From positions 3,572 through 67,571 of the forward strand of contig JAAYTS010000141.1 in the NCBI GenBank assembly GCA_012517995.1: a DNA stretch of 64,000 nt, given 5' to 3'. Under the pieces are notes generated by a model, which was not told the DNA's origin, did no database searches, and saw nothing but the letters and a program-made list of their open reading frames with translations. The position numbers and the translations under genes were made by a program. The stretch is from Clostridium sp. (GTDB lineage Bacteria > Bacillota > Clostridia > Acetivibrionales > Acetivibrionaceae). This document shows, one piece after another, positions 1 through 64,000 of this stretch. Positions within the stretch are counted from its first letter, which is position 1; each line of letters starts with the position of its first letter.

Positions 1-438
1 CTTATTAATGAAAGTTTTAATACTGTTTTTAGGGAACTTTTTGATGGTGGACATGCAGAGCTTATTTTGGTAGATAAAGAGAATGTTTTAGAAAGTGGTA
101 TAGAAATAGAAGTTCAACCTCCAGGAAAAAAGCTTCAAAATCTTATGCTGCTGTCAGGGGGAGAAAAGGCTTTTACAGCAATAGCACTGCTTTTTGCAAT
201 ACTTAGGCTTAACCCTACACCTTTTTGTGTATTAGATGAGATTGAAGCAGCTTTAGATGATGCAAATGTATACAAATTTGCCCAGTATTTAAAAAAATAC
301 TCGTCTTACACTCAATTTGCTGTTATTACTCATAGAAAGGGTACAATGGAAATAGCAGATACACTTTACGGTGTTACAATGGAGGAACGTGGAGTATCAA
401 AAATTGTTTCTCTTAAAATGGGAGAAATTATAAAATAA
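1..438 (+). CDS. smc: Chromosome segregation protein SMC, C-terminal part (5' truncated by window edge)
   Basis: Frame is open from base 1 (LINESFNTVFRELFDGG...). ABC signature LSGGEK and Walker B/D-loop LDEIEAALD; upstream of ftsY as usual. Confidence 0.95.
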   Translation, partial: LINESFNTVFRELFDGGHAELILVDKENVLESGIEIEVQPPGKKLQNLMLLSGGEKAFTAIALLFAILRLNPTPFCVLDEIEAALDDANVYKFAQYLKKYSSYTQFAVITHRKGTMEIADTLYGVTMEERGVSKIVSLKMGEIIK

Positions 439-493
439 TGATTATTATAAAATTTTCAATACAAAAAATGTAAAAAGAATTGGAGGATAATAA

Positions 494-1414
494 ATGGGTT
501 TTTTTGATAGGTTAAAGAGAGGATTAAAGAAAACAAAGAGCACAATTACTGAGAGGATAGATCAGGTACTGGTTTCCTTTGGTAAAATTGATGAGGAATT
601 ATTTGAAGAATTAGAAGAAGTACTTATAACTTCAGACGTAGGAATTGACACCAGCATGAAAATTATTGAAGATTTAAAAAAGAAAGTGAAGGAGACAAAG
701 ACAACTGATCCTAGAGAAGTAAAAAGATTATTAAAAGATGAGCTTAGTGAGATATTAGGCACAAGTAATTCACAATTAAATATGGAAACCAAGCCTTCTG
801 TTATTGTTGTAGTTGGGGTAAATGGTGTGGGAAAGACCACATCAATAGGAAAAATAGCCAATGTTTTAAAATCTCAAAACAAAAAGGTGGTTTTAGCTGC
901 AGCAGATACTTTCAGGGCAGCTGCCATAGACCAGCTTGAAATATGGGCGGAAAGAGTTGGGGTTGAAATAATAAAACACAATGAAGGTGCAGATCCTGGT
1001 GCTGTAATTTATGATGCTATACAAGCGGTAAAGTCTAGAAATGCAGATGTTTTAATATGTGATACAGCAGGAAGACTCCATACTAAAAAGAATTTAATGG
1101 AGGAACTTAAAAAAATATTTAGAATAGTGGACAGAGAACTTCCTGAATGTTCAAAAGAAACATTATTGGTTTTAGATGCCACAACAGGACAAAATGCAAT
1201 ATCCCAAGCTAAGACATTTGGTGAAGCTGTGGGGGTAACAGGTATAGTTCTTACCAAGCTTGATGGCACAGCTAAAGGGGGAATAATAATTGCAGTTTCC
1301 TCAGAACTAAATATTCCTGTTAAATTCATTGGTGTGGGAGAACAAGTAGATGATTTACAGCCGTTTAATTCCACTGAATTTGTAGAAGCATTGTTTTCAG
1401 ATAATGGAGATTAA
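494..1414 (+). CDS. ftsY: SRP receptor FtsY
   Basis: [21 protein letters not shown] and [10 protein letters not shown] motifs. Confidence 0.97.
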
Positions 1415-1660
1415 AAAACAATGTGTTAAAAAATATTACATGCTAAATAAACTAATTAAGAATTATTCATAATTAGAGAATATTTTTTTAATTAGTTTAT
1501 TTTCTTTTATGTAAAAATAATTATTAATTTTGTATAAATTATTTTTTTGACAGTACAAACTTTGTAAATAATAATGTATAATCCTTATATATGTATATGA
1601 ATTTGGGAACATGATTTTTTAATATCCAAAACCGCTTTAATTATCCCTGGAGGTGAGGAT

Positions 1661-2266
1661 GTGAGTGAAAAGGAAGCATGTGAAAACCAATTGATAAAAG
1701 AAGCTAAAGCAGGCAATGTAGAAGCCTTTGAAGAACTTGTTAAGCAATGTGAAAAAAAGGTTTTTAACATTGCTTACAAAATGATGGGTAATTATGATGA
1801 TGCAAATGAGTTGGCTCAAGAAGCTTTCATCAGGGCATATAAATCTATAAATAAGTTTAAAGGAGATTCACTTTTTTCAACCTGGATATACAGAATTACT
1901 ACAAATGTATGTTTAGATGAACTGAGAAAAAGAAAAAACAAAAAAGTAATTTCCTTAAATGAAGATATAAAATATAATGATGAAGAATTAAAGCCACAGA
2001 TAAAAGATGATAGTCCCGGTCCTGAAAAAATATATGAGAAAAAGGAATTTAAAAATCTAATATACCAGTGTATTGAATCCTTGTCAGATGAATATAAGAC
2101 GGTAATAATATTAAGAGATATTGAGGGTTTTAGCTATGAAGAGATAGCTAAAATAATTAATTGTCCGGAAGGTACCGTTAAGTCCCGTATAAGTCGGGCA
2201 AGAAAAGCTTTAAGAGATATTTTTAAAAATAAAAAGGAACTTTTTAATGAGGAATACGTCAAATAA
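1661..2266 (+). CDS. ECF-type RNA polymerase sigma factor
   Basis: 201 aa; region 2 (DLAQE-like ELAQEAFIRAY, FSTWIYRI) and region 4 (SYEEIA...GTVKSRISRAR); RBS GGAGGTGA before GTG. Confidence 0.93.
   Translation: MSEKEACENQLIKEAKAGNVEAFEELVKQCEKKVFNIAYKMMGNYDDANELAQEAFIRAYKSINKFKGDSLFSTWIYRITTNVCLDELRKRKNKKVISLNEDIKYNDEELKPQIKDDSPGPEKIYEKKEFKNLIYQCIESLSDEYKTVIILRDIEGFSYEEIAKIINCPEGTVKSRISRARKALRDIFKNKKELFNEEYVK
2236..2263 (+). promoter_or_regulatory. Candidate ECF-sigma promoter inside the 3' end of the sigma gene
   Basis: GGAACTT-N16-TCAAA, equivalently GGAAC-N16-CGTC, 24 nt upstream of the anti-sigma start. Confidence 0.55.
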
Positions 2267-2287
2267 GTATAGGAAGGAGGGGTAGAT

Positions 2288-3376
2288 GTGAAAAAGTGTG
2301 AACATATAATAGAATTGATTTCATTATATATTGATGGTGAATTGAGTGATGCTGAAAAACATCAGTTTGAAGAGCATATAAATTCATGTATTAAATGTAA
2401 AGAAGAATTTGACTGTCAGATGGAAATTATTAATCTATGTAAAAATATAGAGGATGTAGAACTTCCAGAGGATTTTAACAAACAATTACATCAAAAGCTT
2501 GTAAAGGAAAAGCAAGGAAAGGGCCCTCTTTTCTGGATGAATTCTAAATACATTAAATTAGCATCATCTATTGCAGCAGCATTTATATTAATTTTTGTTA
2601 CTTCAAAGTTTCTTACAATAGACAAATTTCAAAAGGGCTTTGACAGGGGGTATAATGAGGAGTCTCATACAGGAGAAAACCTTAATTTAAAGTCTTTTGA
2701 ATCTGATATGGTTTTAAATGAAAGAGCTGTAGATGATGAAATGTATGATGCAGATTCAGAAGAGGTTAATTTATTTTCAGGTATAGAGAACGATGACGGA
2801 GATACTCAGCACCACCAGACTGTAGGTCCTGATATTTCTTATGATGATTTACCAACAAATAGTTCGAATGCTGCTGATGCTGATGTAAAAATTAGCAGCG
2901 GTTTTGCAGGTGGTGGAATGTCTTCTAATGAAGGAGACAATTATTTAGAAAAAGAATCCGAGTCATATGGTATAACGCCTTCTAATGGGAGTGATGCAGC
3001 TTCTAGAGAGTATACTGAAGAGATTGATATAGGCACCAGTCCATCTCCAGAAGAGAGAAGCCTAGAGGGAGTACATTTATTGGAAGAATCAGAAGATACC
3101 ATTGTAAGAGTATCTGTTATAAACAACTCTTTAAAGCCAGAGGATACAGCTTATATTATAGATACTGTCAATAAGCTTGGAATTGAGGTTTTAGAAGATA
3201 ACACCCGAAAGGACACTGGTCTTTCTTATGAGAATGCTGTTTTAGTAAGATTGGCAGTTAAAGAAAGTAAATATGACAGGTTTATAGAGGAATTAGAAAG
3301 CTATTTTACAAATATTAAAGTTAATGTTATAGCAGATGGAGGAACAGAACAAATAGTTGAAGTATTAATTGAATAG
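2288..3376 (+). CDS. Zinc-binding (zf-HC2/ZAS) transmembrane anti-sigma factor
   Basis: N-terminal YIDGEL and HxxxCxxC (HINSCIKC), one TM helix, long acidic linker and a small C-terminal domain; directly after the ECF sigma gene. Confidence 0.88.
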   Translation: MKKCEHIIELISLYIDGELSDAEKHQFEEHINSCIKCKEEFDCQMEIINLCKNIEDVELPEDFNKQLHQKLVKEKQGKGPLFWMNSKYIKLASSIAAAFILIFVTSKFLTIDKFQKGFDRGYNEESHTGENLNLKSFESDMVLNERAVDDEMYDADSEEVNLFSGIENDDGDTQHHQTVGPDISYDDLPTNSSNAADADVKISSGFAGGGMSSNEGDNYLEKESESYGITPSNGSDAASREYTEEIDIGTSPSPEERSLEGVHLLEESEDTIVRVSVINNSLKPEDTAYIIDTVNKLGIEVLEDNTRKDTGLSYENAVLVRLAVKESKYDRFIEELESYFTNIKVNVIADGGTEQIVEVLIE

Positions 3377-3400
3377 ACTAAAATATATATTAATTTAAGT

Positions 3401-3435
3401 AAAAAGCAAAGGGGGTTTAATTCTTTGCTTTTTTT
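3401..3435 (+). terminator. Intrinsic terminator of the sigma/anti-sigma operon
   Basis: AAAAAGCAAAG-N11-CTTTGCTTTTT followed by more T. Confidence 0.8.
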
Positions 3436-3580
3436 AAATTTTTACTTAAAACTTATATATAAAAGCATTTAATTGGTTAATATTAAAAGTTTATTGCCTA
3501 ATACCCTTTACTAAGGCTTTTTTTTTGTGTAAAATGTTTTTGTACAAGCTTTTTTAAAATAAGGAAAGGTGGCAATTATT

Positions 3581-3754
3581 TTGATTATAAAAGCGGTGTT
3601 TGACAGGATAGAAAATGGGTGTGCAGTGTTGTTGCCAGACAACTTGAATATTGAAATTAACTTACCTATTTCTAAGTGGAAAAATAATTGTCGAAAAGGA
3701 GAAGTAGTTTCTATAATGGTTTACAACAGTGGAGAATTAAGACTCATTGGTTAA
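3581..3754 (+). CDS. Small DUF3006-like protein
   Basis: KAVFDRIENGCAVLL resembles the DUF3006 N-terminus; likely TTG start after AGGAAAGGTGG (ORF track starts at 3569). Confidence 0.55.
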   Translation: MIIKAVFDRIENGCAVLLPDNLNIEINLPISKWKNNCRKGEVVSIMVYNSGELRLIG

Positions 3755-3803
3755 ACACAAAGATAAGCAGGAAAATTTAAAGACTTAAATTGAAAGGATT
3801 ACT

Positions 3804-6485
3804 ATGGATAGACAAAAAATAATGATTATAGATGGAAATAGCATATTAAACAGAGCTTTTTATGGAGTGAGTTTACTTTCCACTTCTGATGGATTGTACA
3901 CAAATGCCATTTATGGATTTTTAAACATTATGTACAAATATATTGAAGAGGAAAATCCCCAATATATTTGTGTGGCTTTTGACCTTAAAGCTCCAACTTT
4001 TAGACATAAACAATATGAAGGATATAAGGCAAAAAGAAAAGGAATGCCAGAAGAGCTTAGTGTGCAAGTTCCCTACATGAAAGAAGTATTAGATGCATTG
4101 AAAATAAAAAGACTTGAAATGGAAGGCTTTGAAGCAGATGATATACTAGGTTCTATTTCTTTATGTGGTGAAGAAAGGGGATTTGAGGTAATTATAGTTA
4201 CAGGGGACAGAGATGCACTCCAGCTTGCGGGAAAAACCACAAGGATAAAAATCCCTAAAACCAAAGCAGGGAAAACTGAGACAGAGGAATATGATTATGA
4301 TAAGATAGTGGAAACATACGGGATTGAGCCTTGGCAATTTATAGATGTAAAGGGCTTGATGGGTGATGCTTCAGACAATATTCCTGGAGTTCCTGGAATA
4401 GGTGAAAAAACTGCATTAAAACTTATTAAAGAGTATGAAAAGTTAGAAAATTTATATAAAAATGTTGATAAAATAACCCAAAAAAGGGTTAAAGAAAATC
4501 TTATTACATATAAAGAGCAGGCATTTTTAAGTAGAGACTTAGCAAGAATTGAGAGAAATATGCCTAGTCTTTGTGAGTTTGAAGAATTAAAATATCAAGA
4601 GTATGACGGGGAAAAACTTCTAGAAATATTTCAAAAGTTAGAGTTTAATAGTTTTATTGATAAATTAGCATTGAGAAGTTCAATTACTAAAGATGATATT
4701 AATATGGACATAAAGGTAGTTGAAAATATTAGTGAGCTAAAAGCTATAAAGTCTAAAATACTTATGTCAGGGAAGTTGTATTTTTATTACTTAATTGACA
4801 AAGAAGAAAAGTTTTCAAAAAACCTTGCCTCATTAGCCTTTTCCCTTGGAGATGAAGAGACTTGGTATGTTGATTTTAGCAAAAGTATAAATGAAAAAGA
4901 ATTTTTCTTAGAGTATAAAGATGTTTTTGAAGATGAAAGGGTTAAAAAATATTCACACGATATAAAGAATTTTATCCTTTATTTAAAGCAAAATGATATT
5001 GTATTAAAGGGCTTAGCTTTTGATACAATGATAGCTGCTTATATTTTAAATCCTTCAAGGGAATCTTATGTAATATCTGACCTTGCAAGAGAACACCTAA
5101 ATGTAAGGGTAAGCTCAATAGAAGATATGGCAGGTAAAGGCAAAAAAGCTGTACTCTATAAAGATATGCCTATAGAAGAAGTATCTGATGCCATAGGGTT
5201 TTATCCATATGTGATAGTGGAATTAGAAAAAGAATTTAGAAAGCTGTTAGAAGAAAATAACCAAAAAGAGCTTTATTATGATATTGAATTGACTCTAATT
5301 AGTGTTTTAGCAGATATGGAGTATTATGGCTTTAGAGTTAATACCGAAGAATTACTTGGATTTTCTAAAGAACTGCAAAGTAAAATTGATTCTGTTAAAG
5401 TTAGAATATTTGAATTAGCTAGGGAAGAATTTAATATTAATTCTCCAAAGCAGCTGGGAGTAATACTTTTTGAAAAGCTTGAGCTTCCAGTTATTAAAAA
5501 AACAAAAACTGGTTATTCCACAGATGCAGAAGTGCTAGAGCAGCTAAAGGACCAACATGAAATTGTTTCCCAAATTTTAGAGTACAGGCAGCTGGTAAAG
5601 CTTAATTCCACTTATGTAGAAGGTCTTTTAGGGGTTATAAATAATAATACTGGTAAGATTCACTCAAGTTTTAATCAAACTGTTACTGTAACAGGCAGAA
5701 TAAGCAGTACAGAGCCAAACCTTCAAAATATACCTATAAAGCTTGAAATGGGTAGAAAAGTAAGAAAAGTTTTTGTGCCATCTGATGAAAATTTCATTCT
5801 TTTAGATGCAGATTATTCACAGATAGAACTAAGAGTTTTGGCTCATATAACAAATGATACAAACATGATAGATGCATTTTTAAATAATGAAGATATACAT
5901 ACATCCACAGCTTCTAAAGTATTTGGTGTCTCAAAAAATGAAGTGACATCACTTTTAAGATCAAGAGCAAAAGCTGTAAATTTTGGTATTGTATACGGCA
6001 TTGGGGATTTTAGTCTTTCTAAGGATTTGGGAATAACCAAAAAAGAAGCGGGAAAATATATTGATGAATATTTAGAAAAGTATCCACAAGTTAAAGAATA
6101 TATGACAAATATCAAAAAAGAAGCAAAGGAAAAAGGGTTTGTAACCACTATATTTAATAGAAGAAGATATATACCTGAAATAAAATCAAAAAATTTTAAT
6201 ATTAGGTCATTTGGAGAAAGAGTGGCACTAAATACCCCTATACAGGGCAGTGCTGCTGATATTATTAAAATAGCAATGGTAAATGTGTATAGAGAGCTTA
6301 ATAAAAGAAATCTTAAATCCAGGCTTATTCTACAGGTACATGACGAGCTTATAGTGGAAGTTCATAAAGATGAAATAGACCAGGTTAAAAAAATAGTTGA
6401 AGAGAGTATGAAAAATGCCGCTTCACTAAGGGTACCTTTAGATATTGAAATGAACATAGGGAAAAACTGGTACGAGGCAAAGTAA
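3804..6485 (+). CDS. polA: DNA polymerase I
   Basis: 893 aa; 5'-3' exonuclease (IIDGNS, EADD, GDASDNIPGVPGIG) and polymerase motifs A (DADYSQIELR), B (RAKAVNFGIVYG) and C (QVHDEL). Confidence 0.98.
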   Translation: MDRQKIMIIDGNSILNRAFYGVSLLSTSDGLYTNAIYGFLNIMYKYIEEENPQYICVAFDLKAPTFRHKQYEGYKAKRKGMPEELSVQVPYMKEVLDALKIKRLEMEGFEADDILGSISLCGEERGFEVIIVTGDRDALQLAGKTTRIKIPKTKAGKTETEEYDYDKIVETYGIEPWQFIDVKGLMGDASDNIPGVPGIGEKTALKLIKEYEKLENLYKNVDKITQKRVKENLITYKEQAFLSRDLARIERNMPSLCEFEELKYQEYDGEKLLEIFQKLEFNSFIDKLALRSSITKDDINMDIKVVENISELKAIKSKILMSGKLYFYYLIDKEEKFSKNLASLAFSLGDEETWYVDFSKSINEKEFFLEYKDVFEDERVKKYSHDIKNFILYLKQNDIVLKGLAFDTMIAAYILNPSRESYVISDLAREHLNVRVSSIEDMAGKGKKAVLYKDMPIEEVSDAIGFYPYVIVELEKEFRKLLEENNQKELYYDIELTLISVLADMEYYGFRVNTEELLGFSKELQSKIDSVKVRIFELAREEFNINSPKQLGVILFEKLELPVIKKTKTGYSTDAEVLEQLKDQHEIVSQILEYRQLVKLNSTYVEGLLGVINNNTGKIHSSFNQTVTVTGRISSTEPNLQNIPIKLEMGRKVRKVFVPSDENFILLDADYSQIELRVLAHITNDTNMIDAFLNNEDIHTSTASKVFGVSKNEVTSLLRSRAKAVNFGIVYGIGDFSLSKDLGITKKEAGKYIDEYLEKYPQVKEYMTNIKKEAKEKGFVTTIFNRRRYIPEIKSKNFNIRSFGERVALNTPIQGSAADIIKIAMVNVYRELNKRNLKSRLILQVHDELIVEVHKDEIDQVKKIVEESMKNAASLRVPLDIEMNIGKNWYEAK

Positions 6486-6542
6486 AGATATTTTGTAATA
6501 TAAAATTTTGAAGTTTAAAAATAAATTTTTATTTAATAAATA

Positions 6543-6570
6543 ATCTATTCTAAAATTTTTTAGAATAGAT
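6543..6570. repeat. Perfect 13-bp inverted repeat between polA and coaE
   Basis: ATCTATTCTAAAA-TT-TTTTAGAATAGAT. Confidence 0.7.
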
Positions 6571-6596
6571 AATATTTTTTAGAGGGTGTATAGGAT

Positions 6597-7178
6597 TTGA
6601 AAGTAATAGGCGTTACAGGAGGAATAGGAAGTGGAAAAACCACTGTTTCTAATATTCTTTCTTCTTTAGGAGCAAAAGTAATTGAAGCAGATAAAATATC
6701 AAGAGATATTATGAGAAAAGGGCATAGGGTTTTTGATGAAATTGTAGATTATTTTGGGGAAGATATTTTAGATGAAAAAGGAGAACTTGTAAGAAGAAAA
6801 ATTGCAGATATAGCTTTTAATAGTGAAGAAAAGCTAAAGGCATTAAATGATATCACCCATAAATATATTTCAATAGAAATTAAAAATGAAATTAAAAAAT
6901 GCAATAATGAAGATACCGTTGTAGTAGATGCAGCAATTCCACTAGAAAATGGATTTATTGATGTGTCTGATGAGATATGGTTTGTTACTGCAGATAGAGA
7001 TATAAGAATAGATAGAGTTATGAAAAGAAATAATTTAACATATAGTAAAGTAATGGATATAATAAAAATACAGCCAGATGATGATTATTATATTTCCATT
7101 TCAGACATAATTATATATAATAATGGTGATTACAAAGAATTAGAAGAAAAAGTAAAAAAAGTATATAAAAAAGCATAA
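6597..7178 (+). CDS. coaE: Dephospho-CoA kinase
   Basis: IGVTGGIGSGKTT P-loop; polA-coaE synteny. Confidence 0.95.
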   Translation: MKVIGVTGGIGSGKTTVSNILSSLGAKVIEADKISRDIMRKGHRVFDEIVDYFGEDILDEKGELVRRKIADIAFNSEEKLKALNDITHKYISIEIKNEIKKCNNEDTVVVDAAIPLENGFIDVSDEIWFVTADRDIRIDRVMKRNNLTYSKVMDIIKIQPDDDYYISISDIIIYNNGDYKELEEKVKKVYKKA

Positions 7179-7186
7179 AAATAAAG

Positions 7187-7813
7187 GTGGTAGCTTTTGT
7201 GGCAAAAAAAATAAAAAAGAGAATAAAGACCTTTTTATTTCTCGTTTTTTCACTTATATTAATTGTTTATGCAGCTAAAGCAGCTGTAAAATATTTATAT
7301 CCTCTAAAATATAAAGAATATGTTTTTGAATATTCATCTTTTTATGACAATTTAGATCCCTTTTTAGTTTTTTCAGTTATAAAAGCAGAGAGCGGATTTA
7401 ACCCTAATGCAACATCTCATAAAAATGCCAGGGGACTTATGCAAATAACAGACGATACTTCAATTTGGATAGCTGAAAAAATGAAAATAGAGAATTTTAA
7501 AGTGGAGGATTTATATGACCCAAAAACCAATATAAAAATGGGATGCTGGTATTTAAACAATCTTATGGATGAGTTTATGTATGAAAATGGGGTGTATATA
7601 AGTGAGGAGGAATCAGAAAGAAGGAAGATGGTTTTAGCAGCATATAATGCAGGAAGAGGTAATGTAGCCTTATGGTTAAAAGATAAAAAGTTTAGCAGTT
7701 CAGGAAGGACACTTGAAGTTATACCATTTGAAGAAACTAAAAAGTATGTGGAAAAAGTGCAGAATTATTATATTATATATCAAAAGCTATATAATGAGGA
7801 CAGTTTAGAGTGA
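7187..7813 (+). CDS. SLT-domain lytic transglycosylase with N-terminal membrane anchor
   Basis: AESGFNP, GLMQI and AAYNAG motifs; real start may be GTG at 7199. Confidence 0.92.
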   Translation: MVAFVAKKIKKRIKTFLFLVFSLILIVYAAKAAVKYLYPLKYKEYVFEYSSFYDNLDPFLVFSVIKAESGFNPNATSHKNARGLMQITDDTSIWIAEKMKIENFKVEDLYDPKTNIKMGCWYLNNLMDEFMYENGVYISEEESERRKMVLAAYNAGRGNVALWLKDKKFSSSGRTLEVIPFEETKKYVEKVQNYYIIYQKLYNEDSLE

Positions 7814-7816
7814 ACT

Positions 7817-8206
7817 TTATGAGGACTTAAAGTTTATTGCCTTTGAATAATTTTCTCTGTACACTGTTTGGTATTTGCGATGGTAGGCATTTGTATAGCA
7901 CAAACTACAGTACCTGCCTGAACGGATTGATTTTTTACAAGCTTCACAAAATAAAAAATGATTATCAGGTTCTATTATTTCAAGCCTGTTTTCACGCAGA
8001 TATCTTTTTATTTTTTTTAAAGATATATTAAGGGCACTTACAACTTCAAATATTTTGGCACATGGATTTTCCTCTAAATACATTTTAATTTTGTTAAAAT
8101 CAGACTCATCATGTTGAAAACAAGATGGGCATACTTTATGAAAACCATTTGAGGTGTAAGTTTTTCCACACATTTCACAGTTTTTTAGTTCAAGCATAAC
8201 ATTCAC
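7817..8206 (-). CDS. YvyF-like flagellar operon protein (Zn-ribbon/HTH)
   Basis: N-terminal CxxC...CxxC, FNKIKMYLEENP and a second CxxC...CxxC. Confidence 0.75.
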   Translation of the reverse strand: MNVMLELKNCEMCGKTYTSNGFHKVCPSCFQHDESDFNKIKMYLEENPCAKIFEVVSALNISLKKIKRYLRENRLEIIEPDNHFLFCEACKKSIRSGRYCSLCYTNAYHRKYQTVYRENYSKAINFKSS

Positions 8207-8356
8207 CTCTTAAAAAAATATCTGTGAATTTACTTTTAGGTATAATTATATTATACAATAAAAAGAGGTTTGTGTTAATGGTTAAAAAGCATTATATTAT
8301 AATAAAAACTAGTACTAAAGTCCTATTGGAATTTTATAAAAGGGAGGAAAAGTATT

Positions 8357-9259
8357 TTGAAAAAGAATGGTTTTGGCTATTTATTTTTGCTAAACACAGT
8401 TATATTGTTTAGCACTTATGAAGTTGTCAGTAAAATAATTATAGATAGAATTAATCCCTTTCAAATTAATTTTTTACGATTTTTTTTAGCAGGATTATTT
8501 CTTTTTGCATGTAGTTTGATTAGAAGGGATTTTAAAATTGAAAAAAAACATTTTAAGATGTTGACTATACTAGGTGTAATAAATGTTATTTTATCCATGA
8601 ACTTATTACAGTTAAGTTTAAGCATGACCAATGCAAAGGCAGCATTAGTTGCAGTTATTTTTAGCAGCAATCCTATATTTGTAACTTTTTTTTCATCTAT
8701 AATTGATAAGGAAAAAATACATACATATAAAAAGGTGGGGTTAATACTTGGTATAGTAGGTGTATTAGTTATGTCAATTAATGAACTTAGTATAGATGCC
8801 ATAAATATATTAAGTCCTATGCTAGCATTACTTTCTGCAGTATTATATGGTCTATACACCATTATTGGGCGAAAAGTATCCTCCCAAATAGGCAGTCTTA
8901 AAATGAATTCATATTCCTTTTTAATAGGGAGTATCGTGCTGCTTCCACTTTTGCTGTTATTTAAAATCCCTGTATTTCATATTAATTCATCAATAACCTG
9001 GCATGTAATGTATTTGTCCTTTTTAACAACAGGGGTAGGTTATTTGACTTATTTTATAGGTCTTTCTATTGTGGGGGCATCTAAAGGTTCTATGGTTTTC
9101 TTTTTAAAGCCAGTTCTAGCAAGTATTTTTGCAGTAATTATTTTAAAAGAAAATGTGGGATTTTATTTTGTACTGGGCACATTTTTAGTGGTTTTAGGTG
9201 TGACAATAATCTTTTACTGGGATGATTTTAAGTGCTGGATTAAAAAATATAAAAACTGA
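8357..9259 (+). CDS. DMT/EamA family transporter
   Basis: 300 aa, about 10 TM helices in two EamA-like repeats; RBS AGGGAGG before TTG. Confidence 0.9.
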   Translation: MKKNGFGYLFLLNTVILFSTYEVVSKIIIDRINPFQINFLRFFLAGLFLFACSLIRRDFKIEKKHFKMLTILGVINVILSMNLLQLSLSMTNAKAALVAVIFSSNPIFVTFFSSIIDKEKIHTYKKVGLILGIVGVLVMSINELSIDAINILSPMLALLSAVLYGLYTIIGRKVSSQIGSLKMNSYSFLIGSIVLLPLLLLFKIPVFHINSSITWHVMYLSFLTTGVGYLTYFIGLSIVGASKGSMVFFLKPVLASIFAVIILKENVGFYFVLGTFLVVLGVTIIFYWDDFKCWIKKYKN

Positions 9260-9263
9260 ATAA

Positions 9264-9292
9264 TTGACAAATTTTAAAAATGAATATAAAAT
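9264..9292 (+). promoter_or_regulatory. Sigma-A promoter upstream of the diguanylate cyclase
   Basis: TTGACA-N17-TAAAAT. Confidence 0.65.
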
Positions 9293-9378
9293 AAATGGCA
9301 AAGGAGTAAAGCAAATAAATCTATTTTATTAGAAATATTAGAAAAAAACAAAATTTGTGTGGGGGAAAAACAAGAAAA

Positions 9379-10491
9379 ATGGATATATTTGGCGATTTAT
9401 GCATGGAAAAAAAACTAAAAAGTATAGAGCCAAAGAAAAGTTTTCTTTTTTTAAGGTGGGGCCTGTTACTTTTGGTAATTCCAATTTTTCTGATTGTATC
9501 AGATAAACCTTTTTTATTTGGGAAATTTTGGATTACATTTGCTTTTGCAATTGTATATAACGTTATTTTTAGCATTCTATATTCAAAAAATAAATTGGCG
9601 GAAAAAAAGTTTGGAATTATATTTTATACAGATATATTATTAATTAGCACTTTTTCATACTTTCTAGGTGGTTTGCAGTCAGATATATATATTCTCTTAT
9701 TTTTTATAATTGCTTATTATGGTACTAGCAGGGATGTTTCTTCTACAATAAAAATAAGTATTTTTGCTATAATAATATATTCTATTTCAACTCTTTTATA
9801 TGAAGTGGGCAACTTAAATGAGTTTAATTATATTAAACTTGCCATTAGAGGAATGTTTATTATTTTTGCAGCCTATGGAATATCTAGTATTATTATTAAA
9901 GTTAAAACATATGATGAATTACATAAAAGAGAGTTTAAACGTGCTAGAACAGATAAACTGACAGGTCTTGCCAACAGACATTATTTTGATCAGAAGTTAG
10001 AAGAAGAGGCATTATATGCAGAGTACTCAGGAAAACCATTAAATGTTTTAATGTTTGATATTGATAATTTTAAAGTTTATAATGACAGCTACGGACATAT
10101 TGAAGGGGATAAATTACTTTCTCTGTTTGGAAATATTATACTTCAAAGTATAAGAAGAACTGATATACCTGTAAGATATGGGGGAGAAGAGTTTATAATA
10201 TTGATAAGAGACCTTGACCTTGATATTGCAAAAAATGTTGGCGACAGAATAAGGCATCAGTTAGAAAAAGAAAATATGAATTTAGAAAACAAAAAAGATA
10301 GCACAAAAGTTACTGTAAGCTGCGGTATAGCACAATTTCCAAAGCATTCTAACAATATTAAAAAAGTAGTGGAATATGCAGATAAGGCACTTTATCATGC
10401 CAAAGAAACAGGGAAAAATAAAGTTGTATGTTATGATGAAGTAATAAAATTAAGTGGTGAATTAGAAGAAAATAAAGCTAAAAGCAGTTAA
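9379..10491 (+). CDS. Membrane-bound diguanylate cyclase (GGDEF)
   Basis: N-terminal multi-TM region; DKLTGLANR, MFDIDNFK, RYGGEEF active site and an RxxD I-site (RRTD). Start uncertain (9355, 9379 or 9403). Confidence 0.92.
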   Translation: MDIFGDLCMEKKLKSIEPKKSFLFLRWGLLLLVIPIFLIVSDKPFLFGKFWITFAFAIVYNVIFSILYSKNKLAEKKFGIIFYTDILLISTFSYFLGGLQSDIYILLFFIIAYYGTSRDVSSTIKISIFAIIIYSISTLLYEVGNLNEFNYIKLAIRGMFIIFAAYGISSIIIKVKTYDELHKREFKRARTDKLTGLANRHYFDQKLEEEALYAEYSGKPLNVLMFDIDNFKVYNDSYGHIEGDKLLSLFGNIILQSIRRTDIPVRYGGEEFIILIRDLDLDIAKNVGDRIRHQLEKENMNLENKKDSTKVTVSCGIAQFPKHSNNIKKVVEYADKALYHAKETGKNKVVCYDEVIKLSGELEENKAKSS

Positions 10492-10525
10492 AAAACCTTC
10501 AAATTATAAAATCTGAAGGTTTTTT
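10490..10525. terminator. Bidirectional terminator between convergent DGC and aroF
   Basis: AAAAAACCTTCA-N12-TGAAGGTTTTTT. Confidence 0.8.
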
Positions 10526-10553
10526 ATTTGCTATTTTTATTTATTTTAAAGTA

Positions 10554-11567
10554 TTACATTGTTCTTCCAACTGCATTTGCTACTTTCTCAAGTTCCTCCA
10601 TAACTTGAGAAAACTTAGAAGGTCTCAATGACTGAGGACCGTCACAAAGGGCACAATTTGGGTCCGAATGAACTTCAATAATAAGACCGTCTGCACCTGT
10701 GGCCACAGCACCCTTTGACAGTGCACTTACATATTTCCATGTTCCTGTTGCATGACTTGGGTCTACAATTATAGGCAGGTGTGAAAGTTCCTTAACAACA
10801 GGTATGGCACTTAAGTCAACGGTATTTCTTGTAGCAGTTTCAAAAGTTCTTATGCCACGTTCACATAAAATTACATTTTGGTTTCCTTCCGAGATGATAT
10901 ATTCAGCTGCCATAAGCCATTCTTCTATTGTTGCAGATAGTCCTCTTTTTAAAAGAACAGGTTTTTTATATAGTCCCACTTCTTTTAAAAGTCTAAAGTT
11001 TTGCATATTTCTTGCACCAATTTGGATAATATCTGTATAGGAAGCTACCAGTTCAACATCTCTAGTATCAACCACTTCAGTTACAAGTTTTAAGCCAGTA
11101 ATTTCTCTGGCCTCTGCCATTATTTTAAGTCCATCTTCTTCTAACCCTTGGAAGGAATAAGGAGAGGTTCTGGGCTTAAATGCACCACCACGAAGTATAT
11201 CAGCACCAGCTTCCTTTACTTTTTTGGCAGTATCAATATAGGTTTCTTTGTTTTCAATGGCACAAGGGCCAGCCATTACTACAACTTTATTTCCACCAAT
11301 TTGCACATCACCTACATTGACAATGGTAGGTACCTGCTTTAATTCCCGACCTGCAAGCTTATAAGGCTTCATAATAGGGACAATGTTTTCAACTCCTGGC
11401 ATTGTGGATATTTCTTGTGTATTTAGATGTCTTTTGTCGCCTATAGCACCTATTACTGTTTTAATATCTCCAAATATAGGATGTGTTCTAAAACCCAATT
11501 CTGACAATTTTCTCTCAACATTATTGATATCTTCCCTTGAAGCGCTTTGATTCATAATAATAATCAT
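10554..11567 (-). CDS. aroF: DAHP synthase, type I-beta with N-terminal regulatory domain
   Basis: [32 protein letters not shown] and DPSHATG motifs. Confidence 0.95.
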
Positions 11568-11611
11568 AATATTACCTCCCTTATGAAAGTCTTATTTTAA
11601 TACTTTTGTAA

Positions 11612-11900
11612 AATCAAAAAAACCCTTCATCCCTCTTATGTAAGGGACGAAGAGTTATAATCTCCACGCGGTACCACCCAAATTGGCAAATGCCCACTTT
11701 ATAATGTACAGGAAATACTTCCGATACATCCTTTCTTATAACGGTGAAAGCTCCGATTAAGCCTACTTTAGCAAAAATACTGCTTTTCAGCCAACAGCTC
11801 AAAGGGGAACTTCGATTATACTCCTTTTTTAGGCTTTCACCATCCCTAAATCGCTTTGAAAGTACATATAATTTACTTTCCCTTTTCATTGCTTTTTAAA
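11612..11900 (-). ncRNA. T-box riboswitch leader of aroF, probable Phe (UUC) specifier
   Basis: On the minus strand: stem I AGGGA..GGTGAAAGCC, GAAG-TTC specifier region (11809-11807), AGTA and CCGTTA boxes, T-box AATTTGGGTGGTACCGCG (11684-11667), then a terminator with U-tract (about 11655-11615). Confidence 0.92.
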
Positions 11901-11916
11901 TATATAGTTGATATAT

Positions 11917-11945
11917 ATGTTATCACATACAAAGGTATGAGTCAA
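11917..11945 (-). promoter_or_regulatory. Sigma-A promoter of the T-box/aroF transcript
   Basis: TTGACT-N17-TAACAT with extended -10 TG on the minus strand. Confidence 0.65.
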
Positions 11946-11957
11946 TATTTTTTTTAG

Positions 11958-13091
11958 CTAACTTGTTGTTTCAAACATACCCTTTTCCCTGTGCATGGAT
12001 ATACTCATTACAATACCTATTGCAAGATAGTAAGTTACCATTGCACTTCCTCCAGCACTTACAAAGGGAAGTGGAACACCTGATACAGGAAGAAGTGCTA
12101 TATTCATCCCTATGTTTTGAATAAAATTAAATGCTAACATAGCGGTAATTCCAATTGCAACATATGAACCATATATATCTTTTGACTTCCAGGATATATA
12201 TATGCATCTAAATAAAATTATAAGAATCAGTGATATAAGTAATACAGAACCTATAAATCCCAACTCTTCAGCTATAACGGTAAAGATAAAATCTGATTCT
12301 TTAACAGGAACACCTTCTAGACTTTGAGTTTGAGTACCATTAAAAAGCCCCTGTCCCCAGATTTCACCTGAACCAACAGTCATTTCTGCACGATTTACTT
12401 GATAAGCTGCACCTTGGGGATCTAAAGTCGGGTCTAAAAAAGATAGAATTCTTTTTTTATGGTAATCCTTTAAAACAAATTTCCATATAAGAGGCAATGC
12501 GGCTATAGCAGAAGGAATTCCAGCTAAAATATATTTATATGGTATTCCATGCAGAAAAGTTATAACACATAATATAAACAAATACGCCAGAGCCATACCT
12601 CCATCTGGTTGACGAAAAATAAGAAAAATAGGAATAAAAGTAAACACAATAATTTTTATAATGGTTACTTTATTAAACTCCTTTACAAGTTTTTCAAAAT
12701 GTTTTGAAATAAATAATATAAAAAATATTTTTGTCAATTCAGAGGGCTGAAAACTCATATTAATTATAGGAATTATAATCCAACGGCGGCTTCCTAAAAC
12801 TTCTACTCCAATTCTAAGAACTAATACAAGCAGTAAGGCACCTAATATATACATAAGACCGCTTAAACTTTTAAATATATTGTAATTTAAAAAGTTTATG
12901 ACAATGCAAATTCCAATACCTAAAATCATACTGGCAATTTGTGTCATAACCATTCTGTTCCCACCTGGCATTGTTGCTGTTGCACTGCATAAGACAATAA
13001 TGCCAAATATAGAGAGTAAAACTACAGAACCAAATAATATATAATCAAATTTAACTTTCTTTTTTTTGTTTTTATCTGATAATGAATACAT
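11958..13091 (-). CDS. rodA: SEDS family peptidoglycan polymerase (RodA/FtsW)
   Basis: GSRRWI, FQPSELTK, QPDGG, ESDFIFTVIAEELG and GVPLPFVSAGGS motifs; likely start at 13091 (ORF track 13130). rodA versus another SEDS paralog is not certain. Confidence 0.85.
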   Translation of the reverse strand: MYSLSDKNKKKKVKFDYILFGSVVLLSIFGIIVLCSATATMPGGNRMVMTQIASMILGIGICIVINFLNYNIFKSLSGLMYILGALLLVLVLRIGVEVLGSRRWIIIPIINMSFQPSELTKIFFILFISKHFEKLVKEFNKVTIIKIIVFTFIPIFLIFRQPDGGMALAYLFILCVITFLHGIPYKYILAGIPSAIAALPLIWKFVLKDYHKKRILSFLDPTLDPQGAAYQVNRAEMTVGSGEIWGQGLFNGTQTQSLEGVPVKESDFIFTVIAEELGFIGSVLLISLILIILFRCIYISWKSKDIYGSYVAIGITAMLAFNFIQNIGMNIALLPVSGVPLPFVSAGGSAMVTYYLAIGIVMSISMHREKGMFETTS

Positions 13092-13380
13092 ATTAACACC
13101 TTTTAAGTAAAATTTATCAATGCAAATCAAAAGCTATCAAAATTTAATCTTTAAATCATTTATTTTGAGTTTATCATAAAACATTCAAATAATCTATATG
13201 AAAGATTATGGATTTATTAATTGAAATGTAATACTATTTTATGATATCATTATAATTAGAAACTTTTCAATAATAAATTCTTAAAAAATAAAGACATTTC
13301 TTGTATTTGCAGTACCAAATTTAAAATTTAAATGGATATGGGAAATTTAGCTGTTATTCTAAAAACAAGGAGGTATTATT

Positions 13381-13836
13381 GTGAAAGAAATGCAGATTGT
13401 GGTATTTACGCTAAATGGTGAGGTCTGCGGAGTGGATGCATCTCAAGTTAAAGAAATTGTTAAATTTGAAGAACTTACTAAAATGCCTAAGATGCCTAAA
13501 TTCATTGATGGGATAATTAATTTAAGGGGTATAGTTGTACCTGTTGTAAATTTGACCAAAAGGTTTAATTTAGGTGAAACAGAGATTACAAAGAAAACAA
13601 AAATTATAATTATAGAAATTGAGGAAAGACTAATAGGATTTATTGTAGATGATGTAACTGAAATTTTAAAATTATCATCTCAAAATATTGAATCTACACC
13701 GGATATCATTCAAAAAAGTTATAATCATTATCTTGAATATGTAGGGAAAAAAGATGATAGATTAATTTCCATTCTAAATCTTGCTAATGTACTGACTGAT
13801 AAAGAATTAGATAAACTTGACCATGAAGAGTTTTAA
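13381..13836 (+). CDS. cheW: Chemotaxis coupling protein CheW (stand-alone)
   Basis: QIVVFTL, GIINLRGIVVPVVNL and IGFIVDDV; RBS AAGGAGG. Confidence 0.93.
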   Translation: MKEMQIVVFTLNGEVCGVDASQVKEIVKFEELTKMPKMPKFIDGIINLRGIVVPVVNLTKRFNLGETEITKKTKIIIIEIEERLIGFIVDDVTEILKLSSQNIESTPDIIQKSYNHYLEYVGKKDDRLISILNLANVLTDKELDKLDHEEF

Positions 13837-13868
13837 GTTTATGAGAATTAATTTATTATAAGGTTTAC

Positions 13869-13897
13869 TTGCATTGGCAGTTTATATAATATATAAT
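13869..13897 (+). promoter_or_regulatory. Sigma-A promoter of ychF
   Basis: TTGCAT-N17-TATAAT. Confidence 0.65.
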
Positions 13898-13957
13898 TTA
13901 TTTTGATTTTAACATATTAATGCAACGAACTGATAGAAAGAAAGGAAAGATATTCAG

Positions 13958-15052
13958 ATGAAGTTGGGAATAGTAGGACTGCCAAATGTAGGTAAAAGTA
14001 CTCTTTTTAATGCTCTAACAAAGGCTGGAGCAGAATCAGCAAATTATCCTTTTTGTACCATAGAGCCTAATGTGGGGATAGTACCAGTTCCAGATGAGAG
14101 GCTTGATGTACTTACCAAAATGTATGATCCGGAAAAGACAACACCTACCACAATTGAATTTGTTGACATTGCAGGATTGGTAAAAGGTGCAAGCAAAGGG
14201 GAAGGACTAGGCAATAAATTTTTATCCCATATAAGGGAAGTTGATGCTATAGTTCATGTTGTAAGATGTTTTGAAGATAGCAATATAGTTCATGTTGATG
14301 GTTCGGTAAGTCCTGTAAGGGATATTGAAACCATTGAAACAGAATTAATATTAGCGGATATGGAAGTTATGGAAAGAAGGGTTGAAAGAACCCGTAAAAT
14401 GCTTAAATCCGGAGATAAAAAGTATGAAATTGAGCTGGATATTTATGAAAGAATATTAAAGGCCTTAGAAGAAGGAAATACTGTTAGAACAATGCATTTT
14501 GATTTGGATGAAAAGAAAATTGTTGATGAACTTTTTTTAATTACATCAAAACCTGTATTATATGCAGGAAATGTGTCAGAAGAAGATATCAACTTAGAAA
14601 AAGCCAATCCTCTTTTAGAAGAATTATTTAATCATGCCAAAAAAGAAGGCTCAGAGGTAATGACGGTATGTGCAAAAATTGAAGAGGAAATTGCACAGCT
14701 TGATGAAGAGGAAAGAGAAGAATTTTTAAAAGATTTGGGATTATCAGAATCTGGACTTAGTAAGCTTATAAAGAAAAGCTATAAGCTTTTAGGACTTATA
14801 AGTTTTCTAACTGCAGGACCAAAAGAAGTACGGGCATGGACTATCGTTGAAGGCTCAAAAGCTCCTCAGGCAGCGGGTAAAATTCATACAGATTTTGAAA
14901 GGGGTTTTATACGTGCTGAAGTAATTGCCTTTAAAGAACTTGTAGAGTGTGGAAGTTATAATGCTGCAAAGGAAAAAGGATTGGTCCGTTCTGAAGGAAA
15001 GGACTATGTTATGAAAGATGGAGATGTAGTTCTTTTTAGATTTAATGTATAA
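13958..15052 (+). CDS. ychF: Ribosome-binding ATPase YchF
   Basis: GLPNVGKST, NYPFCTIEPN, DIAGLVKGAS, APQAAGKIHTDF and EGKDY...DGD. Confidence 0.97.
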   Translation: MKLGIVGLPNVGKSTLFNALTKAGAESANYPFCTIEPNVGIVPVPDERLDVLTKMYDPEKTTPTTIEFVDIAGLVKGASKGEGLGNKFLSHIREVDAIVHVVRCFEDSNIVHVDGSVSPVRDIETIETELILADMEVMERRVERTRKMLKSGDKKYEIELDIYERILKALEEGNTVRTMHFDLDEKKIVDELFLITSKPVLYAGNVSEEDINLEKANPLLEELFNHAKKEGSEVMTVCAKIEEEIAQLDEEEREEFLKDLGLSESGLSKLIKKSYKLLGLISFLTAGPKEVRAWTIVEGSKAPQAAGKIHTDFERGFIRAEVIAFKELVECGSYNAAKEKGLVRSEGKDYVMKDGDVVLFRFNV

Positions 15053-15062
15053 AGTAGAAAGT

Positions 15063-15085
15063 AGGAGGGATATTTCCCTCCTTTT
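15063..15085. terminator. Terminator between ychF and the convergent GT gene
   Basis: AGGAGGGA-TATT-TCCCTCCT-TTT. Confidence 0.75.
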
Positions 15086-16388
15086 AATTTTTTATATTTT
15101 CAAGTTTATGTGGAAAAAAGCGATTCAAAACACTTACTAAAATAAACGCCACTCCCATAGAGTAGATGGGGTGCAAGGGGAATACATATCTAGAATTTCC
15201 CTCAAGGACAAACATCATGGCGTTAAAGTACATGAAAATTAATAATATAAATGTGTTAAAATCTATTTTTCTGTGGCGTATAAATCTATAAGCAGCATAC
15301 AAAATATAGATAAAAAGAACTATATAATAGGGTCTATATAAGAGCTTTTGCAGCTTTACAAAGGCATCACTAATTGGGTGCCACTCATTAATACCGCTGT
15401 CAACCTTTATGGTAAATGCCCATTTAATTTCATCCGTGTGCCACCAGTAAGAGTTTTCAAGTCTTAAAAATGCAAGTCTTAAAAATTCTTTTGGATTTTC
15501 TTTTATCCACTTTACTGCAAGTTCTTTTCCTACTTTGTGTATAGCCATTTCGTCAAACCATTCATCTGTCCTGTACTGTAAAAAAGGGCTGTCAGGATAC
15601 TTGTAAGGGTCGCTCCAGCCACCTATTGCATAATCATTATTGTTAACGTATATTACATATCCTCCATTGGTAGAAAAAACAGGCTCTCCAAAAACTTTAT
15701 AGTTTCTAATAAGCCAGGGTGAAACCACTAAACTAAAAAATATGCCAAATAAAAGTAAGTATTTAAACTTTTCTTTTAAAAGCATATCTTTTTTTAAAAA
15801 TATAAAGAAAACAAATATTGCAGGAATAAACATTCCAATAGGTCGTATAAGTGTTAAATATCCTATAAGCAGACCTATTAAAACTGGGTTGTTTTTTACA
15901 AAAAACAAATAAATTGAAAGCATTAGCACTGCTGAAAAAAGTATTTCAGAGCCTAAAACGCTATTATAGCAAATGGTAAGTGGTGACAGTGCAAAAATAA
16001 GCAGTGTAAAAAAAGCCACTTTTTCATTAAAAAATTTTAAAGCCAATTTATATGTTAAAAACATAATTAAAGCTGATAGTAAAACATTAAATAACTTTCC
16101 TACTAGAAAACTTGTTCCAAAAAGGTAATATAAAACAGCTAAAGTTCCTGGATATCCAATGGGTCTGAATGCAGTAGGCCATCCGGGATTTCCTACATAA
16201 TATGGGTATATGCCATTTAAAAAGCCTTTCCCTTGTGAAATTTCCACTCCCTTAACATGATACCACATAAAATCTGTATAAGGATATGTATCCATAATTA
16301 ACACCCATATTAGCCTTAAAATAACGCCTACAGAAAATAAAATTATGAAATTATGTTTTTTAAAAAAATCTAAAATCTTTGAATTCAT
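15084..16388 (-). CDS. GT-C fold (ArnT/PMT-like) membrane glycosyltransferase
   Basis: Many TM helices, N-terminal luminal acidic motif (YTDFMWY), RPIGYP, LIRP, PWLIRNY..FG and RYVFP motifs. Confidence 0.7.
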   Translation of the reverse strand: MNSKILDFFKKHNFIILFSVGVILRLIWVLIMDTYPYTDFMWYHVKGVEISQGKGFLNGIYPYYVGNPGWPTAFRPIGYPGTLAVLYYLFGTSFLVGKLFNVLLSALIMFLTYKLALKFFNEKVAFFTLLIFALSPLTICYNSVLGSEILFSAVLMLSIYLFFVKNNPVLIGLLIGYLTLIRPIGMFIPAIFVFFIFLKKDMLLKEKFKYLLLFGIFFSLVVSPWLIRNYKVFGEPVFSTNGGYVIYVNNNDYAIGGWSDPYKYPDSPFLQYRTDEWFDEMAIHKVGKELAVKWIKENPKEFLRLAFLRLENSYWWHTDEIKWAFTIKVDSGINEWHPISDAFVKLQKLLYRPYYIVLFIYILYAAYRFIRHRKIDFNTFILLIFMYFNAMMFVLEGNSRYVFPLHPIYSMGVAFILVSVLNRFFPHKLENIKN

Positions 16389-16567
16389 GTTGTCTCCTTA
16401 GTATAAAGTTTAATTTTTAAATGGTTTCACTGTACATTTTACATCTTAAAGATGATATGTCAATAGGAATTTAATATAAAAACCTTTTAATTTGTGAGAA
16501 AATTATATATAATTGATATATAGTTAAATATAGAAATAAAAAAATACTAAAGAAAAGGAAAATTAGC

Positions 16568-17380
16568 ATGATGGAGCTTTTTTGTTATACATATGTTATT
16601 ATTATAGGTCTTTTAATAGGTTCATTTCTAAATGTTTGTATATGCAGAATACCTAAAGGTGAGTCAATAGTAAAACCTTCTTCCCACTGTGTAAAATGTG
16701 ACCACAAATTAAGATGGTTTGAATTAATCCCTGTTTTTAGTTTTTTGTTTTTAAAAGGAAAATGTAGAAAATGCGGTGTGAAAATTTCCCCCAGGTATGC
16801 TTTAGTTGAAATACTTACAGCATTGGTTTTTGGCATATTGTTTCATAAATATGGAATAGAGCAAATAGCAGATTTTGTTGCTGCAGCCTTTTTTATGTCA
16901 GTAATGATTGCTGTGTTTTTCATTGATCTAGAGCATATGATAATTCCAAATGGTCTTGTAATAACAGGTTTAGTTGGGGGTGTGGGAGCAGGGCTTTATA
17001 ATGCTTTTGTTAATCCTCTGGAGATTTATGGCGATGATAAGTGGTGGAATCCTTTTTTAGGTGCTGTAATTGGTTTTGGAGTGTTACTTATTGTAGCTCT
17101 TTTAGCACACCTTGTCTATGGTAGTGAAGAGGCAATGGGCGGAGGAGATATAAAAATTTTTGCACCTATTGGGTTATTCTTAGGATGGAAAATGACACTT
17201 GTGACATTTTTTATATCTGTTGTTCTTGCAGGATTTATTGGTTTTCTTTTAATACTTCTTAAAATTAAAGACAGAAAGAGTGGCATACCTTTTGGACCTT
17301 TTATTGTTGCAGGGACCTTTCTCACTTATTTATTTGGTTGGGATCTATTAAATTGGTATTTAGAAAGGCTTTTTAATTAA
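16568..17380 (+). CDS. pilD: Type IV prepilin peptidase (A24)
   Basis: GSFLNVCICRIP, two CxxC pairs, FIDLEH and MGGGDIK aspartates, IPFGPF. Confidence 0.92.
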   Translation: MMELFCYTYVIIIGLLIGSFLNVCICRIPKGESIVKPSSHCVKCDHKLRWFELIPVFSFLFLKGKCRKCGVKISPRYALVEILTALVFGILFHKYGIEQIADFVAAAFFMSVMIAVFFIDLEHMIIPNGLVITGLVGGVGAGLYNAFVNPLEIYGDDKWWNPFLGAVIGFGVLLIVALLAHLVYGSEEAMGGGDIKIFAPIGLFLGWKMTLVTFFISVVLAGFIGFLLILLKIKDRKSGIPFGPFIVAGTFLTYLFGWDLLNWYLERLFN

Positions 17381-17410
17381 TATTTACTAAAAAATGGGAT
17401 GGTGATATAA

Positions 17411-17677
17411 GTGCCACAGTTAAAAAATTTTATGGAAGAGGTAGTTTTTTTAGTAATGAAAGACATTGTAAAAGATATAAATGTATGTACATGTGAAAAA
17501 TGTTCATTAGATATTGCAGCAATAGCATTAAATGATTTGCCTCCTAAATACATAGTAAGCGAAAAAGGTGAACTATATTCAAGGATAGATGGATTAAGGT
17601 AACAATTTGAAGTTGATGTTATAACATCAGTGACAAAAGCAGTTGCCATAGTGAAAAATAATCCAAGACATGAATAG
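17411..17677 (+). pseudogene. ComFB (late competence development) family gene with an in-frame TAA at codon 64
   Basis: KNFMEE, CTCEKC..DIAAIALNDLPPKY; TAA at 17600-17602, then the same frame continues QFEVDVITSVTKAVAIVKNNPRHE to TAG at 17677, giving a family-typical PRH ending. Confidence 0.8.
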
Positions 17678-17756
17678 TTTGTTGATTTTGTTTTAAAAAT
17701 GGGTGGAATTAGCTATAATAGTGTTATACCTTATTTGGTATAATACTTTTTTATAG

Positions 17757-18623
17757 GTGATTGTTTTGATAAGATTTGGACCATCGGGAAATCCAGAAAG
17801 TTTTTACCATGAAGGATATAAATCTTCTGTTGATATGCCAAAATGGCTTAGCAATATGGGGCTTAATGCATATGAATACCAGTGTAACAGAGGTGTTAGA
17901 ATTGGGCAGAAATTAGCTGAAAAAATTGGAGAAGAAGCATTAAAATATGATGTTTTTCTCAGTATTCATGCCCCTTACTATGTAAATATGGCAAGCCCAG
18001 ATGAAGAAAAAAGAAAAAAGTCAAGAGATTATATTATAAAAACTCTTACAGCTGCAAAGTGGATGGAGGCAAAAAGAGTAGTTGTACACATTGGCTCTTA
18101 CAGCAAAGTTGATAAAAAGTGGGCTTTAGATACAGCCAAAAAAGAACTTTTTCATGTGATAAAAGAAGCAGATGCTTTAGGTCTTGGAGATATAACTATT
18201 TGTCCTGAGATTTTGGGTAAGAAAAATCAACTAGGTTCTTTAGAAGAAATACTGGATTTATGCAGTGTTGATGAAAGGCTGATTCCCACAGTTGATTTTG
18301 CCCATTTGCATGCAAGGGGTCAGGGAAGACTTAATTCTCCAGCTGATTTTGAAGAAGTGCTAAATATTATAAAAAACTCTCTAGGGGAAGAAAGATTTAA
18401 AAATCTCCACTGTCATTTTAGCAGGGTAGAGTTTACTAAAGGTGGGGAGAAAAAACACTGGACTATGAAGGACACAGAGTATGGACCGGAGTTTTCACAT
18501 TTTGCCGAAATTATTATAAAAAAGAATATGCAGCCGGTGATAATATGTGAGTCAAGGGGAATGATGGCTGAAGATGCCTTAGAAATGAAAAATATATACC
18601 AAAACTTAAAGGGAGGGATTTAA
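17757..18623 (+). CDS. Endonuclease IV-like TIM-barrel protein
   Basis: SIHAPYYVN, VVHIG, PEILGK, DFAH and HCHFS metal-ligand motifs; start may be TTG at 17766. Confidence 0.85.
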   Translation: MIVLIRFGPSGNPESFYHEGYKSSVDMPKWLSNMGLNAYEYQCNRGVRIGQKLAEKIGEEALKYDVFLSIHAPYYVNMASPDEEKRKKSRDYIIKTLTAAKWMEAKRVVVHIGSYSKVDKKWALDTAKKELFHVIKEADALGLGDITICPEILGKKNQLGSLEEILDLCSVDERLIPTVDFAHLHARGQGRLNSPADFEEVLNIIKNSLGEERFKNLHCHFSRVEFTKGGEKKHWTMKDTEYGPEFSHFAEIIIKKNMQPVIICESRGMMAEDALEMKNIYQNLKGGI

Positions 18624-18624
18624 A

Positions 18625-19065
18625 ATGAAAAAGGGGATGAAAAAAGTTCTTATTATAAATGGTCCCAATTTAAACTTATTAGGTACTAGGGAAAAGGATG
18701 TATATGGAACGGAAACTCTTGAACAGATAGCCCAAAAAACAAATGCAGAAGCTTTAAAACACAATATAAATTTAAGTTTTATTCAAACAAATCATGAAGG
18801 GGAAATAATTGATCAAATACATGAGGCAAAAGGAAATACTGATGTTATAATAATAAATCCAGGAGCCTATACCCATTACAGCATAGCAATAAGAGATGCT
18901 ATAAAAGCTGTTGAGATACCTACTATAGAAATTCATTTATCCAATATATATGATAGAGAGGAATTTAGAAGTAAATCTGTAATTGCTCCTGTTTGTGTTG
19001 GACAAATAAGCGGTTTTGGAAGTAATAGCTATATACTGGCAATAAATGCGGCAGTTTTGATTTAG
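18625..19065 (+). CDS. aroQ: Type II 3-dehydroquinate dehydratase
   Basis: NGPNLNLLGTRE..YG, NPGAYTHYS, EIHLSN. Confidence 0.96.
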   Translation: MKKGMKKVLIINGPNLNLLGTREKDVYGTETLEQIAQKTNAEALKHNINLSFIQTNHEGEIIDQIHEAKGNTDVIIINPGAYTHYSIAIRDAIKAVEIPTIEIHLSNIYDREEFRSKSVIAPVCVGQISGFGSNSYILAINAAVLI

Positions 19066-19095
19066 AGTCAAAATTTAACATCAAGGAGAATAAAG

Positions 19096-20166
19096 ATGCT
19101 AAAAGAAAGATTGGAAAAATTGAGACTAAAAATAAAAGAAGCAGATTTAGATGCAATTTTAATAATAAAAAGAGAAAATTATATGTATATTTCAGGTTTT
19201 ACTGGGACATATGCATATCTTTTAATTACGCAGAATGCTGCTGTTTTGCTCACTGATTTTAGATATACCAAACAGGCAAAAGATGAGGCGAAATTATTTG
19301 AAGTAATAGAATATGAAGGCAGGCTTTTAGATGCCTTAAATAATGTTATTGCCTCTAATGATATTAAAAAGCTTGGATTTGAGGAAAATGTTGTTACATA
19401 TAAAACCTATATAGAAATGAAAAAAAAATTAAAAGTAGAAAAATTAGAGCCTGTTGATGGCATGGTAGAAGATATAAGGCTTATAAAAGATGCTAAAGAA
19501 ATAGAAATTATAAAAAAGGCAGTGGAAATTGCAGATGATGCTTTTTTACACATATTAAACTACATAAAGCCTGGAGTCAGCGAGTATGAAATAGCCTTAG
19601 AGTTAGAGCACCATATGAAAAAGAAGGGAGCTAAAGGCACATCCTTTGAAACCATTGTAGCATCTGGTTATCGTTCTGTTCTACCCCATGGTACAGCTAG
19701 CAATAAAAAAATTGAAAACAATGAAGTGGTAACACTGGACTTTGGAGCTATATATGAAAACTACTGTTCTGACATGACCAGGACTGTATTTGTTGGAAAA
19801 CCTAAAGAAGAGCTATATAAAATATACAATATTGTATTAAAAGCTCAAAAATCCTCTGTAGAGAGTGCTAAAAAAGGTCTTACAGGAAAAGAAATTGACT
19901 TAGTAGCAAGAAATATTATTGATGAAAATGGATATGGAAAGTGTTTTGGGCATGGTTTAGGACACGGGGTAGGTCTTGAAGTTCATGAAAAGCCCAGTTT
20001 ATCTAAAAGAGGAGATATAATAATGGAAAATGGCATGGTGGTTACCATTGAACCTGGGATTTATGTAGAGAATTTAGGTGGGGTAAGAATAGAGGATATG
20101 GTGGTTATAAATGATGATACTCCTATGGTTTTGACCAAGTCATCTAAAGAATTAATAGTGTTATAG
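19096..20166 (+). CDS. Xaa-Pro aminopeptidase (M24B, YqhT-like)
   Basis: DFG..Y.SDMTRT, HGLGHGVGLEVHE, TIEPG, GVRIED. Confidence 0.93.
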   Translation: MLKERLEKLRLKIKEADLDAILIIKRENYMYISGFTGTYAYLLITQNAAVLLTDFRYTKQAKDEAKLFEVIEYEGRLLDALNNVIASNDIKKLGFEENVVTYKTYIEMKKKLKVEKLEPVDGMVEDIRLIKDAKEIEIIKKAVEIADDAFLHILNYIKPGVSEYEIALELEHHMKKKGAKGTSFETIVASGYRSVLPHGTASNKKIENNEVVTLDFGAIYENYCSDMTRTVFVGKPKEELYKIYNIVLKAQKSSVESAKKGLTGKEIDLVARNIIDENGYGKCFGHGLGHGVGLEVHEKPSLSKRGDIIMENGMVVTIEPGIYVENLGGVRIEDMVVINDDTPMVLTKSSKELIVL

Positions 20167-20319
20167 AATTTTAGGTTTATAAATTATATGAAAATTTTTC
20201 TTGAATTATAGTTGATTTTAATTTAATATTAACTTATGAATATTAAAATGTATGTAAACATCTTTAATTGATGTAAGACAATAGAAGATGATAAGATGAA
20301 AATTTTGGAGGGATAAAAA

Positions 20320-20877
20320 ATGATTTCAGCCGGTGATTTTAGAAACGGAGTAACTTTTGAGATGGATGGAAGTATATTTCAGGTAATTGAGTTTTTGCAT
20401 GTTAAACCTGGTAAAGGTGCTGCTTTTGTGAGAACTAAATTAAAAAATATTGTTACAGGGGCTACAATTGAAAAAACTTTTAATCCAACAGATAAAATGC
20501 CTAAAGCTCATATTGAAAGAAAGGATATGCAGTATTTATATAATGATGGAAGCCTTTACTATTTTATGGACTTGGAAAATTATGAACAAATACCACTTGG
20601 AAATGATATAATAGGTGATTCATTTAAATTCATAAAAGAAAATGAAATTGTAAAACTTCTGTCTCATAAAGGTAATGTATTTGGGGTAGAGCCCCCTAAC
20701 TTTGTTGAGCTTGAGGTTATAGAAACTGAACCAGGTTTTAAAGGTGATACAGCAACAGGTGCAACTAAACCTGCAACTGTTGAAACAGGAGCAACAATAA
20801 AGGTGCCTTTATTTGTTGATAAAGGAGACGTTATTAGAATTGACACAAGAAGTGGAGAGTATATGGAAAGAGTATAA
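20320..20877 (+). CDS. efp: Elongation factor P
   Basis: [26 protein letters not shown]. Confidence 0.98.
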
Positions 20878-20921
20878 TGGTTATACTATATTATATTTGT
20901 TTTTGAAATAGGAGGTATTTT

Positions 20922-21341
20922 ATGGGATACGTAAAAGAGAGAGTGGCTTATCTTAAGGGGCTTTTTGCAGGTATGAATATTGATGAATCAACAAATGAAG
21001 GCAAGCTTTTTAAAGAAATAATTGAAGTTTTAGGCGATATTGCTGATTCAGTGTCTGATATAGAAGAAGTCCAGGAGCATTTAGAAGAGCAGGTTGATAC
21101 CATTGATGAAGACCTTGGGGAAGTAGAAAGATTATTGTATGATGATTGCGACTGTGGCTATGAAGATGATGAATTAATTGCAGAAATTCAGTGTCCTCAC
21201 TGTCATGAAATTGTTGAATTAACAGAAGATATGTTGGATACTGAAGAGGACTCTTTTAAATGCACTGCCTGCGGAAAAGACATAATTGTTGAATGGGATT
21301 GTGACTGTGATGAGTGCAGTGATGAATGTGATGAAATATAA
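20922..21341 (+). CDS. CD1247-like acidic Zn-ribbon protein
   Basis: N-terminal ERVAYLKGL coiled coil, CPHC...CTAC and extra Cys/Asp-rich segments; conserved position between efp and spoIIIA. Confidence 0.75.
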   Translation: MGYVKERVAYLKGLFAGMNIDESTNEGKLFKEIIEVLGDIADSVSDIEEVQEHLEEQVDTIDEDLGEVERLLYDDCDCGYEDDELIAEIQCPHCHEIVELTEDMLDTEEDSFKCTACGKDIIVEWDCDCDECSDECDEI

Positions 21342-21374
21342 TTTATTTTTATAAAATTAAATTGTAATTTTCAT

Positions 21375-21420
21375 AAAAAAGTAGTGTGTGTATCTTTTGA
21401 TGCATATGCTGCTTTTTTTT
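21375..21420 (+). terminator. Intrinsic terminator with a G-U-rich stem
   Basis: GTAGTGTGTGTATC-TTTT-GATGCATATGCTGC pairs over 14 bp using G-U wobbles, followed by T8. Confidence 0.75.
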
Positions 21421-21504
21421 ATGCATTTTTATTTTAGTCATAAATTTGGACAAAGAGAATAAATATTAAATAAGTGACAAGTCTTAAAAAGGGAGGTTAA
21501 AAAA

Positions 21505-22527
21505 ATGATTACCAAAGACAAGCAGGTTGTTAAAATGGTTGAGATACGTTCTTTTGAAAGGGATATTTTAAAATTTTTATGTGGTGAATTAAAAGAAGTT
21601 TTAATAAAAGTAAATCCTTTTGAACTTGTTAACTTAGAAGAAATAAGAATACGAGCTGGAAAGCCGGTTATGCTTCAAAATAGAAAGGGAAGCTTTTTTT
21701 TAAACTGTGAGGGGAAACTGACAAATAACAAGTTTAATCTTTTTTACATGGATCAAGAACAAATTTTAAAGACTTTAACTCTTATAAGTGAAAATTCTAT
21801 TTATGCATTTTTAGATGAAATTAAAAATGGTTTTTTAACTTTAAAAGGAGGACACAGGGTTGGAATAGCGGGAAGAGTTGTTTTAGAGGGAGGGAGTATA
21901 AAAAATATAAAGGATATATCCAGCCTTAATATAAGAATTTCTAAAGAAGTTACAGACTGTTCTTTAAAAATAATGAAATACATAATAAATGACAATAATG
22001 GGGTATATAACACCCTCATTATCTCACCTCCAGGATGTGGGAAAACAACCATGCTTCGGGATATAACAAGAAATTTAAGTGATGGGATAGAAAAAATAGC
22101 ATTTAAAGGTGTAAAAGTAGGGCTAATTGATGAACGCTCTGAAATAGCTGCCTGCTATAAAGGAGTTCCACAAAAAAGAGTAGGGGTGCAGACTGATGTT
22201 TTAGATGCATGCCCTAAGCAATTAGGAATGACAATAATGTTAAGGTCCATGTCCCCGGATGTTATTGTCACGGATGAAATAGGCGGAAGTGGGGATAAAC
22301 AATCAATAATGCAGGTGTTAAATGCAGGGATAAAAATTATATCCACTGCACATGGATATAACATTTCTCAGCTTAAGACAAGAAAAGAAGTTTTAAGCCT
22401 TATTGAAGAAAAGATTTTTGAAAGATTTATAGTGTTAAGTGCTGCAGAGGGTCCAGGTACCGTAGAAGAAATAATTGACGGTAAAACCATGGAGGTAATT
22501 TTTAGGAGGGATAAAAATGGCAGTTAA
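21505..22527 (+). CDS. spoIIIAA: Stage III sporulation protein AA (ATPase)
   Basis: EEIRIR, GGHRVG, SPPGCGKTT, DERSEIA, PDVIVTDEIG. Confidence 0.96.
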   Translation: MITKDKQVVKMVEIRSFERDILKFLCGELKEVLIKVNPFELVNLEEIRIRAGKPVMLQNRKGSFFLNCEGKLTNNKFNLFYMDQEQILKTLTLISENSIYAFLDEIKNGFLTLKGGHRVGIAGRVVLEGGSIKNIKDISSLNIRISKEVTDCSLKIMKYIINDNNGVYNTLIISPPGCGKTTMLRDITRNLSDGIEKIAFKGVKVGLIDERSEIAACYKGVPQKRVGVQTDVLDACPKQLGMTIMLRSMSPDVIVTDEIGGSGDKQSIMQVLNAGIKIISTAHGYNISQLKTRKEVLSLIEEKIFERFIVLSAAEGPGTVEEIIDGKTMEVIFRRDKNGS

Positions 22528-23038
22528 GCTTTTTGGATGTTTTATTGTATTTATTTCAAGCAGTTTATTAGGATATATATATTCAAAAAAATGCTCTAAA
22601 AGACCTAATGAGCTGAGAGATTTACAGGGGATGCTTCAAATATTTGAAAATGAAATTAGTTTTTTGTCAAATAAGCTGACAGATGCTTTTTATAAAATAT
22701 ATAAGCAAAATGAAAGTCCTGTTTCAAACTTTTTTAAATCCACTGCAGAAATTTTGCAAAAAAGACCTGAAATTAGTGCCTCTGAGGCTTGGAAAGATGC
22801 AGTTAAATTAAATATAGATGCTACTTCCTTTGATAAAGAAGATGAAAAAGTTATAATTTCCTTTGGAAAGATGCTTGGAAGCTCTGATTTAGAAGGACAG
22901 ATAAAAAATATCAGATTAACTTTAAACCAGTTAAAATTACAAGAACAAAAGGCAGAAGAATTTAGAAAAAAAAATGAGGCGATGTACAGGAACTTAGGGA
23001 TACTAGGGGGATTGGCAATAATAATTATACTATTTTAA
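22517..23038 (+). CDS. spoIIIAB: Stage III sporulation protein AB
   Basis: Operon order, N- and C-terminal TM helices, LG.SD...Q motif. Confidence 0.92.
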   Translation: MAVKLFGCFIVFISSSLLGYIYSKKCSKRPNELRDLQGMLQIFENEISFLSNKLTDAFYKIYKQNESPVSNFFKSTAEILQKRPEISASEAWKDAVKLNIDATSFDKEDEKVIISFGKMLGSSDLEGQIKNIRLTLNQLKLQEQKAEEFRKKNEAMYRNLGILGGLAIIIILF

Positions 23039-23124
23039 GTTATTTTAGAATATTTTTATAGCCAATATGAATATACTTGTACAAATGGTGATTTATAAAA
23101 ACACATAAGGAGAAAGAACAATAT

Positions 23125-23319
23125 ATGGATATAGATTTAATTTTCAGGATAGCTGCAATAGGAATTTTAGTTTCTGTTTTAAATGCAGTATTAACCAAAT
23201 CAGGTCGTGAGGAACAGGCTATGATGACTACATTAGCAGGACTTATAGTGGTGCTTATGATGATTGTTAAGGAAATTGCAAATTTATTTGAAACTGTAAA
23301 AACCATATTTCAGTTTTAA
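23125..23319 (+). CDS. spoIIIAC: Stage III sporulation protein AC
   Basis: MDIDLIFRIAAIG...SGREEQA. Confidence 0.95.
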   Translation: MDIDLIFRIAAIGILVSVLNAVLTKSGREEQAMMTTLAGLIVVLMMIVKEIANLFETVKTIFQF

Positions 23320-23337
23320 AGAAAGTGGAATTTACAG

Positions 23338-23724
23338 ATGGAAATATTTCAAATAGTTATATTAGCTGTGATATCAACCTTAATAATCATCGTTTTAAAA
23401 GTTCAAAGACCTGAAACTGCACTTATGATAAGTATTGTTACAGGAGTAATTATATTTTTTGTGGTTTTAGGAAAAACATCTGCCATAATTGAGCTGCTTA
23501 AAGGATATGCAGAAAAAGCAAATATAGATATAGTGTATTTTTCTACATTGCTAAAAATAATTGGGATTGCTTATATTGCAGAATTTGGTTCGGAAATTTG
23601 CAAAGACGCTGGTGAAAGTGCCATTGCATCAAAAGTTGAGCTTGCAGGAAAGGTTATTATTATAATTTTAGCTGTGCCAATAGTCACATCTTTGCTGGAT
23701 TTGGTAATAAACATTATGCCTTAA
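23338..23724 (+). CDS. spoIIIAD: Stage III sporulation protein AD
   Basis: KIIGIAYIAEFGSEICKDAGE..IASKVELAGK. Confidence 0.96.
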   Translation: MEIFQIVILAVISTLIIIVLKVQRPETALMISIVTGVIIFFVVLGKTSAIIELLKGYAEKANIDIVYFSTLLKIIGIAYIAEFGSEICKDAGESAIASKVELAGKVIIIILAVPIVTSLLDLVINIMP

Positions 23725-23782
23725 GTAAAAAAAGAATTATACATTTTAATATAAAACAAAATAATATTACAAATGGGGAAAA

Positions 23783-24988
23783 ATGTATATGAAAAACAAA
23801 AGATATTTAAAACTAATAAAAAAAATAATTTGTATAAGTGTTAGCTTATGTTGTATAAATTTCTGCAATATAAAAGCAGAAGAGGAGAAAATAACAGAAA
23901 GGATAATTGAAAGTCAGACTAAAACAGAAGAAATTACTAAGATTAAAGAAAATCTTAAACGGTATGCTGATGAAAATATTGATGAAATTATACCTGGATA
24001 TGACCCGGAAAGTATAATTTCTGATGTGGCAAAAGGAAATTTTAAGTTTAATTTTATGGGAATTATAAATGGCATACTAAAATTTCTTTTTAAAGAAATA
24101 TATTTAAACATATACATACTGGCAAGATTAATTGTTTTGGTGATTTTGTGTGCAATATTAAAAAATCTGCAGACCTCATTTTTAAATAAAGGCACAGGGG
24201 AGTTGGCTTTTTATACATGCTATATAGTTTTAATATCAATACTTTTGGTAAGTTTTAATACAGCTGTACAGGCAGGAGTGGAAATAATAAATGCAATGGT
24301 GAACTTTATGCATATGTCCTTGCCTGTTTTAGTTGCATTACTTGTAGCCTCTGGAAATGTTACCACAGGAGCCGGGATGCAGCCAACGCTTATGCTGATG
24401 GTACAAGTTTTTGCAGCTATAATAAAAAATATTTTAATTCCAATTGTAATATTATCCACCATTGTATCGGTAATTGACAACATATCTGAAAAGATACAAA
24501 TATCAAGGCTAGCTGGTTTTTTAAAAAATTTAATTGGATGGTCATTAGGACTTATATTGACTCTTTTTATTGCAATAGTCACCCTTCAAGGGGCAATTGG
24601 GGCAGTGGTGGATGGGGTTACCAGTAAAACTGCCAAATTTGCAATAGGTGTTTTTATTCCGGTGGCAGGAAAGTATTTAGCAGATGCTGCAGATGCGGTG
24701 ATAGGATGCACATTGCTTATAAAAAATGCTGTTGGGGTATCCATGGTTATAGGCATTGCTGTTATTTGTATTTTGCCAATATTAAAAATACTTGCAGTTA
24801 TAACTTTGTATAAGCTGGCAGTGATTTTATTAGAACCAGTGGCTGACGGACGTATTATAAAGAGCATAAACGCTGTCTCTGACTCAATGTCTGTAATTTT
24901 AGGGATTATGGCATCAGTTGCATTTATGTTTTTAATTACAATAACAGCACTTGTTGCAGCTGCAAATGTAAGTGCAATGATAAGATAA
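23783..24988 (+). CDS. spoIIIAE: Stage III sporulation protein AE
   Basis: Polytopic membrane protein; FIPVAGKYLADA, KNAVG. Confidence 0.94.
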   Translation: MYMKNKRYLKLIKKIICISVSLCCINFCNIKAEEEKITERIIESQTKTEEITKIKENLKRYADENIDEIIPGYDPESIISDVAKGNFKFNFMGIINGILKFLFKEIYLNIYILARLIVLVILCAILKNLQTSFLNKGTGELAFYTCYIVLISILLVSFNTAVQAGVEIINAMVNFMHMSLPVLVALLVASGNVTTGAGMQPTLMLMVQVFAAIIKNILIPIVILSTIVSVIDNISEKIQISRLAGFLKNLIGWSLGLILTLFIAIVTLQGAIGAVVDGVTSKTAKFAIGVFIPVAGKYLADAADAVIGCTLLIKNAVGVSMVIGIAVICILPILKILAVITLYKLAVILLEPVADGRIIKSINAVSDSMSVILGIMASVAFMFLITITALVAAANVSAMIR

Positions 24989-25012
24989 AATTAAAATGTA
25001 CGGAGGATAAAA

Positions 25013-25633
25013 ATGGTTTTTTTGAATAAATGGATTTTAAATATTGTTACTTTGTCTATTTTTATAATACTTATTGAAGTACTTATTCCATCAGGGAAGG
25101 TAAGGAAGGTGGTAAATTTAGTTACAGGTTTTATACTGGTAATTGCACTTATTAATCCTATATTAAGTCTTTTAAAAATGGAAATAGACATAGAAGACTA
25201 CCAAATTGAATCTGATAACTTTATAAAGTCTAAAGAAATATCTATAAACAGCGATGTTTTAAAGGAAAATCAAATAAAGGTAATGACAGAGGTATATAGG
25301 GAAAAAATTATAGCTGAGTTTGAATCCCTGGCAAAAGAAATTGACAAAGTAAAGGAAGCTAAAGCAGATGTTATAATCAATGAAGATTATAACAGTGAGA
25401 GCTTTGGAGAAGTGGAAAGAGTATATTTACATTTGGCTGTTGATGAGAAAAAAAGCACCATTAAACCTATTTTAAGCGTTAAGAAAATAGAAATTGGAAA
25501 AGACAAAAAATTAGAAAATGAAGAGGTTGCCTATGATAAAGGAGATACAGAAATTGAAAAACAACTAAAAGAAAAAATCCATGAACTTTTTAAAATACAA
25601 AAAGAAAATATTATAATTTCTTTTTTAGAATAA
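25013..25633 (+). CDS. spoIIIAF: Stage III sporulation protein AF
   Basis: W..NI...IEVLIP, LINPI; operon order. Confidence 0.92.
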   Translation: MVFLNKWILNIVTLSIFIILIEVLIPSGKVRKVVNLVTGFILVIALINPILSLLKMEIDIEDYQIESDNFIKSKEISINSDVLKENQIKVMTEVYREKIIAEFESLAKEIDKVKEAKADVIINEDYNSESFGEVERVYLHLAVDEKKSTIKPILSVKKIEIGKDKKLENEEVAYDKGDTEIEKQLKEKIHELFKIQKENIIISFLE

Positions 25634-25648
25634 CGGGAGGTTGAAAAG

Positions 25649-26260
25649 ATGGATAAAATACGAAAAACTATCAAGAAATTTATAAGTATATTTAATAAAG
25701 ATCATAAGAGACTTGGAGAAAATCTGGTAATAATGATGATTATTGGGATCATAATTATTATAGCAGGGGGAAGTTTATTTGGAGGAGACGAAAAAAAAGA
25801 AACTGAAATAGAAAAAACTGAACCGGAAAAACTAGAAACTTTTGGGGAAACTGGGAAGTTAGAGGAAAAGACAGAGTTAGAATTAAAGGTGGAAAAAATA
25901 CTGTCACAGATAAATGGTGCAGGAGAAGTAAAGGTGCTTATTACCTATGAATCCGGGACTGAAATTGTGCCATTTACAAATATAAAAAAAAGTGATGATG
26001 TTACTGATGAAAGAGATAGTGCAGGGGGAACTAGAAGGTCAAATCAAACAAGTTATGAAAGTAGCATTGTATATGAGGAAGGAGGAAGTGGTGTAAAAAA
26101 ACCCATTATAGTTAAAGAAGTGTATCCTAAAGTAAAAGGAGTTGTTGTTGTTGCAGATGGTGGCGGGGATTTAACTGTGAGAGAAAATCTTCTTAGGGCA
26201 GTAGAAGTTCTGTTAGATGTTCCTGTTCATAAGATACAGGTTTATGAGGGAAAAAAATAA
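25649..26260 (+). CDS. spoIIIAG: Stage III sporulation protein AG
   Basis: LSQINGAGEVKVLIT, PKVKGVVVVADGG, VPVHKIQV. Confidence 0.95.
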   Translation: MDKIRKTIKKFISIFNKDHKRLGENLVIMMIIGIIIIIAGGSLFGGDEKKETEIEKTEPEKLETFGETGKLEEKTELELKVEKILSQINGAGEVKVLITYESGTEIVPFTNIKKSDDVTDERDSAGGTRRSNQTSYESSIVYEEGGSGVKKPIIVKEVYPKVKGVVVVADGGGDLTVRENLLRAVEVLLDVPVHKIQVYEGKK

Positions 26261-26426
26261 TTTAAGCTATTCCAAAAAAAAAGATATAAATTGGACGGAA
26301 ATATAATATATATGATAGTAAAAATCAATGTACAATCCAATTTTGAAGGGAGGGGTTTAAAATAAAATAATGCGGGGAAAGTTAATTTTAATATATAAAA
26401 CTAATATGTTTAAAGGGGGAACATTA

Positions 26427-27077
26427 ATGATGGTATTAAAAAGAAAACAAGTGGTGGTATTGTCTTTGATTTTAATGATAATAGTAGCTGGAGTTTTGCA
26501 GTATAGTTACAATAAAAGCAGTACATCTGTTAATGAGTGGGATGATATTTCAGTTGATAATTCTTATGAAGATATAGCAATTGAAGAAACAGAAGAGGAT
26601 GATGTCCGTCTTGGAGAAGCTGTATATGTGGATAGGGAGTTAATGGATGAGGATACTTTTGTTAAAAAAGATGACGAAGAGGAAGATGAAGGAAGTGAAA
26701 AGGCTCTAGAGGCTTCCCAAGAAGCCAATGATTTTTTTGCCCAGGCGAAGATAAACAGGGAAGTAAACAGAAGCAGGGATCAGGATGTGCTAAAAGAAAT
26801 TACTCAGGATACTGCATCTAGTGAAGACCTTAAGAAAAGTGCACAGGAATTGATGATGCAGATAATAGAAAATTCAGAAAAGGAAATGAGAATTGAAACT
26901 TTAATTAAAGAAAAGGGTTTTAAGGATGTTGTTGTTTTGTTTGGCAGCGATGGCAGTGTTGATGTAGTGGTTAAAACTCCAAGTCTTACTTCAGTTCAAG
27001 TTGCCCAAATAGCAGACATAACGTCAAGACATGCTGATGTAGATATAAAAGATATTTATGTGCGGCAAAAGTTTTAA
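26427..27077 (+). CDS. spoIIIAH: Stage III sporulation protein AH
   Basis: N-terminal TM, FFAQAKINRE..R, IETLIKEKGFKD; ATG at 26427 after AAAGGGGG. Confidence 0.92.
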   Translation: MMVLKRKQVVVLSLILMIIVAGVLQYSYNKSSTSVNEWDDISVDNSYEDIAIEETEEDDVRLGEAVYVDRELMDEDTFVKKDDEEEDEGSEKALEASQEANDFFAQAKINREVNRSRDQDVLKEITQDTASSEDLKKSAQELMMQIIENSEKEMRIETLIKEKGFKDVVVLFGSDGSVDVVVKTPSLTSVQVAQIADITSRHADVDIKDIYVRQKF

Positions 27078-27124
27078 AAATAGATTTAAAAGAGTATATT
27101 TTATTTAATTATTTCCTTATTATA

Positions 27125-27153
27125 TTGATATCACAATTTTGAAATGATATAAT
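27125..27153 (+). promoter_or_regulatory. Sigma-A promoter of the asp23-amaP-nusB-xse operon
   Basis: TTGATA-N17-TATAAT with extended -10 TG. Confidence 0.75.
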
Positions 27154-27166
27154 TATTTATTATACT

Positions 27167-27254
27167 TCAAGAGTTGCTGCAAACATTCCCTTTTTTAAAT
27201 ATCTATAGCTTTTAGCTTTTGGATACTTAAAAAAGGGAGTATTTAAACTCTTGA
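27167..27254 (+). promoter_or_regulatory. Long irregular hairpin in the 5' UTR of asp23
   Basis: TCAAGAGTT (27167-75) pairs with AACTCTTGA (27246-54); ATTCCCTTTTTTAAATATC pairs with GATACTTAAAAAAGGGAGT. Confidence 0.6.
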
Positions 27255-27283
27255 TTCCTGTTGGTATAAAGGAGGTTTTTAGT

Positions 27284-27700
27284 ATGGGAGAAACTGAACA
27301 AAACAGTATACAAAGTAAACTAAGTGATGTAGGGGAAGTGAAAATTTCTGAAGAGGTAGTTGCAATCATTGCAGGCATTGCTGCTATGGATGTTCCTGGA
27401 GTTGCAGGCATGAGTGGCGGGATTGCAGGTGGAATTGCAGAAATGTTGGGGAGGAAAAATTTGTCTAAAGGTGTAAAGGTAGAAGTAGGAGACAGAGAAG
27501 CTGCTATTGACCTTTATATTATTGTTGAATACGGCTGCAGGATACCAGATGTTTCATGGGATATTCAAGAAAGAGTAAAAGAAGCTGTTGAAACAATGAC
27601 AGGACTTGATGTTGTAGAAGTGAATATTCATATACAAGGTGTGAATATAGAAAAGGATTACAAAAAAGAGTTAGCAGAAGAAGTTGCAAGGGTAAAATAA
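27284..27700 (+). CDS. Asp23/Gls24 family protein
   Basis: VKISEEVVAIIAG, KGVKVEV, VPD..Q..V..MTGL.V..VNIHIQG; ATG at 27284 after AAGGAGG. Confidence 0.93.
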   Translation: MGETEQNSIQSKLSDVGEVKISEEVVAIIAGIAAMDVPGVAGMSGGIAGGIAEMLGRKNLSKGVKVEVGDREAAIDLYIIVEYGCRIPDVSWDIQERVKEAVETMTGLDVVEVNIHIQGVNIEKDYKKELAEEVARVK

Positions 27701-27841
27701 TAAAATAACAGGTATGTTTAAAATATTTATTGGAAAAAATAAAATAATAACCCCTGTAGGGTTTATTTTTTTAAAAAAATAAAATATAATGTAAGTGAGT
27801 ATTGGAAAACATAAGATAAAAAAAGGGGTGGTAGTAGGCCT

Positions 27842-28390
27842 ATGAATATTTTTTTCAGAATTTTGCTTGCTTTTTATGCTTTTTGTCTTACAGTTATCTC
27901 TCTTGTTTTAATGATTGTCACTCTAAACAAAGAAATGTTTGTAAACATAACAAGCTTTTTAGAAAGAAATATTTTAAGCAATAAAGCATCGGTTATTTTG
28001 CTTTTTATTGTGGAACTAGTGTTTTTTGGTCTGAGTTTAATGTTTTTACTTTCAGGAGTGAGAAGCGAGAGAAACAAAAAATCCATAAGCAGGTTTAATA
28101 AAATTGGAGAGATAAAAATATCACTAAACACCTTAGAAAATATAGCCCTTGCAGCGTCAAGAAGGAGTAATGGTGTTAAGGATTCAAAAGCTTATGTAAA
28201 AAGAGTAGGTGAAAATGTTTCTGTACATATCAAAGTAGTTGTAATGCCTGACATTAACATTCCAGCCCTTCTAGAAGACATACAATTAAGAGTAAAAAAG
28301 TCTATTGAAGAGACTTCAGGTATTTTGGTAGATGATGTGAAAATGTTTGTGGAAAATATATATACAGGTTATAGGTCAAGAGTTGAATAA
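27842..28390 (+). CDS. amaP: AmaP-like membrane anchor
   Basis: Two N-terminal TM helices plus an Asp23-like C-terminal domain; asp23-amaP-DUF2273 synteny. Confidence 0.85.
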   Translation: MNIFFRILLAFYAFCLTVISLVLMIVTLNKEMFVNITSFLERNILSNKASVILLFIVELVFFGLSLMFLLSGVRSERNKKSISRFNKIGEIKISLNTLENIALAASRRSNGVKDSKAYVKRVGENVSVHIKVVVMPDINIPALLEDIQLRVKKSIEETSGILVDDVKMFVENIYTGYRSRVE

Positions 28391-28635
28391 TGGAGGCATA
28401 TGCAGTGAATAAGGAAAAAATTTTATTGTTTTACCGTTCACATTTTGGTGAAATAAATGGTGCTCTAGGAGGCTTAATTATTTCAGTAGCCATATTGTTA
28501 ATTGGGTTTTTAAAAACCATCTTTATAGCAATATGTGTTCTGGCAGGTTATTATATAGGAAAAAAGATTTCTGACGATAAAGAATACATAAAAAATCTTT
28601 TAGATCGTATACTGCCACCAGGTACATATAGATAA
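28390..28635 (+). CDS. DUF2273 small membrane protein
   Basis: LLIGFLKT...GYYIG; synteny. Confidence 0.8.
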   Translation: MEAYAVNKEKILLFYRSHFGEINGALGGLIISVAILLIGFLKTIFIAICVLAGYYIGKKISDDKEYIKNLLDRILPPGTYR

Positions 28636-28681
28636 GGAAAATTTTAAAAGTATAGTTTTTTAGGAGGTATAAAAACTGGTA

Positions 28682-29107
28682 ATGGGAAGAAGAGCAGCAA
28701 GAGAAATGGCTATGAAGCTTTTATATCAGATAGAAATTAGAAAAGAACCAATAGAAGGACAAATTGAAGCTGCTTTAGCTGAGCACAAATTTAAAAAAGA
28801 AAATATAGAATATCTAACTGATGTAATATATGGAGTATATGAAAACAAAGAAGATATAGATAGAGCAATTGAAAAATATTCAAAAGGCTGGAAATTATCT
28901 AGAATCTCAAAAGTTGATTTGTCTATTTTAAGACTTGCAATTTATGAAATTATTTTTAGAAAAGACATACCTCTTAATGTATCCATAAATGAAGCTGTTG
29001 AGCTTGCTAAAAACTACAGCGGAGAAGAAAGTGGTGCATTTATCAACGGGATTCTTGGAAGATTTCAAAAAAACAGCTTTTTGACTGTTGAAGGCAAAAA
29101 AGAATAG
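28682..29107 (+). CDS. nusB: Transcription antitermination factor NusB
   Basis: RRAARE.A, INEAVELAK.Y, FINGILG. Confidence 0.97.
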   Translation: MGRRAAREMAMKLLYQIEIRKEPIEGQIEAALAEHKFKKENIEYLTDVIYGVYENKEDIDRAIEKYSKGWKLSRISKVDLSILRLAIYEIIFRKDIPLNVSINEAVELAKNYSGEESGAFINGILGRFQKNSFLTVEGKKE

Positions 29108-29122
29108 GAAAATTTAAATTAG

Positions 29123-30352
29123 GTGAATTATATGGATTTACTTCATACTGGAAATAACAATATCTTAACTGTTACAGCAATAAATAAGTATATAAAAGAA
29201 CTTATTTCTAAAGATTTTATTCTTTCAAATCTCTGGATTAGAGGTGAAATATCTAATTTTAAGCATCACTCTTCGGGACATATGTATTTTACATTAAAAG
29301 ATGAGAACAGCCTATTAAAGTGTGTAATGTTCAAAAACTGCAATTTAGGTCTTAAATTTACGCCTGAAAATGGAATGAAGGTTATTATAAAGGGCTATAT
29401 TTCTGTTTTTGAAAGGGATGGACAGTATCAATTGTATGCACAGGAAATGCAAAATGACGGTACTGGTAATTTACATATAGCATTTGAACAACTTAAAAAA
29501 AAGTTGTTTAATGAAGGACTGTTTGATGAAAAAATCAAAAAAAGAATACCCTTTTTGCCTGAAAATATAGGTGTGGTCACATCTTCTACAGGTTCTGTAA
29601 TCAGAGATATAATAAATGTATTAGATAGAAGATTTTATAATACCAGTGTAAAGATATATCCTGTGAGGGTGCAGGGAGAGGGAGCAGAAAAGGAAATAAG
29701 CAGAGGTATTTTAAGGTTTAATCAGCTAAAATGTGTGGATGTGATAATAATTGCAAGAGGCGGTGGTTCTTTAGAAGAATTATGGCCTTTTAATACTGAA
29801 GAAGTTGCAAGAAGCATTTTTCACTCTAACATACCTGTCATATCTGCAGTGGGACATGAGACTGATTATACCATCGCGGACTTTGTTGCAGATGTTAGGG
29901 CACCAACTCCTTCTGCTGCAGCAGAACTGGTTATTCCAGAAAAAATTGCAATTGAAAATAGAATAAGAGAACTGCATTTAAGGCTAGCTAACTCACTTAA
30001 GAGTAATTTGAAATTAAAAAGAGAAAGGCTTTTAAAAATTCAAAACTCAGCTCCTTTAAGACAGCCTTATGACAGAATATATCAAGAGAGAATGAGACTG
30101 GACATTTTAAACAGGGATATAAAGAAGGCCATTTTAGTTAAACATGAAAGATTGGCAGCTAAATATAATTTTTTGGTTGGAAAACTTGATACATTAAGCC
30201 CTTTAGCTGTACTGTCAAAAGGCTATGGATTATTAAAGTCTAATGAAAAGAAAATCTTAATAAAATCAATAGAAGATGTTGATGTTGGTGATGAAATAGA
30301 AGTTAGTTTGAAAGATGGAAAGATAATTTGTTCTGTTCTTTCAAAAGAGTAA
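29123..30352 (+). CDS. xseA: Exodeoxyribonuclease VII large subunit
   Basis: GEISNF..HSSGHMYFTLKD, ARGGGSLEEL, GHETD, RAPTPSAAAE. Confidence 0.97.
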   Translation: MNYMDLLHTGNNNILTVTAINKYIKELISKDFILSNLWIRGEISNFKHHSSGHMYFTLKDENSLLKCVMFKNCNLGLKFTPENGMKVIIKGYISVFERDGQYQLYAQEMQNDGTGNLHIAFEQLKKKLFNEGLFDEKIKKRIPFLPENIGVVTSSTGSVIRDIINVLDRRFYNTSVKIYPVRVQGEGAEKEISRGILRFNQLKCVDVIIIARGGGSLEELWPFNTEEVARSIFHSNIPVISAVGHETDYTIADFVADVRAPTPSAAAELVIPEKIAIENRIRELHLRLANSLKSNLKLKRERLLKIQNSAPLRQPYDRIYQERMRLDILNRDIKKAILVKHERLAAKYNFLVGKLDTLSPLAVLSKGYGLLKSNEKKILIKSIEDVDVGDEIEVSLKDGKIICSVLSKE

Positions 30353-30392
30353 ACTTTGTTTTTCAATTTATATTGGAAGGTGAATAAATACA

Positions 30393-30614
30393 ATGGCTAA
30401 AGATAAAAAGACTTTTGAAGAGTCAATGAAAGAATTGGAAAAAATTGTAGAAGATCTTGAAAAGGGTGAAATGCCTTTAGAAACTTCAATTGAAGCTTTT
30501 CAAAAGGGTGTGGAGCTTTCAAAAAATTTAAATAAAATCCTTGATGAAATGGAAAAGAAAATAACAATATTAATAGAAGATGAAGAGGGGACAATTAAAG
30601 AAGAGAATTTTTAA
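30393..30614 (+). CDS. xseB: Exodeoxyribonuclease VII small subunit
   Basis: FEESMKELEKIVEDLEKGEMPLE. Confidence 0.96.
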   Translation: MAKDKKTFEESMKELEKIVEDLEKGEMPLETSIEAFQKGVELSKNLNKILDEMEKKITILIEDEEGTIKEENF

Positions 30615-30665
30615 AACCAGCTTTAAAAATTTGTCTACAATGGCAAATTTGAGAGTATGTGTTAG

Positions 30666-30694
30666 TTGCACAAAGTGATTAAATATGATATAAT
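30666..30694 (+). promoter_or_regulatory. Sigma-A promoter upstream of the OLE RNA
   Basis: TTGCAC-N17-TATAAT with extended -10 TG. Confidence 0.72.
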
Positions 30695-30749
30695 TCTTTA
30701 ACACAACCACAGGTAATACAGTATTTTATATATAATAGAGCAACTTAAA

Positions 30750-31340
30750 CAGGATGGAGCAGTATTCTAGTCAGTACTGCCAGTTTTGAAGACGGGGCTA
30801 AAAATCCGTTAAGGGCACATCGATGAAGTTCCTGGTGTTGGCTTGTTACGCCCAGTAGTGGGCTGATGCTGGGAGTTAAGGTTTAGGGGCAATCTGCAAG
30901 GGCATGCGGAAGCTGTCCCCTTTACCGTGGAGACCCTATTACGTGGAAAATACAATAATTTGTTGACTACGGATAGGGAGTAAACCTGTTATGCGGTACG
31001 TAAAGTGCTGTGAACAGCGTAGCCTGCCTTGAGTGGTGTTGGCGGATAACGGTCAGGTGTAGAAGTATTGGCCGATACTTATACGCTAATGCAGTTTGAA
31101 ACCAACATTGCAAAAGAGGCTAGAAACTGGTAAGACTGTTGAGGAAATCTCCTAGACTGTTCTTAAAAAGAGGTATGCTGGGGATTGAAGTGTGGACTAA
31201 GTGGTAATCAGGCCCCATATTTGGAAACAATATGGCTGAGCTCTTAAAGGGAAACCGCTGATTTGGCGACATTTCAGTGAGTTCAGTGGAAATCAAGCTT
31301 GACCTAAGCCGCAAAATTTACTCAGCATATTTCCATCCTG
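30750..31340 (+). ncRNA. ole: OLE (ornate, large, extremophilic) RNA
   Basis: About 590-nt GC-richer island with no credible ORF, closed by CAGGATGGA/TCCATCCTG. Contains OLE-typical segments as I recall them (TATTCTAGTCAG, CTAAAAATCCG, GGGCACATCGATGAAGTTCCTGGTG, GCTGGGAGTTAAGG, GTAGCCTGCCTTGAGTG, GTGTGGACTAAGTGGTAATC). Lies directly upstream of oapA and dxs. Confidence 0.93.
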
Positions 31341-31379
31341 TGTTATATATAAATTCACATTAGGAGGAAGGCAGTTTAA

Positions 31380-31979
31380 GTGGAGGAACACAGTAAAAGC
31401 TCTAATAATGGTAAAAAGATTAAGTTTAAAACAAATTCAATTGTTGGATCTAAAAAGGAAAACACACAGTGGATTATATTTATTATCTTTCTAACATTTT
31501 TTCTGTCTGCGACAATTTCTGTAATTTCTTCTACTTTATTAGAAAACGTTGGAATAATCATTTCTTTTTTAATATTATTGATTATAATAATAATTGGTAT
31601 AGTTTTTGATATAATAGGTATAGCAATAACCACAGCAGAGGAAGCGCCTTTTCATTCAATGGCATCTAGAAAACTTTATGGTGCTAAGCAGGCAATTAAA
31701 CTTATAAGAAATGCAAACAAAGCTTCTACCATATGCAATGATGTAATAGGAGATATTTGCGGAGTTATAAGTGGAGCTGCAAGTAGTTATATAATAATAA
31801 CCATATCTAAAACAGCAAATTTAACGACATCAACTATTGTGGGATTTAGTTTGACAGGTCTTGTGGCAGCGGCTACAATAGGAGGTAAGGCAATAGGAAA
31901 AACCTTCGCTTTAAAATACAATAATTATATTACATATAAAGTGGGTATAGCTTTAAATTTTGTATCTAAAAAGAAATAA
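31380..31979 (+). CDS. oapA: OLE-associated protein A (DUF21/CNNM-like membrane protein)
   Basis: About 200 aa, 3-4 TM helices, FDIIGIA..A.E.PFHSMASRK and CNDVIGDICG (DxxxD) motifs; directly downstream of ole. Confidence 0.92.
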   Translation: MEEHSKSSNNGKKIKFKTNSIVGSKKENTQWIIFIIFLTFFLSATISVISSTLLENVGIIISFLILLIIIIIGIVFDIIGIAITTAEEAPFHSMASRKLYGAKQAIKLIRNANKASTICNDVIGDICGVISGAASSYIIITISKTANLTTSTIVGFSLTGLVAAATIGGKAIGKTFALKYNNYITYKVGIALNFVSKKK

Positions 31980-32021
31980 TAAAGAAATTTTAAAAAAGCT
32001 TGAAAGTGAGATGAAAATTAG

Positions 32022-33926
32022 TTGCAAAATATACTAGATTGTATAAATTCTCCTGATGATATAAAAAAGCTTAGCTACGAACAGCTTAAGGAATTAGCTT
32101 CTTCAATAAGATCTTTTTTAATAGAGAAGATATCTAAAACAGGAGGACATTTAGCACCTAATTTAGGTGTAGTTGAACTTACCTTAGCTCTGCACAGAGT
32201 GTTTTGTACACCTGATGATAAAATTATATGGGATGTAGGTCACCAATGCTATATACATAAAATTATAACAGGCAGAAAAGACATGTTTGATACCATGCGT
32301 CAATTAAATGGTTTATCGGGATTTCCAAAAGTTAATGAAAGTCCCCATGATGCTTTTAACACTGGTCACAGCAGTACATCAATTTCAGCTGCCTTAGGTA
32401 TTGCAAAAGCCAGGGATATAAAAAAAGAAAAGTATTCTGTTATTGCAGTGATAGGCGATGGTGCACTGACAGGGGGCATGGCATTTGAAGCCCTTAATGA
32501 TGCAGGAAGGTCTTTTAATGACCTTATTGTTATATTAAATGATAATGAAATGTCCATATCTAAAAATGTAGGCGGTCTTTCTAAATATTTAAATAAAATA
32601 CGTACAGAGCCCTTTTACTATAAAGTAAAAGAAGATATTGATATTATATTAAATAAAATTCCGGCAATAGGTAAAAGTGCAGTAAGAGCTCTTGACAGAG
32701 TTAAGGGTTCTATAAAATATATGATAATGCCAGGAATAATATTTGAAGAACTTGGATTTAAATACATAGGTCCAATTGATGGACACAATATGGAAGAGCT
32801 AGAAAATGTACTAAATAAAGCAAAAGGCATTAAAGGTCCGGTTTTTATACATGTATGCACTCAAAAGGGAAAAGGATATTATCATGCAGAAGAAAATCCA
32901 GATGTATTTCATGGAATTGCACCATTTGAAATAGAATCAGGAGAAGTTATTTCAAATGGCGGACCAAGTCATTCAAGTATTTTTGGGGAAGAGTTAGTTG
33001 AAATTGCAAATGAAAACGAAAAAATTGTTGCTATTACTGCTGCAATGCCAAATGGTACAGGATTAGATACATTTTCTAAAAAATATCCAGACAGGTTCTT
33101 TGATGTGGGAATTGCTGAACAACATGCAGTTACCTTTGCGGCAGGACTTGCCCGAAATGGCTTGGTGCCTGTATTTGCTGTGTACTCCTCTTTTTTACAA
33201 AGAGCTTATGATCAGGTACTTCATGATGTAGCTATTCAAAAGTTACATGTTGTTTTTGCTATTGACAGGGCAGGTATTGTGGGGGAAGATGGGGAAACAC
33301 ATCAGGGTATATATGATATATCTTTTTTAAGGCATATTCCCAATATGACTATTATGGCACCATGTGATTATAATGAGTTTAGAAAGATGATAAGGTATGC
33401 TGTTGAAGCTTTTGAGGGACCTATAGCAATAAGATATCCTAGGGGATGTGGACCTGAAAAATTATTTGAAAGTCCTGATATTGAATTAGGACAGCCTGTT
33501 CTTTTAAGAGAAGGTGAGGATATATCAATAATAGCTGTAGGAAATAAAGTAAAAGTTGCCTTAGAAGTTGCTGATTTATTAGAAAAGATGGATTTGTCAG
33601 CAGATGTTATTTATTCACGTTTTATAAAACCTATAAATCCAGAGCCAATAATTAATTCTGCAACTAAAACTGGAAAAATTATAACCATTGAAGACAATAC
33701 TGTTGAAGGTGGTTTTGGAAGCAAGATTCTTGAACTTATAAATGAAAGTGGCATAAATGTTAAAACAAAAGTTTTTGGGTATCCAGACAAGTTTATTTGT
33801 CATGGTTCTAAAAACCAATTAGAAAAAATATTTGGATTGGATGCAAAATCAATTTTTGAAAATGTGCTAAAAATGTTTAATAAGTGCATGAGTGTAAAAG
33901 ATGAATTTGGAGGGAATTTAATTTGA
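32022..33926 (+). CDS. dxs: 1-deoxy-D-xylulose-5-phosphate synthase
   Basis: GGHLAPNLG, WDVGHQ, GHSSTSISA, GDGALTGG, DVGIAEQHA, DGETHQG. Confidence 0.97.
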   Translation: MQNILDCINSPDDIKKLSYEQLKELASSIRSFLIEKISKTGGHLAPNLGVVELTLALHRVFCTPDDKIIWDVGHQCYIHKIITGRKDMFDTMRQLNGLSGFPKVNESPHDAFNTGHSSTSISAALGIAKARDIKKEKYSVIAVIGDGALTGGMAFEALNDAGRSFNDLIVILNDNEMSISKNVGGLSKYLNKIRTEPFYYKVKEDIDIILNKIPAIGKSAVRALDRVKGSIKYMIMPGIIFEELGFKYIGPIDGHNMEELENVLNKAKGIKGPVFIHVCTQKGKGYYHAEENPDVFHGIAPFEIESGEVISNGGPSHSSIFGEELVEIANENEKIVAITAAMPNGTGLDTFSKKYPDRFFDVGIAEQHAVTFAAGLARNGLVPVFAVYSSFLQRAYDQVLHDVAIQKLHVVFAIDRAGIVGEDGETHQGIYDISFLRHIPNMTIMAPCDYNEFRKMIRYAVEAFEGPIAIRYPRGCGPEKLFESPDIELGQPVLLREGEDISIIAVGNKVKVALEVADLLEKMDLSADVIYSRFIKPINPEPIINSATKTGKIITIEDNTVEGGFGSKILELINESGINVKTKVFGYPDKFICHGSKNQLEKIFGLDAKSIFENVLKMFNKCMSVKDEFGGNLI

Positions 33927-34720
33927 AAAAGGAGAGACTGGACGTGCTCCTTGTTCAAAAAGGCTACTTTGACAGCAGGGAGAAAGCTAAAAGTTCAATA
34001 ATGGCAGGTGTGGTTTTTGTAGATGATAATAAAGAAGATAAGCCTGGAACTAAGGTTAATATAGATTCTAAAATATTTATAAAAGAAAATGTTCATCCTT
34101 ATGTGAGCAGGGGAGGTCTTAAATTAGAAAAGGCAATAAAAGTTTTTAACATTAATTTAAGTGAAAAAATTGCAATTGATATAGGGGCTTCAACTGGTGG
34201 TTTTACTGATTGTATGCTAAAAAACGGTGCAAAAAAAGTTTTTGCAATTGATGTGGGCTATGGACAGCTTGCCTGGCAGCTTAGGAATGATGAACGTGTA
34301 GTGTGTATGGAAAGAACAAATATAAGATATGTGACTTTAGATAAAATAGGTGTTTTGGCGGATTTTGCATCAATAGATGTGTCATTTATCTCTTTAAAAA
34401 AAGTAATACCTGTGGCAATGAACCTTTTAAAAGAAGATGGTGAAATTTTATGCCTTATAAAGCCTCAATTTGAAGCTGGAAAGGACAAGGTAGGTAAAAA
34501 TGGGGTGGTACGTGATAAAGATACACATAGGGAGGTTATAGAAGATATTTTAAATTTTTCATTAGAATGTGGTCTTAAAATAAAAGGTCTTGACTTTTCA
34601 CCTATAAAAGGCCCTGAGGGAAATATTGAGTTTTTGGCGTATCTTTCTAAAATAGAAGGCAGCATTTCTTTTGATGCTAAAAAAGTTGTAGATAAATCCC
34701 ATGAAGATTTAATAATTTAA
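33923..34720 (+). CDS. tlyA: TlyA family rRNA methyltransferase
   Basis: S4 domain ERLDVLL, VSRGGLKL, DIGASTGGFTD, DVSFISL, LIKPQFE, GPEGNIEF. Confidence 0.95.
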   Translation: MKKERLDVLLVQKGYFDSREKAKSSIMAGVVFVDDNKEDKPGTKVNIDSKIFIKENVHPYVSRGGLKLEKAIKVFNINLSEKIAIDIGASTGGFTDCMLKNGAKKVFAIDVGYGQLAWQLRNDERVVCMERTNIRYVTLDKIGVLADFASIDVSFISLKKVIPVAMNLLKEDGEILCLIKPQFEAGKDKVGKNGVVRDKDTHREVIEDILNFSLECGLKIKGLDFSPIKGPEGNIEFLAYLSKIEGSISFDAKKVVDKSHEDLII

Positions 34721-34776
34721 TACTATTAAAAAACTATAAAAAAATATATTTACTCTGTTATTTTCTGAATAATTTA

Positions 34777-34805
34777 TTGTGAATTAGTAATGTTTATGAT
34801 ATAAT
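34777..34805 (+). promoter_or_regulatory. Sigma-A promoter of the LRR gene
   Basis: TTGTGA-N17-TATAAT with extended -10 TG, about 150 nt upstream of the ATG. Confidence 0.6.
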
Positions 34806-34957
34806 TAGCACGTAAAGTATGTTTTTTATGCTAATGATAGTTTGATAAAAATCAGAAAAACTACTTTCTTTTTTTGCTTCACTAGAAAATTTTTATCCAA
34901 GTGTTAGTTTGTGTTCTAAGGGGTAAATATAACTGTATTCAAGGAGGGTGATTTATT

Positions 34958-36142
34958 ATGACAAAGCGACAAGAAGTTGATTCTATTATTTCAGAAGTAT
35001 ACAATGCAGATGCAAAACCACCGAAGAAGAAAAAGGTTTTAAAAACTGTATTATTTATTTTTTTAGTTATTGTACTTATGGGAGGAACAGTTTTAGCAAC
35101 AACTTTTTATTATGAAAATTATATTGTGCCAGGTGACAAAAAGGTATCAATTGTAGAACCGGAAGCTGCGGATTATCCTGGTTTTATTGCAGAACAAGTA
35201 AAGACAGGGAAAATCGGCATAGATGAGGTTGAAGGTTTTTTTGATGAAAGTAATACATCTATCATTAGAAAGAAAGCAGGTTTAATTGATTTTTCTGATA
35301 AAAATCTAGAAAATAAAATTAGAGAGAAAATTGACAAAAAAACTGGGGTTATATTTGATTCAGATGTATCCCAAATAAAATCATTGGATTTTAGTGATTC
35401 TTCAATTCAAAATCTTGACGGATTGGAATTTTTAGTAAATTTAACAGAGTTAAATTTAAATAACAACTACATAAAGGATTTAAGTCCTATTGAAAAACTT
35501 ACTAATTTAGCTTATGTAAATTTATCTCAAAATCTAATAACGGATATAGATGCTTTAGAAGGAATGACCAATTTAAAGGAACTAGATTTAAGTTATAACT
35601 TTATTGATGATATAAATGCCCTAAGTAAATTAATTTCTTTAAACAGTTTAAATCTTAAGGGGAATCAAATTAAAAATATTTCTCCTTTAATTGAATTGAC
35701 TTCTTTAAAAGTTTTAATTCTTGCAGAAAATGATATTTCAGATGTAAGCTCACTTAGCAATTTATCTGATTTAATTACCCTTGAACTTAATGACAACCAG
35801 ATAACCAGTATTTATGGTTTAGATGGTTTAACCAATGTTTATGAATTGAAATTACATAATAATAAAATTGAAGATATAAGCCCACTTAGCGGATTTACAA
35901 ATTTAAGAAAATTAGACATATATAACAACTTAGTTTCAGATATAAGTGTTTTAGATAATTTTACTTTATTAGAAGAAGTGCGTGTTGAACGTAATCCTAT
36001 AAGCGATTTTGAGAGATTGAAAAAATACAAACAAATTACAGTTGAAGATGAAGAGTTTGAAGCAAATGAAGCAAGTGAATCAAATCAAGAGATTGTTGAA
36101 GTAAATGAATTAGATGAAGAAAATGAAACAGATGGAGATTAG
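34958..36142 (+). CDS. Membrane-anchored internalin-like leucine-rich repeat protein
   Basis: KKKK followed by a TM helix, an F.D..LE..IR cap, about ten 22-aa LxxLxLxxNxIxDIxxL repeats and an acidic tail. Confidence 0.9.
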   Translation: MTKRQEVDSIISEVYNADAKPPKKKKVLKTVLFIFLVIVLMGGTVLATTFYYENYIVPGDKKVSIVEPEAADYPGFIAEQVKTGKIGIDEVEGFFDESNTSIIRKKAGLIDFSDKNLENKIREKIDKKTGVIFDSDVSQIKSLDFSDSSIQNLDGLEFLVNLTELNLNNNYIKDLSPIEKLTNLAYVNLSQNLITDIDALEGMTNLKELDLSYNFIDDINALSKLISLNSLNLKGNQIKNISPLIELTSLKVLILAENDISDVSSLSNLSDLITLELNDNQITSIYGLDGLTNVYELKLHNNKIEDISPLSGFTNLRKLDIYNNLVSDISVLDNFTLLEEVRVERNPISDFERLKKYKQITVEDEEFEANEASESNQEIVEVNELDEENETDGD

Positions 36143-36159
36143 GAGTAAAGTGTTTTAAC

Positions 36160-36188
36160 GGGGCGGGGAATTTTTCTCCCGCCTCTTT
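36160..36188. terminator. GC-rich terminator between the LRR gene and bioA
   Basis: GGGGCGGGG-loop-TCCCGCCTC followed by TTT. Confidence 0.65.
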
Positions 36189-37545
36189 ATATATCTTTAA
36201 AGTACTGATTTATTGAGTCTTTACAAACCTTCACCATAAAGTCAATATCCTCATTTTCTATAATATAAGGGGGCATAAAGTATATTATGTTTCCTAATGG
36301 TCTTAAAAGAACACCTTTTTCAAGGGCTTTTTTGTATATATTGTAGCCAACTCTTTTTAAAGAGTCAAAAGGCTCTTTTGTTTTTTTATCTTTTACAAGT
36401 TCAATTGCACCTATCATGCCTATTTGACGGTATTCTCCAACTTGAGGGATGTCAAGAAGCTCTTTTTCTGCTAGTTCTTTAAGGTAAGTTTGTTTTTTTG
36501 TGTTTTTATCCAGTATTTTTTCATCTTCAAATATGTTTAAAGATTCAATTGCTACAGCACAGCCTAAGGGGTTGCCGCTATAACTGTGACTGTGTAAAAA
36601 AGCCTTCATTTTTGAATAATCATCATAAAAGGCATTATATATTTCATCTGTCATAACCACCAGGGAAAGAGGCATGTATCCTGCTGTAAGACCTTTAGAA
36701 AGACATATTATGTCTGGGGCGATACCAGCGTGTTCACAAGCAAACATTTTGCCTGTCCGTCCAAATCCAACGGCAATTTCATCTGCAATAAAGTTAATAT
36801 TGTATTTGTCGCAGAGTTTTCGAAGTTTTTTTAGGTATATAGGAGGATATATTTTCATTCCTGCTGCACATTGAACCAAAGGTTCTACAATAATAGCGCT
36901 TATTTCTTCATGGTTTTTTGAAACATCTTCTTCAATAAAGGAAAAACACTCTGCATTACAGCTGTCCCTATGTTTATTAAATTTGCAGCGGTAGCAGTCA
37001 GGACCTGTAGAACGTATAACATCAAGTAATAGAGGCTTATAAATTTTATTATATAAATCAACTCCACCAACAGAAAGTGCCCCTATAGTCTCACCATGGT
37101 AGGCATCTGTTAAAGCTACAAACCTTGTTTTTTTTGTTTTCCCAGTTTGCTGATGATATTGAAAACTTAGTTTTAATGCAATTTCAACGGCAGAAGAACC
37201 ATTATCCCCAAAAAATACTTTGTTAAGATTTTCTGGAAGTAAGCTTACAATTCTTTCTGAAAGCTCAATAGCTGGCTCATGGCTAAAGTTTGCAAAAATC
37301 ACATGTTCTAATTTATTTGCCTGTCTATATAGAGCATCATTAATGCGTTTGTGGGAGTGACCAAAAAGGTTTACCCACCAAGATGATACTGCATCTAGAT
37401 ATTTTTTGCCATTTATATCTTCTAAATAAGCACCGTTGCCCTTTTTTATAACAATGGGAGGAAAGTTTTCATAATCCTTCATCTGGGAGCAGGGGTGCCA
37501 TATATGTTTTAAGTCCTTTTCCTGTAATTTTCTCATTTTATCCAT
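36187..37545 (-). CDS. bioA: Adenosylmethionine-8-amino-7-oxononanoate aminotransferase
   Basis: [43 protein letters not shown]. Confidence 0.96.
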
Positions 37546-37578
37546 TTTTAAAAATCATCCTTTTTTTAAAATTTTGTA

Positions 37579-38280
37579 TTAAAAACACAAGTTGAGAATT
37601 TTGTTTAAATCAATATGTTCTTTGTAGCAGTTTTTTATATCTGAAAAATCATCTGTCTTTATTTGAGGCATTACACAAACTATAGGAATGCCTGTAATTT
37701 TTGCAATTATGTCTATATTATCCTTTTGGCAAAAGTCTTTAGTGTAGCCATTTATAATTATTCCTTTAATGTTAATGCCCTTATGTTTTGCAAATTCACA
37801 AGTTAGTACAGTGTGGTTTATTGTTCCAACTCCTGCCCTTGCTACAAGTAAAACAGGCAAATTTAAATCCTTTATAAGATGGTATATATAATACTTATCT
37901 CTAATAAGAGGGACTATTAAACCTCCAGCCCCTTCAACCAGTGTATAGTGATATTTTTCTTTTAAATAATTAAAGCCTTCTATTATTTTTTTTGTATCAA
38001 TTTCAACATCTTCTAATTCAGCAGCTAGATGGGGTGAAACTTCTTCCTTTAGACAGTAGCAATTCATTTTTTCATAAGGCTCATCAATAGGGACTAGTTT
38101 TTTTATAAATTCTATATCACCAGGAATAAAAGAGGTATTTTTTTTTATTCCACCAGATTGTACTGGCTTGTAGCTACAGCATTTATAATTAGCTTTTCGA
38201 AAAGAATAGTTTAGCCCTGCAGTAATAAAGGTTTTTCCTACATCTGTATCAGTTCCGGCAATAAATATTCCCTTACCCAT
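37579..38280 (-). CDS. bioD: Dethiobiotin synthetase
   Basis: GTDTDVGKT, KPVQSG, VEGAGG, GTINHT. Confidence 0.96.
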   Translation of the reverse strand: MGKGIFIAGTDTDVGKTFITAGLNYSFRKANYKCCSYKPVQSGGIKKNTSFIPGDIEFIKKLVPIDEPYEKMNCYCLKEEVSPHLAAELEDVEIDTKKIIEGFNYLKEKYHYTLVEGAGGLIVPLIRDKYYIYHLIKDLNLPVLLVARAGVGTINHTVLTCEFAKHKGINIKGIIINGYTKDFCQKDNIDIIAKITGIPIVCVMPQIKTDDFSDIKNCYKEHIDLNKILNLCF

Positions 38281-38330
38281 TTTCTACAACCCTCCTTATC
38301 TAAATTTGAATTTTTAAACATTAAAATTTT

Positions 38331-39311
38331 CTATATGCTAAAACCTGCTTCTATTATCATGGCTTTATCTTTTTTTACATCACTTCCTGTTGTAGTGAGG
38401 TAATTGCCAGTTAGTGCTGCATTTATTCCTGCCCTAAAACCAAGGGCTTGTTTGTCTTTTAACGCCATTCTGCCACCTGCATATCTAATGTAGCAGTCTT
38501 TTAGTATAAATCTATAAACAGCCATGGTTTTTAAAATCTCCATAGGTGATAATACTTCTAAATTTTCGAGGGGAGTTCCTTTAATAGGGGTTAACACATT
38601 TACAGGTATTGATTTTATACCAAGGTTCTTTATTTCAAAGGCCATATTTATTCTGTCTTCCAAACTTTCACCCATGCCGATTATGCCCCCACAGCACACT
38701 TCTAATCCAGCTTTTTGTACATTTTCTATTGTTTTTACCCTGTCTTGATAAGTATGAGTTGTGCAGATGTTTTTATAATAGTTTTTACTTGTTTCTATAT
38801 TGTGATGGTAAGTAATAACTCCTGAATCTTTAAGTTTTTTTGCCTGCTGATAAGTTATAATGCCATGGGATGCACAAAGTTCTATATTTACATCCTTTGA
38901 AAGCCTTTTATATATTTTGGCTAATTTTTCAATATCTTCATCTTTATCAATGCCCTTTCCACTGGTGACAAGGGAAAATCTGTGAGCACCACTTTTTTTC
39001 ACTTCTAAAGCTTTTTCTAAAACTTCAGGGTATTCTAAAAGTTCATATTCTAAAACTCCTGTATTATAATGAATAGATTGGGCACAGTATTTGCAGTTTT
39101 CAGAGCATTTACCTGATTTAGCATTTAATATTGTACAAAGATCAGCCTTTTTTCCCACCAGCTTTTCACGTATTTCGTTAGCTGATTCAAATAAAACATT
39201 AAGTGTATCGGTATCCTTTTTATCTATTTTTAAAAGTTTTAAAGCTTCATCAAAAACAATATTTTCACCTTTTAAAATTCTATCCTTTAGATCCAAAATA
39301 AATTGTTTCAT
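38331..39311 (-). CDS. bioB: Biotin synthase
   Basis: Radical SAM CSENCKYC, YHHNIET, CCGGIIGMGE, RYAGGR. Confidence 0.97.
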   Translation of the reverse strand: MKQFILDLKDRILKGENIVFDEALKLLKIDKKDTDTLNVLFESANEIREKLVGKKADLCTILNAKSGKCSENCKYCAQSIHYNTGVLEYELLEYPEVLEKALEVKKSGAHRFSLVTSGKGIDKDEDIEKLAKIYKRLSKDVNIELCASHGIITYQQAKKLKDSGVITYHHNIETSKNYYKNICTTHTYQDRVKTIENVQKAGLEVCCGGIIGMGESLEDRINMAFEIKNLGIKSIPVNVLTPIKGTPLENLEVLSPMEILKTMAVYRFILKDCYIRYAGGRMALKDKQALGFRAGINAALTGNYLTTTGSDVKKDKAMIIEAGFSI

Positions 39312-39419
39312 ATTGTTATACCTCCAAATACATTTTTATTTAAAACCATTATAATAAATTATTTTTTTCTATCTTTACATAAACCCATATTGCCCAGTAA
39401 ATAAAAATACTTTTTAAAC

Positions 39420-40223
39420 TTAATCTTTAGAAATAAAGACAAATAAATTATGATAAGTTGCCAAAACCTTGTTATCTTTTCTATAATCCTTGTCATATGT
39501 ATTAATTACCTTGTCAATAAAGTTTGGATGAACAATATTTGACCTCTTTTGGCTGTTGTTTGCACCTATTTTTTTAATTGAGTAAAGAAAATCTTTACAG
39601 CAGTTAAAATATTCATATTCATAAGTCTCCATCAAAGATAGGGTGTGGCTTTTATCCAATATACCGCTGCATATTTTTTTATAATCCTTGAGGGATAAAA
39701 AGGGTTGGCTTGGATATATGGTATCTTTTATACCAAAATATGAACTTGTCTTTTCATAACATTTTTTAAGTTCTATAAAAGTGTTTTCGCCAAAGGTTGA
39801 AAAGCACATAAAACCCTTAGGTGCCAAAGTTTTAACCAGTTTTTTAAAAGTGTTTTCTAAATTATTAAACCACTGAAATGCAGCATTTGATAAAATAAGA
39901 TCAAAATCTTTATCAAAATCCATTTCTTCCACATCACCACAAATAAAACCCACCCTTGTATCTGAAATTTTAGACTTTACATGGCTTATCATGCCAGGGG
40001 CAATGTCGATGGCAGTTATATTAGAGTTTTTAAAATGCTCACATAAAGCTTTTGTGACATATCCTGTTCCACAGCCTATTTCAAGTATGTTTTTATATTG
40101 GGTTTTGGTGGACTTTATTTTTTCAATTAAAATATCCCCCATATTTTTTTGAACTTTTGCATATTTGTCATACTGTCTTGCATTTCTGCTAAATCTTCTT
40201 TTTAATTTTTCCTTATCAATCAT
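39420..40223 (-). CDS. bioC: Malonyl-ACP O-methyltransferase
   Basis: RFSRNARQYD...Q, LEIGCGTG, SNAAFQW, STFG..TF.EL. Confidence 0.93.
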   Translation of the reverse strand: MIDKEKLKRRFSRNARQYDKYAKVQKNMGDILIEKIKSTKTQYKNILEIGCGTGYVTKALCEHFKNSNITAIDIAPGMISHVKSKISDTRVGFICGDVEEMDFDKDFDLILSNAAFQWFNNLENTFKKLVKTLAPKGFMCFSTFGENTFIELKKCYEKTSSYFGIKDTIYPSQPFLSLKDYKKICSGILDKSHTLSLMETYEYEYFNCCKDFLYSIKKIGANNSQKRSNIVHPNFIDKVINTYDKDYRKDNKVLATYHNLFVFISKD

Positions 40224-40951
40224 AAACTCTCTACCTCTAGATACTTTTTAATTATTTCATAACACCTGTGAGGGTGAGTATAAAAGGGTATATGTCCTGT
40301 ATTTTGTAATTTTATTAAATTTGAATTTTTATATTTTTCTTTTATATATTCACTTGATTTATATGGGCAAATAATGTCACTGTCTCCATGTATAAGAAGA
40401 GGGGACAGGGGAAGGGGTATTTCCCTTAAATCCATAGTTTTAAGGTATTCTAAGCCACATACCAATGAATTTATATTATAGTAAGATCCAAAAAGCCTCA
40501 TTTCATCTATAAACCTTTCATAATGCCCATCTGTTTTTTCACTTTTAGAAAAAAAGTTTTTATAAAATTTATTTAAAGTGCTATCTTTATCACTTTTTAG
40601 CATATAAATCATTTTGTCTATAGTATCTTTTGACAAGAGGGTGGTGCAAAGACTGTCTTTATCATTTACAAATTTTAAAGTCCCACTTATTAAAATTAAA
40701 TTATCAATTCTTTCAAATAAAACTTTTGCTATTTCTAAAGCAACCATAGCGCCTAAAGACCAACCCATAAGGGAAAAGTTTTTTTTATCATCTATTAAAT
40801 GGAGTACTTTTTTCTTAAAACCATCAATTGAAAAAATATCTTCCCAGTCCACAAAAGTTATTTCAAAATGCTTTTCTAAAAGGCTAAATAAAGTTTTCCA
40901 GGGAAATTTACCAACGGCCCAACCTGTCAATACAACCATATGTCTTGTCAT
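40220..40951 (-). CDS. bioH: Pimeloyl-ACP methyl ester esterase (BioH-like alpha/beta hydrolase)
   Basis: GWSLG nucleophile elbow, GDSD Asp and TGH His; overlaps bioC within the bio operon. Confidence 0.75.
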   Translation of the reverse strand: MTRHMVVLTGWAVGKFPWKTLFSLLEKHFEITFVDWEDIFSIDGFKKKVLHLIDDKKNFSLMGWSLGAMVALEIAKVLFERIDNLILISGTLKFVNDKDSLCTTLLSKDTIDKMIYMLKSDKDSTLNKFYKNFFSKSEKTDGHYERFIDEMRLFGSYYNINSLVCGLEYLKTMDLREIPLPLSPLLIHGDSDIICPYKSSEYIKEKYKNSNLIKLQNTGHIPFYTHPHRCYEIIKKYLEVESL

Positions 40952-40952
40952 C

Positions 40953-42119
40953 TTAAATCAACCCCAGCTTTCTTCCATTGTTTTCAAGCCTGTCTACAAC
41001 ATATTCTAAATGTTTTTTTGTATGGGCTGCTGTAATTGATATTCTTAGCCTGCTGGTGCCCCTTGGTACTGTAGGAGGTCTTATTGCTGGAATATATATC
41101 CCATCATTAAAAAGATGCTGGGAAAATTCCAATGTCTTTTTTTCATCTCCCACAATTACTGGTATTATTGGAGTTATTGTGTTAGGAATTTTAAAGCCTA
41201 GGGACTTAAGCTGATTTTTAAGCCAGTCTGAATTTTTTAAAAGCTGCTCCCTTTTTTTTGGTTGATTTTTTATAATATCAAGAGCTTTAATAGAGGCTGC
41301 AACTGATGAGGGGGGAAGGGCTGTTGAAAAAACAAAACTTCTAGAAAAATTTTTAAAATATTCAATAAAGTATTCATCTGAAGCAGCATAACCTCCTATT
41401 GAACCTACAGCCTTGCTTAATGTTCCCATGTGAATGTGAATTTCATCACTTACTCCTAAATAAGAGGCAGTACCAGCACCGTCCTTTCCTAAAACCCCAA
41501 ATCCATGAGCATCATCAACCATTGTGACAACATTGTGTTTTTTTGAAATATCCACAATATCATCTAAGGGGGCAATATCCCCATCCATGCTAAATACCCC
41601 GTCTGTGACAATTAAATTGTACTTTCCTTTAAAATTTTTTATCTTATAGGACAAATCATCCATATCACAATGCTTATATCTTAAAAGCTTAGCACCGCTT
41701 AAAAGACAGCCGTCTATAATACTTGCATGATTGTATTTATCGCAAAATATAACCCAGTCTTTATTGCAAAGAGCCTGTAAAATTCCTAAATTGGCCATAT
41801 AGCCTGTATTAAATACCAAGGCTTTTTGAGTATTTTTAAAATCTTTGATTTTTTCCTCAAGCTCATGGGTTAATATATATGAACCTGTTGTAAGCCTTGA
41901 ACCTCCTGCGCCCACCCCATACTTTTCCACTGCTTTTATAGAGGCTTTTTTTACATCTGTATCACCACAAAGGCCTAAATAATTGTTTGAGCCTAATAAA
42001 ATTATTTCTCTGCCATCTATAATAACTTTTTCTTTTTGGGATGTTTGAAGGTTTTTAAATTGCCCTCTGTATATGTTGTTATCCTTTAAAGAAAATAAAA
42101 TATCTTTTATATGTTCCAA
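40953..42119 (-). CDS. bioF: 8-amino-7-oxononanoate synthase
   Basis: GSNNYLGL, GAGGSRL, NHASIIDG, DGVFSMDGD, DDAHG, GTLSKA. Confidence 0.96.
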   Translation of the reverse strand: MEHIKDILFSLKDNNIYRGQFKNLQTSQKEKVIIDGREIILLGSNNYLGLCGDTDVKKASIKAVEKYGVGAGGSRLTTGSYILTHELEEKIKDFKNTQKALVFNTGYMANLGILQALCNKDWVIFCDKYNHASIIDGCLLSGAKLLRYKHCDMDDLSYKIKNFKGKYNLIVTDGVFSMDGDIAPLDDIVDISKKHNVVTMVDDAHGFGVLGKDGAGTASYLGVSDEIHIHMGTLSKAVGSIGGYAASDEYFIEYFKNFSRSFVFSTALPPSSVAASIKALDIIKNQPKKREQLLKNSDWLKNQLKSLGFKIPNTITPIIPVIVGDEKKTLEFSQHLFNDGIYIPAIRPPTVPRGTSRLRISITAAHTKKHLEYVVDRLENNGRKLGLI

Positions 42120-42176
42120 AATATCCCCCTACTTAAATTACAATAATACAATTATAAAATATAACAATAAAAAAAG

Positions 42177-42210
42177 ATTGTCAACTAAATTTTAAAAACA
42201 GGTTGACAAT
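42177..42210. promoter_or_regulatory. BirA (biotin repressor) operator overlapping divergent promoters
   Basis: Perfect ATTGTCAAC-N16-GTTGACAAT, fitting the Firmicutes BirA consensus TGTnAAC-N14-16-GTTnACA. Each half-site holds a TTGACA; on the + strand TTGACA-N17-GATAAT points at acp-fabF. Confidence 0.85.
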
Positions 42211-42309
42211 ACAAAGTTCTTTAAAGATAATATAGTTTGAAAACACTATAAAACTTTTGCTTTTAAATTTTAAAAATTAAATAGGTACTCTAGGGTAGGA
42301 GGTTTTTTT

Positions 42310-42540
42310 ATGGTATTTCATGAAGTTAAAAAAATATTAATAGATGTTATGGGATTGTTAGAAGATGAAGTTTCTTTAAAAAGTCATCTTTATGATGAAC
42401 TAGATGCAGACTCCCTTGACATATCCCAGATAGTTTTGGCATTAGACAACAAATATAAAATAGATATTGATGAGGTGGCGGCTTTAAATTTTAAAACTGT
42501 AGAGGATATTGTAAAATACGTGGAAGGACAGATTAAATGA
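42310..42540 (+). CDS. Acyl carrier protein (probably a paralog)
   Basis: 76 aa with DADSLD phosphopantetheine site and TVEDIV; RBS AGGAGG. Confidence 0.9.
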   Translation: MVFHEVKKILIDVMGLLEDEVSLKSHLYDELDADSLDISQIVLALDNKYKIDIDEVAALNFKTVEDIVKYVEGQIK

Positions 42541-43769
42541 AAAAAAGAGTTGTTGTAACAGGCCTTGGCGCAGTTACTCCTATTGGCAATAATGTAGGGG
42601 ATTTTTGGAATAATGTGAAAAAAGGTGTTTGTGGCATTGATTATCCTTCTCTTTTTGATGGAAAAAATTCAAAGGCAAAATTTTTTGCAGAAATAAAGAA
42701 CTTAAAATTAGAAGATCATTTTAGTAAAAAACAAATTTTAAGGACGGATCGTTTTTGTCAAATTGGCATAATTGCAGCAAAAGAAGCATTTAATGATGCA
42801 GGGCTTTATGGTACTGATATTGACAAAAAAAGACTTGGTGTTGTAATGGGAAACGGAGTAGGGGGAATAAACACCATAATCCAGGAAACACTTAATTTAC
42901 ACAGTGGCGGAATGAACATGGTTTCACCTCTTTTAGTTCCTAAATCCCTTTCAAATATTTTAGCTGGAAGCATATCTATAGAATTTGGTGCAAAAGCTAT
43001 ATCTAATGCTGTTATAACAGCATGTGCAGCTGGAACAAATGCAATAGGTGAAGCATTTAGAAATATACAATATGGTGATGCAGACATAGTTATATGTGGT
43101 GGAAGTGAGGCTTGTATAAATCCTCTTATGGTGGCAGGCTTTACAAACATGAATGCACTGAGTTTAAGTGATGATAAGCTCCGTTCTTCTATACCCTTTG
43201 ACAGGGAAAGAAGCGGTTTTGTAATGGGTGAGGGAGCAGGAGTTTTAATATTAGAAGAATACTCACATGCAATAAGAAGAAAGGCAAAAATCTATGCTGA
43301 AGTTGTTGGATATGGATTTACTTGTGATGCATATCATCTCACAGCTCCAGCACCTTTAGGGGAAGGTGCCCAAAGGGCAATGAATTTAGCCCTGCAAGAT
43401 GCCTCAATGAGCCCTTCTGATATTTCATACATAAATGCACATGGAACTTCTACAGTTTTAAATGATAAGTATGAGACTATGGCTATAAAAAAGGTTTTTG
43501 GAGAATTGGCATACAGTATTCCGGTAAATTCCACCAAATCCATGATAGGTCATCTTTTGGGTGCAGCGGGTGCTGTAGAAGCTATAGTGTGTATAAAATC
43601 AATAGAAGATGGTTTCATTCATGAGACTTTAGGTTATAGGAAAAAGGATATAGAATGTGATTTAGACTATGTGGCAGATGGAGGAAGAGAAAAAGAGGTA
43701 AGTGGAGTTTTGTCAAATTCTTTTGGCTTTGGGGGTCACAACGCTTCCATTATTTTTAAAAAAGCATAA
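42537..43769 (+). CDS. fabF: Beta-ketoacyl-ACP synthase II
   Basis: RVVVTGLG, TACAAG (Cys), NAHGTST (His), GHLLGAAG (His), NSFGFGG; ATGA overlap with acp. Confidence 0.95.
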   Translation: MKKRVVVTGLGAVTPIGNNVGDFWNNVKKGVCGIDYPSLFDGKNSKAKFFAEIKNLKLEDHFSKKQILRTDRFCQIGIIAAKEAFNDAGLYGTDIDKKRLGVVMGNGVGGINTIIQETLNLHSGGMNMVSPLLVPKSLSNILAGSISIEFGAKAISNAVITACAAGTNAIGEAFRNIQYGDADIVICGGSEACINPLMVAGFTNMNALSLSDDKLRSSIPFDRERSGFVMGEGAGVLILEEYSHAIRRKAKIYAEVVGYGFTCDAYHLTAPAPLGEGAQRAMNLALQDASMSPSDISYINAHGTSTVLNDKYETMAIKKVFGELAYSIPVNSTKSMIGHLLGAAGAVEAIVCIKSIEDGFIHETLGYRKKDIECDLDYVADGGREKEVSGVLSNSFGFGGHNASIIFKKA

Positions 43770-43851
43770 TAAAAAAACAAATTAATGGTTAAACTATTTT
43801 TATCTTTTATTAATAAAAATGGCATATAAAATATATCTAAAGGAGATAAAA

Positions 43852-44841
43852 ATGGGAACCATTAGACATGAATCTAGAACTGATTATTTAAAATTTAATT
43901 TTAATTATAATACTGCCCCTGAGATTAAGTTGATAGAGTTTGAACTTAAAGATGTACTTTCAGACAGCAAAGGGGAGATACGTAAAATGTGCACAAGTGT
44001 TTTAAATGCTGGTGGAAAGAGAATAAGACCTTTACTTACTATGTACAGTGGACTTGTTTTTTCACCTGCAAATAAAGAAATGATAAGGGGAGCTGTTTCA
44101 GTAGAATTAATTCATATGGCATCCCTTGTCCACGATGATATTATAGACAATTCAAATTTAAGAAGAAATAAGCCTTCTGTCAACAGTTTATGGGGTAATC
44201 ACTTTGCAGTTTTGTGCGGAGATTATCTGTTTTCAAAAGCCTTTGGAATTTTATCTAAATTAAACAGTTCAAGATGTATGGATTTAATGGTACAATCCAT
44301 TGAAAATATGTGTCATGGTGAGATTTTACAAGCAGATAACAAATACAATTTAGATATGGATATTGACACCTACTATGAGATAATTTCTAAAAAAACAGGG
44401 ATTTTAATTGAAAATAGCTGCAAAATGGGTGCAATTATATCAGGCACAGGGAAAAAGTATGAAGAGGCAATGGGAGGATACGGTTTAAATATTGGTTTGG
44501 CATTTCAAATAATAGACGACATATTGGATATATGCGGAAAAACAAATGAAATGGGAAAACCTAAATTTGAGGACATAAGCCAGGGAAATATAACACTTCC
44601 TATGATTATTTTATTAAAAAACAAAAAATACAGAGAAGTTGTAAAAAATATTCTAAAAAGAAAGGAAGATTTAAAAAGTATAGGAATGATGCTTATGGAT
44701 TTAAATATTATAAACACTTGTTTTGACATTGCAGAAGGGCACATAAAAAAAGCCAAAAGTTATTTATCTTTTTTGCCCCAGTCAGAATACACCCAAAAAC
44801 TATACAGCCTTGCAGATTTGCTTATGATAAGGGCAAATTAA
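43852..44841 (+). CDS. Long-chain trans-polyprenyl diphosphate synthase (HepT/IspB-like)
   Basis: GGKRIRP, first Asp-rich motif ASLVHDDIID..RR (small residues at -5/-4), KTG, FQIIDDILD; ATG at 43852 after AAGGAG. Confidence 0.9.
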   Translation: MGTIRHESRTDYLKFNFNYNTAPEIKLIEFELKDVLSDSKGEIRKMCTSVLNAGGKRIRPLLTMYSGLVFSPANKEMIRGAVSVELIHMASLVHDDIIDNSNLRRNKPSVNSLWGNHFAVLCGDYLFSKAFGILSKLNSSRCMDLMVQSIENMCHGEILQADNKYNLDMDIDTYYEIISKKTGILIENSCKMGAIISGTGKKYEEAMGGYGLNIGLAFQIIDDILDICGKTNEMGKPKFEDISQGNITLPMIILLKNKKYREVVKNILKRKEDLKSIGMMLMDLNIINTCFDIAEGHIKKAKSYLSFLPQSEYTQKLYSLADLLMIRAN

Positions 44842-44869
44842 TAAGTTTAAAATATTAAGGTATTTAAAA

Positions 44870-45931
44870 TCACAATAATTTCAAGTGCCTTAATATTTTG
44901 CACATTCTGTGATAAAAGACAGTATTACGCCCTCCTTGTTTTATAATGTTTGTGCTTACTTTTTTATTGTATTTTAAAAAAGCTTTTGAATCTGATAAAT
45001 ACATGGCTAGAAGGCCTTTTACCACAGTTTTATGAAATAGGGGATATTTTAAAGTGTCGCACATTTCTAAAGATTTTTTTGCAAAAAATATTATTCTGTC
45101 TTCACACGTTTTTATGTCTTTATAATAAAAGGTGAAGTTTAGTTGTTTTTCTTCTAAATCTTCCATATAGTCAATGTAATAGTCTAATAAAATATGAAGT
45201 CCACAAATCCAAGGGAAATAAGCCCTATCTAAAGATAAAAAATCAGCATCTTTAAAATGGGGATTATGAGATGCGGCATACATGGCGAAAATCCCTAAAG
45301 TAGAGCCTGTTGCAGCTGAAAATTCCCACAAGCTTATTTTAGGATAGTCTTTTAAGTACTTTTCACCCCAGTTTTTTAAATAATTTTCTCTTATATCAGG
45401 CTCAAGATGTTTGTAGGTTTGTAAATTTGAATACCAATTCACATATTTTTTTATGTAAGGGAGTGCTTTTTCATATGAATGTAGGTTTAATAGGGAAGAC
45501 CTGCACTGGGCAACAAGATAATGCAGGTATTTGTTATCCTCTTTTATAGGATAATATTTATAATAATCCCCTAAAAAAGATGAAGTATCTATGGCATCGT
45601 AAAGGGATAAATGAAGCTGGCGAAAAGCATTTTCATCTATAGTTTGGGTTTTATCACAAAGATTATCAAGGTAGTCGCTTATTGTTTGTAATGCACAAAT
45701 AAATTGTATTGTTAAGATAAAATCAGCATCTGGGTGCAGGGCATAGACACTGCCACCTATGCAGTGAAAACTTTTGGCAGATATACTCAAAAGCCCTTGT
45801 TTTTTAAGCTCATTATCCTTAAAAGTTTTTAATTTATTCTTATAACCTTCAAGTTTTTCTTTGACTTCAGGGAATACGTAGGTTATATATTTTAAAATTA
45901 GCTTTAATCCGCTATTGTATTTAGTTTTTAT
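44870..45931 (-). CDS. YtpB/DUF2600-family tetraprenyl-beta-curcumene synthase-like terpene synthase, probable ATA start
   Basis: ELKKQGLLSISAKSFHCIGG, QTISDYLDNLCD, FSAATGSTLG, LHILLDYYID. The frame stays open 47 codons upstream of the tracked TTG to an ATA 8 nt after GGAGG. Confidence 0.88.
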   Translation of the reverse strand: MKTKYNSGLKLILKYITYVFPEVKEKLEGYKNKLKTFKDNELKKQGLLSISAKSFHCIGGSVYALHPDADFILTIQFICALQTISDYLDNLCDKTQTIDENAFRQLHLSLYDAIDTSSFLGDYYKYYPIKEDNKYLHYLVAQCRSSLLNLHSYEKALPYIKKYVNWYSNLQTYKHLEPDIRENYLKNWGEKYLKDYPKISLWEFSAATGSTLGIFAMYAASHNPHFKDADFLSLDRAYFPWICGLHILLDYYIDYMEDLEEKQLNFTFYYKDIKTCEDRIIFFAKKSLEMCDTLKYPLFHKTVVKGLLAMYLSDSKAFLKYNKKVSTNIIKQGGRNTVFYHRMCKILRHLKLL

Positions 45932-46055
45932 TAAAAAAACCTCCTTGTGTAGTTAATATTACTTTTTTATTTTTCCCATATTTTACGCATTTTATTATAA
46001 ACCTTAAGAATATAAATAAATAGAATTGCCAAAACAAAGGGTGGGCTTATTTAAT

Positions 46056-47030
46056 ATGGTTATAAATTTATCAAAGTTTAGGACAAAAGTTTTGTTTTGT
46101 ATAATTATAATAGTTGTATTATCATTTGGAATTTCTATAGTTTTTAGCTGGGAAGTGCTAAATGATAATGAATCAAAGATTTTAGACAGTGAATTTAGTT
46201 TATATGAAAGAACAATGAAAAGGGATATTTTGTCCTTGATGATGGCCTATCCTGAACATATAACAGGCGTCAAAAAAAGGGATGACGGAAAGGTTTACAT
46301 TGTAATGAATTCGGGAAATGAGATAATTTATGACGATGGAGTGGCAAAAAGTTTTAGTGAAAAAATTTATAATGGAGATCTTCAGGATATGTTAGAAGAT
46401 ATATATCCCTTATGGGATACTCATAAGATAATGGAGAAGAATATAGACCCAGGCCGTATTAGAGTGTACAGCTTACTTAAAGAAGTATATGGGGATTCAG
46501 AAAAAAAGGTGAGTTCAAATCTTGAAAATGTATTTATAGGGGGAAGTGCTTTTGCATTTAATAAAAGCAATAATGCTTCAAAATCACTTAAAAAGGCTAT
46601 TGACGAAACTTATGAATTACTTAAAGTAAAGCCTGAGATTTATCAACATATATTACCTGCCAATGGAACTTATAACTATCGTTTTATTGCAGGCACTAAT
46701 TTACTTAGCCCTCATGCTTTTGCAATTGCAGTGGATTTAAAAAGCGACAGCAGGGATTATTGGAAATGGGCAACACCAGAGCAGGCAGAGGAAAGACTTA
46801 ATAGTTATCCACGAGATGTTGTGAAAATATTTGAAAAAAACAATTTTATATGGGGAGGTAAATGGTCTCATTTTGACATACTTCATTTTGAATACAGACC
46901 TGAAATAATAATAAAATCAAGATACTTTATAGAAGCACATGAAATAATTGAGCCTTGGTATTATGGCTATCCAGTGGATAATGAAGATGTTTTAGGATAT
47001 ATAAAAATAATTGAAGAAGCCCTAGATTAA
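46056..47030 (+). CDS. M15-family Zn peptidase (cell-wall carboxy/endopeptidase), membrane-anchored
   Basis: N-terminal TM; SPHAFAIAVD, WGGKW.HFD.LHFEYRPE. Confidence 0.85.
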   Translation: MVINLSKFRTKVLFCIIIIVVLSFGISIVFSWEVLNDNESKILDSEFSLYERTMKRDILSLMMAYPEHITGVKKRDDGKVYIVMNSGNEIIYDDGVAKSFSEKIYNGDLQDMLEDIYPLWDTHKIMEKNIDPGRIRVYSLLKEVYGDSEKKVSSNLENVFIGGSAFAFNKSNNASKSLKKAIDETYELLKVKPEIYQHILPANGTYNYRFIAGTNLLSPHAFAIAVDLKSDSRDYWKWATPEQAEERLNSYPRDVVKIFEKNNFIWGGKWSHFDILHFEYRPEIIIKSRYFIEAHEIIEPWYYGYPVDNEDVLGYIKIIEEALD

Positions 47031-47031
47031 A

Positions 47032-47337
47032 TTATTTTTTAAATATAATTGAATAGTAAATCCAAAAAGTAATATTTGCAAATGCCCATATAAAAAACAT
47101 AATTACCCATAACAAAAGTATTCGAGATAATTGATCAGGCATATTACTAGTATAGACATTTACAGTACCACTAAAGCCGTATGTTGCCAAATCAAATAAA
47201 AAGTTAAAAATCATTATAGCTATAACTATAAATAGAGAAACATAAAGGGGTTTAATAAAAAAGAGTTTAAACTTTCCGTTTTCCTGCATGTATTTCCAGT
47301 GTTCTTCTTTTTCCATTAAAATAGGGAGTTTACGCAT
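47032..47337 (-). CDS. Small hypothetical membrane protein (2 TM)
   Basis: ATG at 47337 after GGAAGG; two hydrophobic segments. Confidence 0.6.
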   Translation of the reverse strand: MRKLPILMEKEEHWKYMQENGKFKLFFIKPLYVSLFIVIAIMIFNFLFDLATYGFSGTVNVYTSNMPDQLSRILLLWVIMFFIWAFANITFWIYYSIIFKK

Positions 47338-47525
47338 ATTGTACCTTCCATTTTTTAAATAATAGTTATATATATATTTTAACACTAAGTAACAGTGTTT
47401 TGTCAATAGCTTATAATTGTTTACAAATTATTTTAATATTATAACTTGTTATATTGAAAAAAAATAACTATACTAGAAGATGAACGTTTTTAAAAGGGAT
47501 AATAAAAAAAGTGGTGATTTATAAA

Positions 47526-48317
47526 ATGAGGGGACTAATTTGCTATTGTTCAAATACAGGGAATACAGAGCTTACTTGTAAATATATTGATAAAAATATA
47601 AGTAATGCTCATTTTGATTTTTATAATATTTCAGAAGGCGGATACTTTAATTTAGATGAATATGATATTATAGGTTTTGGTACATATACCTACTGGTGGG
47701 GTGTACCGGAAGTTTTTGAAAACTTTATAGATTCCTTAAGTAAACAAAAAGATAAAAATGCTTTTATGTTTAACACTTATTCCCATTTTAGTGGCAATAC
47801 CCAAAAAGATATGTATGCCAAATTAAAAGAAAAGGGGTTTAAAATAATTTCTGCCCATTCGCTGCATGTTCCAACCAGTTATCCACCTAAGCGGGCAAAA
47901 AAGAAGAACATCTCCAATTCCCCAAATTTTAAGGAGTTTTGGAAGTTTAATTGTTTTATAAACAGGCTAGATGGGTATATTGACAGACTCTCAAAGGAGA
48001 GAAAGGTAGATGAAGTTAAAATAAAAACTAATATCATTGGACTTATGCTGTGCAGATATTTAAGACCAAGGATAAAGAATGTTATGGGAAAAAAATATGT
48101 AGATAGAAAACTTTGTACCCAATGTGGCGAGTGCCAAAAGGTATGTCCATATGATGCCGTTGTTTTTAAAGGAAAAATCACCTTTGATAGATCTAAATGC
48201 AGAAGTTGTTGGGCATGCTTTAATAACTGTCCACAACAAGCGATATATACAGAAGATGTTAAGGGCGCTGGTCAGTATAAAGAACCATGTAAACAATTGA
48301 CTATGAAGCTAAAGTAG
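47526..48317 (+). CDS. Flavodoxin-ferredoxin fusion (EFR1-type)
   Basis: N-terminal SNTGNT flavodoxin loop; C-terminal CxxCxxCxxxCP twice (2x[4Fe-4S]). Confidence 0.88.
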   Translation: MRGLICYCSNTGNTELTCKYIDKNISNAHFDFYNISEGGYFNLDEYDIIGFGTYTYWWGVPEVFENFIDSLSKQKDKNAFMFNTYSHFSGNTQKDMYAKLKEKGFKIISAHSLHVPTSYPPKRAKKKNISNSPNFKEFWKFNCFINRLDGYIDRLSKERKVDEVKIKTNIIGLMLCRYLRPRIKNVMGKKYVDRKLCTQCGECQKVCPYDAVVFKGKITFDRSKCRSCWACFNNCPQQAIYTEDVKGAGQYKEPCKQLTMKLK

Positions 48318-48353
48318 AAATTAAAAAAACAGTAGAATCAGGAGGATTTATTT

Positions 48354-49004
48354 ATGAAATATAAATACATATTTTTTGACTTAGATGGAACAATTATAGA
48401 TTCTTCAGAAGGTGTGACAAATTCTGTTGCCTATGCACTTGAAAAATATAATATTAAAGTTAGTGACAAAAAAGAATTGTATAAATTTATCGGTCCGCCT
48501 ATAATAGAGTCTTTTCAAAAATTTTATGGTTTTTCAAAAGAGGAAGCAAATACAGCACTCAAATATTATCGTGAACATTATAAGGAGGAGGGTGTACTTG
48601 AAAACACACTTTATCCTGGGATTGTAGACTTAATTAAGGCATTAAAGGATGATAACAGAACCCTTATAATTGCAACATCTAAACCTGAAGTGTATGCAAA
48701 ACAAATATTAGAGGACTTTGGCATTGCTAAGTTTTTTACCCACATTGCAGGAAGTACCCTTGACGGTACCAGGCTTACCAAATCCCATGTTATGAAGTAT
48801 GCAGTTGAAATTTCTGATATTGAAGACTTTTCAAAAGCAGTAATGATTGGTGACAGGGAGTATGATGTTTTAGGCGCAAAGGAGATGGGGTTAAGTTCCA
48901 TTGGTGTATTGTATGGATTTGGCAGCAGGAAAGAGCTAGAAAAAGCAGGTGCAGATTTCATTGCCACTTCAGCTAAAGATATCGGAAAGATTTTGTTAGG
49001 ATAA
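48354..49004 (+). CDS. HAD-family phosphatase
   Basis: FDLDGT, IATSK, K motif, IGDREYD. Confidence 0.92.
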   Translation: MKYKYIFFDLDGTIIDSSEGVTNSVAYALEKYNIKVSDKKELYKFIGPPIIESFQKFYGFSKEEANTALKYYREHYKEEGVLENTLYPGIVDLIKALKDDNRTLIIATSKPEVYAKQILEDFGIAKFFTHIAGSTLDGTRLTKSHVMKYAVEISDIEDFSKAVMIGDREYDVLGAKEMGLSSIGVLYGFGSRKELEKAGADFIATSAKDIGKILLG

Positions 49005-49016
49005 TATGGTATACTA

Positions 49017-49265
49017 TTAGTCTAATTTTATGTTTGTATATAAATATAGAGTATTATTTTCTGAATCCGTATAATAACTTTTGGAAAAAACAAATGAACT
49101 TTTATCCCAGCCAATGACATCATAACTTAAGTCCTCAGGAGTTTTCTTAATACTATAAAAATCATATGTAAAAAATATACCGAAATTTGGGAAACACCAA
49201 TCCTCAATTATAGCGAAATTCTCATGGAACTTAATATTTTGCATGTATATATTGGATAAATCCAC
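49017..49265 (-). other. Short ORF, possibly a frameshifted gene remnant
   Basis: 82-aa ORF with no clear RBS; upstream ATGs at 49296 and 49308 join it if one A is removed from an A8 run. Confidence 0.3.
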
Positions 49266-49353
49266 TTCATTTACGTATTTATATTTTTTTTGTCATTTTC
49301 CAATTCATTTTCGTAATTATTAAAATCCATTGACAAAACAGTGTTATATAATC

Positions 49354-49377
49354 TATACTGTATATATACGGTATACA
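49354..49377. promoter_or_regulatory. Probable YtrA/GntR operator overlapping the -10 and start site
   Basis: TTGACA (49330-35)-N18-TATACT; near-palindrome TATACTGTATATATACGGTATA and TGTATA-N7-TATACA. Confidence 0.6.
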
Positions 49378-49405
49378 CAGTAATAACTTTTGGAAAGGAG
49401 CCAAA

Positions 49406-49783
49406 ATGAACATTATTATTTCAAACTCCTCCGAAAAACCCATTTATGAGCAAATAACATCACAGATAAAGGACTATATTATAAAGGGTGTACTTAAGGA
49501 AGCTGATATTCTTCCATCTATAAGGAATCTTGCAAAGGAGTTAAAAATAAGTGTAATTACAACCAAAAGAGCATATGATGAATTGCAAAAAGACGGATTT
49601 ATAACTATTGTACCTGGAAAAGGTACTTATGTTTCCGCTCAAAATAAAGACTTGTTAAGAGAGTCAAGGCTTAGAATTGTTGAAGAAAAGCTTATGGAAG
49701 CAGTAAATGCTGCAAAATCTATAGAGCTTTCCTTTGATGAAATTTTGGAGATGCTAAAACTATTTTATGAGGAGGATTATTAA
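49406..49783 (+). CDS. GntR family regulator, YtrA subfamily
   Basis: PIYEQI, LPSIRNLA, TTKRAY..L, GKGTYV and a short C-terminal domain; upstream of an ABC transporter. Confidence 0.93.
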   Translation: MNIIISNSSEKPIYEQITSQIKDYIIKGVLKEADILPSIRNLAKELKISVITTKRAYDELQKDGFITIVPGKGTYVSAQNKDLLRESRLRIVEEKLMEAVNAAKSIELSFDEILEMLKLFYEEDY

Positions 49784-49784
49784 T

Positions 49785-50651
49785 ATGACGCCGATTCTTG
49801 AGATAAAAAACTTGAGAAAAGACTTTAAAGGTTTTTCTTTAAAGGACATAAATCTTTCACTTGAAAGAGGATTTATAATGGGATTTATCGGTCCAAATGG
49901 CGCTGGTAAAAGTACTACTATAAAGCTTATATTAAATCTTATGGAAAGAGACAGGGGAGAGATAAATGTATTTGGAAAAGACAATATAAAAAATGAAATA
50001 GAAGTAAAAAATAAAATTGGTTTTGTTTTAGATGAAAATCATTATTATGAAGAAATCACCATAAAAGAAATGAAGAGGATAATTGCTCCTTTCTACAAAC
50101 AGTGGGATGATGGTGTATTTAATAAATATGTTAAGGATTTTGGTCTTCCCATTGATAGAAAGATAAAGGAACTTTCTAAAGGAATGAAAATGAAATTTTC
50201 ACTGGCAGTTGCACTATCACATAATGCAGAGCTTTTAATTATGGATGAACCTACATCGGGGCTTGATCCTGTGGTTAGAAGTGAACTTTTAGACATATTA
50301 AGCGATTTAATGCAGGACGAAAACAAGGGAGTTTTTTTCTCCACACACATTACTTCAGACCTAGATAAAATTGCTGACTATATTACATTTATAAATAATG
50401 GAGAGATAGTTTTTAGCACCACTAAAGATGATATATTAGATAACTTTGGTCTGGTAAAGGGACCAAAGGAGCTTATTTTTGATAATAATTTATATGAATT
50501 TGTAGGAATGAGGGAGAATCAATATGGGTTTGAAGCACTTGTACAAGACAAGGAAAAATTTAAAAAATTATATGGTAACAAAGTTGTAATTGAAAAACCC
50601 ACATTAGAAGATATTATGGTTTATTATACAAGGAGGGATAAAAATGCTTAA
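49785..50651 (+). CDS. ABC transporter ATP-binding protein
   Basis: GPNGAGKST, LSKGM, MDEPTSGLD, STH. Confidence 0.95.
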   Translation: MTPILEIKNLRKDFKGFSLKDINLSLERGFIMGFIGPNGAGKSTTIKLILNLMERDRGEINVFGKDNIKNEIEVKNKIGFVLDENHYYEEITIKEMKRIIAPFYKQWDDGVFNKYVKDFGLPIDRKIKELSKGMKMKFSLAVALSHNAELLIMDEPTSGLDPVVRSELLDILSDLMQDENKGVFFSTHITSDLDKIADYITFINNGEIVFSTTKDDILDNFGLVKGPKELIFDNNLYEFVGMRENQYGFEALVQDKEKFKKLYGNKVVIEKPTLEDIMVYYTRRDKNA

Positions 50652-51300
50652 TCTTGTAATTAAAGATATACTTGTACAAAGGAGAACATTTTTTGGTGCG
50701 TTTGTTTATTTATTATTTTTTATTTTTGCATTTCAGAGTTTAGAAGGGAATGTATATACTTCTGCAATTGTTGCCTTTGTTTATTTACTGGTAATGGGTG
50801 CATTTGCTTATGATGATAAAAGCAAAGCAGATATTATGTTAAATAGCCTTCCTATTAAGAGAAAAAATATAGTAATGGCAAAGTATATATCTTTATTTGC
50901 TTATGTTGTTATTGGAACAGTGGTGTTTAGTGTTATTACTTCTGTAATTTCCATGCTAAATATTTCTATAAAAACATATCCTGTTACTGTTGAATTATTA
51001 GTTAGTGCTATTTTAGCAATTAGTATATTAAATTCAATATCTTTTCCATTGATGTTTAAGTGGGGTTACAATAAAGCAAGGGTTTTTAACATGATATTGT
51101 TTCTTTCCATTTTCTTTAGTGCACCTTTACTGGTTAACTTTTTTTCCAAACCAGACAGTGAATTTATTGCGACTGTTGTTGCTTTTTTAAAAAGACAATC
51201 TGATATAACTATAATTTCAGGATTACTTAGTTTATCTTTTATAATTCTTTTTATTTCATACTTGATTTCACTTAGATTTTATAAAAAAAGGGAGTTTTAG
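50644..51300 (+). CDS. ABC-2 type permease
   Basis: About 6 TM helices; LPIKRKNIVMAKY motif. Confidence 0.9.
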   Translation: MLNLVIKDILVQRRTFFGAFVYLLFFIFAFQSLEGNVYTSAIVAFVYLLVMGAFAYDDKSKADIMLNSLPIKRKNIVMAKYISLFAYVVIGTVVFSVITSVISMLNISIKTYPVTVELLVSAILAISILNSISFPLMFKWGYNKARVFNMILFLSIFFSAPLLVNFFSKPDSEFIATVVAFLKRQSDITIISGLLSLSFIILFISYLISLRFYKKREF

Positions 51301-51415
51301 AGTGAGTTTTTATAAAGTAAATAAAACAGATTAAAATACACATAAAACAATTGAAAAAATATATAACTTAGTATAAAATTGTATGTACAATAAATACAGT
51401 AAAGGTGAGTTTATT

Positions 51416-52435
51416 ATGAAGAAAACATCTAAAATTAGTTTGGTTATTGTTTTGGTTATATTTCAATTGTTTACTTTAAGTGTTAAAGGGTACGGGAAAG
51501 AAGAATCAGATGTTACCTATGAAGATGTATTTAAATTAAGTGATGAAAATAAAATGTCTTTATTGGAACCTGACTTAGTTAAATTTATTTACAAATATGG
51601 ACTTGCGGGGATTTTGAACAAAAAAATTGTAACTCCAATTACTATTATAGCAAAAGGACAGGAATATGTGCTTTTAAAGAATACTTATGCTAACCAAGGA
51701 ATGTCTAGTACATATGAAGAACAAAAAGATACATTAGAAGAGACAACAGTTGAGGTAGTTGATGAAACAGAAAGAATTCTATCTTTAGTCAAAGATTCCA
51801 TAGTATATGCGGAGGTTATTGAAGATACAAATTATTATCAATATCAAGGAAGTGGACTAATTGGAACATTTTCAAAAGGAGAAACAGTAGAAATATTAAG
51901 AGATTACAGTGGAATATGGTATAACGTAAAATCAGAAGATAAAACAGGGTGGGTAAGAGGAACAGCACTAAAGATTCCAGAAGATCCTAAAACAAATACT
52001 CATAGGATGACAAAAGAAGAGACGGAGTTTTTTGTAAATTATATTGGACTTTCAAGTGATACTAGCTATCTTGTATGGGTGGATATAGACAGACAGCTAA
52101 CCCATGTTTTTCTTGGTACTAAAGGGAAATGGAATCTTCACAAAACTATGGTTTGTGCAACGGGAAAAAACATCTCTCCCACTGTAAGAGGTATATATAA
52201 AATTCAAGATAGAGGTACTTGGTTTTATTCACCTAGATTAGGCGGTGGAGCAAAAAACTGGGTAAGATTTTCTGGAGACTATCTTTTTCATAGTATATCA
52301 ATGAACTCTAATCAAAATATTAAAGATGATACACTTGGGAAAAGAGTTTCAGCAGGATGTATTAGGTTATCTATAGAAGATAGTGAGTGGTTTTACAATT
52401 ATGTATCGTACGGAACTACTGTGTATGTCAATTAA
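51416..52435 (+). CDS. Secreted L,D-transpeptidase (YkuD) with SH3b domain
   Basis: Signal peptide, WYNVK...GWV SH3b, YLFHS...SAGCIRL catalytic His/Cys. Confidence 0.9.
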   Translation: MKKTSKISLVIVLVIFQLFTLSVKGYGKEESDVTYEDVFKLSDENKMSLLEPDLVKFIYKYGLAGILNKKIVTPITIIAKGQEYVLLKNTYANQGMSSTYEEQKDTLEETTVEVVDETERILSLVKDSIVYAEVIEDTNYYQYQGSGLIGTFSKGETVEILRDYSGIWYNVKSEDKTGWVRGTALKIPEDPKTNTHRMTKEETEFFVNYIGLSSDTSYLVWVDIDRQLTHVFLGTKGKWNLHKTMVCATGKNISPTVRGIYKIQDRGTWFYSPRLGGGAKNWVRFSGDYLFHSISMNSNQNIKDDTLGKRVSAGCIRLSIEDSEWFYNYVSYGTTVYVN

Positions 52436-52447
52436 AAACACTTTGAT

Positions 52448-52476
52448 TTGAAGCTTTCCACCAGATGTTATATAAT
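52448..52476 (+). promoter_or_regulatory. Sigma-A promoter of the dockerin gene
   Basis: TTGAAG-N17-TATAAT. Confidence 0.55.
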
Positions 52477-52510
52477 ATTAATTAACAATAATCTGTACGA
52501 GGTATTATAT

Positions 52511-54199
52511 ATGAAAAAAGTTTTATCCATTCTCTTAATTGTTTTCCTGCTAACAACTATGAGAAACTTTGTCACAGCAACAAATACACCTGAACAATAT
52601 ATATGGAATGCTGGTGTGGAAGGTGGAATTTTTGATGTGGCCAATGTGGTAAATGTATTGGATTTTGGTGCTAAAGGTGATGGTGTGACAGATGATTACC
52701 AAGCCTTTAATGCTGCTATCTCAGCGGTTACTGACGGTGGCGGGGTATTTGTACCAGAGGGGAAATACCTGATAAAATCAATGTTATCTTTTAATAAGCC
52801 TGTTGTACTTCGGGGAGAGGGTGCAGATAAAACTCATCTTTTAATAGACCATAATTCAAACGCCTTTGAAATTATAACTTACAAAAGAGGTGCTTGGTCA
52901 AAACTTGTTGGTGGATTTACAAAGGGTTCAAACCAACTTTTAGTAGAGAATGGGCCATCTTTTAAGTCTGGTCAATATGTAGAAATACAGCAGGATAACG
53001 ACAAAGATGTTATGTATACTTTACCAGATTGGAATGTAAATTGGGCAGAAGGTGCAATAGGACAAATTGCAAAAATAGTATCTGTTGAGGGAAATACTCT
53101 CATAATAGACAATCCTTTAAAGTATGATTATAAACAACATTTAAATCCTGTAATTAGAACCCAAGGACTAGTAGAATATGTTGGTTTTGAAAATTTTTCA
53201 GTGGAAAGGCTTGATAGAAGTGATACAAGTATATTTTATTTTAAAAATGCTGCCAACTGCTGGGTAAAAAATGTTCATAGCAAACGGGCAAGAAAGTGCC
53301 ATGTACATGTAAATACAGGATATGGTATAGAAATAAGAGATAGCTTTTTTGATGATGCCACTGACTGGAGTGGCGGAGGTCATGGATATGGGGTACAGCT
53401 TGGACTACATTCTACAAACTGCCTTATTGAAAACAATATATTTAAACATTTAAGACATTCCATGATGGCTCAGCTTGGTTCAAATGGCAATGTTTTTGGA
53501 TATAACTATTCTATAGAGCCTTACCAAAGCGAGGGTGGCAACTGGACACCTGCAGATATTTCACTTCATGGGCACTACCCCCATGCAAATCTTTTTGAAG
53601 GAAATATAGTTCAGAAAATAACTGTATCAGACTATTGGGGACCTTCAGGACCGAATACATTTTTGCGTAATAGAATAGAATCTGAAGGAATTAAAGTTGA
53701 AGACTCTTCAAACTTTCAAAGGTTTTTAGGAAATGAATTGGTAAAGGGAAGTATATTATGGGATACAGACAGCCGTTATCCTCATTTAATAGATTCTTCT
53801 ACCATTTTAAGACATGGCAATTATATTAATGGCTCAATTGAATGGGATGAAAAAACACCTTATCAAAACATACCAATTTCATACTATCATAATTCAAAGC
53901 CATCTTTTTATAAGTCTTTACAATGGCCTTCAATAGGTGCAGACAGGTTGAATGGAACAAATCCTGCAAAAGAAAGATATTTAAATAAAGATATATTATA
54001 TGGGGATTTAAATGGTGATAATATAGTTAATTCTCTTGACTGTGTGCTCCTTGGAAGATTTCTTTTAGAAATTATAAATGATTTTCCAAACCTTAATGGC
54101 ATAAATGCAGCAGATTTAAATAAAGATGGAATAATAAACTCTGTGGATTATACTTTATTGAGTAGGTATGTTTTAGGTGTTATTGATAATTTAAATTAG
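52511..54199 (+). CDS. Cellulosomal protein: right-handed beta-helix (pectate lyase 3/GH55-like) domain plus C-terminal type I dockerin
   Basis: Signal peptide; VNVLDFGAKGDGVTDD start, beta-helix-type repeats, and two dockerin Ca-binding loops (YGDLNGDNIVNSLD, ADLNKDGIINSVD). Confidence 0.9.
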   Translation: MKKVLSILLIVFLLTTMRNFVTATNTPEQYIWNAGVEGGIFDVANVVNVLDFGAKGDGVTDDYQAFNAAISAVTDGGGVFVPEGKYLIKSMLSFNKPVVLRGEGADKTHLLIDHNSNAFEIITYKRGAWSKLVGGFTKGSNQLLVENGPSFKSGQYVEIQQDNDKDVMYTLPDWNVNWAEGAIGQIAKIVSVEGNTLIIDNPLKYDYKQHLNPVIRTQGLVEYVGFENFSVERLDRSDTSIFYFKNAANCWVKNVHSKRARKCHVHVNTGYGIEIRDSFFDDATDWSGGGHGYGVQLGLHSTNCLIENNIFKHLRHSMMAQLGSNGNVFGYNYSIEPYQSEGGNWTPADISLHGHYPHANLFEGNIVQKITVSDYWGPSGPNTFLRNRIESEGIKVEDSSNFQRFLGNELVKGSILWDTDSRYPHLIDSSTILRHGNYINGSIEWDEKTPYQNIPISYYHNSKPSFYKSLQWPSIGADRLNGTNPAKERYLNKDILYGDLNGDNIVNSLDCVLLGRFLLEIINDFPNLNGINAADLNKDGIINSVDYTLLSRYVLGVIDNLN

Positions 54200-54288
54200 G
54201 AAAAGATACACAAGAAAAAGATGTTTAGCAAATAGATTTAGTGGAAAATAAAATGCAGGTATCATTTTAGTGAATATGGAGGAACCAT

Positions 54289-55188
54289 GTGAAAAAAGAC
54301 AATATGCATTTAAGCAATTCAGAATCAAAGAAAATAGCAATGAAAGTATCTAAAACAACCATCATTATAAACCTTATATTATTTATTTTAAAACTATTTG
54401 CTGGTATATTTGCAAAGTCAGGGGCCATGGTTTCAGATGCTATTCATACAGCTTCTGATGTGTTTAGCACTTTCATAGTAATTATAGGTGTTCACATCTC
54501 ACACAAAAAACCTGACAGCACTCATCAATATGGACATGAACGTCTAGAATCTGTTGCGTCTATTATACTTTCAGTTATATTAGCTGTTACAGGAATGTTT
54601 ATTGGATTAAATGGAATAGAAAAAATATTTGGTGGAAATTATGGTGAACTTGAAATTCCTGGAGTGTTGGCATTAGTTGCTGCAGTTTTATCAATAGCAG
54701 TTAAAGAGTGGATGTATTGGTATACTAGAAGTGCAGCTAAAAAAATCAACTCAGGCTCACTTATGGCAGATGCCTGGCATCATCGTTCAGATTCACTGTC
54801 ATCAATAGGAGCTTTTATAGGGATTTTAGGAGCACGTGTTGGGTTTGCTATACTTGATCCAGTTGCAAGTTTAGTAATATGCATATTTATCGGTAAAGCA
54901 GCATTTGATATTTTTAGAGAATCCGTTGACAAACTAGTGGATAAATCCTGTGATGAAGAAATGCTAGAGAAAATTAAAAATGTAATAAATGCGCAGGAAG
55001 GAGTGCTGCAGATTGATGAAATCAGAACCAGATTATTTGGAAATAAAATATATGTTGATGTAGAAATTCTTGCAGATGGCTCAAAGTCATTAAATGAAGC
55101 CCATGAAATTGCTGAAAGGGTACATGATGCAATTGAAAGGGAATTTGCAATGGTAAAACACTGTATGGTACATGTAAACCCCAAATAG
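54289..55188 (+). CDS. Cation diffusion facilitator (FieF-like)
   Basis: SDAIHTASD, HQYGHERLE, DAWHHRSD, MVHVNP. Confidence 0.93.
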   Translation: MKKDNMHLSNSESKKIAMKVSKTTIIINLILFILKLFAGIFAKSGAMVSDAIHTASDVFSTFIVIIGVHISHKKPDSTHQYGHERLESVASIILSVILAVTGMFIGLNGIEKIFGGNYGELEIPGVLALVAAVLSIAVKEWMYWYTRSAAKKINSGSLMADAWHHRSDSLSSIGAFIGILGARVGFAILDPVASLVICIFIGKAAFDIFRESVDKLVDKSCDEEMLEKIKNVINAQEGVLQIDEIRTRLFGNKIYVDVEILADGSKSLNEAHEIAERVHDAIEREFAMVKHCMVHVNPK

Positions 55189-55233
55189 ACGGGGAAGTAT
55201 AATAAAGAGATTAAAAGAAACAAATTAAAAAAT

Positions 55234-55284
55234 AAGGAGCTGTAGCAAAAGGTTTATTTAATAATTTTGCCACAGCTTCTTTTT
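55234..55284. terminator. Bidirectional terminator or REP-like palindrome
   Basis: AAGGAGCTGTAGCAAAA-N14-TTTTGCCACAGCTTCTT. Confidence 0.75.
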
Positions 55285-55349
55285 GTGCATTTTACAGATT
55301 TTAGATTATAGAATTGCCATATTGCATTTCATATACTACTATTGGCATA

Positions 55350-57539
55350 CTACAATTCATATATTATAAAGTGATGGTCTGTTTTTTTAACAAGTTCTAT
55401 ATAGATTTCTTTTAACATTTCCTCACTTGTTCTGTAGTAAGCTTTTTTCTTAGAATCTGGATATGCAATATCTAAAAGTTTATACTTTCTATTTTTCTTA
55501 ATAACCTTCTTAAATTTTTTTGGCAGTTCAACAGAGCCAATTTGTTTTTGGTCAGTGAGGTTTGAAACCACAATTTCCAGCACAGGATTACCTTCTTTTT
55601 CATGCCTTAATTCACCCCATTTTTTAGTTACAGGGTTTTGATATATTATTTTTCTTCCAGGTGTTATATTTGCAATCCATGTAAAAAACATGCCGTGTTC
55701 AATGAGCCTTTCAGGATAGTCAAATGGCTGGTCTTCTCTGTTGAAAATTTTTGTAAGCTGTTTTTTAAAAGGCTCAAGCTTTTGAATAGGGGGTAAAATC
55801 CTGCAAAAATTCTTATTTGGGTTTTCAATTCCACAGGAAGTACCAGCAATATTTATATTAAAATACTCTTTAACCCCTACCTCTTCTGGAAATAGCAGTG
55901 CAAAAATATCCTGCAGTGGAATGGTTGCAGTTTGGGCAGAAGATGTCATAAAGGCTTCCAATATAGCAATTCCCATTTGGGAGGTAATATCTTCAGGATT
56001 TAGTGGTGTTTGATTTGGAGTTGTAAGAATTCCAAACTGCTGGCTTAAAAAGTTGGCTATTTTATGTTCCGGGTACCTAAAGTCGCCTAAATCTATATCT
56101 CCTCTTTTACCACAGAGAATTTGAATAATAGTAGGCAGATCATGGGTGGATAAGAATAATTCTATATCTTCAGGCAGCTTTTGAGGATTAGAATACTGAC
56201 CACCTAAACTCTTGTGAGGAGCAACATACATTTCTGCAATTGGATGTCCTTCTTTTTTCATTTTTCTAATGGCCTCTTCAACAGCACTTTGCCTTGGAGC
56301 ATCTCCTAGAGTTTCTCCTCCAACTTCAAGCCCATGCTTTAAGGCAATTTTAATGATTTTTTCAACATTTTTAATTTTCTGTGCCCTTTTAGAAGGGTCA
56401 ATTTCATACCTTCCAGGGTCATTTGGTACTCCTTTTTTTATAATATATTGAGTAGCATAACCACACATATGGTCTAAAAACAAAACATCAATATATTGGG
56501 ACAGGTATTTTATTCTCTGTTCCATTAATTCATAATAAGCTTCACTTTCTGTAATATACGGAGGAATGCACCAGTTTTGACCGTTGTCAGTTCCAAGCTC
56601 ATATTCAATATTAAATGCCTTTCCTTGAAGTGACCAGACATCTCCGCTAGCAGAGGGGTCAATTCCAAATGCAATATTTACCTCTCGCTTTAATCCAAGC
56701 TCATTGTACAATTCTTTTATTAAAAGCTGCTGCTCATGTATGCAAAACTGACTATATTTATAAATCTCAATTTCTTCAGCGTGAAGAGATGCCAATATCT
56801 TTACATCTTCACTTTCTGGATTTTGATACCTTTTAGGCCAGGTTCTAAAATCAGGCTGTGCATCCATATAGGTATTTAACACCTTAGTTTGAACAATGGA
56901 GAATATGGCGTTTATTTCTAAATTTTCTTTGTACGTATTGACATATTCCTCATATTTTTTAGCTCTTTCAGATTGGGGTTCTTGAGAAATTTTATCAACA
57001 AACTTTTTGTATGCTTTAGCCAAAATACCTTTTCGTATCTCACGATGCATACTAAAATCACAGGCTAAATTATTTTCATAAGAAACAGGTCTTTTAGGAA
57101 TTATAGCTAAAAGTTCAGGATTTTCTTGTATTTCAGGAACCATTTCTAAAACAAGATAATCCAGTTCAAGCCCAAAAGATGATGAGGAAAAAGGGCTTGT
57201 TGTACTTTGGTGTTTTTGAGTAAATGGAAGTTCTGCAATACCAGAAACACCAATATCTTTTAAAAAGTACATAATATATACTAGATCCTCAAGATTTCCA
57301 GCATAATCCCGCTTTGTTAAAAAGTCCAAAGCAATTTTTAAGGCAGCCATTTTAAAAAATGGGTCAAAATTAATTTTTTCCAAAATTTCTTCTGACTTAT
57401 CAGTTCCTGAATGAGATATTTCAGGAAAGACTGATAAAAGAATTTTAATTGCATCATTTAATCGGGTAAAGCTTGAAGATGAATTAGCAGCAAATACTGG
57501 CACAATTACCTTTGAGCTTTTTACATATGATTTATTCAT
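55350..57539 (-). CDS. Divergent GH77 (4-alpha-glucanotransferase)-like protein with an extra C-terminal beta domain
   Basis: Collinear GH77-like motifs: GNLEDL, LPF..SPFS, GQNW, LDH, GETLG, STHD, PLQD, INIAGT. Confidence 0.72.
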   Translation of the reverse strand: MNKSYVKSSKVIVPVFAANSSSSFTRLNDAIKILLSVFPEISHSGTDKSEEILEKINFDPFFKMAALKIALDFLTKRDYAGNLEDLVYIMYFLKDIGVSGIAELPFTQKHQSTTSPFSSSSFGLELDYLVLEMVPEIQENPELLAIIPKRPVSYENNLACDFSMHREIRKGILAKAYKKFVDKISQEPQSERAKKYEEYVNTYKENLEINAIFSIVQTKVLNTYMDAQPDFRTWPKRYQNPESEDVKILASLHAEEIEIYKYSQFCIHEQQLLIKELYNELGLKREVNIAFGIDPSASGDVWSLQGKAFNIEYELGTDNGQNWCIPPYITESEAYYELMEQRIKYLSQYIDVLFLDHMCGYATQYIIKKGVPNDPGRYEIDPSKRAQKIKNVEKIIKIALKHGLEVGGETLGDAPRQSAVEEAIRKMKKEGHPIAEMYVAPHKSLGGQYSNPQKLPEDIELFLSTHDLPTIIQILCGKRGDIDLGDFRYPEHKIANFLSQQFGILTTPNQTPLNPEDITSQMGIAILEAFMTSSAQTATIPLQDIFALLFPEEVGVKEYFNINIAGTSCGIENPNKNFCRILPPIQKLEPFKKQLTKIFNREDQPFDYPERLIEHGMFFTWIANITPGRKIIYQNPVTKKWGELRHEKEGNPVLEIVVSNLTDQKQIGSVELPKKFKKVIKKNRKYKLLDIAYPDSKKKAYYRTSEEMLKEIYIELVKKTDHHFIIYEL

Positions 57540-57916
57540 TATATACCCCCTACACCTATGCTATATAATATTAATACCCTATAAATAATATTATATATCG
57601 GTTTTAAATTGCTTGAACGTTATATTATTTTTAAAATTTAAATATTTAAATGCACTTTATACAAAAAGACTTCATTTTTTTGTAAGTGAATTAACAGTGC
57701 AAAGGGTCTTTTTTAAAATTATATCATGATAAATATTATATTTCATAGGTAGTTTTATCAATGTTATTATTTACCTTCACAAACTAAAAGATTTAAATTT
57801 ACATTTTAATTAAAAAAGTTCTTTTTAGTACTTTTTTGCATTATTATATGTTAACATTAATAAAAAGAGTGACGATAAAATATAAAAATTAGTTTATTAA
57901 TCAAGGAGATGTACTT

Positions 57917-59329
57917 ATGTTAAAGCTAAGAACTGTAATAATTATTTTATGCATCACTGTATTAATTAATCCATTTTATTTACATGCACAACATAATATA
58001 AATATAGCACCAAACTGTACATCATTTATATTAATTGATGCAAATTCCAACGTGGTAATTTGTGGAAAGAATGCTGATATGAAATTGCATCCTGCAAGTG
58101 TAACTAAGGTTATGACAGCAATATTGGCAATTGAGCTTGGTGATTTTTCAAAGCCTTACACTGCGAGTAATTTTGCAGTAAAATCAATAGGATTGGGCGG
58201 TTCTAACGTTGGAATACAGCCTGGGGAACAAATATACTTAAACGACCTTTTACATATGTTAATGCTTGCCTCAGCAAATGATGCTGCTAATGTTATTGCT
58301 GAAAATATTGCAGGAAGCGTTAGTGGATTTGCAAATCTTATGAATGAAAAAGCAAGGCAAATTGGAGCACAAAACACCAACTTTTTCAATCCCATTGGTC
58401 TTGATGTGGAAGATGGGTACCCTGATAACAAAACAACAGTCAGGGATTTAGCTAACATAACTCGCTATGCCATGTCAAACCCAAAATTCAGGGAGATAGT
58501 TTCAAAAAGTGAGTTTGTTGTAGCAGCTACCAATAAAAGAGGGGCAAAACATATAAAAACAACAAATAGGTTTTTTGAAGATATAGATTATAATAAGCTT
58601 CTTTACACAGTAAATGGTGTTAAAACAGGTTATACAAAAGCAGCTTTAAATACGGGGGTGTTTTCTGCAAAAAATAAAGAAGGGGCAGAGTTAATATGTG
58701 TTGTTATGAAAAATGTAAACAGGACAAATATGTTTGAAGAAATAAAAGCACTTTTTGATTACGGTTTTACTCAAAACAAAGTAGAACTTCAAAAAAATTT
58801 TTATGATATAAGATTTAGATGGTCTAAAGAGCATATAAACTCATTTTTAGAAAAGGGATATATTCGTGGCTATGAAGATGGTTCTTTTAAACCTTGTAAT
58901 GAAGCTACAAAAGAAGAGTTTATAAGTCTTTTGATGAAAATAAAAGGATTTAATCCTGAAGGGGAACAGGAATATTGGTCTAAAATCTATATTGATGAAG
59001 CAATAAAAAGAGGTTTTATTGATGCTTCATGGAATGAGAAAAGAAAGGAAACAATAAGCCGTTTAGAATCTGCTTTGGTTCTTTCCAAAACATTAGATTA
59101 TAATTTTGTTATAAATGGGATAGATAAAGAACAATATCTGTTAGCATCTGCAGACATGGATAAGTTTTCCAATATAGATGTAAGCATTTTAGAAGATATA
59201 TTAAAAGTATATAATTGCGGAATAATCAGCGGTTATAATGGAGATTTATTTTTAGAGAAAATTTTAACAAGAGAAGAAATGGTTGCAATGATTAATAATT
59301 ATTTAAATTTCAAATCAGAAATTCATTAA
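57917..59329 (+). CDS. D-alanyl-D-alanine carboxypeptidase (S11) with C-terminal SLH domains
   Basis: ASVTK, SAN and KTG motifs; GYEDGSFKP...TKEEF and GIISGY...LTREE SLH repeats. Confidence 0.9.
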   Translation: MLKLRTVIIILCITVLINPFYLHAQHNINIAPNCTSFILIDANSNVVICGKNADMKLHPASVTKVMTAILAIELGDFSKPYTASNFAVKSIGLGGSNVGIQPGEQIYLNDLLHMLMLASANDAANVIAENIAGSVSGFANLMNEKARQIGAQNTNFFNPIGLDVEDGYPDNKTTVRDLANITRYAMSNPKFREIVSKSEFVVAATNKRGAKHIKTTNRFFEDIDYNKLLYTVNGVKTGYTKAALNTGVFSAKNKEGAELICVVMKNVNRTNMFEEIKALFDYGFTQNKVELQKNFYDIRFRWSKEHINSFLEKGYIRGYEDGSFKPCNEATKEEFISLLMKIKGFNPEGEQEYWSKIYIDEAIKRGFIDASWNEKRKETISRLESALVLSKTLDYNFVINGIDKEQYLLASADMDKFSNIDVSILEDILKVYNCGIISGYNGDLFLEKILTREEMVAMINNYLNFKSEIH

Positions 59330-59380
59330 TTTTATTTGGGCTGTGGCACCAATTACTTAATGCCACAGCCCAAATAAAAT
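59329..59380. terminator. Bidirectional terminator or REP-like palindrome with 20-bp perfect arms
   Basis: ATTTTATTTGGGCTGTGGCA-N12-TGCCACAGCCCAAATAAAAT. Confidence 0.85.
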
Positions 59381-59386
59381 GTTCTT

Positions 59387-59689
59387 TTAATCAAGGGTTA
59401 CAAGTGGAATTTTATTATCTGTAGCAAATTTAGAAATTTCCTGTTTGTATTGGTCAAAACGATCCCAGTCCATTAGTTTAGTCAATACAATAGGTTTTTT
59501 TGATCCTTTAGCGATAATTTCTATCTTTTCAGTTGTTTTTTTAGAAAATAGCTTTGTTATAGTATAGTAGCCAATTCTGATTTCTTTTATCTGTGAATAG
59601 TCAAGAAAAACACGCTTTCCGTTTTTTGTAAGTATAGCAATTCCGGTCCATTCTCTGTTACAAGATATTAGTCTGTCGTTTTTACTCAT
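59387..59689 (-). CDS. Hypothetical protein, 100 aa
   Basis: RBS AGGGAGG, plausible composition; no family recognised. Confidence 0.65.
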   Translation of the reverse strand: MSKNDRLISCNREWTGIAILTKNGKRVFLDYSQIKEIRIGYYTITKLFSKKTTEKIEIIAKGSKKPIVLTKLMDWDRFDQYKQEISKFATDNKIPLVTLD

Positions 59690-60007
59690 TTTGCTTTCCT
59701 CCCTACTACAATTATAAAAAAATTGATAAATATGTATAAATAAAATATTTAAGAAAAAAACACAATACAGTATGCTTTAGTTGTGAATTAAAAATAAAAA
59801 TACCGTTTACATTTCATGATAATTATATATAATATACATAAGATTTATATTTTGATAGATTTAAAATAGTTATATATCTATAATTACATTATATCATATC
59901 ACATAAATAGCTGCAATTAAAGTATCAGCTACTACTATAATGATATGTTATAGTGATATAATATTCTTGTGTTTTTAAAATATTTAATTTAAATTGGAGG
60001 AGTAATA

Positions 60008-60880
60008 GTGAAAAAAAATAACAATAATCTTTTAAACTGGATATTTGAAACTTATGCAATTAGAATCAGCTCTCACCAAAAACCCTTTTGGTATACTTCA
60101 GGAACAATTGGTCCTTATTATATAAACACCCATTTTCTTTATGGCAGTGAGAAAAAAGCCATAGATTTATTAAGTTTTATAGATAATGAAAAAGAAAATA
60201 AACTAGCCTGTCCGAAAAAGCTTTTGGATGAAACATATAATAATTATGAAAAGGATTATATTTATAAGGGTGTAATAGATGAAATGTGCAGTTTTATTAA
60301 GAATAATATAGATGTGGATGATGTTGATTACATATCAGGGGGAGAAAGAAGAGATTGGTTTTTTTCCTTGCCCGTATCTAAAATTTTAAAAAAACCCCAT
60401 GTAACAATATATAAGGATTTAGATACTGTTATAACAGATGAAGGCAATACAGAATATTTAAAAAATCTAAATGGGGGCAAAGTACTTCATATAGCAGATC
60501 TTATAACTGAAGCTTCAAGCTATGAAAGGGCATGGATACCTGCAATAAAAGAAAAAGGTGGACAAATTCTGTGGAGTGTTGTAGTTGTAGATAGAATGCA
60601 GGGAGGCAGGGAACTTCTTTTGGAAAATGGAATCAAGCCTTTTTCCATGATAAATATAGATATTGATTTTTTCAAAGAGGTTTTGGCAATGGGGATTATC
60701 AATGAGGAACAATTTGAAATGATAAAGAAATATTTGGATAATCCTAAAGAGTCAATGGCGGATTTTTTAAAGAAAAACCCTGATTTTTTGAAAGAATCTC
60801 TTGCATCTTCTGATAAGGACAGTAAAAGAGCAAAGCTTTGTATAGAAAAAGATATTTATGGGATAAAAGGCTTAATTTAA
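60008..60880 (+). CDS. Type I phosphoribosyltransferase (orotate PRTase-like)
   Basis: FWYTSG..GPYYIN, SGGERRD, PRPP-loop variant [20 protein letters not shown]. Confidence 0.7.
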
Positions 60881-60896
60881 GAGTGCAAAAGGAGGG

Positions 60897-62315
60897 ATGA
60901 TTTTGAAAAGAAGAAACAGCCATGTTCTGGAAGAAGAGATAGAAAGGCAAAAAGAATATATACACAGAGTTGCAGATAGAAATGATGGAAAGGTCCTAAA
61001 ATACTACTTAAATACTTTTGGATGCCAAATGAATGAACATGATTCAGAAAAATTAGCAGGAATGCTTTCTAACATGGGATATATTGAAACTGATGACATA
61101 AATGAATCTGACCTTATTATATACAATACCTGTTGTGTACGGGAACATGCAGAACAAAAGGTATACGGTCATTTAGGAGCTTTAAAAAAGCTAAAGGAAG
61201 AAAAACCAGAGCTTAAAATTACAATATGTGGATGTATGATGCAGCAGGGGGAAGTGGTTAGTCATATCAAGAATACGTATAGACATGTTGACTTGATTTT
61301 TGGAACACACAACCTATATAAATTTCCAGAACTTTTATTAAAATCTTTTGACAGGGATAAAATGCTTATAGATGTATTGGATACAGATGGAGAAATTGTA
61401 GAAAATATTCCTGTTGAGAGAAAAGACAGTGTGAAAGCATGGATTACAGTTATGTATGGCTGCAATAATTTTTGTTCATACTGTATTGTTCCATATGTAC
61501 GGGGAAGAGAGAGAAGCAGGGAAGTTAAAGATATAAAAGAAGAAGTAATGATGTTAGGACGTCAAGGGTTTAAGGAGATAACACTTCTTGGCCAGAATGT
61601 AAACTCTTACGGAAAGGATTTAGACAGCAAAGCAACTTTTGCAGAGCTTTTATACCAATTAAATGAAGTCCCTGGAATTGAAAGAATCAGGTTTTTAACT
61701 TCCCACCCTAAAGATTTATGCGACGAACTTATATATGCAATAAGGGATTTAAGTAAAGTTTGTGAACATTTGCATCTTCCTATTCAAGCGGGGAGTACAA
61801 AGGTTTTAAGGGAAATGAACAGAGGATATACAAAGGAACAATACTTAGAGCTTGTTATGAAATTGAAGGAAAATATACCAGGTATCTCGCTGACAACAGA
61901 TATAATTGTAGGTTTTCCAGGGGAAACGGATGAGGATTTTGAAGATACTTTAGACGTCATAAAGAAAGTCCGTTTTGATTCTGCTTACACATTTTTATAT
62001 TCAAAAAGAACAGGGACACCTGCTGCAAAAAGCAAAAACCAGATTTTAGATAAAGTAAAAAAAGAAAGATTTGAAAATCTTCTAACCCTGCAAAATTCAA
62101 TAAGTAGGGAAATTAATGAAACATATTCAGGGAAAAAAGTAGAAATTCTTGTTGAGGGAATTAGTAAAACAAACGATAATATATATACAGGAAGAACAAG
62201 AACAAATAAAATAGTTAATTATAAGGGAAACAAAGATGATATTGGTAAATTAAAAAATATATTGATAGGTGAAGTAAAGACATGGTCACTAGCAGGAAAA
62301 GTAATTACAGATTAG
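60897..62315 (+). CDS. miaB: tRNA 2-methylthio-i6A synthase
   Basis: [36 protein letters not shown] and a TRAM domain. Confidence 0.96.
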
Positions 62316-62329
62316 GGGGAGATAAGCTT

Positions 62330-63691
62330 ATGAAAAAACTTGCTTTGATTGTTGCTATAATGATGGTGCTTCTTTTTACTGTTAATGAACTTGAAGTACA
62401 TGGAGAAGCACAAGTAAATGATGAGATTAAAGTTACTATAAACGGATTTTTAGTTGAGTTTAGCGATGTAAAACCTATTATTATAAATGGCAGAACTTTG
62501 GTTCCTGTAAGAGGTGTTTTTGAAAATTTAAATGCACATGTCAGGTGGTTTGAGGATAAAAAATCAGTCCTCATTATGAAGGAAGCTTTGCAGATTTATT
62601 TTTTCATTAACGATACAGAGGTCAGTGTAAATCAAAAGCGATTTACCCTTGATGTTCCTGCTACCATAATAAATGGCAGAACCATGGTTCCCCTAAGGTT
62701 TATATCAGAAGCTTTAGGTGCAGAGGTATCTTGGGATGCAAAAAGCAGGACCGTAGAAATAAGTGTACCTCATTACCCTTTTGCTTATACTAAAGCTATA
62801 AGTTTAGACCTTTTAAATGAAAAATATCAAAATAATATACAATGGCTTATTGGTGCACCTGTAGGGTATGTTGAGCATATTTTGGGCAAGCCAGACAGAA
62901 TAGATTTAAGCAGATATGGATTTGAGTGGTATATTTATAATTCAGATTTGGAAAAATATCTTATGGTTGGTGTCAAAAATAAAACTGTAGTAGGTCTTTA
63001 TTCTAATTCTAAGCATTATAAAATAAATGAAAGTATTGGATATAATACACCTAGAGAAGAAGTTCATGAACTTTTTAATCTCCCTATGGGATCTATTGTA
63101 AAAGGCAATGGAAGATATACGATAGGTATAAAGAATACAGAGGACGGAGAACCTGAATATGAGATGTTTGACGTTGAAAGAAGGTACTATGCTACAATTT
63201 TTTATGACATACATAATGAGGGAAGGGTAACTTCTTATATGATTATAGATTATGCAACGGAATATTCACTAGAGAGTTATTACGGAGAGCCTTCAGAAGA
63301 ATTGAGGGATAGCTATGAAAGACAATTATTTGACCTTGTAAATGCAGTAAGAACAAGAGAAAATAAGACTTTTTTAGAATTTGATGAAAAAGTTGCTGCT
63401 GTTGCAAGAGAACACAGCAAGGATATGTCCCTTAATGACTATTTTGACCATATAAATTTAAAAGGTGAAAATTCTTCTGACAGACTAAGAAACGCGGGAG
63501 TCAGTTTTTACGCTGCAGGTGAAAATATTGCAAGATTTCATATGTGCCCAATATATGCTCATGAATCTTTGATGAATTCAACAACAGGACACAGGGAAAA
63601 CATACTTGGTGACTGCACACATTTAGGTACTGGTGTTTATTTGGATTCTGACGGGATACCTACGTATACACAAAATTTTTTGCTTCGTTAA
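62330..63691 (+). CDS. Secreted protein: copper amine oxidase N-like domain, CAP-associated domain and CAP domain
   Basis: Signal peptide; GRTLVPVR/GRTMVPLRFISE repeats; AREHSKDM..YFDH, GENIA, GHRENIL. Confidence 0.88.
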   Translation: MKKLALIVAIMMVLLFTVNELEVHGEAQVNDEIKVTINGFLVEFSDVKPIIINGRTLVPVRGVFENLNAHVRWFEDKKSVLIMKEALQIYFFINDTEVSVNQKRFTLDVPATIINGRTMVPLRFISEALGAEVSWDAKSRTVEISVPHYPFAYTKAISLDLLNEKYQNNIQWLIGAPVGYVEHILGKPDRIDLSRYGFEWYIYNSDLEKYLMVGVKNKTVVGLYSNSKHYKINESIGYNTPREEVHELFNLPMGSIVKGNGRYTIGIKNTEDGEPEYEMFDVERRYYATIFYDIHNEGRVTSYMIIDYATEYSLESYYGEPSEELRDSYERQLFDLVNAVRTRENKTFLEFDEKVAAVAREHSKDMSLNDYFDHINLKGENSSDRLRNAGVSFYAAGENIARFHMCPIYAHESLMNSTTGHRENILGDCTHLGTGVYLDSDGIPTYTQNFLLR

Positions 63692-63865
63692 AAAGCAAAA
63701 TACTTTTTAAAAAATTAATTGTTAAGTTTTAAGCTGTTTTGTGATAGAATTATATAAAAAATATAATCTTAAAAAACAACCTAAAATTGCAACTTGAAAT
63801 TTTACACTCAATATTTTTTCAACACAGCAATGCATAAAATAAATTAATTAAAAAGGGTGATTGGT

Positions 63866-64000
63866 ATGGATATTTTAGAAAAAGCAAAAGAACTTGGAGC
63901 AATGATAGGGACATCGGAACAGATGATCACCTTTAAAAAATGGGAAGCGGACCTTGAAAGGGACCATAAAGCAAGAGCTATACTACGCGAATATCAAACA
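63866..64000 (+). CDS. YlbF/YmcA family protein (3' truncated by window edge)
   Basis: MDILEKAKELGAMI..SE, RBS AAGGGTGA; downstream of miaB. Confidence 0.75.
   Translation, partial: MDILEKAKELGAMIGTSEQMITFKKWEADLERDHKARAILREYQT

Follow-up and report, generated by a model that had tools for sequence, protein, structure and literature searches.

The segment at positions 30,666–31,979 of the 64,000-nt stretch of Clostridium sp. DNA that we analysed (the window) is, by its sequence features, a standard and ordinary ole-oapA module of a well-studied family. The properties that define OLE RNA or OapA and are open to sequence testing were found here, the CNNM-like fold of OapA only as weak matches. 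Very probably, the module lies in its usual gene cluster, has a dedicated promoter, is expressed as one unit with an added contribution from read-through, and yields a stable, trimmed OLE RNA. We infer the transcription start site (TSS), the transcript ends, the stability of the RNA and its stress response at this locus from the experimental type system, H. halodurans C-125 (Halalkalibacterium/Bacillus, hence also B. halodurans).

An Rfam scan of the whole 64-kb window gave two matches above threshold, one of which was OLE RNA (RF01071; positions 30738–31352, plus strand). This match was full-length and not truncated, covering model positions 1–616 with a score of 555.9 bits (E = 2.7e-160), against a gathering score of 50 bits. 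The score also exceeded the 390-bit cut-off for 'full-length' OLE RNA (PMC11332333), which came from a different model build. The RNA was identical to the RF01071 consensus at 240 of the 249 strongly conserved (upper-case) positions, and three of the nine mismatches were compensatory changes in the closing helix, P1. OLE RNA filled the longest stretch of the window that has no ORF (30615–31379, 765 nt; the runner-up was 427 nt), and its GC content was 0.43–0.46 compared with approximately 0.30 in the flanking DNA. An earlier note on this DNA had placed an OLE RNA of ~590 nt, with its closing helix, in the largest 'empty' gap of the ORF track; the identity, the size and the location were all borne out, and so was the helix.

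P1 is a perfect 10-bp helix formed by ACAGGATGGA (30749–30758, plus strand) and TCCATCCTGT (31332–31341, plus strand), and it encloses 593 nt. Folding of the predicted primary transcript gave an MFE structure that includes this helix and has a z-score of -4.35 relative to shuffled sequences. Because P1 is absent from the Rfam structure line, it was tested separately across loci, with its register placed 10 nt after the conserved UUUAC and at a constant 3' offset. Segments with differing sequences paired at this one register in L023 (TCAAAATTAAAGAT/GTCTTTAATTTTGA), L042 (ATAAGTGGT/ACCACTTAT), L031 (TCGGATGGC/GCCATCCGA) and L088 of A. cellulolyticus (CAGGGTGG/CCACCCTG), as well as in L026, L053 and L060, indicating that P1 covaries among relatives. 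The MFE fold also contained a leader-trailer helix extending P1 (30725–30736 with 31344–31354), which we considered as a processing stalk; this reading was dropped because the helix was not conserved in L085–L088, the Acetivibrio and Herbivorax loci.

The RNA keeps the loop and the bulge of P13, and thus a predicted OapB site. The P13 hairpin (31215–31235, plus strand) reads CCAUAUU[U]G-GAAA-CAAUAUGG, with a GAAA (GNRA) tetraloop at 31224–31227 and a single bulged U that can be placed two pairs before the loop; the GNRA tetraloop and the single-nucleotide bulge of P13 are requirements for OapB binding (PMC7936274). A hairpin loop matching L9.3 carries the palindrome GGCC (31070–31073, plus strand), which equals the RF01071 consensus; in the OLE homodimer resolved by cryo-EM, the two monomers kiss symmetrically through the L9.3 palindrome (PMC12286853). 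Furthermore, the junction nucleotides of the k-turn, the element bound by OapC, agreed with the consensus, the P14.1 loop was GCGA as it is in B. halodurans, and the conserved A-rich loop GCUAAAAAUC, tentatively L4, was present. In the P6 region (30880–30926, plus strand), which is the bS21 site, the GGGG/CCCC pairs were kept and two U-U mismatches lay at the base of the stem. The 3' strand of P6 is CCCCUU here, whereas H. halodurans has the perfect anti-Shine-Dalgarno mimic CCUCCU (comparison with PMC12054373); this departure carries little weight because Rfam shows the P6 stretch to be variable across the family.

These determinants bear on the alternative that OLE is mainly cis-acting here, that is, a long structured 5' untranslated leader controlling oapA-dxs-tlyA and not a free stable RNA. 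The retention of the protein-binding and dimerisation determinants of a trans-acting OLE RNA argues against it, as do the observations in B. halodurans of a single stable band of OLE size and of OLE working in trans with OapA at the membrane (PMC3413148). A cis-acting leader would suit the spacing at the 3' end, where only 38 nt and no terminator separate the end of P1 from the oapA start codon, and it would suit the GTG start of oapA, which is conserved across the clade and has a distant Shine-Dalgarno sequence. We regard this alternative as very unlikely, and favour a stable OLE RNA acting in trans.

As a family, OapA proteins are characterised by binding to OLE RNA (2:1) at P2/P4a. In the window, the oapA gene (31380–31979, plus strand) encodes a protein of 199 aa and is preceded by the Shine-Dalgarno sequence AGGAGG (31362–31367, plus strand), which lies 12 nt ahead of the GTG. 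We consider the GTG start to be right because the N-terminus MEEH aligns with the MDEH, MDES or MDGN of relatives. The DxxxD motif, described as intact in the earlier note, is D121-V-I-G-D125 (nt 31740–31754), within the block CNDVIGD. Residues C119, N120, D121, V122, G124 and D125 were invariant in an alignment of 18 sequences with identity down to 37%, and the block was also invariant in a second alignment (n = 33 sequences). DxxxD is a hallmark of OapA and is not found in CNNM domains (PMC11332333).

No Pfam or NCBIfam match to OapA was obtained, even at E ≤ 10, and a search of the OapA profile against PDB sequences found no relative. Because these searches were empty, OapA was identified from its synteny, its motif and a weak fold match. 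OapA was historically defined by its co-localisation with ole (PMC12054373). OLE RNA lay directly 5' of the homolog in 28 of 31 Rfam-scanned loci (12/13, 8/8 and 8/10), and the conserved OLE core motif was found upstream of an OapA homolog in 62 loci. The window protein was 37–90% identical to proteins adjoining OLE in Acetivibrio, Herbivorax, Oscillospiraceae, Syntrophomonadaceae and Christensenellales; in a contig scan for OapA homologs, identity was at most 52% among the matches listed. A large protein collection held 7,565 OapA homologs, several sources label such homologs 'Mg2+ and Co2+ transporter CorB', and a few of them carry a precomputed PF01595 (CNNM/DUF21) match. The OapA sequence has about four long hydrophobic helices, and its predicted model (moderate pLDDT, 66) showed five long helices. 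Its top six Foldseek matches were all transmembrane domains of CNNM/CorB/CorC proteins and were weak (E 0.036–2.5, TM 0.36–0.43), the best being 7m1t/7m1u (MtCorB) and 7cfg/7cff (CorC TM domain). The relationship between OapA and CNNM proteins has been published (PMC11332333).

The genes around the module run in the order nusB, xseA, xseB, OLE, oapA, dxs and tlyA, and the gene calls agreed with the xseAB / ole-oapA-dxs-tlyA arrangement given in the earlier note. On the upstream side are xseA (29123–30352, plus strand) and xseB (30393–30614, plus strand). On the downstream side are dxs (32022–33926, plus strand; TIGR00204, 834 bits) and a gene for a tlyA-family rRNA 2'-O-methyltransferase (33923–34720, plus strand; TIGR00478, 286 bits). 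This neighbourhood is the usual 'ole gene cluster', and dxs often adjoins ole-oapA (PMC10898510). The gap between oapA and dxs is 42 nt, and tlyA overlaps the dxs stop codon. A terminator scan gave no terminator-like site in 30615–32506, nor between oapA, dxs and tlyA; the only candidates on the plus strand were weak 6-bp stems within the coding sequences of xseA and dxs. The last gene of the ole unit is probably tlyA. The gene that comes next is LRR/internalin-like (34958–36142) and has a TTGTGA-17-TGaTATAAT of its own at 34777–34805.

Comparison of the upstream side among relatives showed a stepwise reduction. The order is xseB-ispA-DUF212-OLE in A. clariflavus and A. cellulolyticus and xseB-DUF212-OLE in A. 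alkalicellulosi and Herbivorax sp. ANBcel31, and the window and its 88% identical relative L083 have xseB-OLE, with ispA and DUF212 absent from the cluster. The window also contains a polyprenyl synthetase gene, 12 kb further downstream. No ORF of the 64-kb window corresponded to oapB, oapC or rpsU; OapB occurs in approximately 60% and OapC in approximately 45% of OLE-bearing species (PMC11332333).

The host is plausibly a spore-forming, cellulosome-type member of Bacillota. The closest named relatives of its OapA are from Herbivorax sp. ANBcel31 and Acetivibrio species, a type I dockerin is present on a pectate-lyase-like protein (52448–54199), and the spoIIIA operon and the Asp23 and DUF2273 genes lie upstream of the cluster. 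The description of the host as a cellulolytic anaerobe is therefore plausible in view of these relatives, the dockerin protein and the sporulation genes.

Upstream of OLE, a -35-like element TTGCAC (30666–30671, plus strand) is followed, with a spacing of 17 nt, by an extended -10 element TGaTATAAT (30686–30694, plus strand) that contains a perfect TATAAT at 30689–30694; the spacing falls in the 16–18 nt range of sigma-A promoters. The predicted TSS is at approximately 30700–30702. The earlier note had called this a near-consensus sigma-A promoter about 55 nt upstream of the RNA. The distance was correct, since the -10 element ends 55 nt 5' of P1; 'near-consensus' is apt for the extended -10 element, which is perfect, but not for the -35 element, in which TTGCAC matches TTGACA at only three of six positions and TGCACA, with a 16-nt spacer, at four of six.

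The frequency of such motifs was evaluated in several ways. A generic promoter scan gave 34 sites versus 29.7 expected in shuffled sequences, no more than chance would give in DNA this AT-rich. The strict motif TGNTATAAT occurred 20 times when both strands were counted (128 kb of strand), compared with 9.0 ± 2.7 in composition-matched simulations, and its expectation in the 124-nt xseB-OLE spacer was approximately 0.01–0.02. Among OLE loci, the strict TGNTATAAT occurred within 200 nt 5' of the OLE core in 23 of 62 loci (expected, 0.019 per 200 nt), an enrichment of approximately 20-fold ahead of OLE genes in general. Each of the 17 OLE loci inspected had, no more than ~125 nt upstream, a promoter-like site whose hexamer resembles a -10 element, and in 10 of the 17 the site was a strict TGnTATAAT. 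As a by-product of the comparison, extended -10 promoters are thus widespread among OLE genes, which is a small refinement.

Comparison with relatives provides stronger evidence for the promoter than does the rarity of the motif. The block from the -35 element to ~10 nt past the -10 element was kept almost base for base in the window, L083 and L085 (the locus of Herbivorax sp. ANBcel31): the -35-like element was the same in all three, with TTG conserved, and so was the extended -10 element. The spacer flanking the block diverges among the three loci, the distance from the end of the -10 element to the start of the Rfam model is 44, 58 and 124 nt (window, L083 and L085, respectively), and the gene upstream of the block in L085 is DUF212, not xseB. 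In B. halodurans, OLE was shown in 2012 to have its own promoter and also to be co-transcribed with its neighbours (PMC3413148); the proximal promoter raised expression more than 100-fold, and induction by ethanol was approximately 7-fold (PMC3413148).

These data also weigh on the possibility that the promoter-like site is inactive or minor, and that OLE RNA is supplied mainly by read-through from nusB-xseA-xseB and excised by RNase. The lack of a terminator-like site 3' of xseB, the partial co-transcription seen in B. halodurans, the chance-level number of generic promoter-like matches and the weak -35 element are all consistent with this possibility. It is nevertheless unlikely, given that the extended -10 block was conserved in L083 and L085 despite a diverged spacer and a different upstream gene, that TGNTATAAT is enriched 5' of OLE genes, and that the proximal promoter has such a large effect in B. 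halodurans. We therefore favour a dedicated promoter, to which read-through from xseB may add. The suggestion that ole-oapA-dxs-tlyA can be transcribed independently of xseAB is supported by the conserved promoter block and the terminator-free cluster.

Because the -10 element ends 55 nt before P1, a 5' leader of ~48 nt (predicted TSS to P1; 30701–30748, plus strand) is expected on the primary transcript, whether trimmed or retained; the length of this leader varies in relatives. Among OLE loci, the commonest -10 position ends ~13 nt before the conserved core, which places the TSS at the first nucleotides of P1 in most loci. In B. halodurans, likewise, the 5' RACE ends and the predicted start of OLE are at P1 (PMC3413148). 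Since the predicted TSS of the window locus lies ~48 nt before P1, unlike that of most OLE loci, an extra processing step is assumed here. The leader is the sole unusual local feature besides the absence of ispA and DUF212, and it is a minor one.

The leader holds a second perfect TATAAT (30731–30736), and this hexamer could be the functional -10 element, with a TSS ~6 nt before P1 and hence the geometry of B. halodurans and most other loci. Its perfect sequence and its canonical position relative to P1 agree with this arrangement, and so does the commonest -10 position elsewhere. Yet it lacks both a TG extension and a recognisable -35 element (CACAGG/ACAGGT), neither L083 (TATACGGC), which is the closest relative, nor L085 has kept it, and TATAAT-like strings are common at 30% GC. 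The hexamer was rejected as an alternative promoter because of this lack of conservation, and we judge a start from it to be improbable; the distal extended -10 element is preferred.

With the promoter at the distal position, it might be supposed that the OLE promoter of this subclade moved off P1 and that the resulting leader of 48 to 125 nt, far from being a neutral spacer, has a function in processing or regulation. The proximal ~35 nt of the leader is conserved in the Herbivorax/Acetivibrio-like subclade and includes a string, CAGUAUU(U)UA, similar to the beginning of the OLE core; this string could compete with the core for pairing. We regard a functional leader as unlikely on this evidence. 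If true, the leader would represent an undescribed, clade-specific layer of OLE biogenesis, for example a checkpoint of folding or maturation. The leader was also considered as a degenerate copy of the 5' end of OLE, but the local alignment, with p = 0.03 in the window, was not significant in relatives.

Taken by analogy with H. halodurans, the favoured reading would proceed as follows. RNA polymerase with the housekeeping sigma factor would start near 30700, and the ~48-nt leader, OLE, oapA, dxs and tlyA would be transcribed as a single unit, with read-through from nusB-xseAB adding to the transcription of OLE. The mRNA part would turn over, while the compact OLE fold, cut back to P1, would persist as a stable species of ~600 nt. 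OLE RNA would then dimerise and dock on OapA dimers in the membrane, probably together with OapB, OapC and bS21 encoded elsewhere, and the particle would help the cell to withstand short-chain alcohols, cold and excess Mg2+ and to manage on poor carbon sources. A possible route is modulation of a CNNM-like divalent-cation function of OapA.

Among bacterial noncoding RNAs to which no biochemical function is known to have been assigned, OLE RNA ranks with the largest and the best conserved, so every well-defined OLE locus has some value, and alcohol tolerance in a cellulosome-type anaerobe has some biotechnological relevance. The earlier note went further and presented the locus as a tractable example, which was overstated: an OLE promoter had already been shown in B. 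halodurans in 2012 (PMC3413148), and more than 1,500 OLE representatives have been aligned and catalogued (PMC12054373). The protein partners of OLE and their binding sites have been described (PMC12054373, PMC7936274), and Infernal has been used to search the whole of GTDB R214 for OLE (PMC11332333). The RNA, its partner gene, the cluster and the dedicated promoter all match published knowledge (2006–2012; GTDB survey, 2024), and OLE function is no more testable through the window locus than in the existing genetic system of H. halodurans. The locus adds little past annotation; P1 covariation, the subclade leader and the loss of ispA and DUF212 are small refinements, not new biology.

Four comparisons place the locus among known systems. 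The first is with H. halodurans C-125. There, as in the window, OLE is followed directly by oapA, the cluster includes xseAB, dxs and tlyA-type genes, the OapA protein carries DxxxD and the P13 hairpin combines a GNRA loop with a bulge. Both have a sigma-A-type OLE promoter (predicted in the window), and OLE of H. halodurans is also co-transcribed with its neighbours. The two differ in that the predicted TSS of the window is ~48 nt 5' of P1, whereas that of H. halodurans is next to P1, and in that ispA is missing from the window cluster. H. halodurans is an aerobic alkaliphile, whereas the host of the window is plausibly an AT-rich anaerobe with dockerin genes.

The second comparison is with the CNNM/CorB/CorC/MpfA Mg2+ transporters, whose DUF21 transmembrane domains were the best, albeit weak, structural matches of the OapA model. 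OapA is predicted to consist of the membrane domain only (199 aa), without CBS or CorC domains, and it has the DxxxD motif, which CNNM domains are without. The third is with the OLE RNA of Clostridium acetobutylicum, which was resolved as a homodimer by cryo-EM (Nature 2025, PMC12286853). The window RNA shares with it the GGCC of L9.3, the GCUAAAAAUC loop and the junction nucleotides of the k-turn. The C. acetobutylicum RNA is 577 nt long and its dimer structure has been seen, whereas the window RNA is 593 nt long and its dimerisation is predicted.

The fourth comparison is with the loci of Acetivibrio clariflavus, A. cellulolyticus, A. alkalicellulosi and Herbivorax sp. ANBcel31 (L085–L088), whose OLE RNAs scored 540–556 bits. 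The 5' strand of P1 is ACAGGATGGA in three of them, as in the window, and CAGGGTGG in A. cellulolyticus. Their OapA proteins are 62–70% identical to that of the window. These loci retain DUF212 between xseB and OLE, together with ispA in A. clariflavus and A. cellulolyticus, whereas the window and L083 do not; like the window, they have dxs-tlyA downstream and a TGnTATAAT promoter upstream.

Among the four Acetivibrio and Herbivorax loci compared (L085-L088), those of A. clariflavus and A. cellulolyticus carry ispA, encoding a polyprenyl synthetase, and a DUF212 gene between xseB and OLE, and those of A. alkalicellulosi and Herbivorax sp. ANBcel31 carry the DUF212 gene without ispA; neither gene is present in this interval in the window (30615-30737) or in its 88%-identical relative L083, a pattern of stepwise loss among the relatives. 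At 12 kb downstream, the window encodes a polyprenyl synthetase of 340 aa (43819-44841) and carries a DUF2600 gene (44870-45790, minus strand).

In the predicted leader, between the conserved promoter and the closing helix P1, the string ACAGTATTTTA (30718-30728) resembles GCAGTATTCTA of the OLE core; the aligned position reads GCAGTAT in L085 (Herbivorax sp. ANBcel31) and AGTATT in L083. A shuffle test of this likeness gave p=0.03 in the window and was not significant in the other loci tested. A second TGATATAAT was found on the plus strand within oapA (31607-31615), over the codons of the conserved FDII segment, in which D77 is invariant. This copy probably reflects coding constraint, not an internal promoter.

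Three metagenome or Logan contigs of close relatives start at or within OLE, which occupies nucleotides 1-604 of L082, 1-544 of L084 and 1-554 of L089. L082 (JGI 3300061443) begins exactly where P1 begins, at Rfam model position 12, and L089 comprises 3,935 nt, spanning OLE-oapA-dxs-tlyA only. Such starts could mean that the contigs derive from transcripts or that assembly broke off at an RNA of high conservation.

Two further loci, from Anaerofustis stercorihominis and Anaerofustis sp. (L048 and L054), encode an OapA homolog (6001-6525 in both) with 45% identity and an intact CNDVIGD block. No OLE RNA was found by Rfam search within 12.5 kb of this gene, even at E<=1, and the gap to the upstream ORF is only about 250 nt. 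[quoted passage not shown]

After tlyA, the next gene in the window (34958-36142, plus strand) codes for an internalin-like protein that has leucine-rich repeats and a hydrophobic segment at its N-terminus. No terminator-like site was found between the two genes, and the internalin-like gene has its own promoter-like site, TTGTGA-17-TGaTATAAT (34777-34805). It is followed on the opposite (minus) strand by an apparent biotin biosynthesis cluster (36187-42119), which includes a class III aminotransferase (BioA-like), a dethiobiotin synthetase-like AAA_26 protein, a radical SAM/BATS protein (BioB-like), a methyltransferase, an alpha/beta hydrolase and a class I/II aminotransferase (BioF-like). 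A T-box leader (11640-11898, minus strand, 118.4 bits) immediately precedes a DAHP synthase gene (10554-11567, minus strand); this arrangement suggests that aromatic amino-acid biosynthesis is controlled by tRNA sensing. The protein encoded at 52448-54199 (plus strand) combines a pectate-lyase-like domain with a type I dockerin at its C-terminus, which indicates a cellulosome-type organism.

Reduced OLE RNAs (224-264 bits, some shorter than 500 nt) are still located 5' of OapA homologs in six comparison loci (L078, L038, L039, L061, L065 and L074), whose hosts are MAGs labelled Bacillales UBA660, 'uncultured Bacilli', Clostridia and related groups. These RNAs match the published 'variant' OLE classes. 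In the window OLE, the P6 stem, which is the bS21 site (30880-30926), contains two U-U mismatches and keeps the conserved G-C pairs; it reads CCCCUU, whereas H. halodurans has CCUCCU, a perfect mimic of the anti-Shine-Dalgarno sequence.

Follow-up and report, generated by a model that had tools for sequence, protein, structure and literature searches.

In the textbook view of biotin synthesis, BioC and BioH disguise malonate and the ordinary fatty-acid machinery builds pimelate from it; in this standard model the housekeeping AcpP, together with the condensing enzymes FabB and FabF, serves every ACP-dependent step. Control of the pathway in E. coli is exerted through bioO, a single inverted-repeat operator that is bound by a BirA dimer and governs the divergent bioA and bioBFCD promoters. 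The chemistry of the BioC/BioH route runs from the methyl ester of malonyl-ACP through two elongation cycles to de-esterification and condensation with alanine (PMC7645780), and the properties of BirA, including the role of biotinoyl-AMP as corepressor, have been described (PMC4016012). Other arrangements are on record. The extended bio cluster of Desulfovibrio (DVU2558-2565) contains genes for a specialized ACP, FabF, FabG, and FabZ-like proteins, and RB-TnSeq showed that its ACP and FabF, as had been proposed, are required for pimeloyl-ACP synthesis and for growth when biotin is not supplied (PMC10102598). Alpha-proteobacteria possess BioZ, a FabH-like ketosynthase III that was duplicated and specialized for the pimeloyl moiety (PMC7645780, PMC8024396), and in Bacillus subtilis the yhfUTS genes, which encode an acyl-CoA ligase and a thiolase, lie under a verified BirA operator (PMC4016012).

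The clostridial locus that we describe here shares features with each of these systems and is identical to none. As with bioO, one inverted-repeat operator lies over two divergent biotin-pathway units, but the promoters stand back-to-back with a -35 hexamer in each half-site, whereas those of E. coli face each other and overlap; furthermore, the half-sites have the sequence and spacing of Firmicutes operators, and the second unit encodes no late-step bio gene but an ACP and a ketosynthase. A second ACP and FabF-type ketosynthase encoded with bio genes, a predicted BirA site, and an anaerobic host are points in common with Desulfovibrio (PMC545781, PMC10102598). Desulfovibrio, however, is without bioC and bioH and brings dedicated ketoreductase and dehydratase-like genes, a combination that implies a methyl-ester-free route, whereas BioC, a BioH-like esterase, an ACP, and a ketosynthase make up the complement here; the specialized ACP and KAS II are thus held in common, and a dedicated FabG and FabZ in place of bioC and bioH are not. 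BioC, BioF, and a candidate esterase, and by inference the same chemistry, are shared with the canonical BioC/BioH pathway (E. coli and B. cereus-type bio operons), but in this locus they are co-inherited with a private ACP and FabF that have an altered docking surface. The parallel with BioZ is that of a fatty-acid condensing enzyme specialized for the pimeloyl moiety, but BioZ, a KAS III with a Cys-His-Asn triad, takes a glutaryl-CoA primer from lysine breakdown, replaces BioC and BioH, and works with the housekeeping ACP, whereas the FabF described here, a KAS II with a Cys-His-His triad, is encoded alongside BioC and BioH and is paired with an ACP of its own. Like yhfUTS, the locus places fatty-acid-type enzymes of a Firmicute under a BirA-type operator, in our case a predicted one, but the enzyme families differ, and yhfUTS, the function of which is still unknown, includes neither an ACP nor a ketosynthase. 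An earlier note on this DNA had mentioned fab-like genes in some deltaproteobacterial bio clusters, correctly so (PMC545781, PMC10102598), and had known of no characterized clostridial case; our literature search likewise found no description of one.

Organization of the locus

The window that we analyzed is a stretch of 64,000 nucleotides from Clostridium sp., a cellulose-degrading clostridial relative, and the features of the locus are collected in Table 1. Of the genes expected for the BioC/BioH pathway, bioC and bioF score above their model cut-offs; the candidate esterase resembles BioH weakly by score, yet its position is constant in all loci of this type. The acp and fabF genes overlap by 4 nt (ATGA). 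Genes for FabG, FabZ, enoyl reductase, FabD, and AcpS are absent from the module, and no ketoreductase or dehydratase gene occurs in any of the related loci described below. The corresponding steps must therefore be borrowed, and since the borrowed housekeeping enzymes must accept the private ACP, the orthogonality of that carrier is limited. Searches of the 64-kb window for a second acpP or fabF, and for a birA or BPL gene, found none. A polyprenyl synthase gene lies 3' of fabF without a clear terminator between the two: the sole match to an intrinsic terminator falls inside the coding end of fabF, and the number of matches was no more than that expected by chance, so transcription may read through from fabF into this gene.

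Table 1. Features of the biotin locus, in positions of the window
Feature	Coordinates	Strand	Basis or remarks
bioA (adenosylmethionine-8-amino-7-oxononanoate transaminase)	36187..37545	-	TIGR00508, 590 bits, above cut-off
bioD (dethiobiotin synthase)	37579..38280	-	TIGR00347, 162 bits, above cut-off
bioB (biotin synthase)	38331..39311	-	TIGR00433, 406 bits, above cut-off
bioC (malonyl-ACP O-methyltransferase)	39420..40223	-	TIGR02072, 217 bits vs cut-off 185
BioH-like alpha/beta hydrolase, candidate pimeloyl-ACP methyl ester esterase	40220..40951	-	TIGR01738, 89 bits vs cut-off 207
bioF (8-amino-7-oxononanoate synthase)	40953..42119	-	TTG start; TIGR00858, 455 bits, above cut-off
Predicted bio operon promoter	42156..42184	-	-35 TTGACA 42184-42179 (left half-site); alternatives for -10 in text
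Predicted BirA-type biotin operator, ATTGTCAAC-N16-GTTGACAAT	42177-42210	.	Sequence match and conservation
Predicted acp-fabF promoter	42203..42231	+	-35 TTGACA 42203-42208 (right half-site), 17 nt, -10 GATAAT 42226-42231
Ribosome-binding site AGGAGG	42297..42302	+	7 nt before acp start codon; read from sequence
Divergent acyl carrier protein, 76 aa	42310..42540	+	Pfam PP-binding PF00550; DSL phosphopantetheine serine kept
FabF-type beta-ketoacyl-ACP synthase II, 410 aa, biotin-linked clade	42537..43769	+	TIGR03150, 568 vs 494

A predicted BirA operator between divergent promoters

The 190-bp gap that separates the bio genes on the minus strand from acp-fabF on the plus strand contains the perfect palindrome ATTGTCAAC-N16-GTTGACAAT, which is the single match in the 64-kb window when up to three mismatches are allowed; none of 100 dinucleotide-preserving shuffles contained the core palindrome pattern. 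The site, read as TTGTCAACt-N14-gGTTGACAA at 42178-42209, fits the BirA consensus TTGTnAACC-N14/15-GGTTnACAA given in a paper from 2004 (PMC545781). The exact palindrome was also found at 120 metagenome loci, and at approximately 74% of these (~89/120) it lies directly upstream of bioY, bioB, bioD, or a group II birA: a biotin gene reads away from it within 700 bp at 78 loci (bioY, 45; bioB, 19; BPL gene, 10; bioD, 4), and at least 11 further loci, judged by eye, have a divergent BioY. Both of the open reading frames that we tested beside an identical palindrome (loci L095 and L120) combine HTH_11, BPL, and BPL_C domains and encode group II BirA. A recognizable biotin gene was absent beside about one-quarter of the 120 matches. 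The site therefore recurs at the promoters of biotin genes in other genomes, as it does upstream of bioF here, and on this evidence the palindrome behaves as a BirA-type biotin operator, bearing out the proposal in the earlier note that such an operator lies between the bio genes and acp-fabF. Neither acp nor fabF was found beside any of the 120 metagenome palindromes; membership of acp-fabF in the regulon is thus rare and without independent replication outside the clade described below. Within that clade the operator is kept in 11 of 11 loci, once per locus and always in the gap between bioF and acp, and the half-sites are maintained while the spacer sequence drifts across loci in which FabF identity ranges from 60 to 86%.

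Two details of the promoters read by the earlier note were also found as described: each half-site includes a TTGACA hexamer, the two facing outward, and the plus-strand GATAAT is correctly spaced toward acp-fabF at 17 nt, a combination that matches 11 of 12 positions and is the best in the region. Overlap of the operator with the -35 hexamer, followed at 16 to 17 nt by a TATAAT-like -10 on the acp side, is seen in 9 of 10 related loci, with an exact TATAAT in five; the acp-side -10 is weak in L086 and has no clear match in L088. For the minus strand, TATTTT at 17 nt (10/12 positions) and TGtTATATT at 15 nt are alternative -10 elements, and a TATA(T/C)T hexamer stands at 15 nt (16 nt in L002) on the bio side of seven of eight aligned loci, several times with the TG extension. 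The two-sided arrangement of -35 overlap and -10 spacing is kept in most of the loci. Taken as a class, promoter-like sites show no enrichment in this AT-rich stretch (12 observed versus 10.2 expected), so weight is placed on the palindrome and its conservation and not on the hexamers alone. An Rfam search for riboswitches and other known RNAs that might lie in the leader of acp gave no credible match in positions 35500 to 46500. In RNA-labeled sequencing runs the locus appears as low-depth assembled contigs, one of which (X27) spans bioA, bioF, acp, and fabF at a depth of 1 to 6; two more, X25 and X26, are labeled "metagenomic" and may be DNA. These contigs show only that both sides are transcribed at a low level somewhere and carry neither start sites nor a contrast in biotin supply.

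Conservation of the five-gene module

The arrangement in which bioC-bioH-bioF diverges from acp-fabF across the operator was found in the window and at 10 further loci representing nine distinct relatives (L001, L002, L081/L082, which are two copies of one site, and L083-L088). These relatives comprise Herbivorax, Anaerobacterium, Crassaminicella, Peptoclostridium, Wukongibacter, Anaeromicrobium, Clostridiaceae M8S5, and two metagenome contigs, so that the module occurs in eight or more further clostridial genera and, with the present one, in at least nine. Flanking genes are unrelated between the 11 loci and those 3' of fabF vary by genus; the polyprenyl synthase gene is missing even from a relative with 86% identity. 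The only constant partners of acp-fabF are bioF, bioH, and bioC, and the pair is never located beside fabH, fabK, fabD, fabG, or acc genes. Such conservation of gene order supports the view that acp-fabF is part of a biotin-pathway module and not a chance neighbor. In a genome scan for housekeeping FabF, the best 80 of 509 loci included no copies from Herbivorax and Anaerobacterium other than those of the module, and a protein search seeded with the housekeeping FabF of Lutispora matched Lutispora and MAGs, with no match in a module-bearing genome.

In the tree, the linked FabFs group as a single clade with a bootstrap value of 200/200; all 10 of its members that were tested for gene context reside in the module, and the three nearest outgroups tested all reside in canonical fab clusters. 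Sequence identities are continuous, with linked members extending from 86% down to 60% and housekeeping enzymes reaching 61%; a fuzzy clade boundary was considered and rejected because the tree splits the groups cleanly and the contexts on both sides agree. The FabF of the window is 54% identical to B. subtilis FabF (PDB 4LS5), exceeds the equivalog cut-off, and retains the Cys-His-His triad and other catalytic features, all of them invariant: Cys163, His303 (H302), His340 (H339), Lys335 (K334), and the GFGG loop. It differs from housekeeping FabFs in location, adjoining bioF without fab or acc neighbors, and at position 128, where every one of 139 housekeeping FabFs has a basic residue (R or K) and none of 48 linked FabFs does; the residue here is Met. 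Conversely, K136 is present in all 48 linked enzymes and in none of the 139 housekeeping ones. K128 of E. coli FabF is part of a patch that touches E47, E48, E53, and D56 of AcpP (PMC7138838). Any structural roles ascribed to K136, V108, M198, C193, and H362 are guesses.

The partner ACP is correspondingly divergent. It has the PP-binding fold and the DSL serine, and the DADSLD motif is kept in the linked ACPs, but it falls below every NCBIfam cut-off for ACP (TIGR00517, 53.1 versus 70.45; best model, 63.4 versus 66) and departs from the acidic helix II (E47, E48) expected of housekeeping AcpP: the linked ACPs have N at position 48, or in one case K, where housekeeping ACPs have E or D. When the 76-aa sequence was used as a protein query, the search returned at least 23 proteins within the limits of the word index, a result that confirms the family signature and is not a measure of family size. 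The loss of charge at FabF 128 and ACP 48 looks like the mark of a co-evolved pair, and the private ACP and FabF are probably orthogonal to their housekeeping partners.

Discussion

We consider it likely that these genes form a biotin-repressed, five-gene "pimelate module" that provides a private carrier and a private condensing enzyme for the BioC/BioH route. From the anatomy and conservation of the locus, its clade structure and residue patterns, and the association of the operator with biotin genes, we infer BirA binding, repression, the substrates of the enzymes, and orthogonality as follows. With biotin in ample supply, a dimer of group II BirA that carries biotinoyl-AMP would occupy the single palindrome and cover both -35 hexamers, switching off the bio operon and acp-fabF together; with biotin scarce, both units would be expressed. 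The private ACP would obtain its phosphopantetheine from the AcpS of the cell and its malonate from the cell's FabD, BioC would methylate the resulting malonyl-ACP, and the private FabF would carry out two condensations on methyl-ester intermediates, from C3 to C5 and from C5 to C7, with housekeeping FabG, FabZ, and enoyl reductase supplying the reductive steps. Removal of the methyl group would fall to the BioH-like esterase, and pimeloyl-ACP would be consumed by BioF. Given the apparently co-evolved docking surface of ACP and FabF, the carrier that holds the intermediates is probably a poor partner for the housekeeping ketosynthase, and the two pathways, to biotin and to membrane lipids, would thereby be shielded from one another. 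The earlier suggestion of a dedicated assembly line apart from membrane fatty acid synthesis holds in this proposal for the carrier and the condensing enzyme; it does not extend to the other steps, for which the module contains no genes.

Four other readings were weighed. That the ACP and FabF make some other acyl product, such as a specialized lipid or a polyketide-like starter, and are tied to BirA only through the malonyl-CoA supplied by a biotinylated carboxylase seems to us improbable. The BirA regulon of B. subtilis does include fatty-acid-type genes of unknown role, yhfT and yhfS (PMC4016012), the set of BirA targets in C. ljungdahlii is broad (PMC8449670), and the polyprenyl synthase gene follows fabF without a clear terminator, but that gene is not retained even in the close relative, genes 3' of fabF change from genus to genus while bioF, bioH, and bioC stay, and repression at plentiful biotin would run opposite to what a consumer of malonyl-CoA calls for. 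Slightly less probable again is a route in which the invariant Lys136 would neutralize a free omega-carboxylate, leaving BioC and BioH redundant or acting differently. Desulfovibrio manages with a specialized ACP and FabF and neither bioC nor bioH (PMC10102598), a basic pocket residue has been proposed to accommodate the charged primer in BioZ (PMC7645780), and K136 does not vary within the clade; against this, BioC, which passes its equivalog cut-off, and the esterase are kept together with ACP-FabF in 11 of 11 loci, which argues for joint action, and the dedicated FabG or FabZ of Desulfovibrio has no counterpart here.

We give very little credence to the notion that acp and fabF are ordinary fatty-acid genes that happen to lie beside the bio operon, with the operator serving bioF only and its overlap with the acp promoter incidental. 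FabF passes the FabF equivalog model with all of its catalytic residues, and our searches yielded no other acpP or fabF within the 64-kb window or a second copy elsewhere; nevertheless, the pair is constantly beside bioF-bioH-bioC at 11 loci that have unrelated flanks and no fab or acc neighbors, the enzyme belongs to a separate clade (200/200) whose nearest outgroups lie in fab clusters, it has lost the otherwise invariant R/K128 and is coupled with a divergent ACP, and the -35 overlap and -10 spacing are kept in most loci. Placing the sole FabF under repression by plentiful biotin would also be self-defeating: lipid synthesis would stop exactly while acetyl-CoA carboxylase is active, which argues for a private pair. 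It is scarcely credible, lastly, that some regulator besides BirA binds the palindrome or that the site has no regulatory role. The window has no birA gene, and about a quarter of the exact metagenome matches have no recognizable biotin gene beside them, but the site fits the BirA consensus, roughly 74% of its exact copies stand directly upstream of biotin genes, group II birA among them, and its half-sites persist as the spacer drifts in relatives whose FabFs are 60 to 86% identical.

Within the proposal of a biotin-repressed pimelate module, a stronger version is offered tentatively, as a possibility for which we would not yet claim an even chance: the ACP (N48, S40) and FabF (non-basic 128, K136) may constitute a naturally orthogonal pair whose members recognize each other, BioC, the esterase, and BioF, with the housekeeping FabF largely shut out. 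If so, pimelate intermediates would be neither over-elongated into lipids nor in competition with them, the only shared enzymes would be the reductive ones that are blind to chain length, and the module, which under this version seems to have passed horizontally among Clostridia that live anaerobically, would represent a third, previously undescribed solution to pimelate synthesis, in which the BioC/BioH disguise is combined with a dedicated carrier and condensing enzyme.

The module has practical implications. Annotation pipelines label its genes plainly as "acyl carrier protein" and "beta-ketoacyl-ACP synthase II," names that inflate apparent counts of fatty-acid genes and conceal a function in biotin synthesis. 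It makes testable the question of which condensing enzyme takes methyl-ester primers, which is loosely defined even in E. coli, and the natural loss of charge at FabF 128 and ACP 48 gives a handle on how the specificity of an ACP for its partners is encoded; an orthogonal ACP-ketosynthase pair for a C7 diacid would be attractive for the engineered production of pimelate or biotin. For the biology of these bacteria, the data suggest that the early steps of biotin synthesis employ a private carrier and condensing enzyme and not only borrowed fatty-acid machinery. A module of this kind conserved in Clostridia would mean that even the BioC/BioH route does not always depend on borrowing alone, and it raises the question of the repeated appearance of private biotin carriers in anaerobes, in Desulfovibrio and now in Clostridia.

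Divergent units and predicted shared operator

The segment at positions 36187-43769 consists of two divergent transcription units, six genes on the minus strand and two on the plus strand, and the 190-bp gap between both units contains a perfect palindrome, ATTGTCAAC-N16-GTTGACAAT. This is the sole such site in the 64 kb even when three mismatches are allowed, and none was found in shuffled sequence (0/100 shuffles). The TTGACA of the right half-site, facing acp, is separated by 17 nt from GATAAT, and this pair is the best promoter-like match of the region (11/12). The left half-site carries its TTGACA on the other strand, facing bioF, with either TGtTATATT (15 nt) or TATTTT (17 nt) as the downstream partner. 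Promoter-like hexamers are not enriched here (12, versus 10.2 in shuffled AT-rich sequence), and they carry weight only through conservation. At related loci, TT(G/T)ACA on the acp side precedes a TATAAT-like hexamer at 16 to 17 nt in 9/10 cases, the -10 match being weak in one module locus (L086) and not evident in another (L088). Toward bioF, seven of eight aligned loci have TATA(T/C)T 15 nt beyond the TTGACA, often with a TG extension. The half-sites are kept across module loci, the spacer drifts in sequence at a length of 15 to 17 nt, and over about 20 kb a single operator-like palindrome is present per locus, in every case between bioF and acp. Conservation of the half-sites, the -35 overlap, and the -10 spacing amounts to strong phylogenetic footprinting for a predicted single operator spanning two back-to-back promoters. 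An earlier note had placed a BirA operator between the bio operon and acp-fabF, and its description of operator and promoters was right in every detail.

Features of the biotin locus and its surroundings
Feature	Position	Strand	Remarks
Leucine-rich-repeat protein gene	34958-36142	+	Convergent with bioA
bioC, bioB, bioD, bioA		-	Rest of the minus-strand unit, in this order after the BioH-like hydrolase
bioC-bioB gap	39312-39419		108 bp, without a second operator
BioH-like alpha/beta hydrolase gene		-	Weak likeness to BioH (89 bits; cut-off, 207)
bioF	42119..40953	-	TTG start
Variant segment inside bioF	41619-41717		Contig from sequencing run X25 differs by 10 substitutions within 100 bp
Candidate operator palindrome	42177-42210
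AGGAGG		+	7 nt 5' of the acp start codon
Acyl carrier protein gene (acp)	42310-42540	+	76 residues
FabF-type ketosynthase gene (fabF)	42537-43769	+	410 residues; 4-nt overlap with acp
HepT-like polyprenyl diphosphate synthase gene	43819-44841	+	Directly 3' of fabF
DUF2600 protein gene	44870-45790	-	Convergent with the polyprenyl diphosphate synthase gene
Pectate-lyase-like protein gene	52448-54199	+	Type I dockerin at C-terminus

The source organism belongs to the Acetivibrio/Herbivorax group and is both sporulating and cellulosomal. Its FabF shares 86% identity with a protein that is common in biogas-reactor assemblies and labeled Ruminiclostridium sp., and 82% with the FabF of Herbivorax sp. 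ANBcel31; a spoIIIA operon is present, the dockerin-bearing protein marks it as cellulosome producing, and the DNA occurs in biogas, landfill, and digester metagenomes. Low-depth metatranscriptome contigs cover bioA, bioF, acp, and fabF; in run X27, contig depth was about 37 over the leucine-rich-repeat gene versus 1 to 6 over the neighboring bio, acp, and fabF genes. The bioF variant in X25 suggests that several strains coexist in that community or that the segment has recombined. No clear terminator was seen between fabF and the polyprenyl synthase gene. The latter and the DUF2600 gene may form a C35 terpenoid pair, since DUF2600 is the family of Bacillus subtilis YtpB, a tetraprenyl-beta-curcumene synthase. 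In the relative with the 86%-identical FabF, the polyprenyl synthase gene is missing and DUF2600 is split into open reading frames of 143 and 186 amino acids, which looks like decay.

Probable identity of the operator

The palindrome fits the published BirA consensus, TTGTnAACC-N14/15-GGTTnACAA (PMC545781). A scan of metagenome contigs for exact copies of the palindrome, allowing spacers of 15 to 17 nt, yielded at least 120 loci; among the matches listed, a biotin gene read away from the palindrome within 700 bp in 78/120 (bioY in 45, bioB in 19, biotin protein ligase in 10, and bioD in 4), and at least 11 further listed loci carried a BioY too divergent for the query and recognized by eye. 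Overall, biotin genes lie beside about 74% of the matches listed, and two of the adjoining ligase genes encode the HTH_11, BPL, and BPL_C architecture of group II BirA. About one-quarter of the exact matches listed are without recognizable biotin neighbors (for example, L101, L107, L161, and L196), and several of these adjoin GntR-family regulators in GC-rich contigs; such matches, in unrelated and often GC-rich contigs, are probably due to chance. Given the fit to the consensus and the proportion of biotin neighbors, the palindrome specifically marks the biotin regulon in Firmicutes-like genomes and is a candidate BirA site. No birA gene lies within the 64-kb window. In human-gut metagenome contigs (L105, L120, L130, L131, and L133), an identical palindrome lies between divergent group II birA and bioY genes, a further case of one operator placed between two divergent biotin genes, with apparent birA autoregulation.

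A possibly mobile module with its own FabF clade

Among the best 80 of 509 FabF genome loci, only those of Herbivorax (82%) and Anaerobacterium (70%) combine bio genes with the operator. Both features are missing from the other 78, which are at most 61% identical and are regarded as housekeeping copies; in some of these an ACP gene precedes fabF by a few kilobases, as it does in fab clusters. Individual homologue look-ups located bioC-bioH-bioF divergent from acp-fabF also in the 86% relative, Crassaminicella thermophila, Peptoclostridium litorale, Wukongibacter, Clostridiaceae bacterium M8S5, Anaeromicrobium sediminis, and one JGI metagenome contig. Identities within this module are 60 to 86% for FabF, 55 to 81% for BioF, 50 to 80% for BioC, 45 to 88% for ACP, and 31 to 79% for the esterase, and the flanks differ from locus to locus (flagellar genes, glutamate synthase, transporters, etc.). 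Only in the Herbivorax/Anaerobacterium group are bioB-bioD-bioA appended after bioC; these genes look like a lineage-specific addition because the module stops at bioC in all other genera.

In a neighbor-joining tree, the module-encoded (linked) FabFs form one clade (bootstrap, 200/200; 54-sequence set), and all 10 members whose context was checked lie in the module. Textbook fab clusters, either fabH-fabK-fabD-fabG-fabF-accB-fabZ-accCDA or fabT-fabH-acp-fabK-fabD-fabG-fabF-fabZ, contain the three nearest outgroup proteins checked. The nesting of the linked clade among clostridial housekeeping FabFs implies a likely origin by duplication, followed by spread. The Herbivorax group does not have Anaerobacterium as its sister within the clade, and outside its own genus the window FabF is closest to proteins from other orders; both observations suggest horizontal transfer of the cassette.

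The linked FabFs retain Cys163, His303, His340, Lys335, Asp265, and the GFGG gate without exception and are therefore predicted to be active condensing enzymes. They depart from housekeeping FabFs at a set of other positions, among them 108, one half of the I108-F202 "back gate" (PMC9006962).

Residues distinguishing 48 linked from 139 housekeeping FabFs
FabF position	Housekeeping	Linked
108	Ile, 125/139	Val, 47/48
128	Arg or Lys, 139/139	Never basic (Met, 32; Phe, 7; others)
136	Met, Thr, or Leu	Lys, 48/48
193	Varied	Cys, 47/48
198	Ala, Ser, or Gly	Met, Val, or Ile
362	Pro (His in ten sequences of this set)	His, 48/48

It is speculation that Lys136 and the pocket-side changes are tied to the methyl-ester tail. 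In crystal structures of the Escherichia coli AcpP-FabF complex, Arg127, Lys128, and Arg206 contact Glu47, Glu48, Glu53, and Asp56 of AcpP (PMC7138838). The linked ACPs retain the DSL serine and have Ser at position 40 instead of Val or Phe and Leu or Ile at 44; position 48 is Asn in all but one (Lys), and Glu or Asp in all housekeeping ACPs. FabF 128 and ACP 48, on the two sides of one salt-bridge patch, have thus lost charge together, as would be expected of a coevolved, partly orthogonal carrier-enzyme pair. The window ACP also misses all the curated NCBIfam cut-offs for ACPs.

The case that acp-fabF is not the genome's only acpP/fabF pair is strong but indirect. No second copy lies in the 64-kb window, and among the best 80 of 509 FabF loci Herbivorax and Anaerobacterium are represented by module copies only; a protein search started from a housekeeping FabF recovered no species that carries the module. 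Further copies are expected because the linked clade is distinct from the fab-cluster FabFs and has lost an otherwise invariant docking residue, because linked fabF was never beside fab or acc genes in the loci examined, and because a biotin-repressed sole ACP and FabF would halt lipid synthesis while acetyl-CoA carboxylase was active. A different coupling of biotin supply to fatty acid synthesis is found in metagenome locus L090 (14454-15907), where a group I biotin protein ligase (268 amino acids, without a helix-turn-helix) and bioY lie directly 3' of accA in a housekeeping fab-acc cluster.

Proposed function and relation to known systems

From knowledge of BirA (PMC4016012) and the BioC/BioH route (PMC7645780), we propose that, with biotin above demand, holo-BirA would dimerize on the palindrome and block both -35 elements. 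On derepression, the private ACP would be primed by housekeeping AcpS and malonylated by housekeeping FabD, BioC would methylate the malonyl-ACP, and the private FabF would perform both condensations, with housekeeping reductase, dehydratase, and enoyl reductase completing each cycle before the esterase and then BioF finished the route to KAPA. The earlier note envisaged a dedicated pimeloyl-ACP assembly line; its core was right, but it overstated the separateness of the pathway, because ketoreductase, dehydratase, enoyl reductase, malonyl transferase, and phosphopantetheinyl transferase genes are absent from the module in every locus. The conserved module, its own FabF clade, and the residue changes support a private carrier and condensing enzyme.

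Like the predicted clostridial operator, the bioA/bioBFCD operator of E. coli serves two divergent units from one BirA site, but its promoter geometry differs. A specialized ACP and FabF were predicted within the Desulfovibrio bio cluster in 2004 (PMC545781) and found by RB-TnSeq in 2023 to be needed without biotin, in a system that the authors call confined to Desulfobacterota and Chrysiogenetes (PMC10102598); unlike the clostridial module, that cluster encodes FabG and FabZ-like proteins of its own and lacks both bioC and bioH. In BioZ, too, a condensing enzyme has been recruited, in this case a KAS III that takes the place of BioC and BioH (PMC7645780). Our literature search turned up no clostridial BioC/BioH pathway described as having its own ACP and KAS II, and databases give the linked ACP and FabF generic labels. 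The clostridial module is a hybrid of the canonical BioC/BioH route and Desulfovibrio-type private machinery.

Follow-up and report, generated by a model that had tools for sequence, protein, structure and literature searches.

The enzyme families, the class IB chemistry and the HepS/HepT–YtpB logic that bear on the locus described here are known. In Bacillus, HepS and HepT make the C35 precursor for YtpB, with ytpB placed in a separate ytpAB operon. The same HepS/HepT pair also serves menaquinone synthesis. [quoted passage not shown] BalTS and BclTS (from B. clausii), both without a C-terminal extension, give acyclic beta-prenes; the B. subtilis enzyme BsuTS (YtpB) carries 16 residues beyond BalTS, and their truncation reduced ring formation (PMC5939612). 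Non-Bacillus homologues were named by the discoverers as targets for new compounds (PMC5939612). The members characterised so far all come from Bacillus, and according to a later survey YtpB occurs only in those Firmicutes that have SqhC.

Here we describe a pair of genes from a window of 64,000 nucleotides (the whole stretch of DNA that was analysed), AT-rich at about 31% G+C, whose nearest named relatives are Herbivorax sp. ANBcel31 and Acetivibrio alkalicellulosi (Clostridia, order Acetivibrionales). The host is an anaerobic, cellulose-degrading relative of Clostridium. From left to right the locus reads bioA-bioD-bioB-bioC-bioH-bioF on the minus strand, acp, fabF and a polyprenyl synthase gene on the plus strand, a DUF2600 gene on the minus strand and a divergent M15 peptidase gene, with dxs inside the same window at 32022-33926. 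The synthase gene ends at 44841 and the stop codon of the DUF2600 gene begins at 44870, coordinates that bear out the initial annotation of a prenyl synthase converging on a YtpB/DUF2600 homologue across a 28-bp spacer. We think it likely that the two genes form a self-contained terpenoid module, in which a long-chain synthase feeds a class IB terpene synthase. The features of the locus are as follows.

42310-42540, plus strand: acp, PP-binding domain; a neighbour of the pair in this genus alone
42537-43769, plus strand: fabF (TIGR03150, 568 bits); acp and fabF together span 42310-43769
43786-43808, plus strand: conserved block TGGTTAAACTATTTTTATCTTTT in the fabF–synthase spacer; 21 of 23 positions invariant in four genomes of the genus, with variable flanks
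43852-44841, plus strand: long-chain-type trans-polyprenyl diphosphate synthase, 329 aa (PF00348, 243 bits); the open reading frame opens at 43819
44116-44148, plus strand: first Asp-rich motif of the synthase with its preceding residues, MASLVH-DDIID, read from the sequence (DDIID itself at 44134-44148)
44515-44529, plus strand: second Asp-rich motif of the synthase, DDILD
44845-44903, no strand assigned: AU-rich hairpin, candidate bidirectional terminator, spanning the 28 bp between the convergent genes and reaching into the 3' end of the DUF2600 gene
44870-45931, minus strand: class IB large-terpene synthase homologue (DUF2600/YtpB family, PF10776), 353 aa when read from ATA at 45931
45158-45184, minus strand: Asp-rich motif 2 of the DUF2600 protein, DYYIDYMED, residues 250-258; matches DY(F,L,W)IDxxED except at its third residue
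45653-45676, minus strand: Asp-rich motif 1 of the DUF2600 protein, DYLDNLCD, residues 86-93; matches DYLDNLxD
45929-45946, minus strand: Shine–Dalgarno sequence AAGGAGG (45946-45940), 8-nt spacer and candidate ATA start (45931-45929)

The two enzymes and their predicted product

We take the synthase to start at ATG 43852, 6 nt after the Shine–Dalgarno sequence AAAGGAG, because neither varies among four genomes of the genus, whereas an upstream ATG does. The protein has the sequence hallmarks of a long-chain PF00348 enzyme, namely two DDxxD motifs and small residues at −5 and −4 of the first (Ala and Ser, within M-A-S-L-V-H ahead of DDIID), and the long-chain type originally proposed from the Ala/Ser pair is thus confirmed. 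Its best NCBIfam model is HepT (TIGR02748), at 261.8 bits against an equivalog cut-off of 456.55, followed by hexaprenyl, solanesyl and other chain-length models; since it scores below the cut-off of every NCBIfam equivalog, no model assigns it a chain length. The closest solved structure is likewise HepT (9kp1_B, heptaprenyl diphosphate synthase component 2; E = 4e-60), which has the same first-motif context, IHMASLVHDD(V/I)ID. Between the window and Herbivorax sp. ANBcel31 the synthase has a dN/dS of 0.19, indicating purifying selection. Homodimeric octaprenyl, solanesyl and decaprenyl synthases share with it the PF00348 domain, both DDxxD motifs and the small residues at −5/−4 (E values of 1e-41 to 1e-51), but those enzymes supply quinone side chains, and this genome is without a MenA/UbiA-type quinone prenyltransferase.

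Read from 45931, and only then, the facing gene encodes a protein that matches the whole PF10776 profile (1-328) at 393.4 bits (cut-off 25). Alignment of residues 10-343 to the BalTS crystal structure 5YO8 (E = 1.6e-66) is decisive for the predicted alpha-domain fold. Both Asp-rich motifs are intact, as first noted: DYLDNLCD is invariant in 21 of 21 orthologues, and the second motif, present in 20 of the 21, keeps all of its acidic residues, with a Tyr at its third position that lies outside the published F/L/W set and is the majority state in the clade. The glycine of the G-helix kink (BalTS G208, the numbering being fixed by its identity with residue 211 of the 5YO8 chain) is kept within a TGSTLG that aligns with the TGSTLG of BalTS. 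Purifying selection is again evident (dN/dS 0.12 against the Herbivorax orthologue). NCBI names the homologues "tetraprenyl-beta-curcumene synthase family protein", so that the family itself already has a name there.

Both BalTS and BclTS resemble the DUF2600 protein in Pfam family, the two Asp motifs, the G-helix glycine, a similar length and the lack of a long C-terminal extension. It differs from BalTS in that identity is moderate, motif 2 has Tyr in place of Phe, Leu or Trp and the tail bearing C344 and R348 is unaligned, and it differs from both in its host, an anaerobic member of the Clostridia, and in having a dedicated synthase next door. The alignment ends at query residue 343, which corresponds to BalTS residue 343; 10 residues follow in the query and 8 in BalTS. 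The protein therefore ends about 2 residues past the BalTS C-terminus and lacks about 14 of the 16 additional BsuTS residues, where the BsuTS C-terminus is placed from residue numbers in the main text of the BalTS paper. This tail is conserved across the clade in length and sequence, with C344 and R348 invariant, and may therefore have a role of its own.

The rest of the genome offers the synthase few partners or competitors. PF00348 genes number only two, and the second, with Trp at −5 and matches to short-chain IdsA/GGPP models, is on those grounds the likely supplier of primer. HepS (PF07307) had no match in any of 11 genomes tested, in a search that detected the B. subtilis control; at the locus there is no room beside the synthase for a small open reading frame encoding a HepS-like partner; and SqhC (PF13243) had no match anywhere in this genome. 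The absence of HepS and SqhC, initially recorded for the neighbourhood, thus extends genome-wide. Two UbiA-family genes are present; one encodes a decaprenyl-phosphate phosphoribosyltransferase and the other an orphan prenyltransferase of the PRK13592 type. MenA is not among them, and no MenA-type or other quinone prenyltransferase was found in the genome; nor did a literature search on quinones in Herbivorax and Acetivibrio return anything relevant. Both UbiA-family genes are retained in G010, the closest relative, which has lost the synthase, and across genomes the presence of the orphan prenyltransferase is not tied to that of the synthase. Apart from the DUF2600 enzyme, the genome thus offers no obvious user of the synthase's product, and because HepS, SqhC and a MenA-type enzyme are all missing and the only other prenyl synthase is of the short-chain type, the role of the synthase is most likely to supply the terpene synthase.

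From the identities, motifs, linkage and co-occurrence of the two genes, each of them supported by sequence, we infer substrate flow, chain length, product and physiological role as follows. Most probably the pair assembles a long isoprenoid chain and then removes its diphosphate, leaving a large terpene hydrocarbon. The short-chain IdsA/GGPP-like enzyme would supply FPP or GGPP as primer, and the synthase at 43852-44841 would elongate this short allylic primer by adding IPP, yielding a long all-trans polyprenyl diphosphate of at least C25, most likely C30–C40 given that HepT (C35) is its nearest characterised relative. It probably works as a homodimer, since no HepS partner exists. In the DUF2600 enzyme, by analogy with BalTS, Mg2+ coordinated by DYLDNLCD and DYYIDYMED would anchor the diphosphate, ionisation would follow, and quenching of the resulting allylic cation would leave a head-to-tail hydrocarbon, which would reside in the membrane or the spore layers. 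We lean slightly towards an acyclic beta-prene rather than a monocyclic product of the curcumene type, and a polycyclic sporulene-type product is not expected because SqhC is absent.

The logic is that of the B. subtilis HepS/HepT–YtpB (BsuTS)–SqhC pathway, in which a long-chain trans-prenyl diphosphate synthase likewise feeds a DUF2600 enzyme, and the synthase described here is nearest to HepT. A pathway of the full Bacillus sesquarterpene type, running from C35 heptaprenyl diphosphate through tetraprenyl-beta-curcumene to sporulene-like polycyclics, would agree with HepT as the best family and structure match, with the identical first-motif context and with the NCBI name of the homologues. 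We nonetheless regard it as unlikely, given the absence of HepS from 11 of 11 genomes and of SqhC from this one, the missing C-terminal residues (about 14 of the 16 in BsuTS) and a HepT score under the cut-off. Of the C35-type pathway suggested in the initial annotation, the long-chain type therefore holds, whereas the C35 length does not follow (262 bits for HepT against a cut-off of 456, and class IB enzymes that accept C25–C35); tetraprenyl-beta-curcumene, given there as the Bacillus product, is doubtful here because the BsuTS C-terminal extension is missing from the DUF2600 protein. Compared with B. subtilis, there is here no HepS, no SqhC, no ytpA-ytpB operon arrangement and no BsuTS-like extension, and the synthase adjoins the DUF2600 gene with no evident quinone use. 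What sets the locus apart from Bacillus is a dedicated, adjacent and apparently homodimeric synthase in an anaerobic host that seems to have no quinone pathway, SqhC or ytpA.

Extending the two-gene module to its chemistry and ecology, we tentatively suggest that in quinone-less Acetivibrionales a HepS-independent long-chain synthase might solely feed a class IB enzyme to give a C30–C40 head-to-tail terpene new to anaerobes. Such a product might be a spore or membrane lipid, its synthesis might be throttled by a conserved AUA/AUC/AUU start, and it might be a source of polyprenoids in anoxic sediments. If this is so, the pair would be a possible biological source of the regular polyprenoid hydrocarbons of such sediments. 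The module is also a candidate for the origin of large isoprenoid hydrocarbons in anaerobic communities that degrade cellulose.

The start of the DUF2600 gene and its loss within the genus

Codons 1-47 (45931 to 45790) contain no ATG, GTG or TTG, and the first canonical start comes no earlier than codon 48; a full-length DUF2600 protein therefore depends on the ATA at 45931-45929. In the Herbivorax orthologue, ATA and the Shine–Dalgarno sequence are arranged in the same way. Between the window and the Herbivorax genome codons 1-47 have a dN/dS of 0.10 and hence evolve as coding sequence. Among 32 orthologues, the start position defined by the Shine–Dalgarno sequence is occupied by ATA, ATC or ATT in about 10 and by ACG in one, the rest having ATG, GTG or TTG at or near it. 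As the roughly 10 orthologues with ATA, ATC or ATT are spread over several families, the ATA looks kept rather than freshly damaged, and our inference from these comparisons is that it is a real but weak start and not a lesion.

Alternatively, the pair may be silent or in decay in this genome, with a DUF2600 gene that has lost its start codon and yields no enzyme. The lack of a canonical start before codon 48 points that way, as does a conserved upstream ATG that runs into in-frame stops (MGKIKK*Y*) while in an 83%-identical relative the same ATG is in frame and open; two members of the genus moreover carry clear lesions. Against this, the DUF2600 frame is open at full length with every catalytic Asp retained, its first 47 codons are under the constraint noted above, and about 10 of 32 orthologues from several families have ATA, ATC or ATT at the same Shine–Dalgarno-defined position, which together make decay quite improbable.

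The two lesions in the genus differ in kind. In G010, which has identical synteny, the DUF2600 gene is frameshifted and truncated and the synthase is reduced to its first 67 codons, a pattern consistent with a single tail-to-tail deletion. In A. alkalicellulosi (G009), an in-frame deletion in the DUF2600 gene removes the second Asp motif. Both genes are intact in the window and in Herbivorax sp. ANBcel31. The module is dispensable, having been lost in G010 and lacking motif 2 in G009, and the G010-type deletion provides a natural null relative for comparison.

Linkage and distribution of the pair

Among 149 genomes of the order, 116 have a PF10776 match, and these represent 42 of 60 genera. 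With SqhC and HepS lacking from the genomes searched for them, this distribution does not fit the survey statement that YtpB occurs only with SqhC. The synthase is more restricted. A protein search of the same 149 genomes recovered orthologues at 43-74% identity (E of 5e-77 or better; ordinary prenyl synthases reach at most 36% identity) in 35 genomes, all of which also carry the closest DUF2600 clade. Conversely, the high-scoring DUF2600 clade occupies exactly these 35 genomes, in 31 at 386 bits or more and in 4 as a copy that is split, cut off by a contig end or bears a deletion, and the remaining 81 genomes with a DUF2600 match have no orthologue of the synthase. A wider sample of 399 genomes from the class yielded the synthase orthologue only in this order and in one other genus, where it faces a DUF2600 gene convergently in two of three genomes.

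In 32 of the 35 genomes the synthase and DUF2600 genes lie side by side and converge; in one of the other three they lie 19.5 kb apart and in two they are on separate contigs. The initial annotation had allowed that unlinked genes in relatives would speak against a shared pathway, and this survey of DUF2600 neighbourhoods across the order found instead co-occurrence in every genome with the synthase and adjacency in nearly all. We mapped 21 loci, the window and 20 others. Thirteen of those 20, from at least 12 genera, place the pair between metG-tatD on one side and two Gate-domain genes followed by abrB-rsmI on the other, whereas the setting between an M15 peptidase gene and fabF-acp is found in this genus only. 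In one family the pair sits directly behind an xseA-xseB-ispA-dxs cluster, and two further genomes hold it in unrelated contexts. The pair moves as a unit, given that it turns up in three or more distinct gene neighbourhoods. The Gate-domain neighbours were also considered as SpmA/SpmB, an identification that went unconfirmed: Pfam returned the Gate domain only and NCBIfam nothing useful.

That the two genes lie next to each other yet belong to separate pathways, the synthase meeting some other long-chain isoprenoid need and the DUF2600 enzyme acting on a different substrate, is in our view very unlikely. Convergent genes are separate transcripts, other DUF2600 clades do without the synthase in 81 genomes of the order, and an orphan UbiA-like prenyltransferase is present in the genome, all of which such a reading would accommodate. 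However, it does not account for co-occurrence in 35 of 35 genomes and adjacency in 32 despite changing neighbourhoods, and the genome contains no MenA or quinone prenyltransferase, while the orphan prenyltransferase does not follow the synthase. The comparative pattern indicates that the pairing of synthase and DUF2600 gene is not chance. With the two-gene module as the preferred reading, one DUF2600 clade would bring along its own substrate synthase, making it a minimal two-gene cassette that is directly expressible and a good target for genome mining. The literature searched contains no description of clostridial DUF2600 enzymes or of a synthase–DUF2600 pairing.

The spacers on either side of the synthase

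Upstream, the synthase is separated from fabF by 82 bp (at least 166 bp in G009). The spacer contains no convincing intrinsic terminator, its two weak scan matches equalling the expectation from shuffled sequence, in agreement with the initial annotation, and read-through from acp-fabF is therefore possible. The best sigma-70-like promoter, a strong one, lies upstream of acp at 42203-42231. Block TGGTTAAACTATTTTTATCTTTT is a candidate control site that may serve the synthase separately; the 23-nt sequence occurs once in the genome, with no further copies, and therefore defines no regulon. On the evidence of the spacer, separate control of the synthase and co-regulation with biotin appear equally likely.

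The wider proposal of a synthase within a biotin-regulated acp-fabF operon, making a hybrid acyl-isoprenoid lipid, draws on the open spacer, the strong promoter and a gene order kept in four genomes of the genus, but it is extremely improbable because the acp-fabF/bio setting is genus-restricted, the pair lies elsewhere beside metG, Gate-domain genes (13 of 20 other loci) or dxs, and the spacer is longer in G009 and has its own conserved block. The biotin or hybrid-lipid link raised in the initial annotation accordingly finds little favour.

On the other strand, sporulation control of the DUF2600 gene was considered and set aside: the 130 nt upstream of 33 orthologues contain no consistent −10 motif of the sigma-K, sigma-E, sigma-G or sigma-A type. 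A CATAnnnTA-like element upstream of the gene occurs in three relatives within the genus only and has a mismatch in the window.

Downstream, being convergent, the synthase and DUF2600 genes are not co-transcribed. The consensus terminator scan did not call the hairpin at 44845-44903 between them, but these 59 nt fold at −22.2 kcal/mol with a z-score of −4.5, none of 200 shuffled sequences was equally stable, and the hairpin could terminate both convergent transcripts.

A probable weak start codon in the DUF2600 gene

We find that the DUF2600/YtpB-family gene (44870-45931, minus strand), convergent with the polyprenyl diphosphate synthase gene (43852-44841, plus strand), appears to begin at an ATA behind a Shine-Dalgarno (SD) sequence and is preceded by a very short ORF:

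45929-45946, minus strand: start region, SD AAGGAGG and ATA, 8 nt from SD to ATA
45959-45979, minus strand: small upstream ORF MGKIKK*, 27 nt ahead of the ATA

About 10 of 32 DUF2600 orthologues, from several families, carry ATA, ATC or ATT at the same SD-defined position, and one has ACG; the observation covers loci L056, L037, L057, L038, L040, L042, L052, L058 and L050, plus the window. The ATA is probably a start codon that is weak but conserved. That it is simply an error is disfavoured, since non-ATG starts recur across families and dN/dS is 0.10 for codons 1-47. Counterparts of the upstream ORF are present in G012 and in G010, the closest relative, and in P0002, a metagenomic relative 83% identical, the equivalent ATG shares the reading frame of the main DUF2600 ORF and runs into it without a stop. 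The small ORF could be a leader peptide or the leftover of an older start.

A conserved block upstream of the synthase

The 82-bp spacer between fabF and the synthase gene contains one short conserved element:

43786-43808, plus strand: 23-nt block TGGTTAAACTATTTTTATCTTTT

Across four genomes of the genus, 21 of its 23 positions are invariant while the flanking sequence diverges. The block occurs once in the genome, and no promoter consensus match was found within it.

Damaged copies of the pair within the genus

G010 keeps the same locus (L064; G010:C1, 6186-7403), but its DUF2600 gene carries a frameshift and is truncated, and only 67 codons of its synthase remain; it serves as a naturally occurring null for the module. 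The Acetivibrio alkalicellulosi orthologue of DUF2600 (L037, 6921-7922) has lost most of its second Asp-rich motif to an in-frame deletion; the adjoining synthase is intact.

Isoprenoid genes and further DUF2600 clades

Besides the window synthase, the genome encodes a single prenyl synthase:

G000 (the window's own genome) contig C323:1495-2595, minus strand: IdsA/GGPP-like short-chain type, Trp at -5

A classical ispA is absent from the window's xseA-OLE-oapA-dxs cluster, of which the OLE-oapA-dxs part (29123-33926) precedes the pair by about 10 kb; the counterpart cluster in G145 has ispA. In one family (L054 in G145, 47-8193), the pair sits directly behind a cluster in which xseA-xseB-ispA and then, across some 870 nt of gap, an OapA-like gene, dxs and a LysM gene follow one another. 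Order-wide, 81 genomes without this synthase hold between them at least two additional DUF2600 clades, which score about 130-350 bits, with many members beginning near profile position 36-45, and in some genomes of the order two DUF2600 clades occur together.
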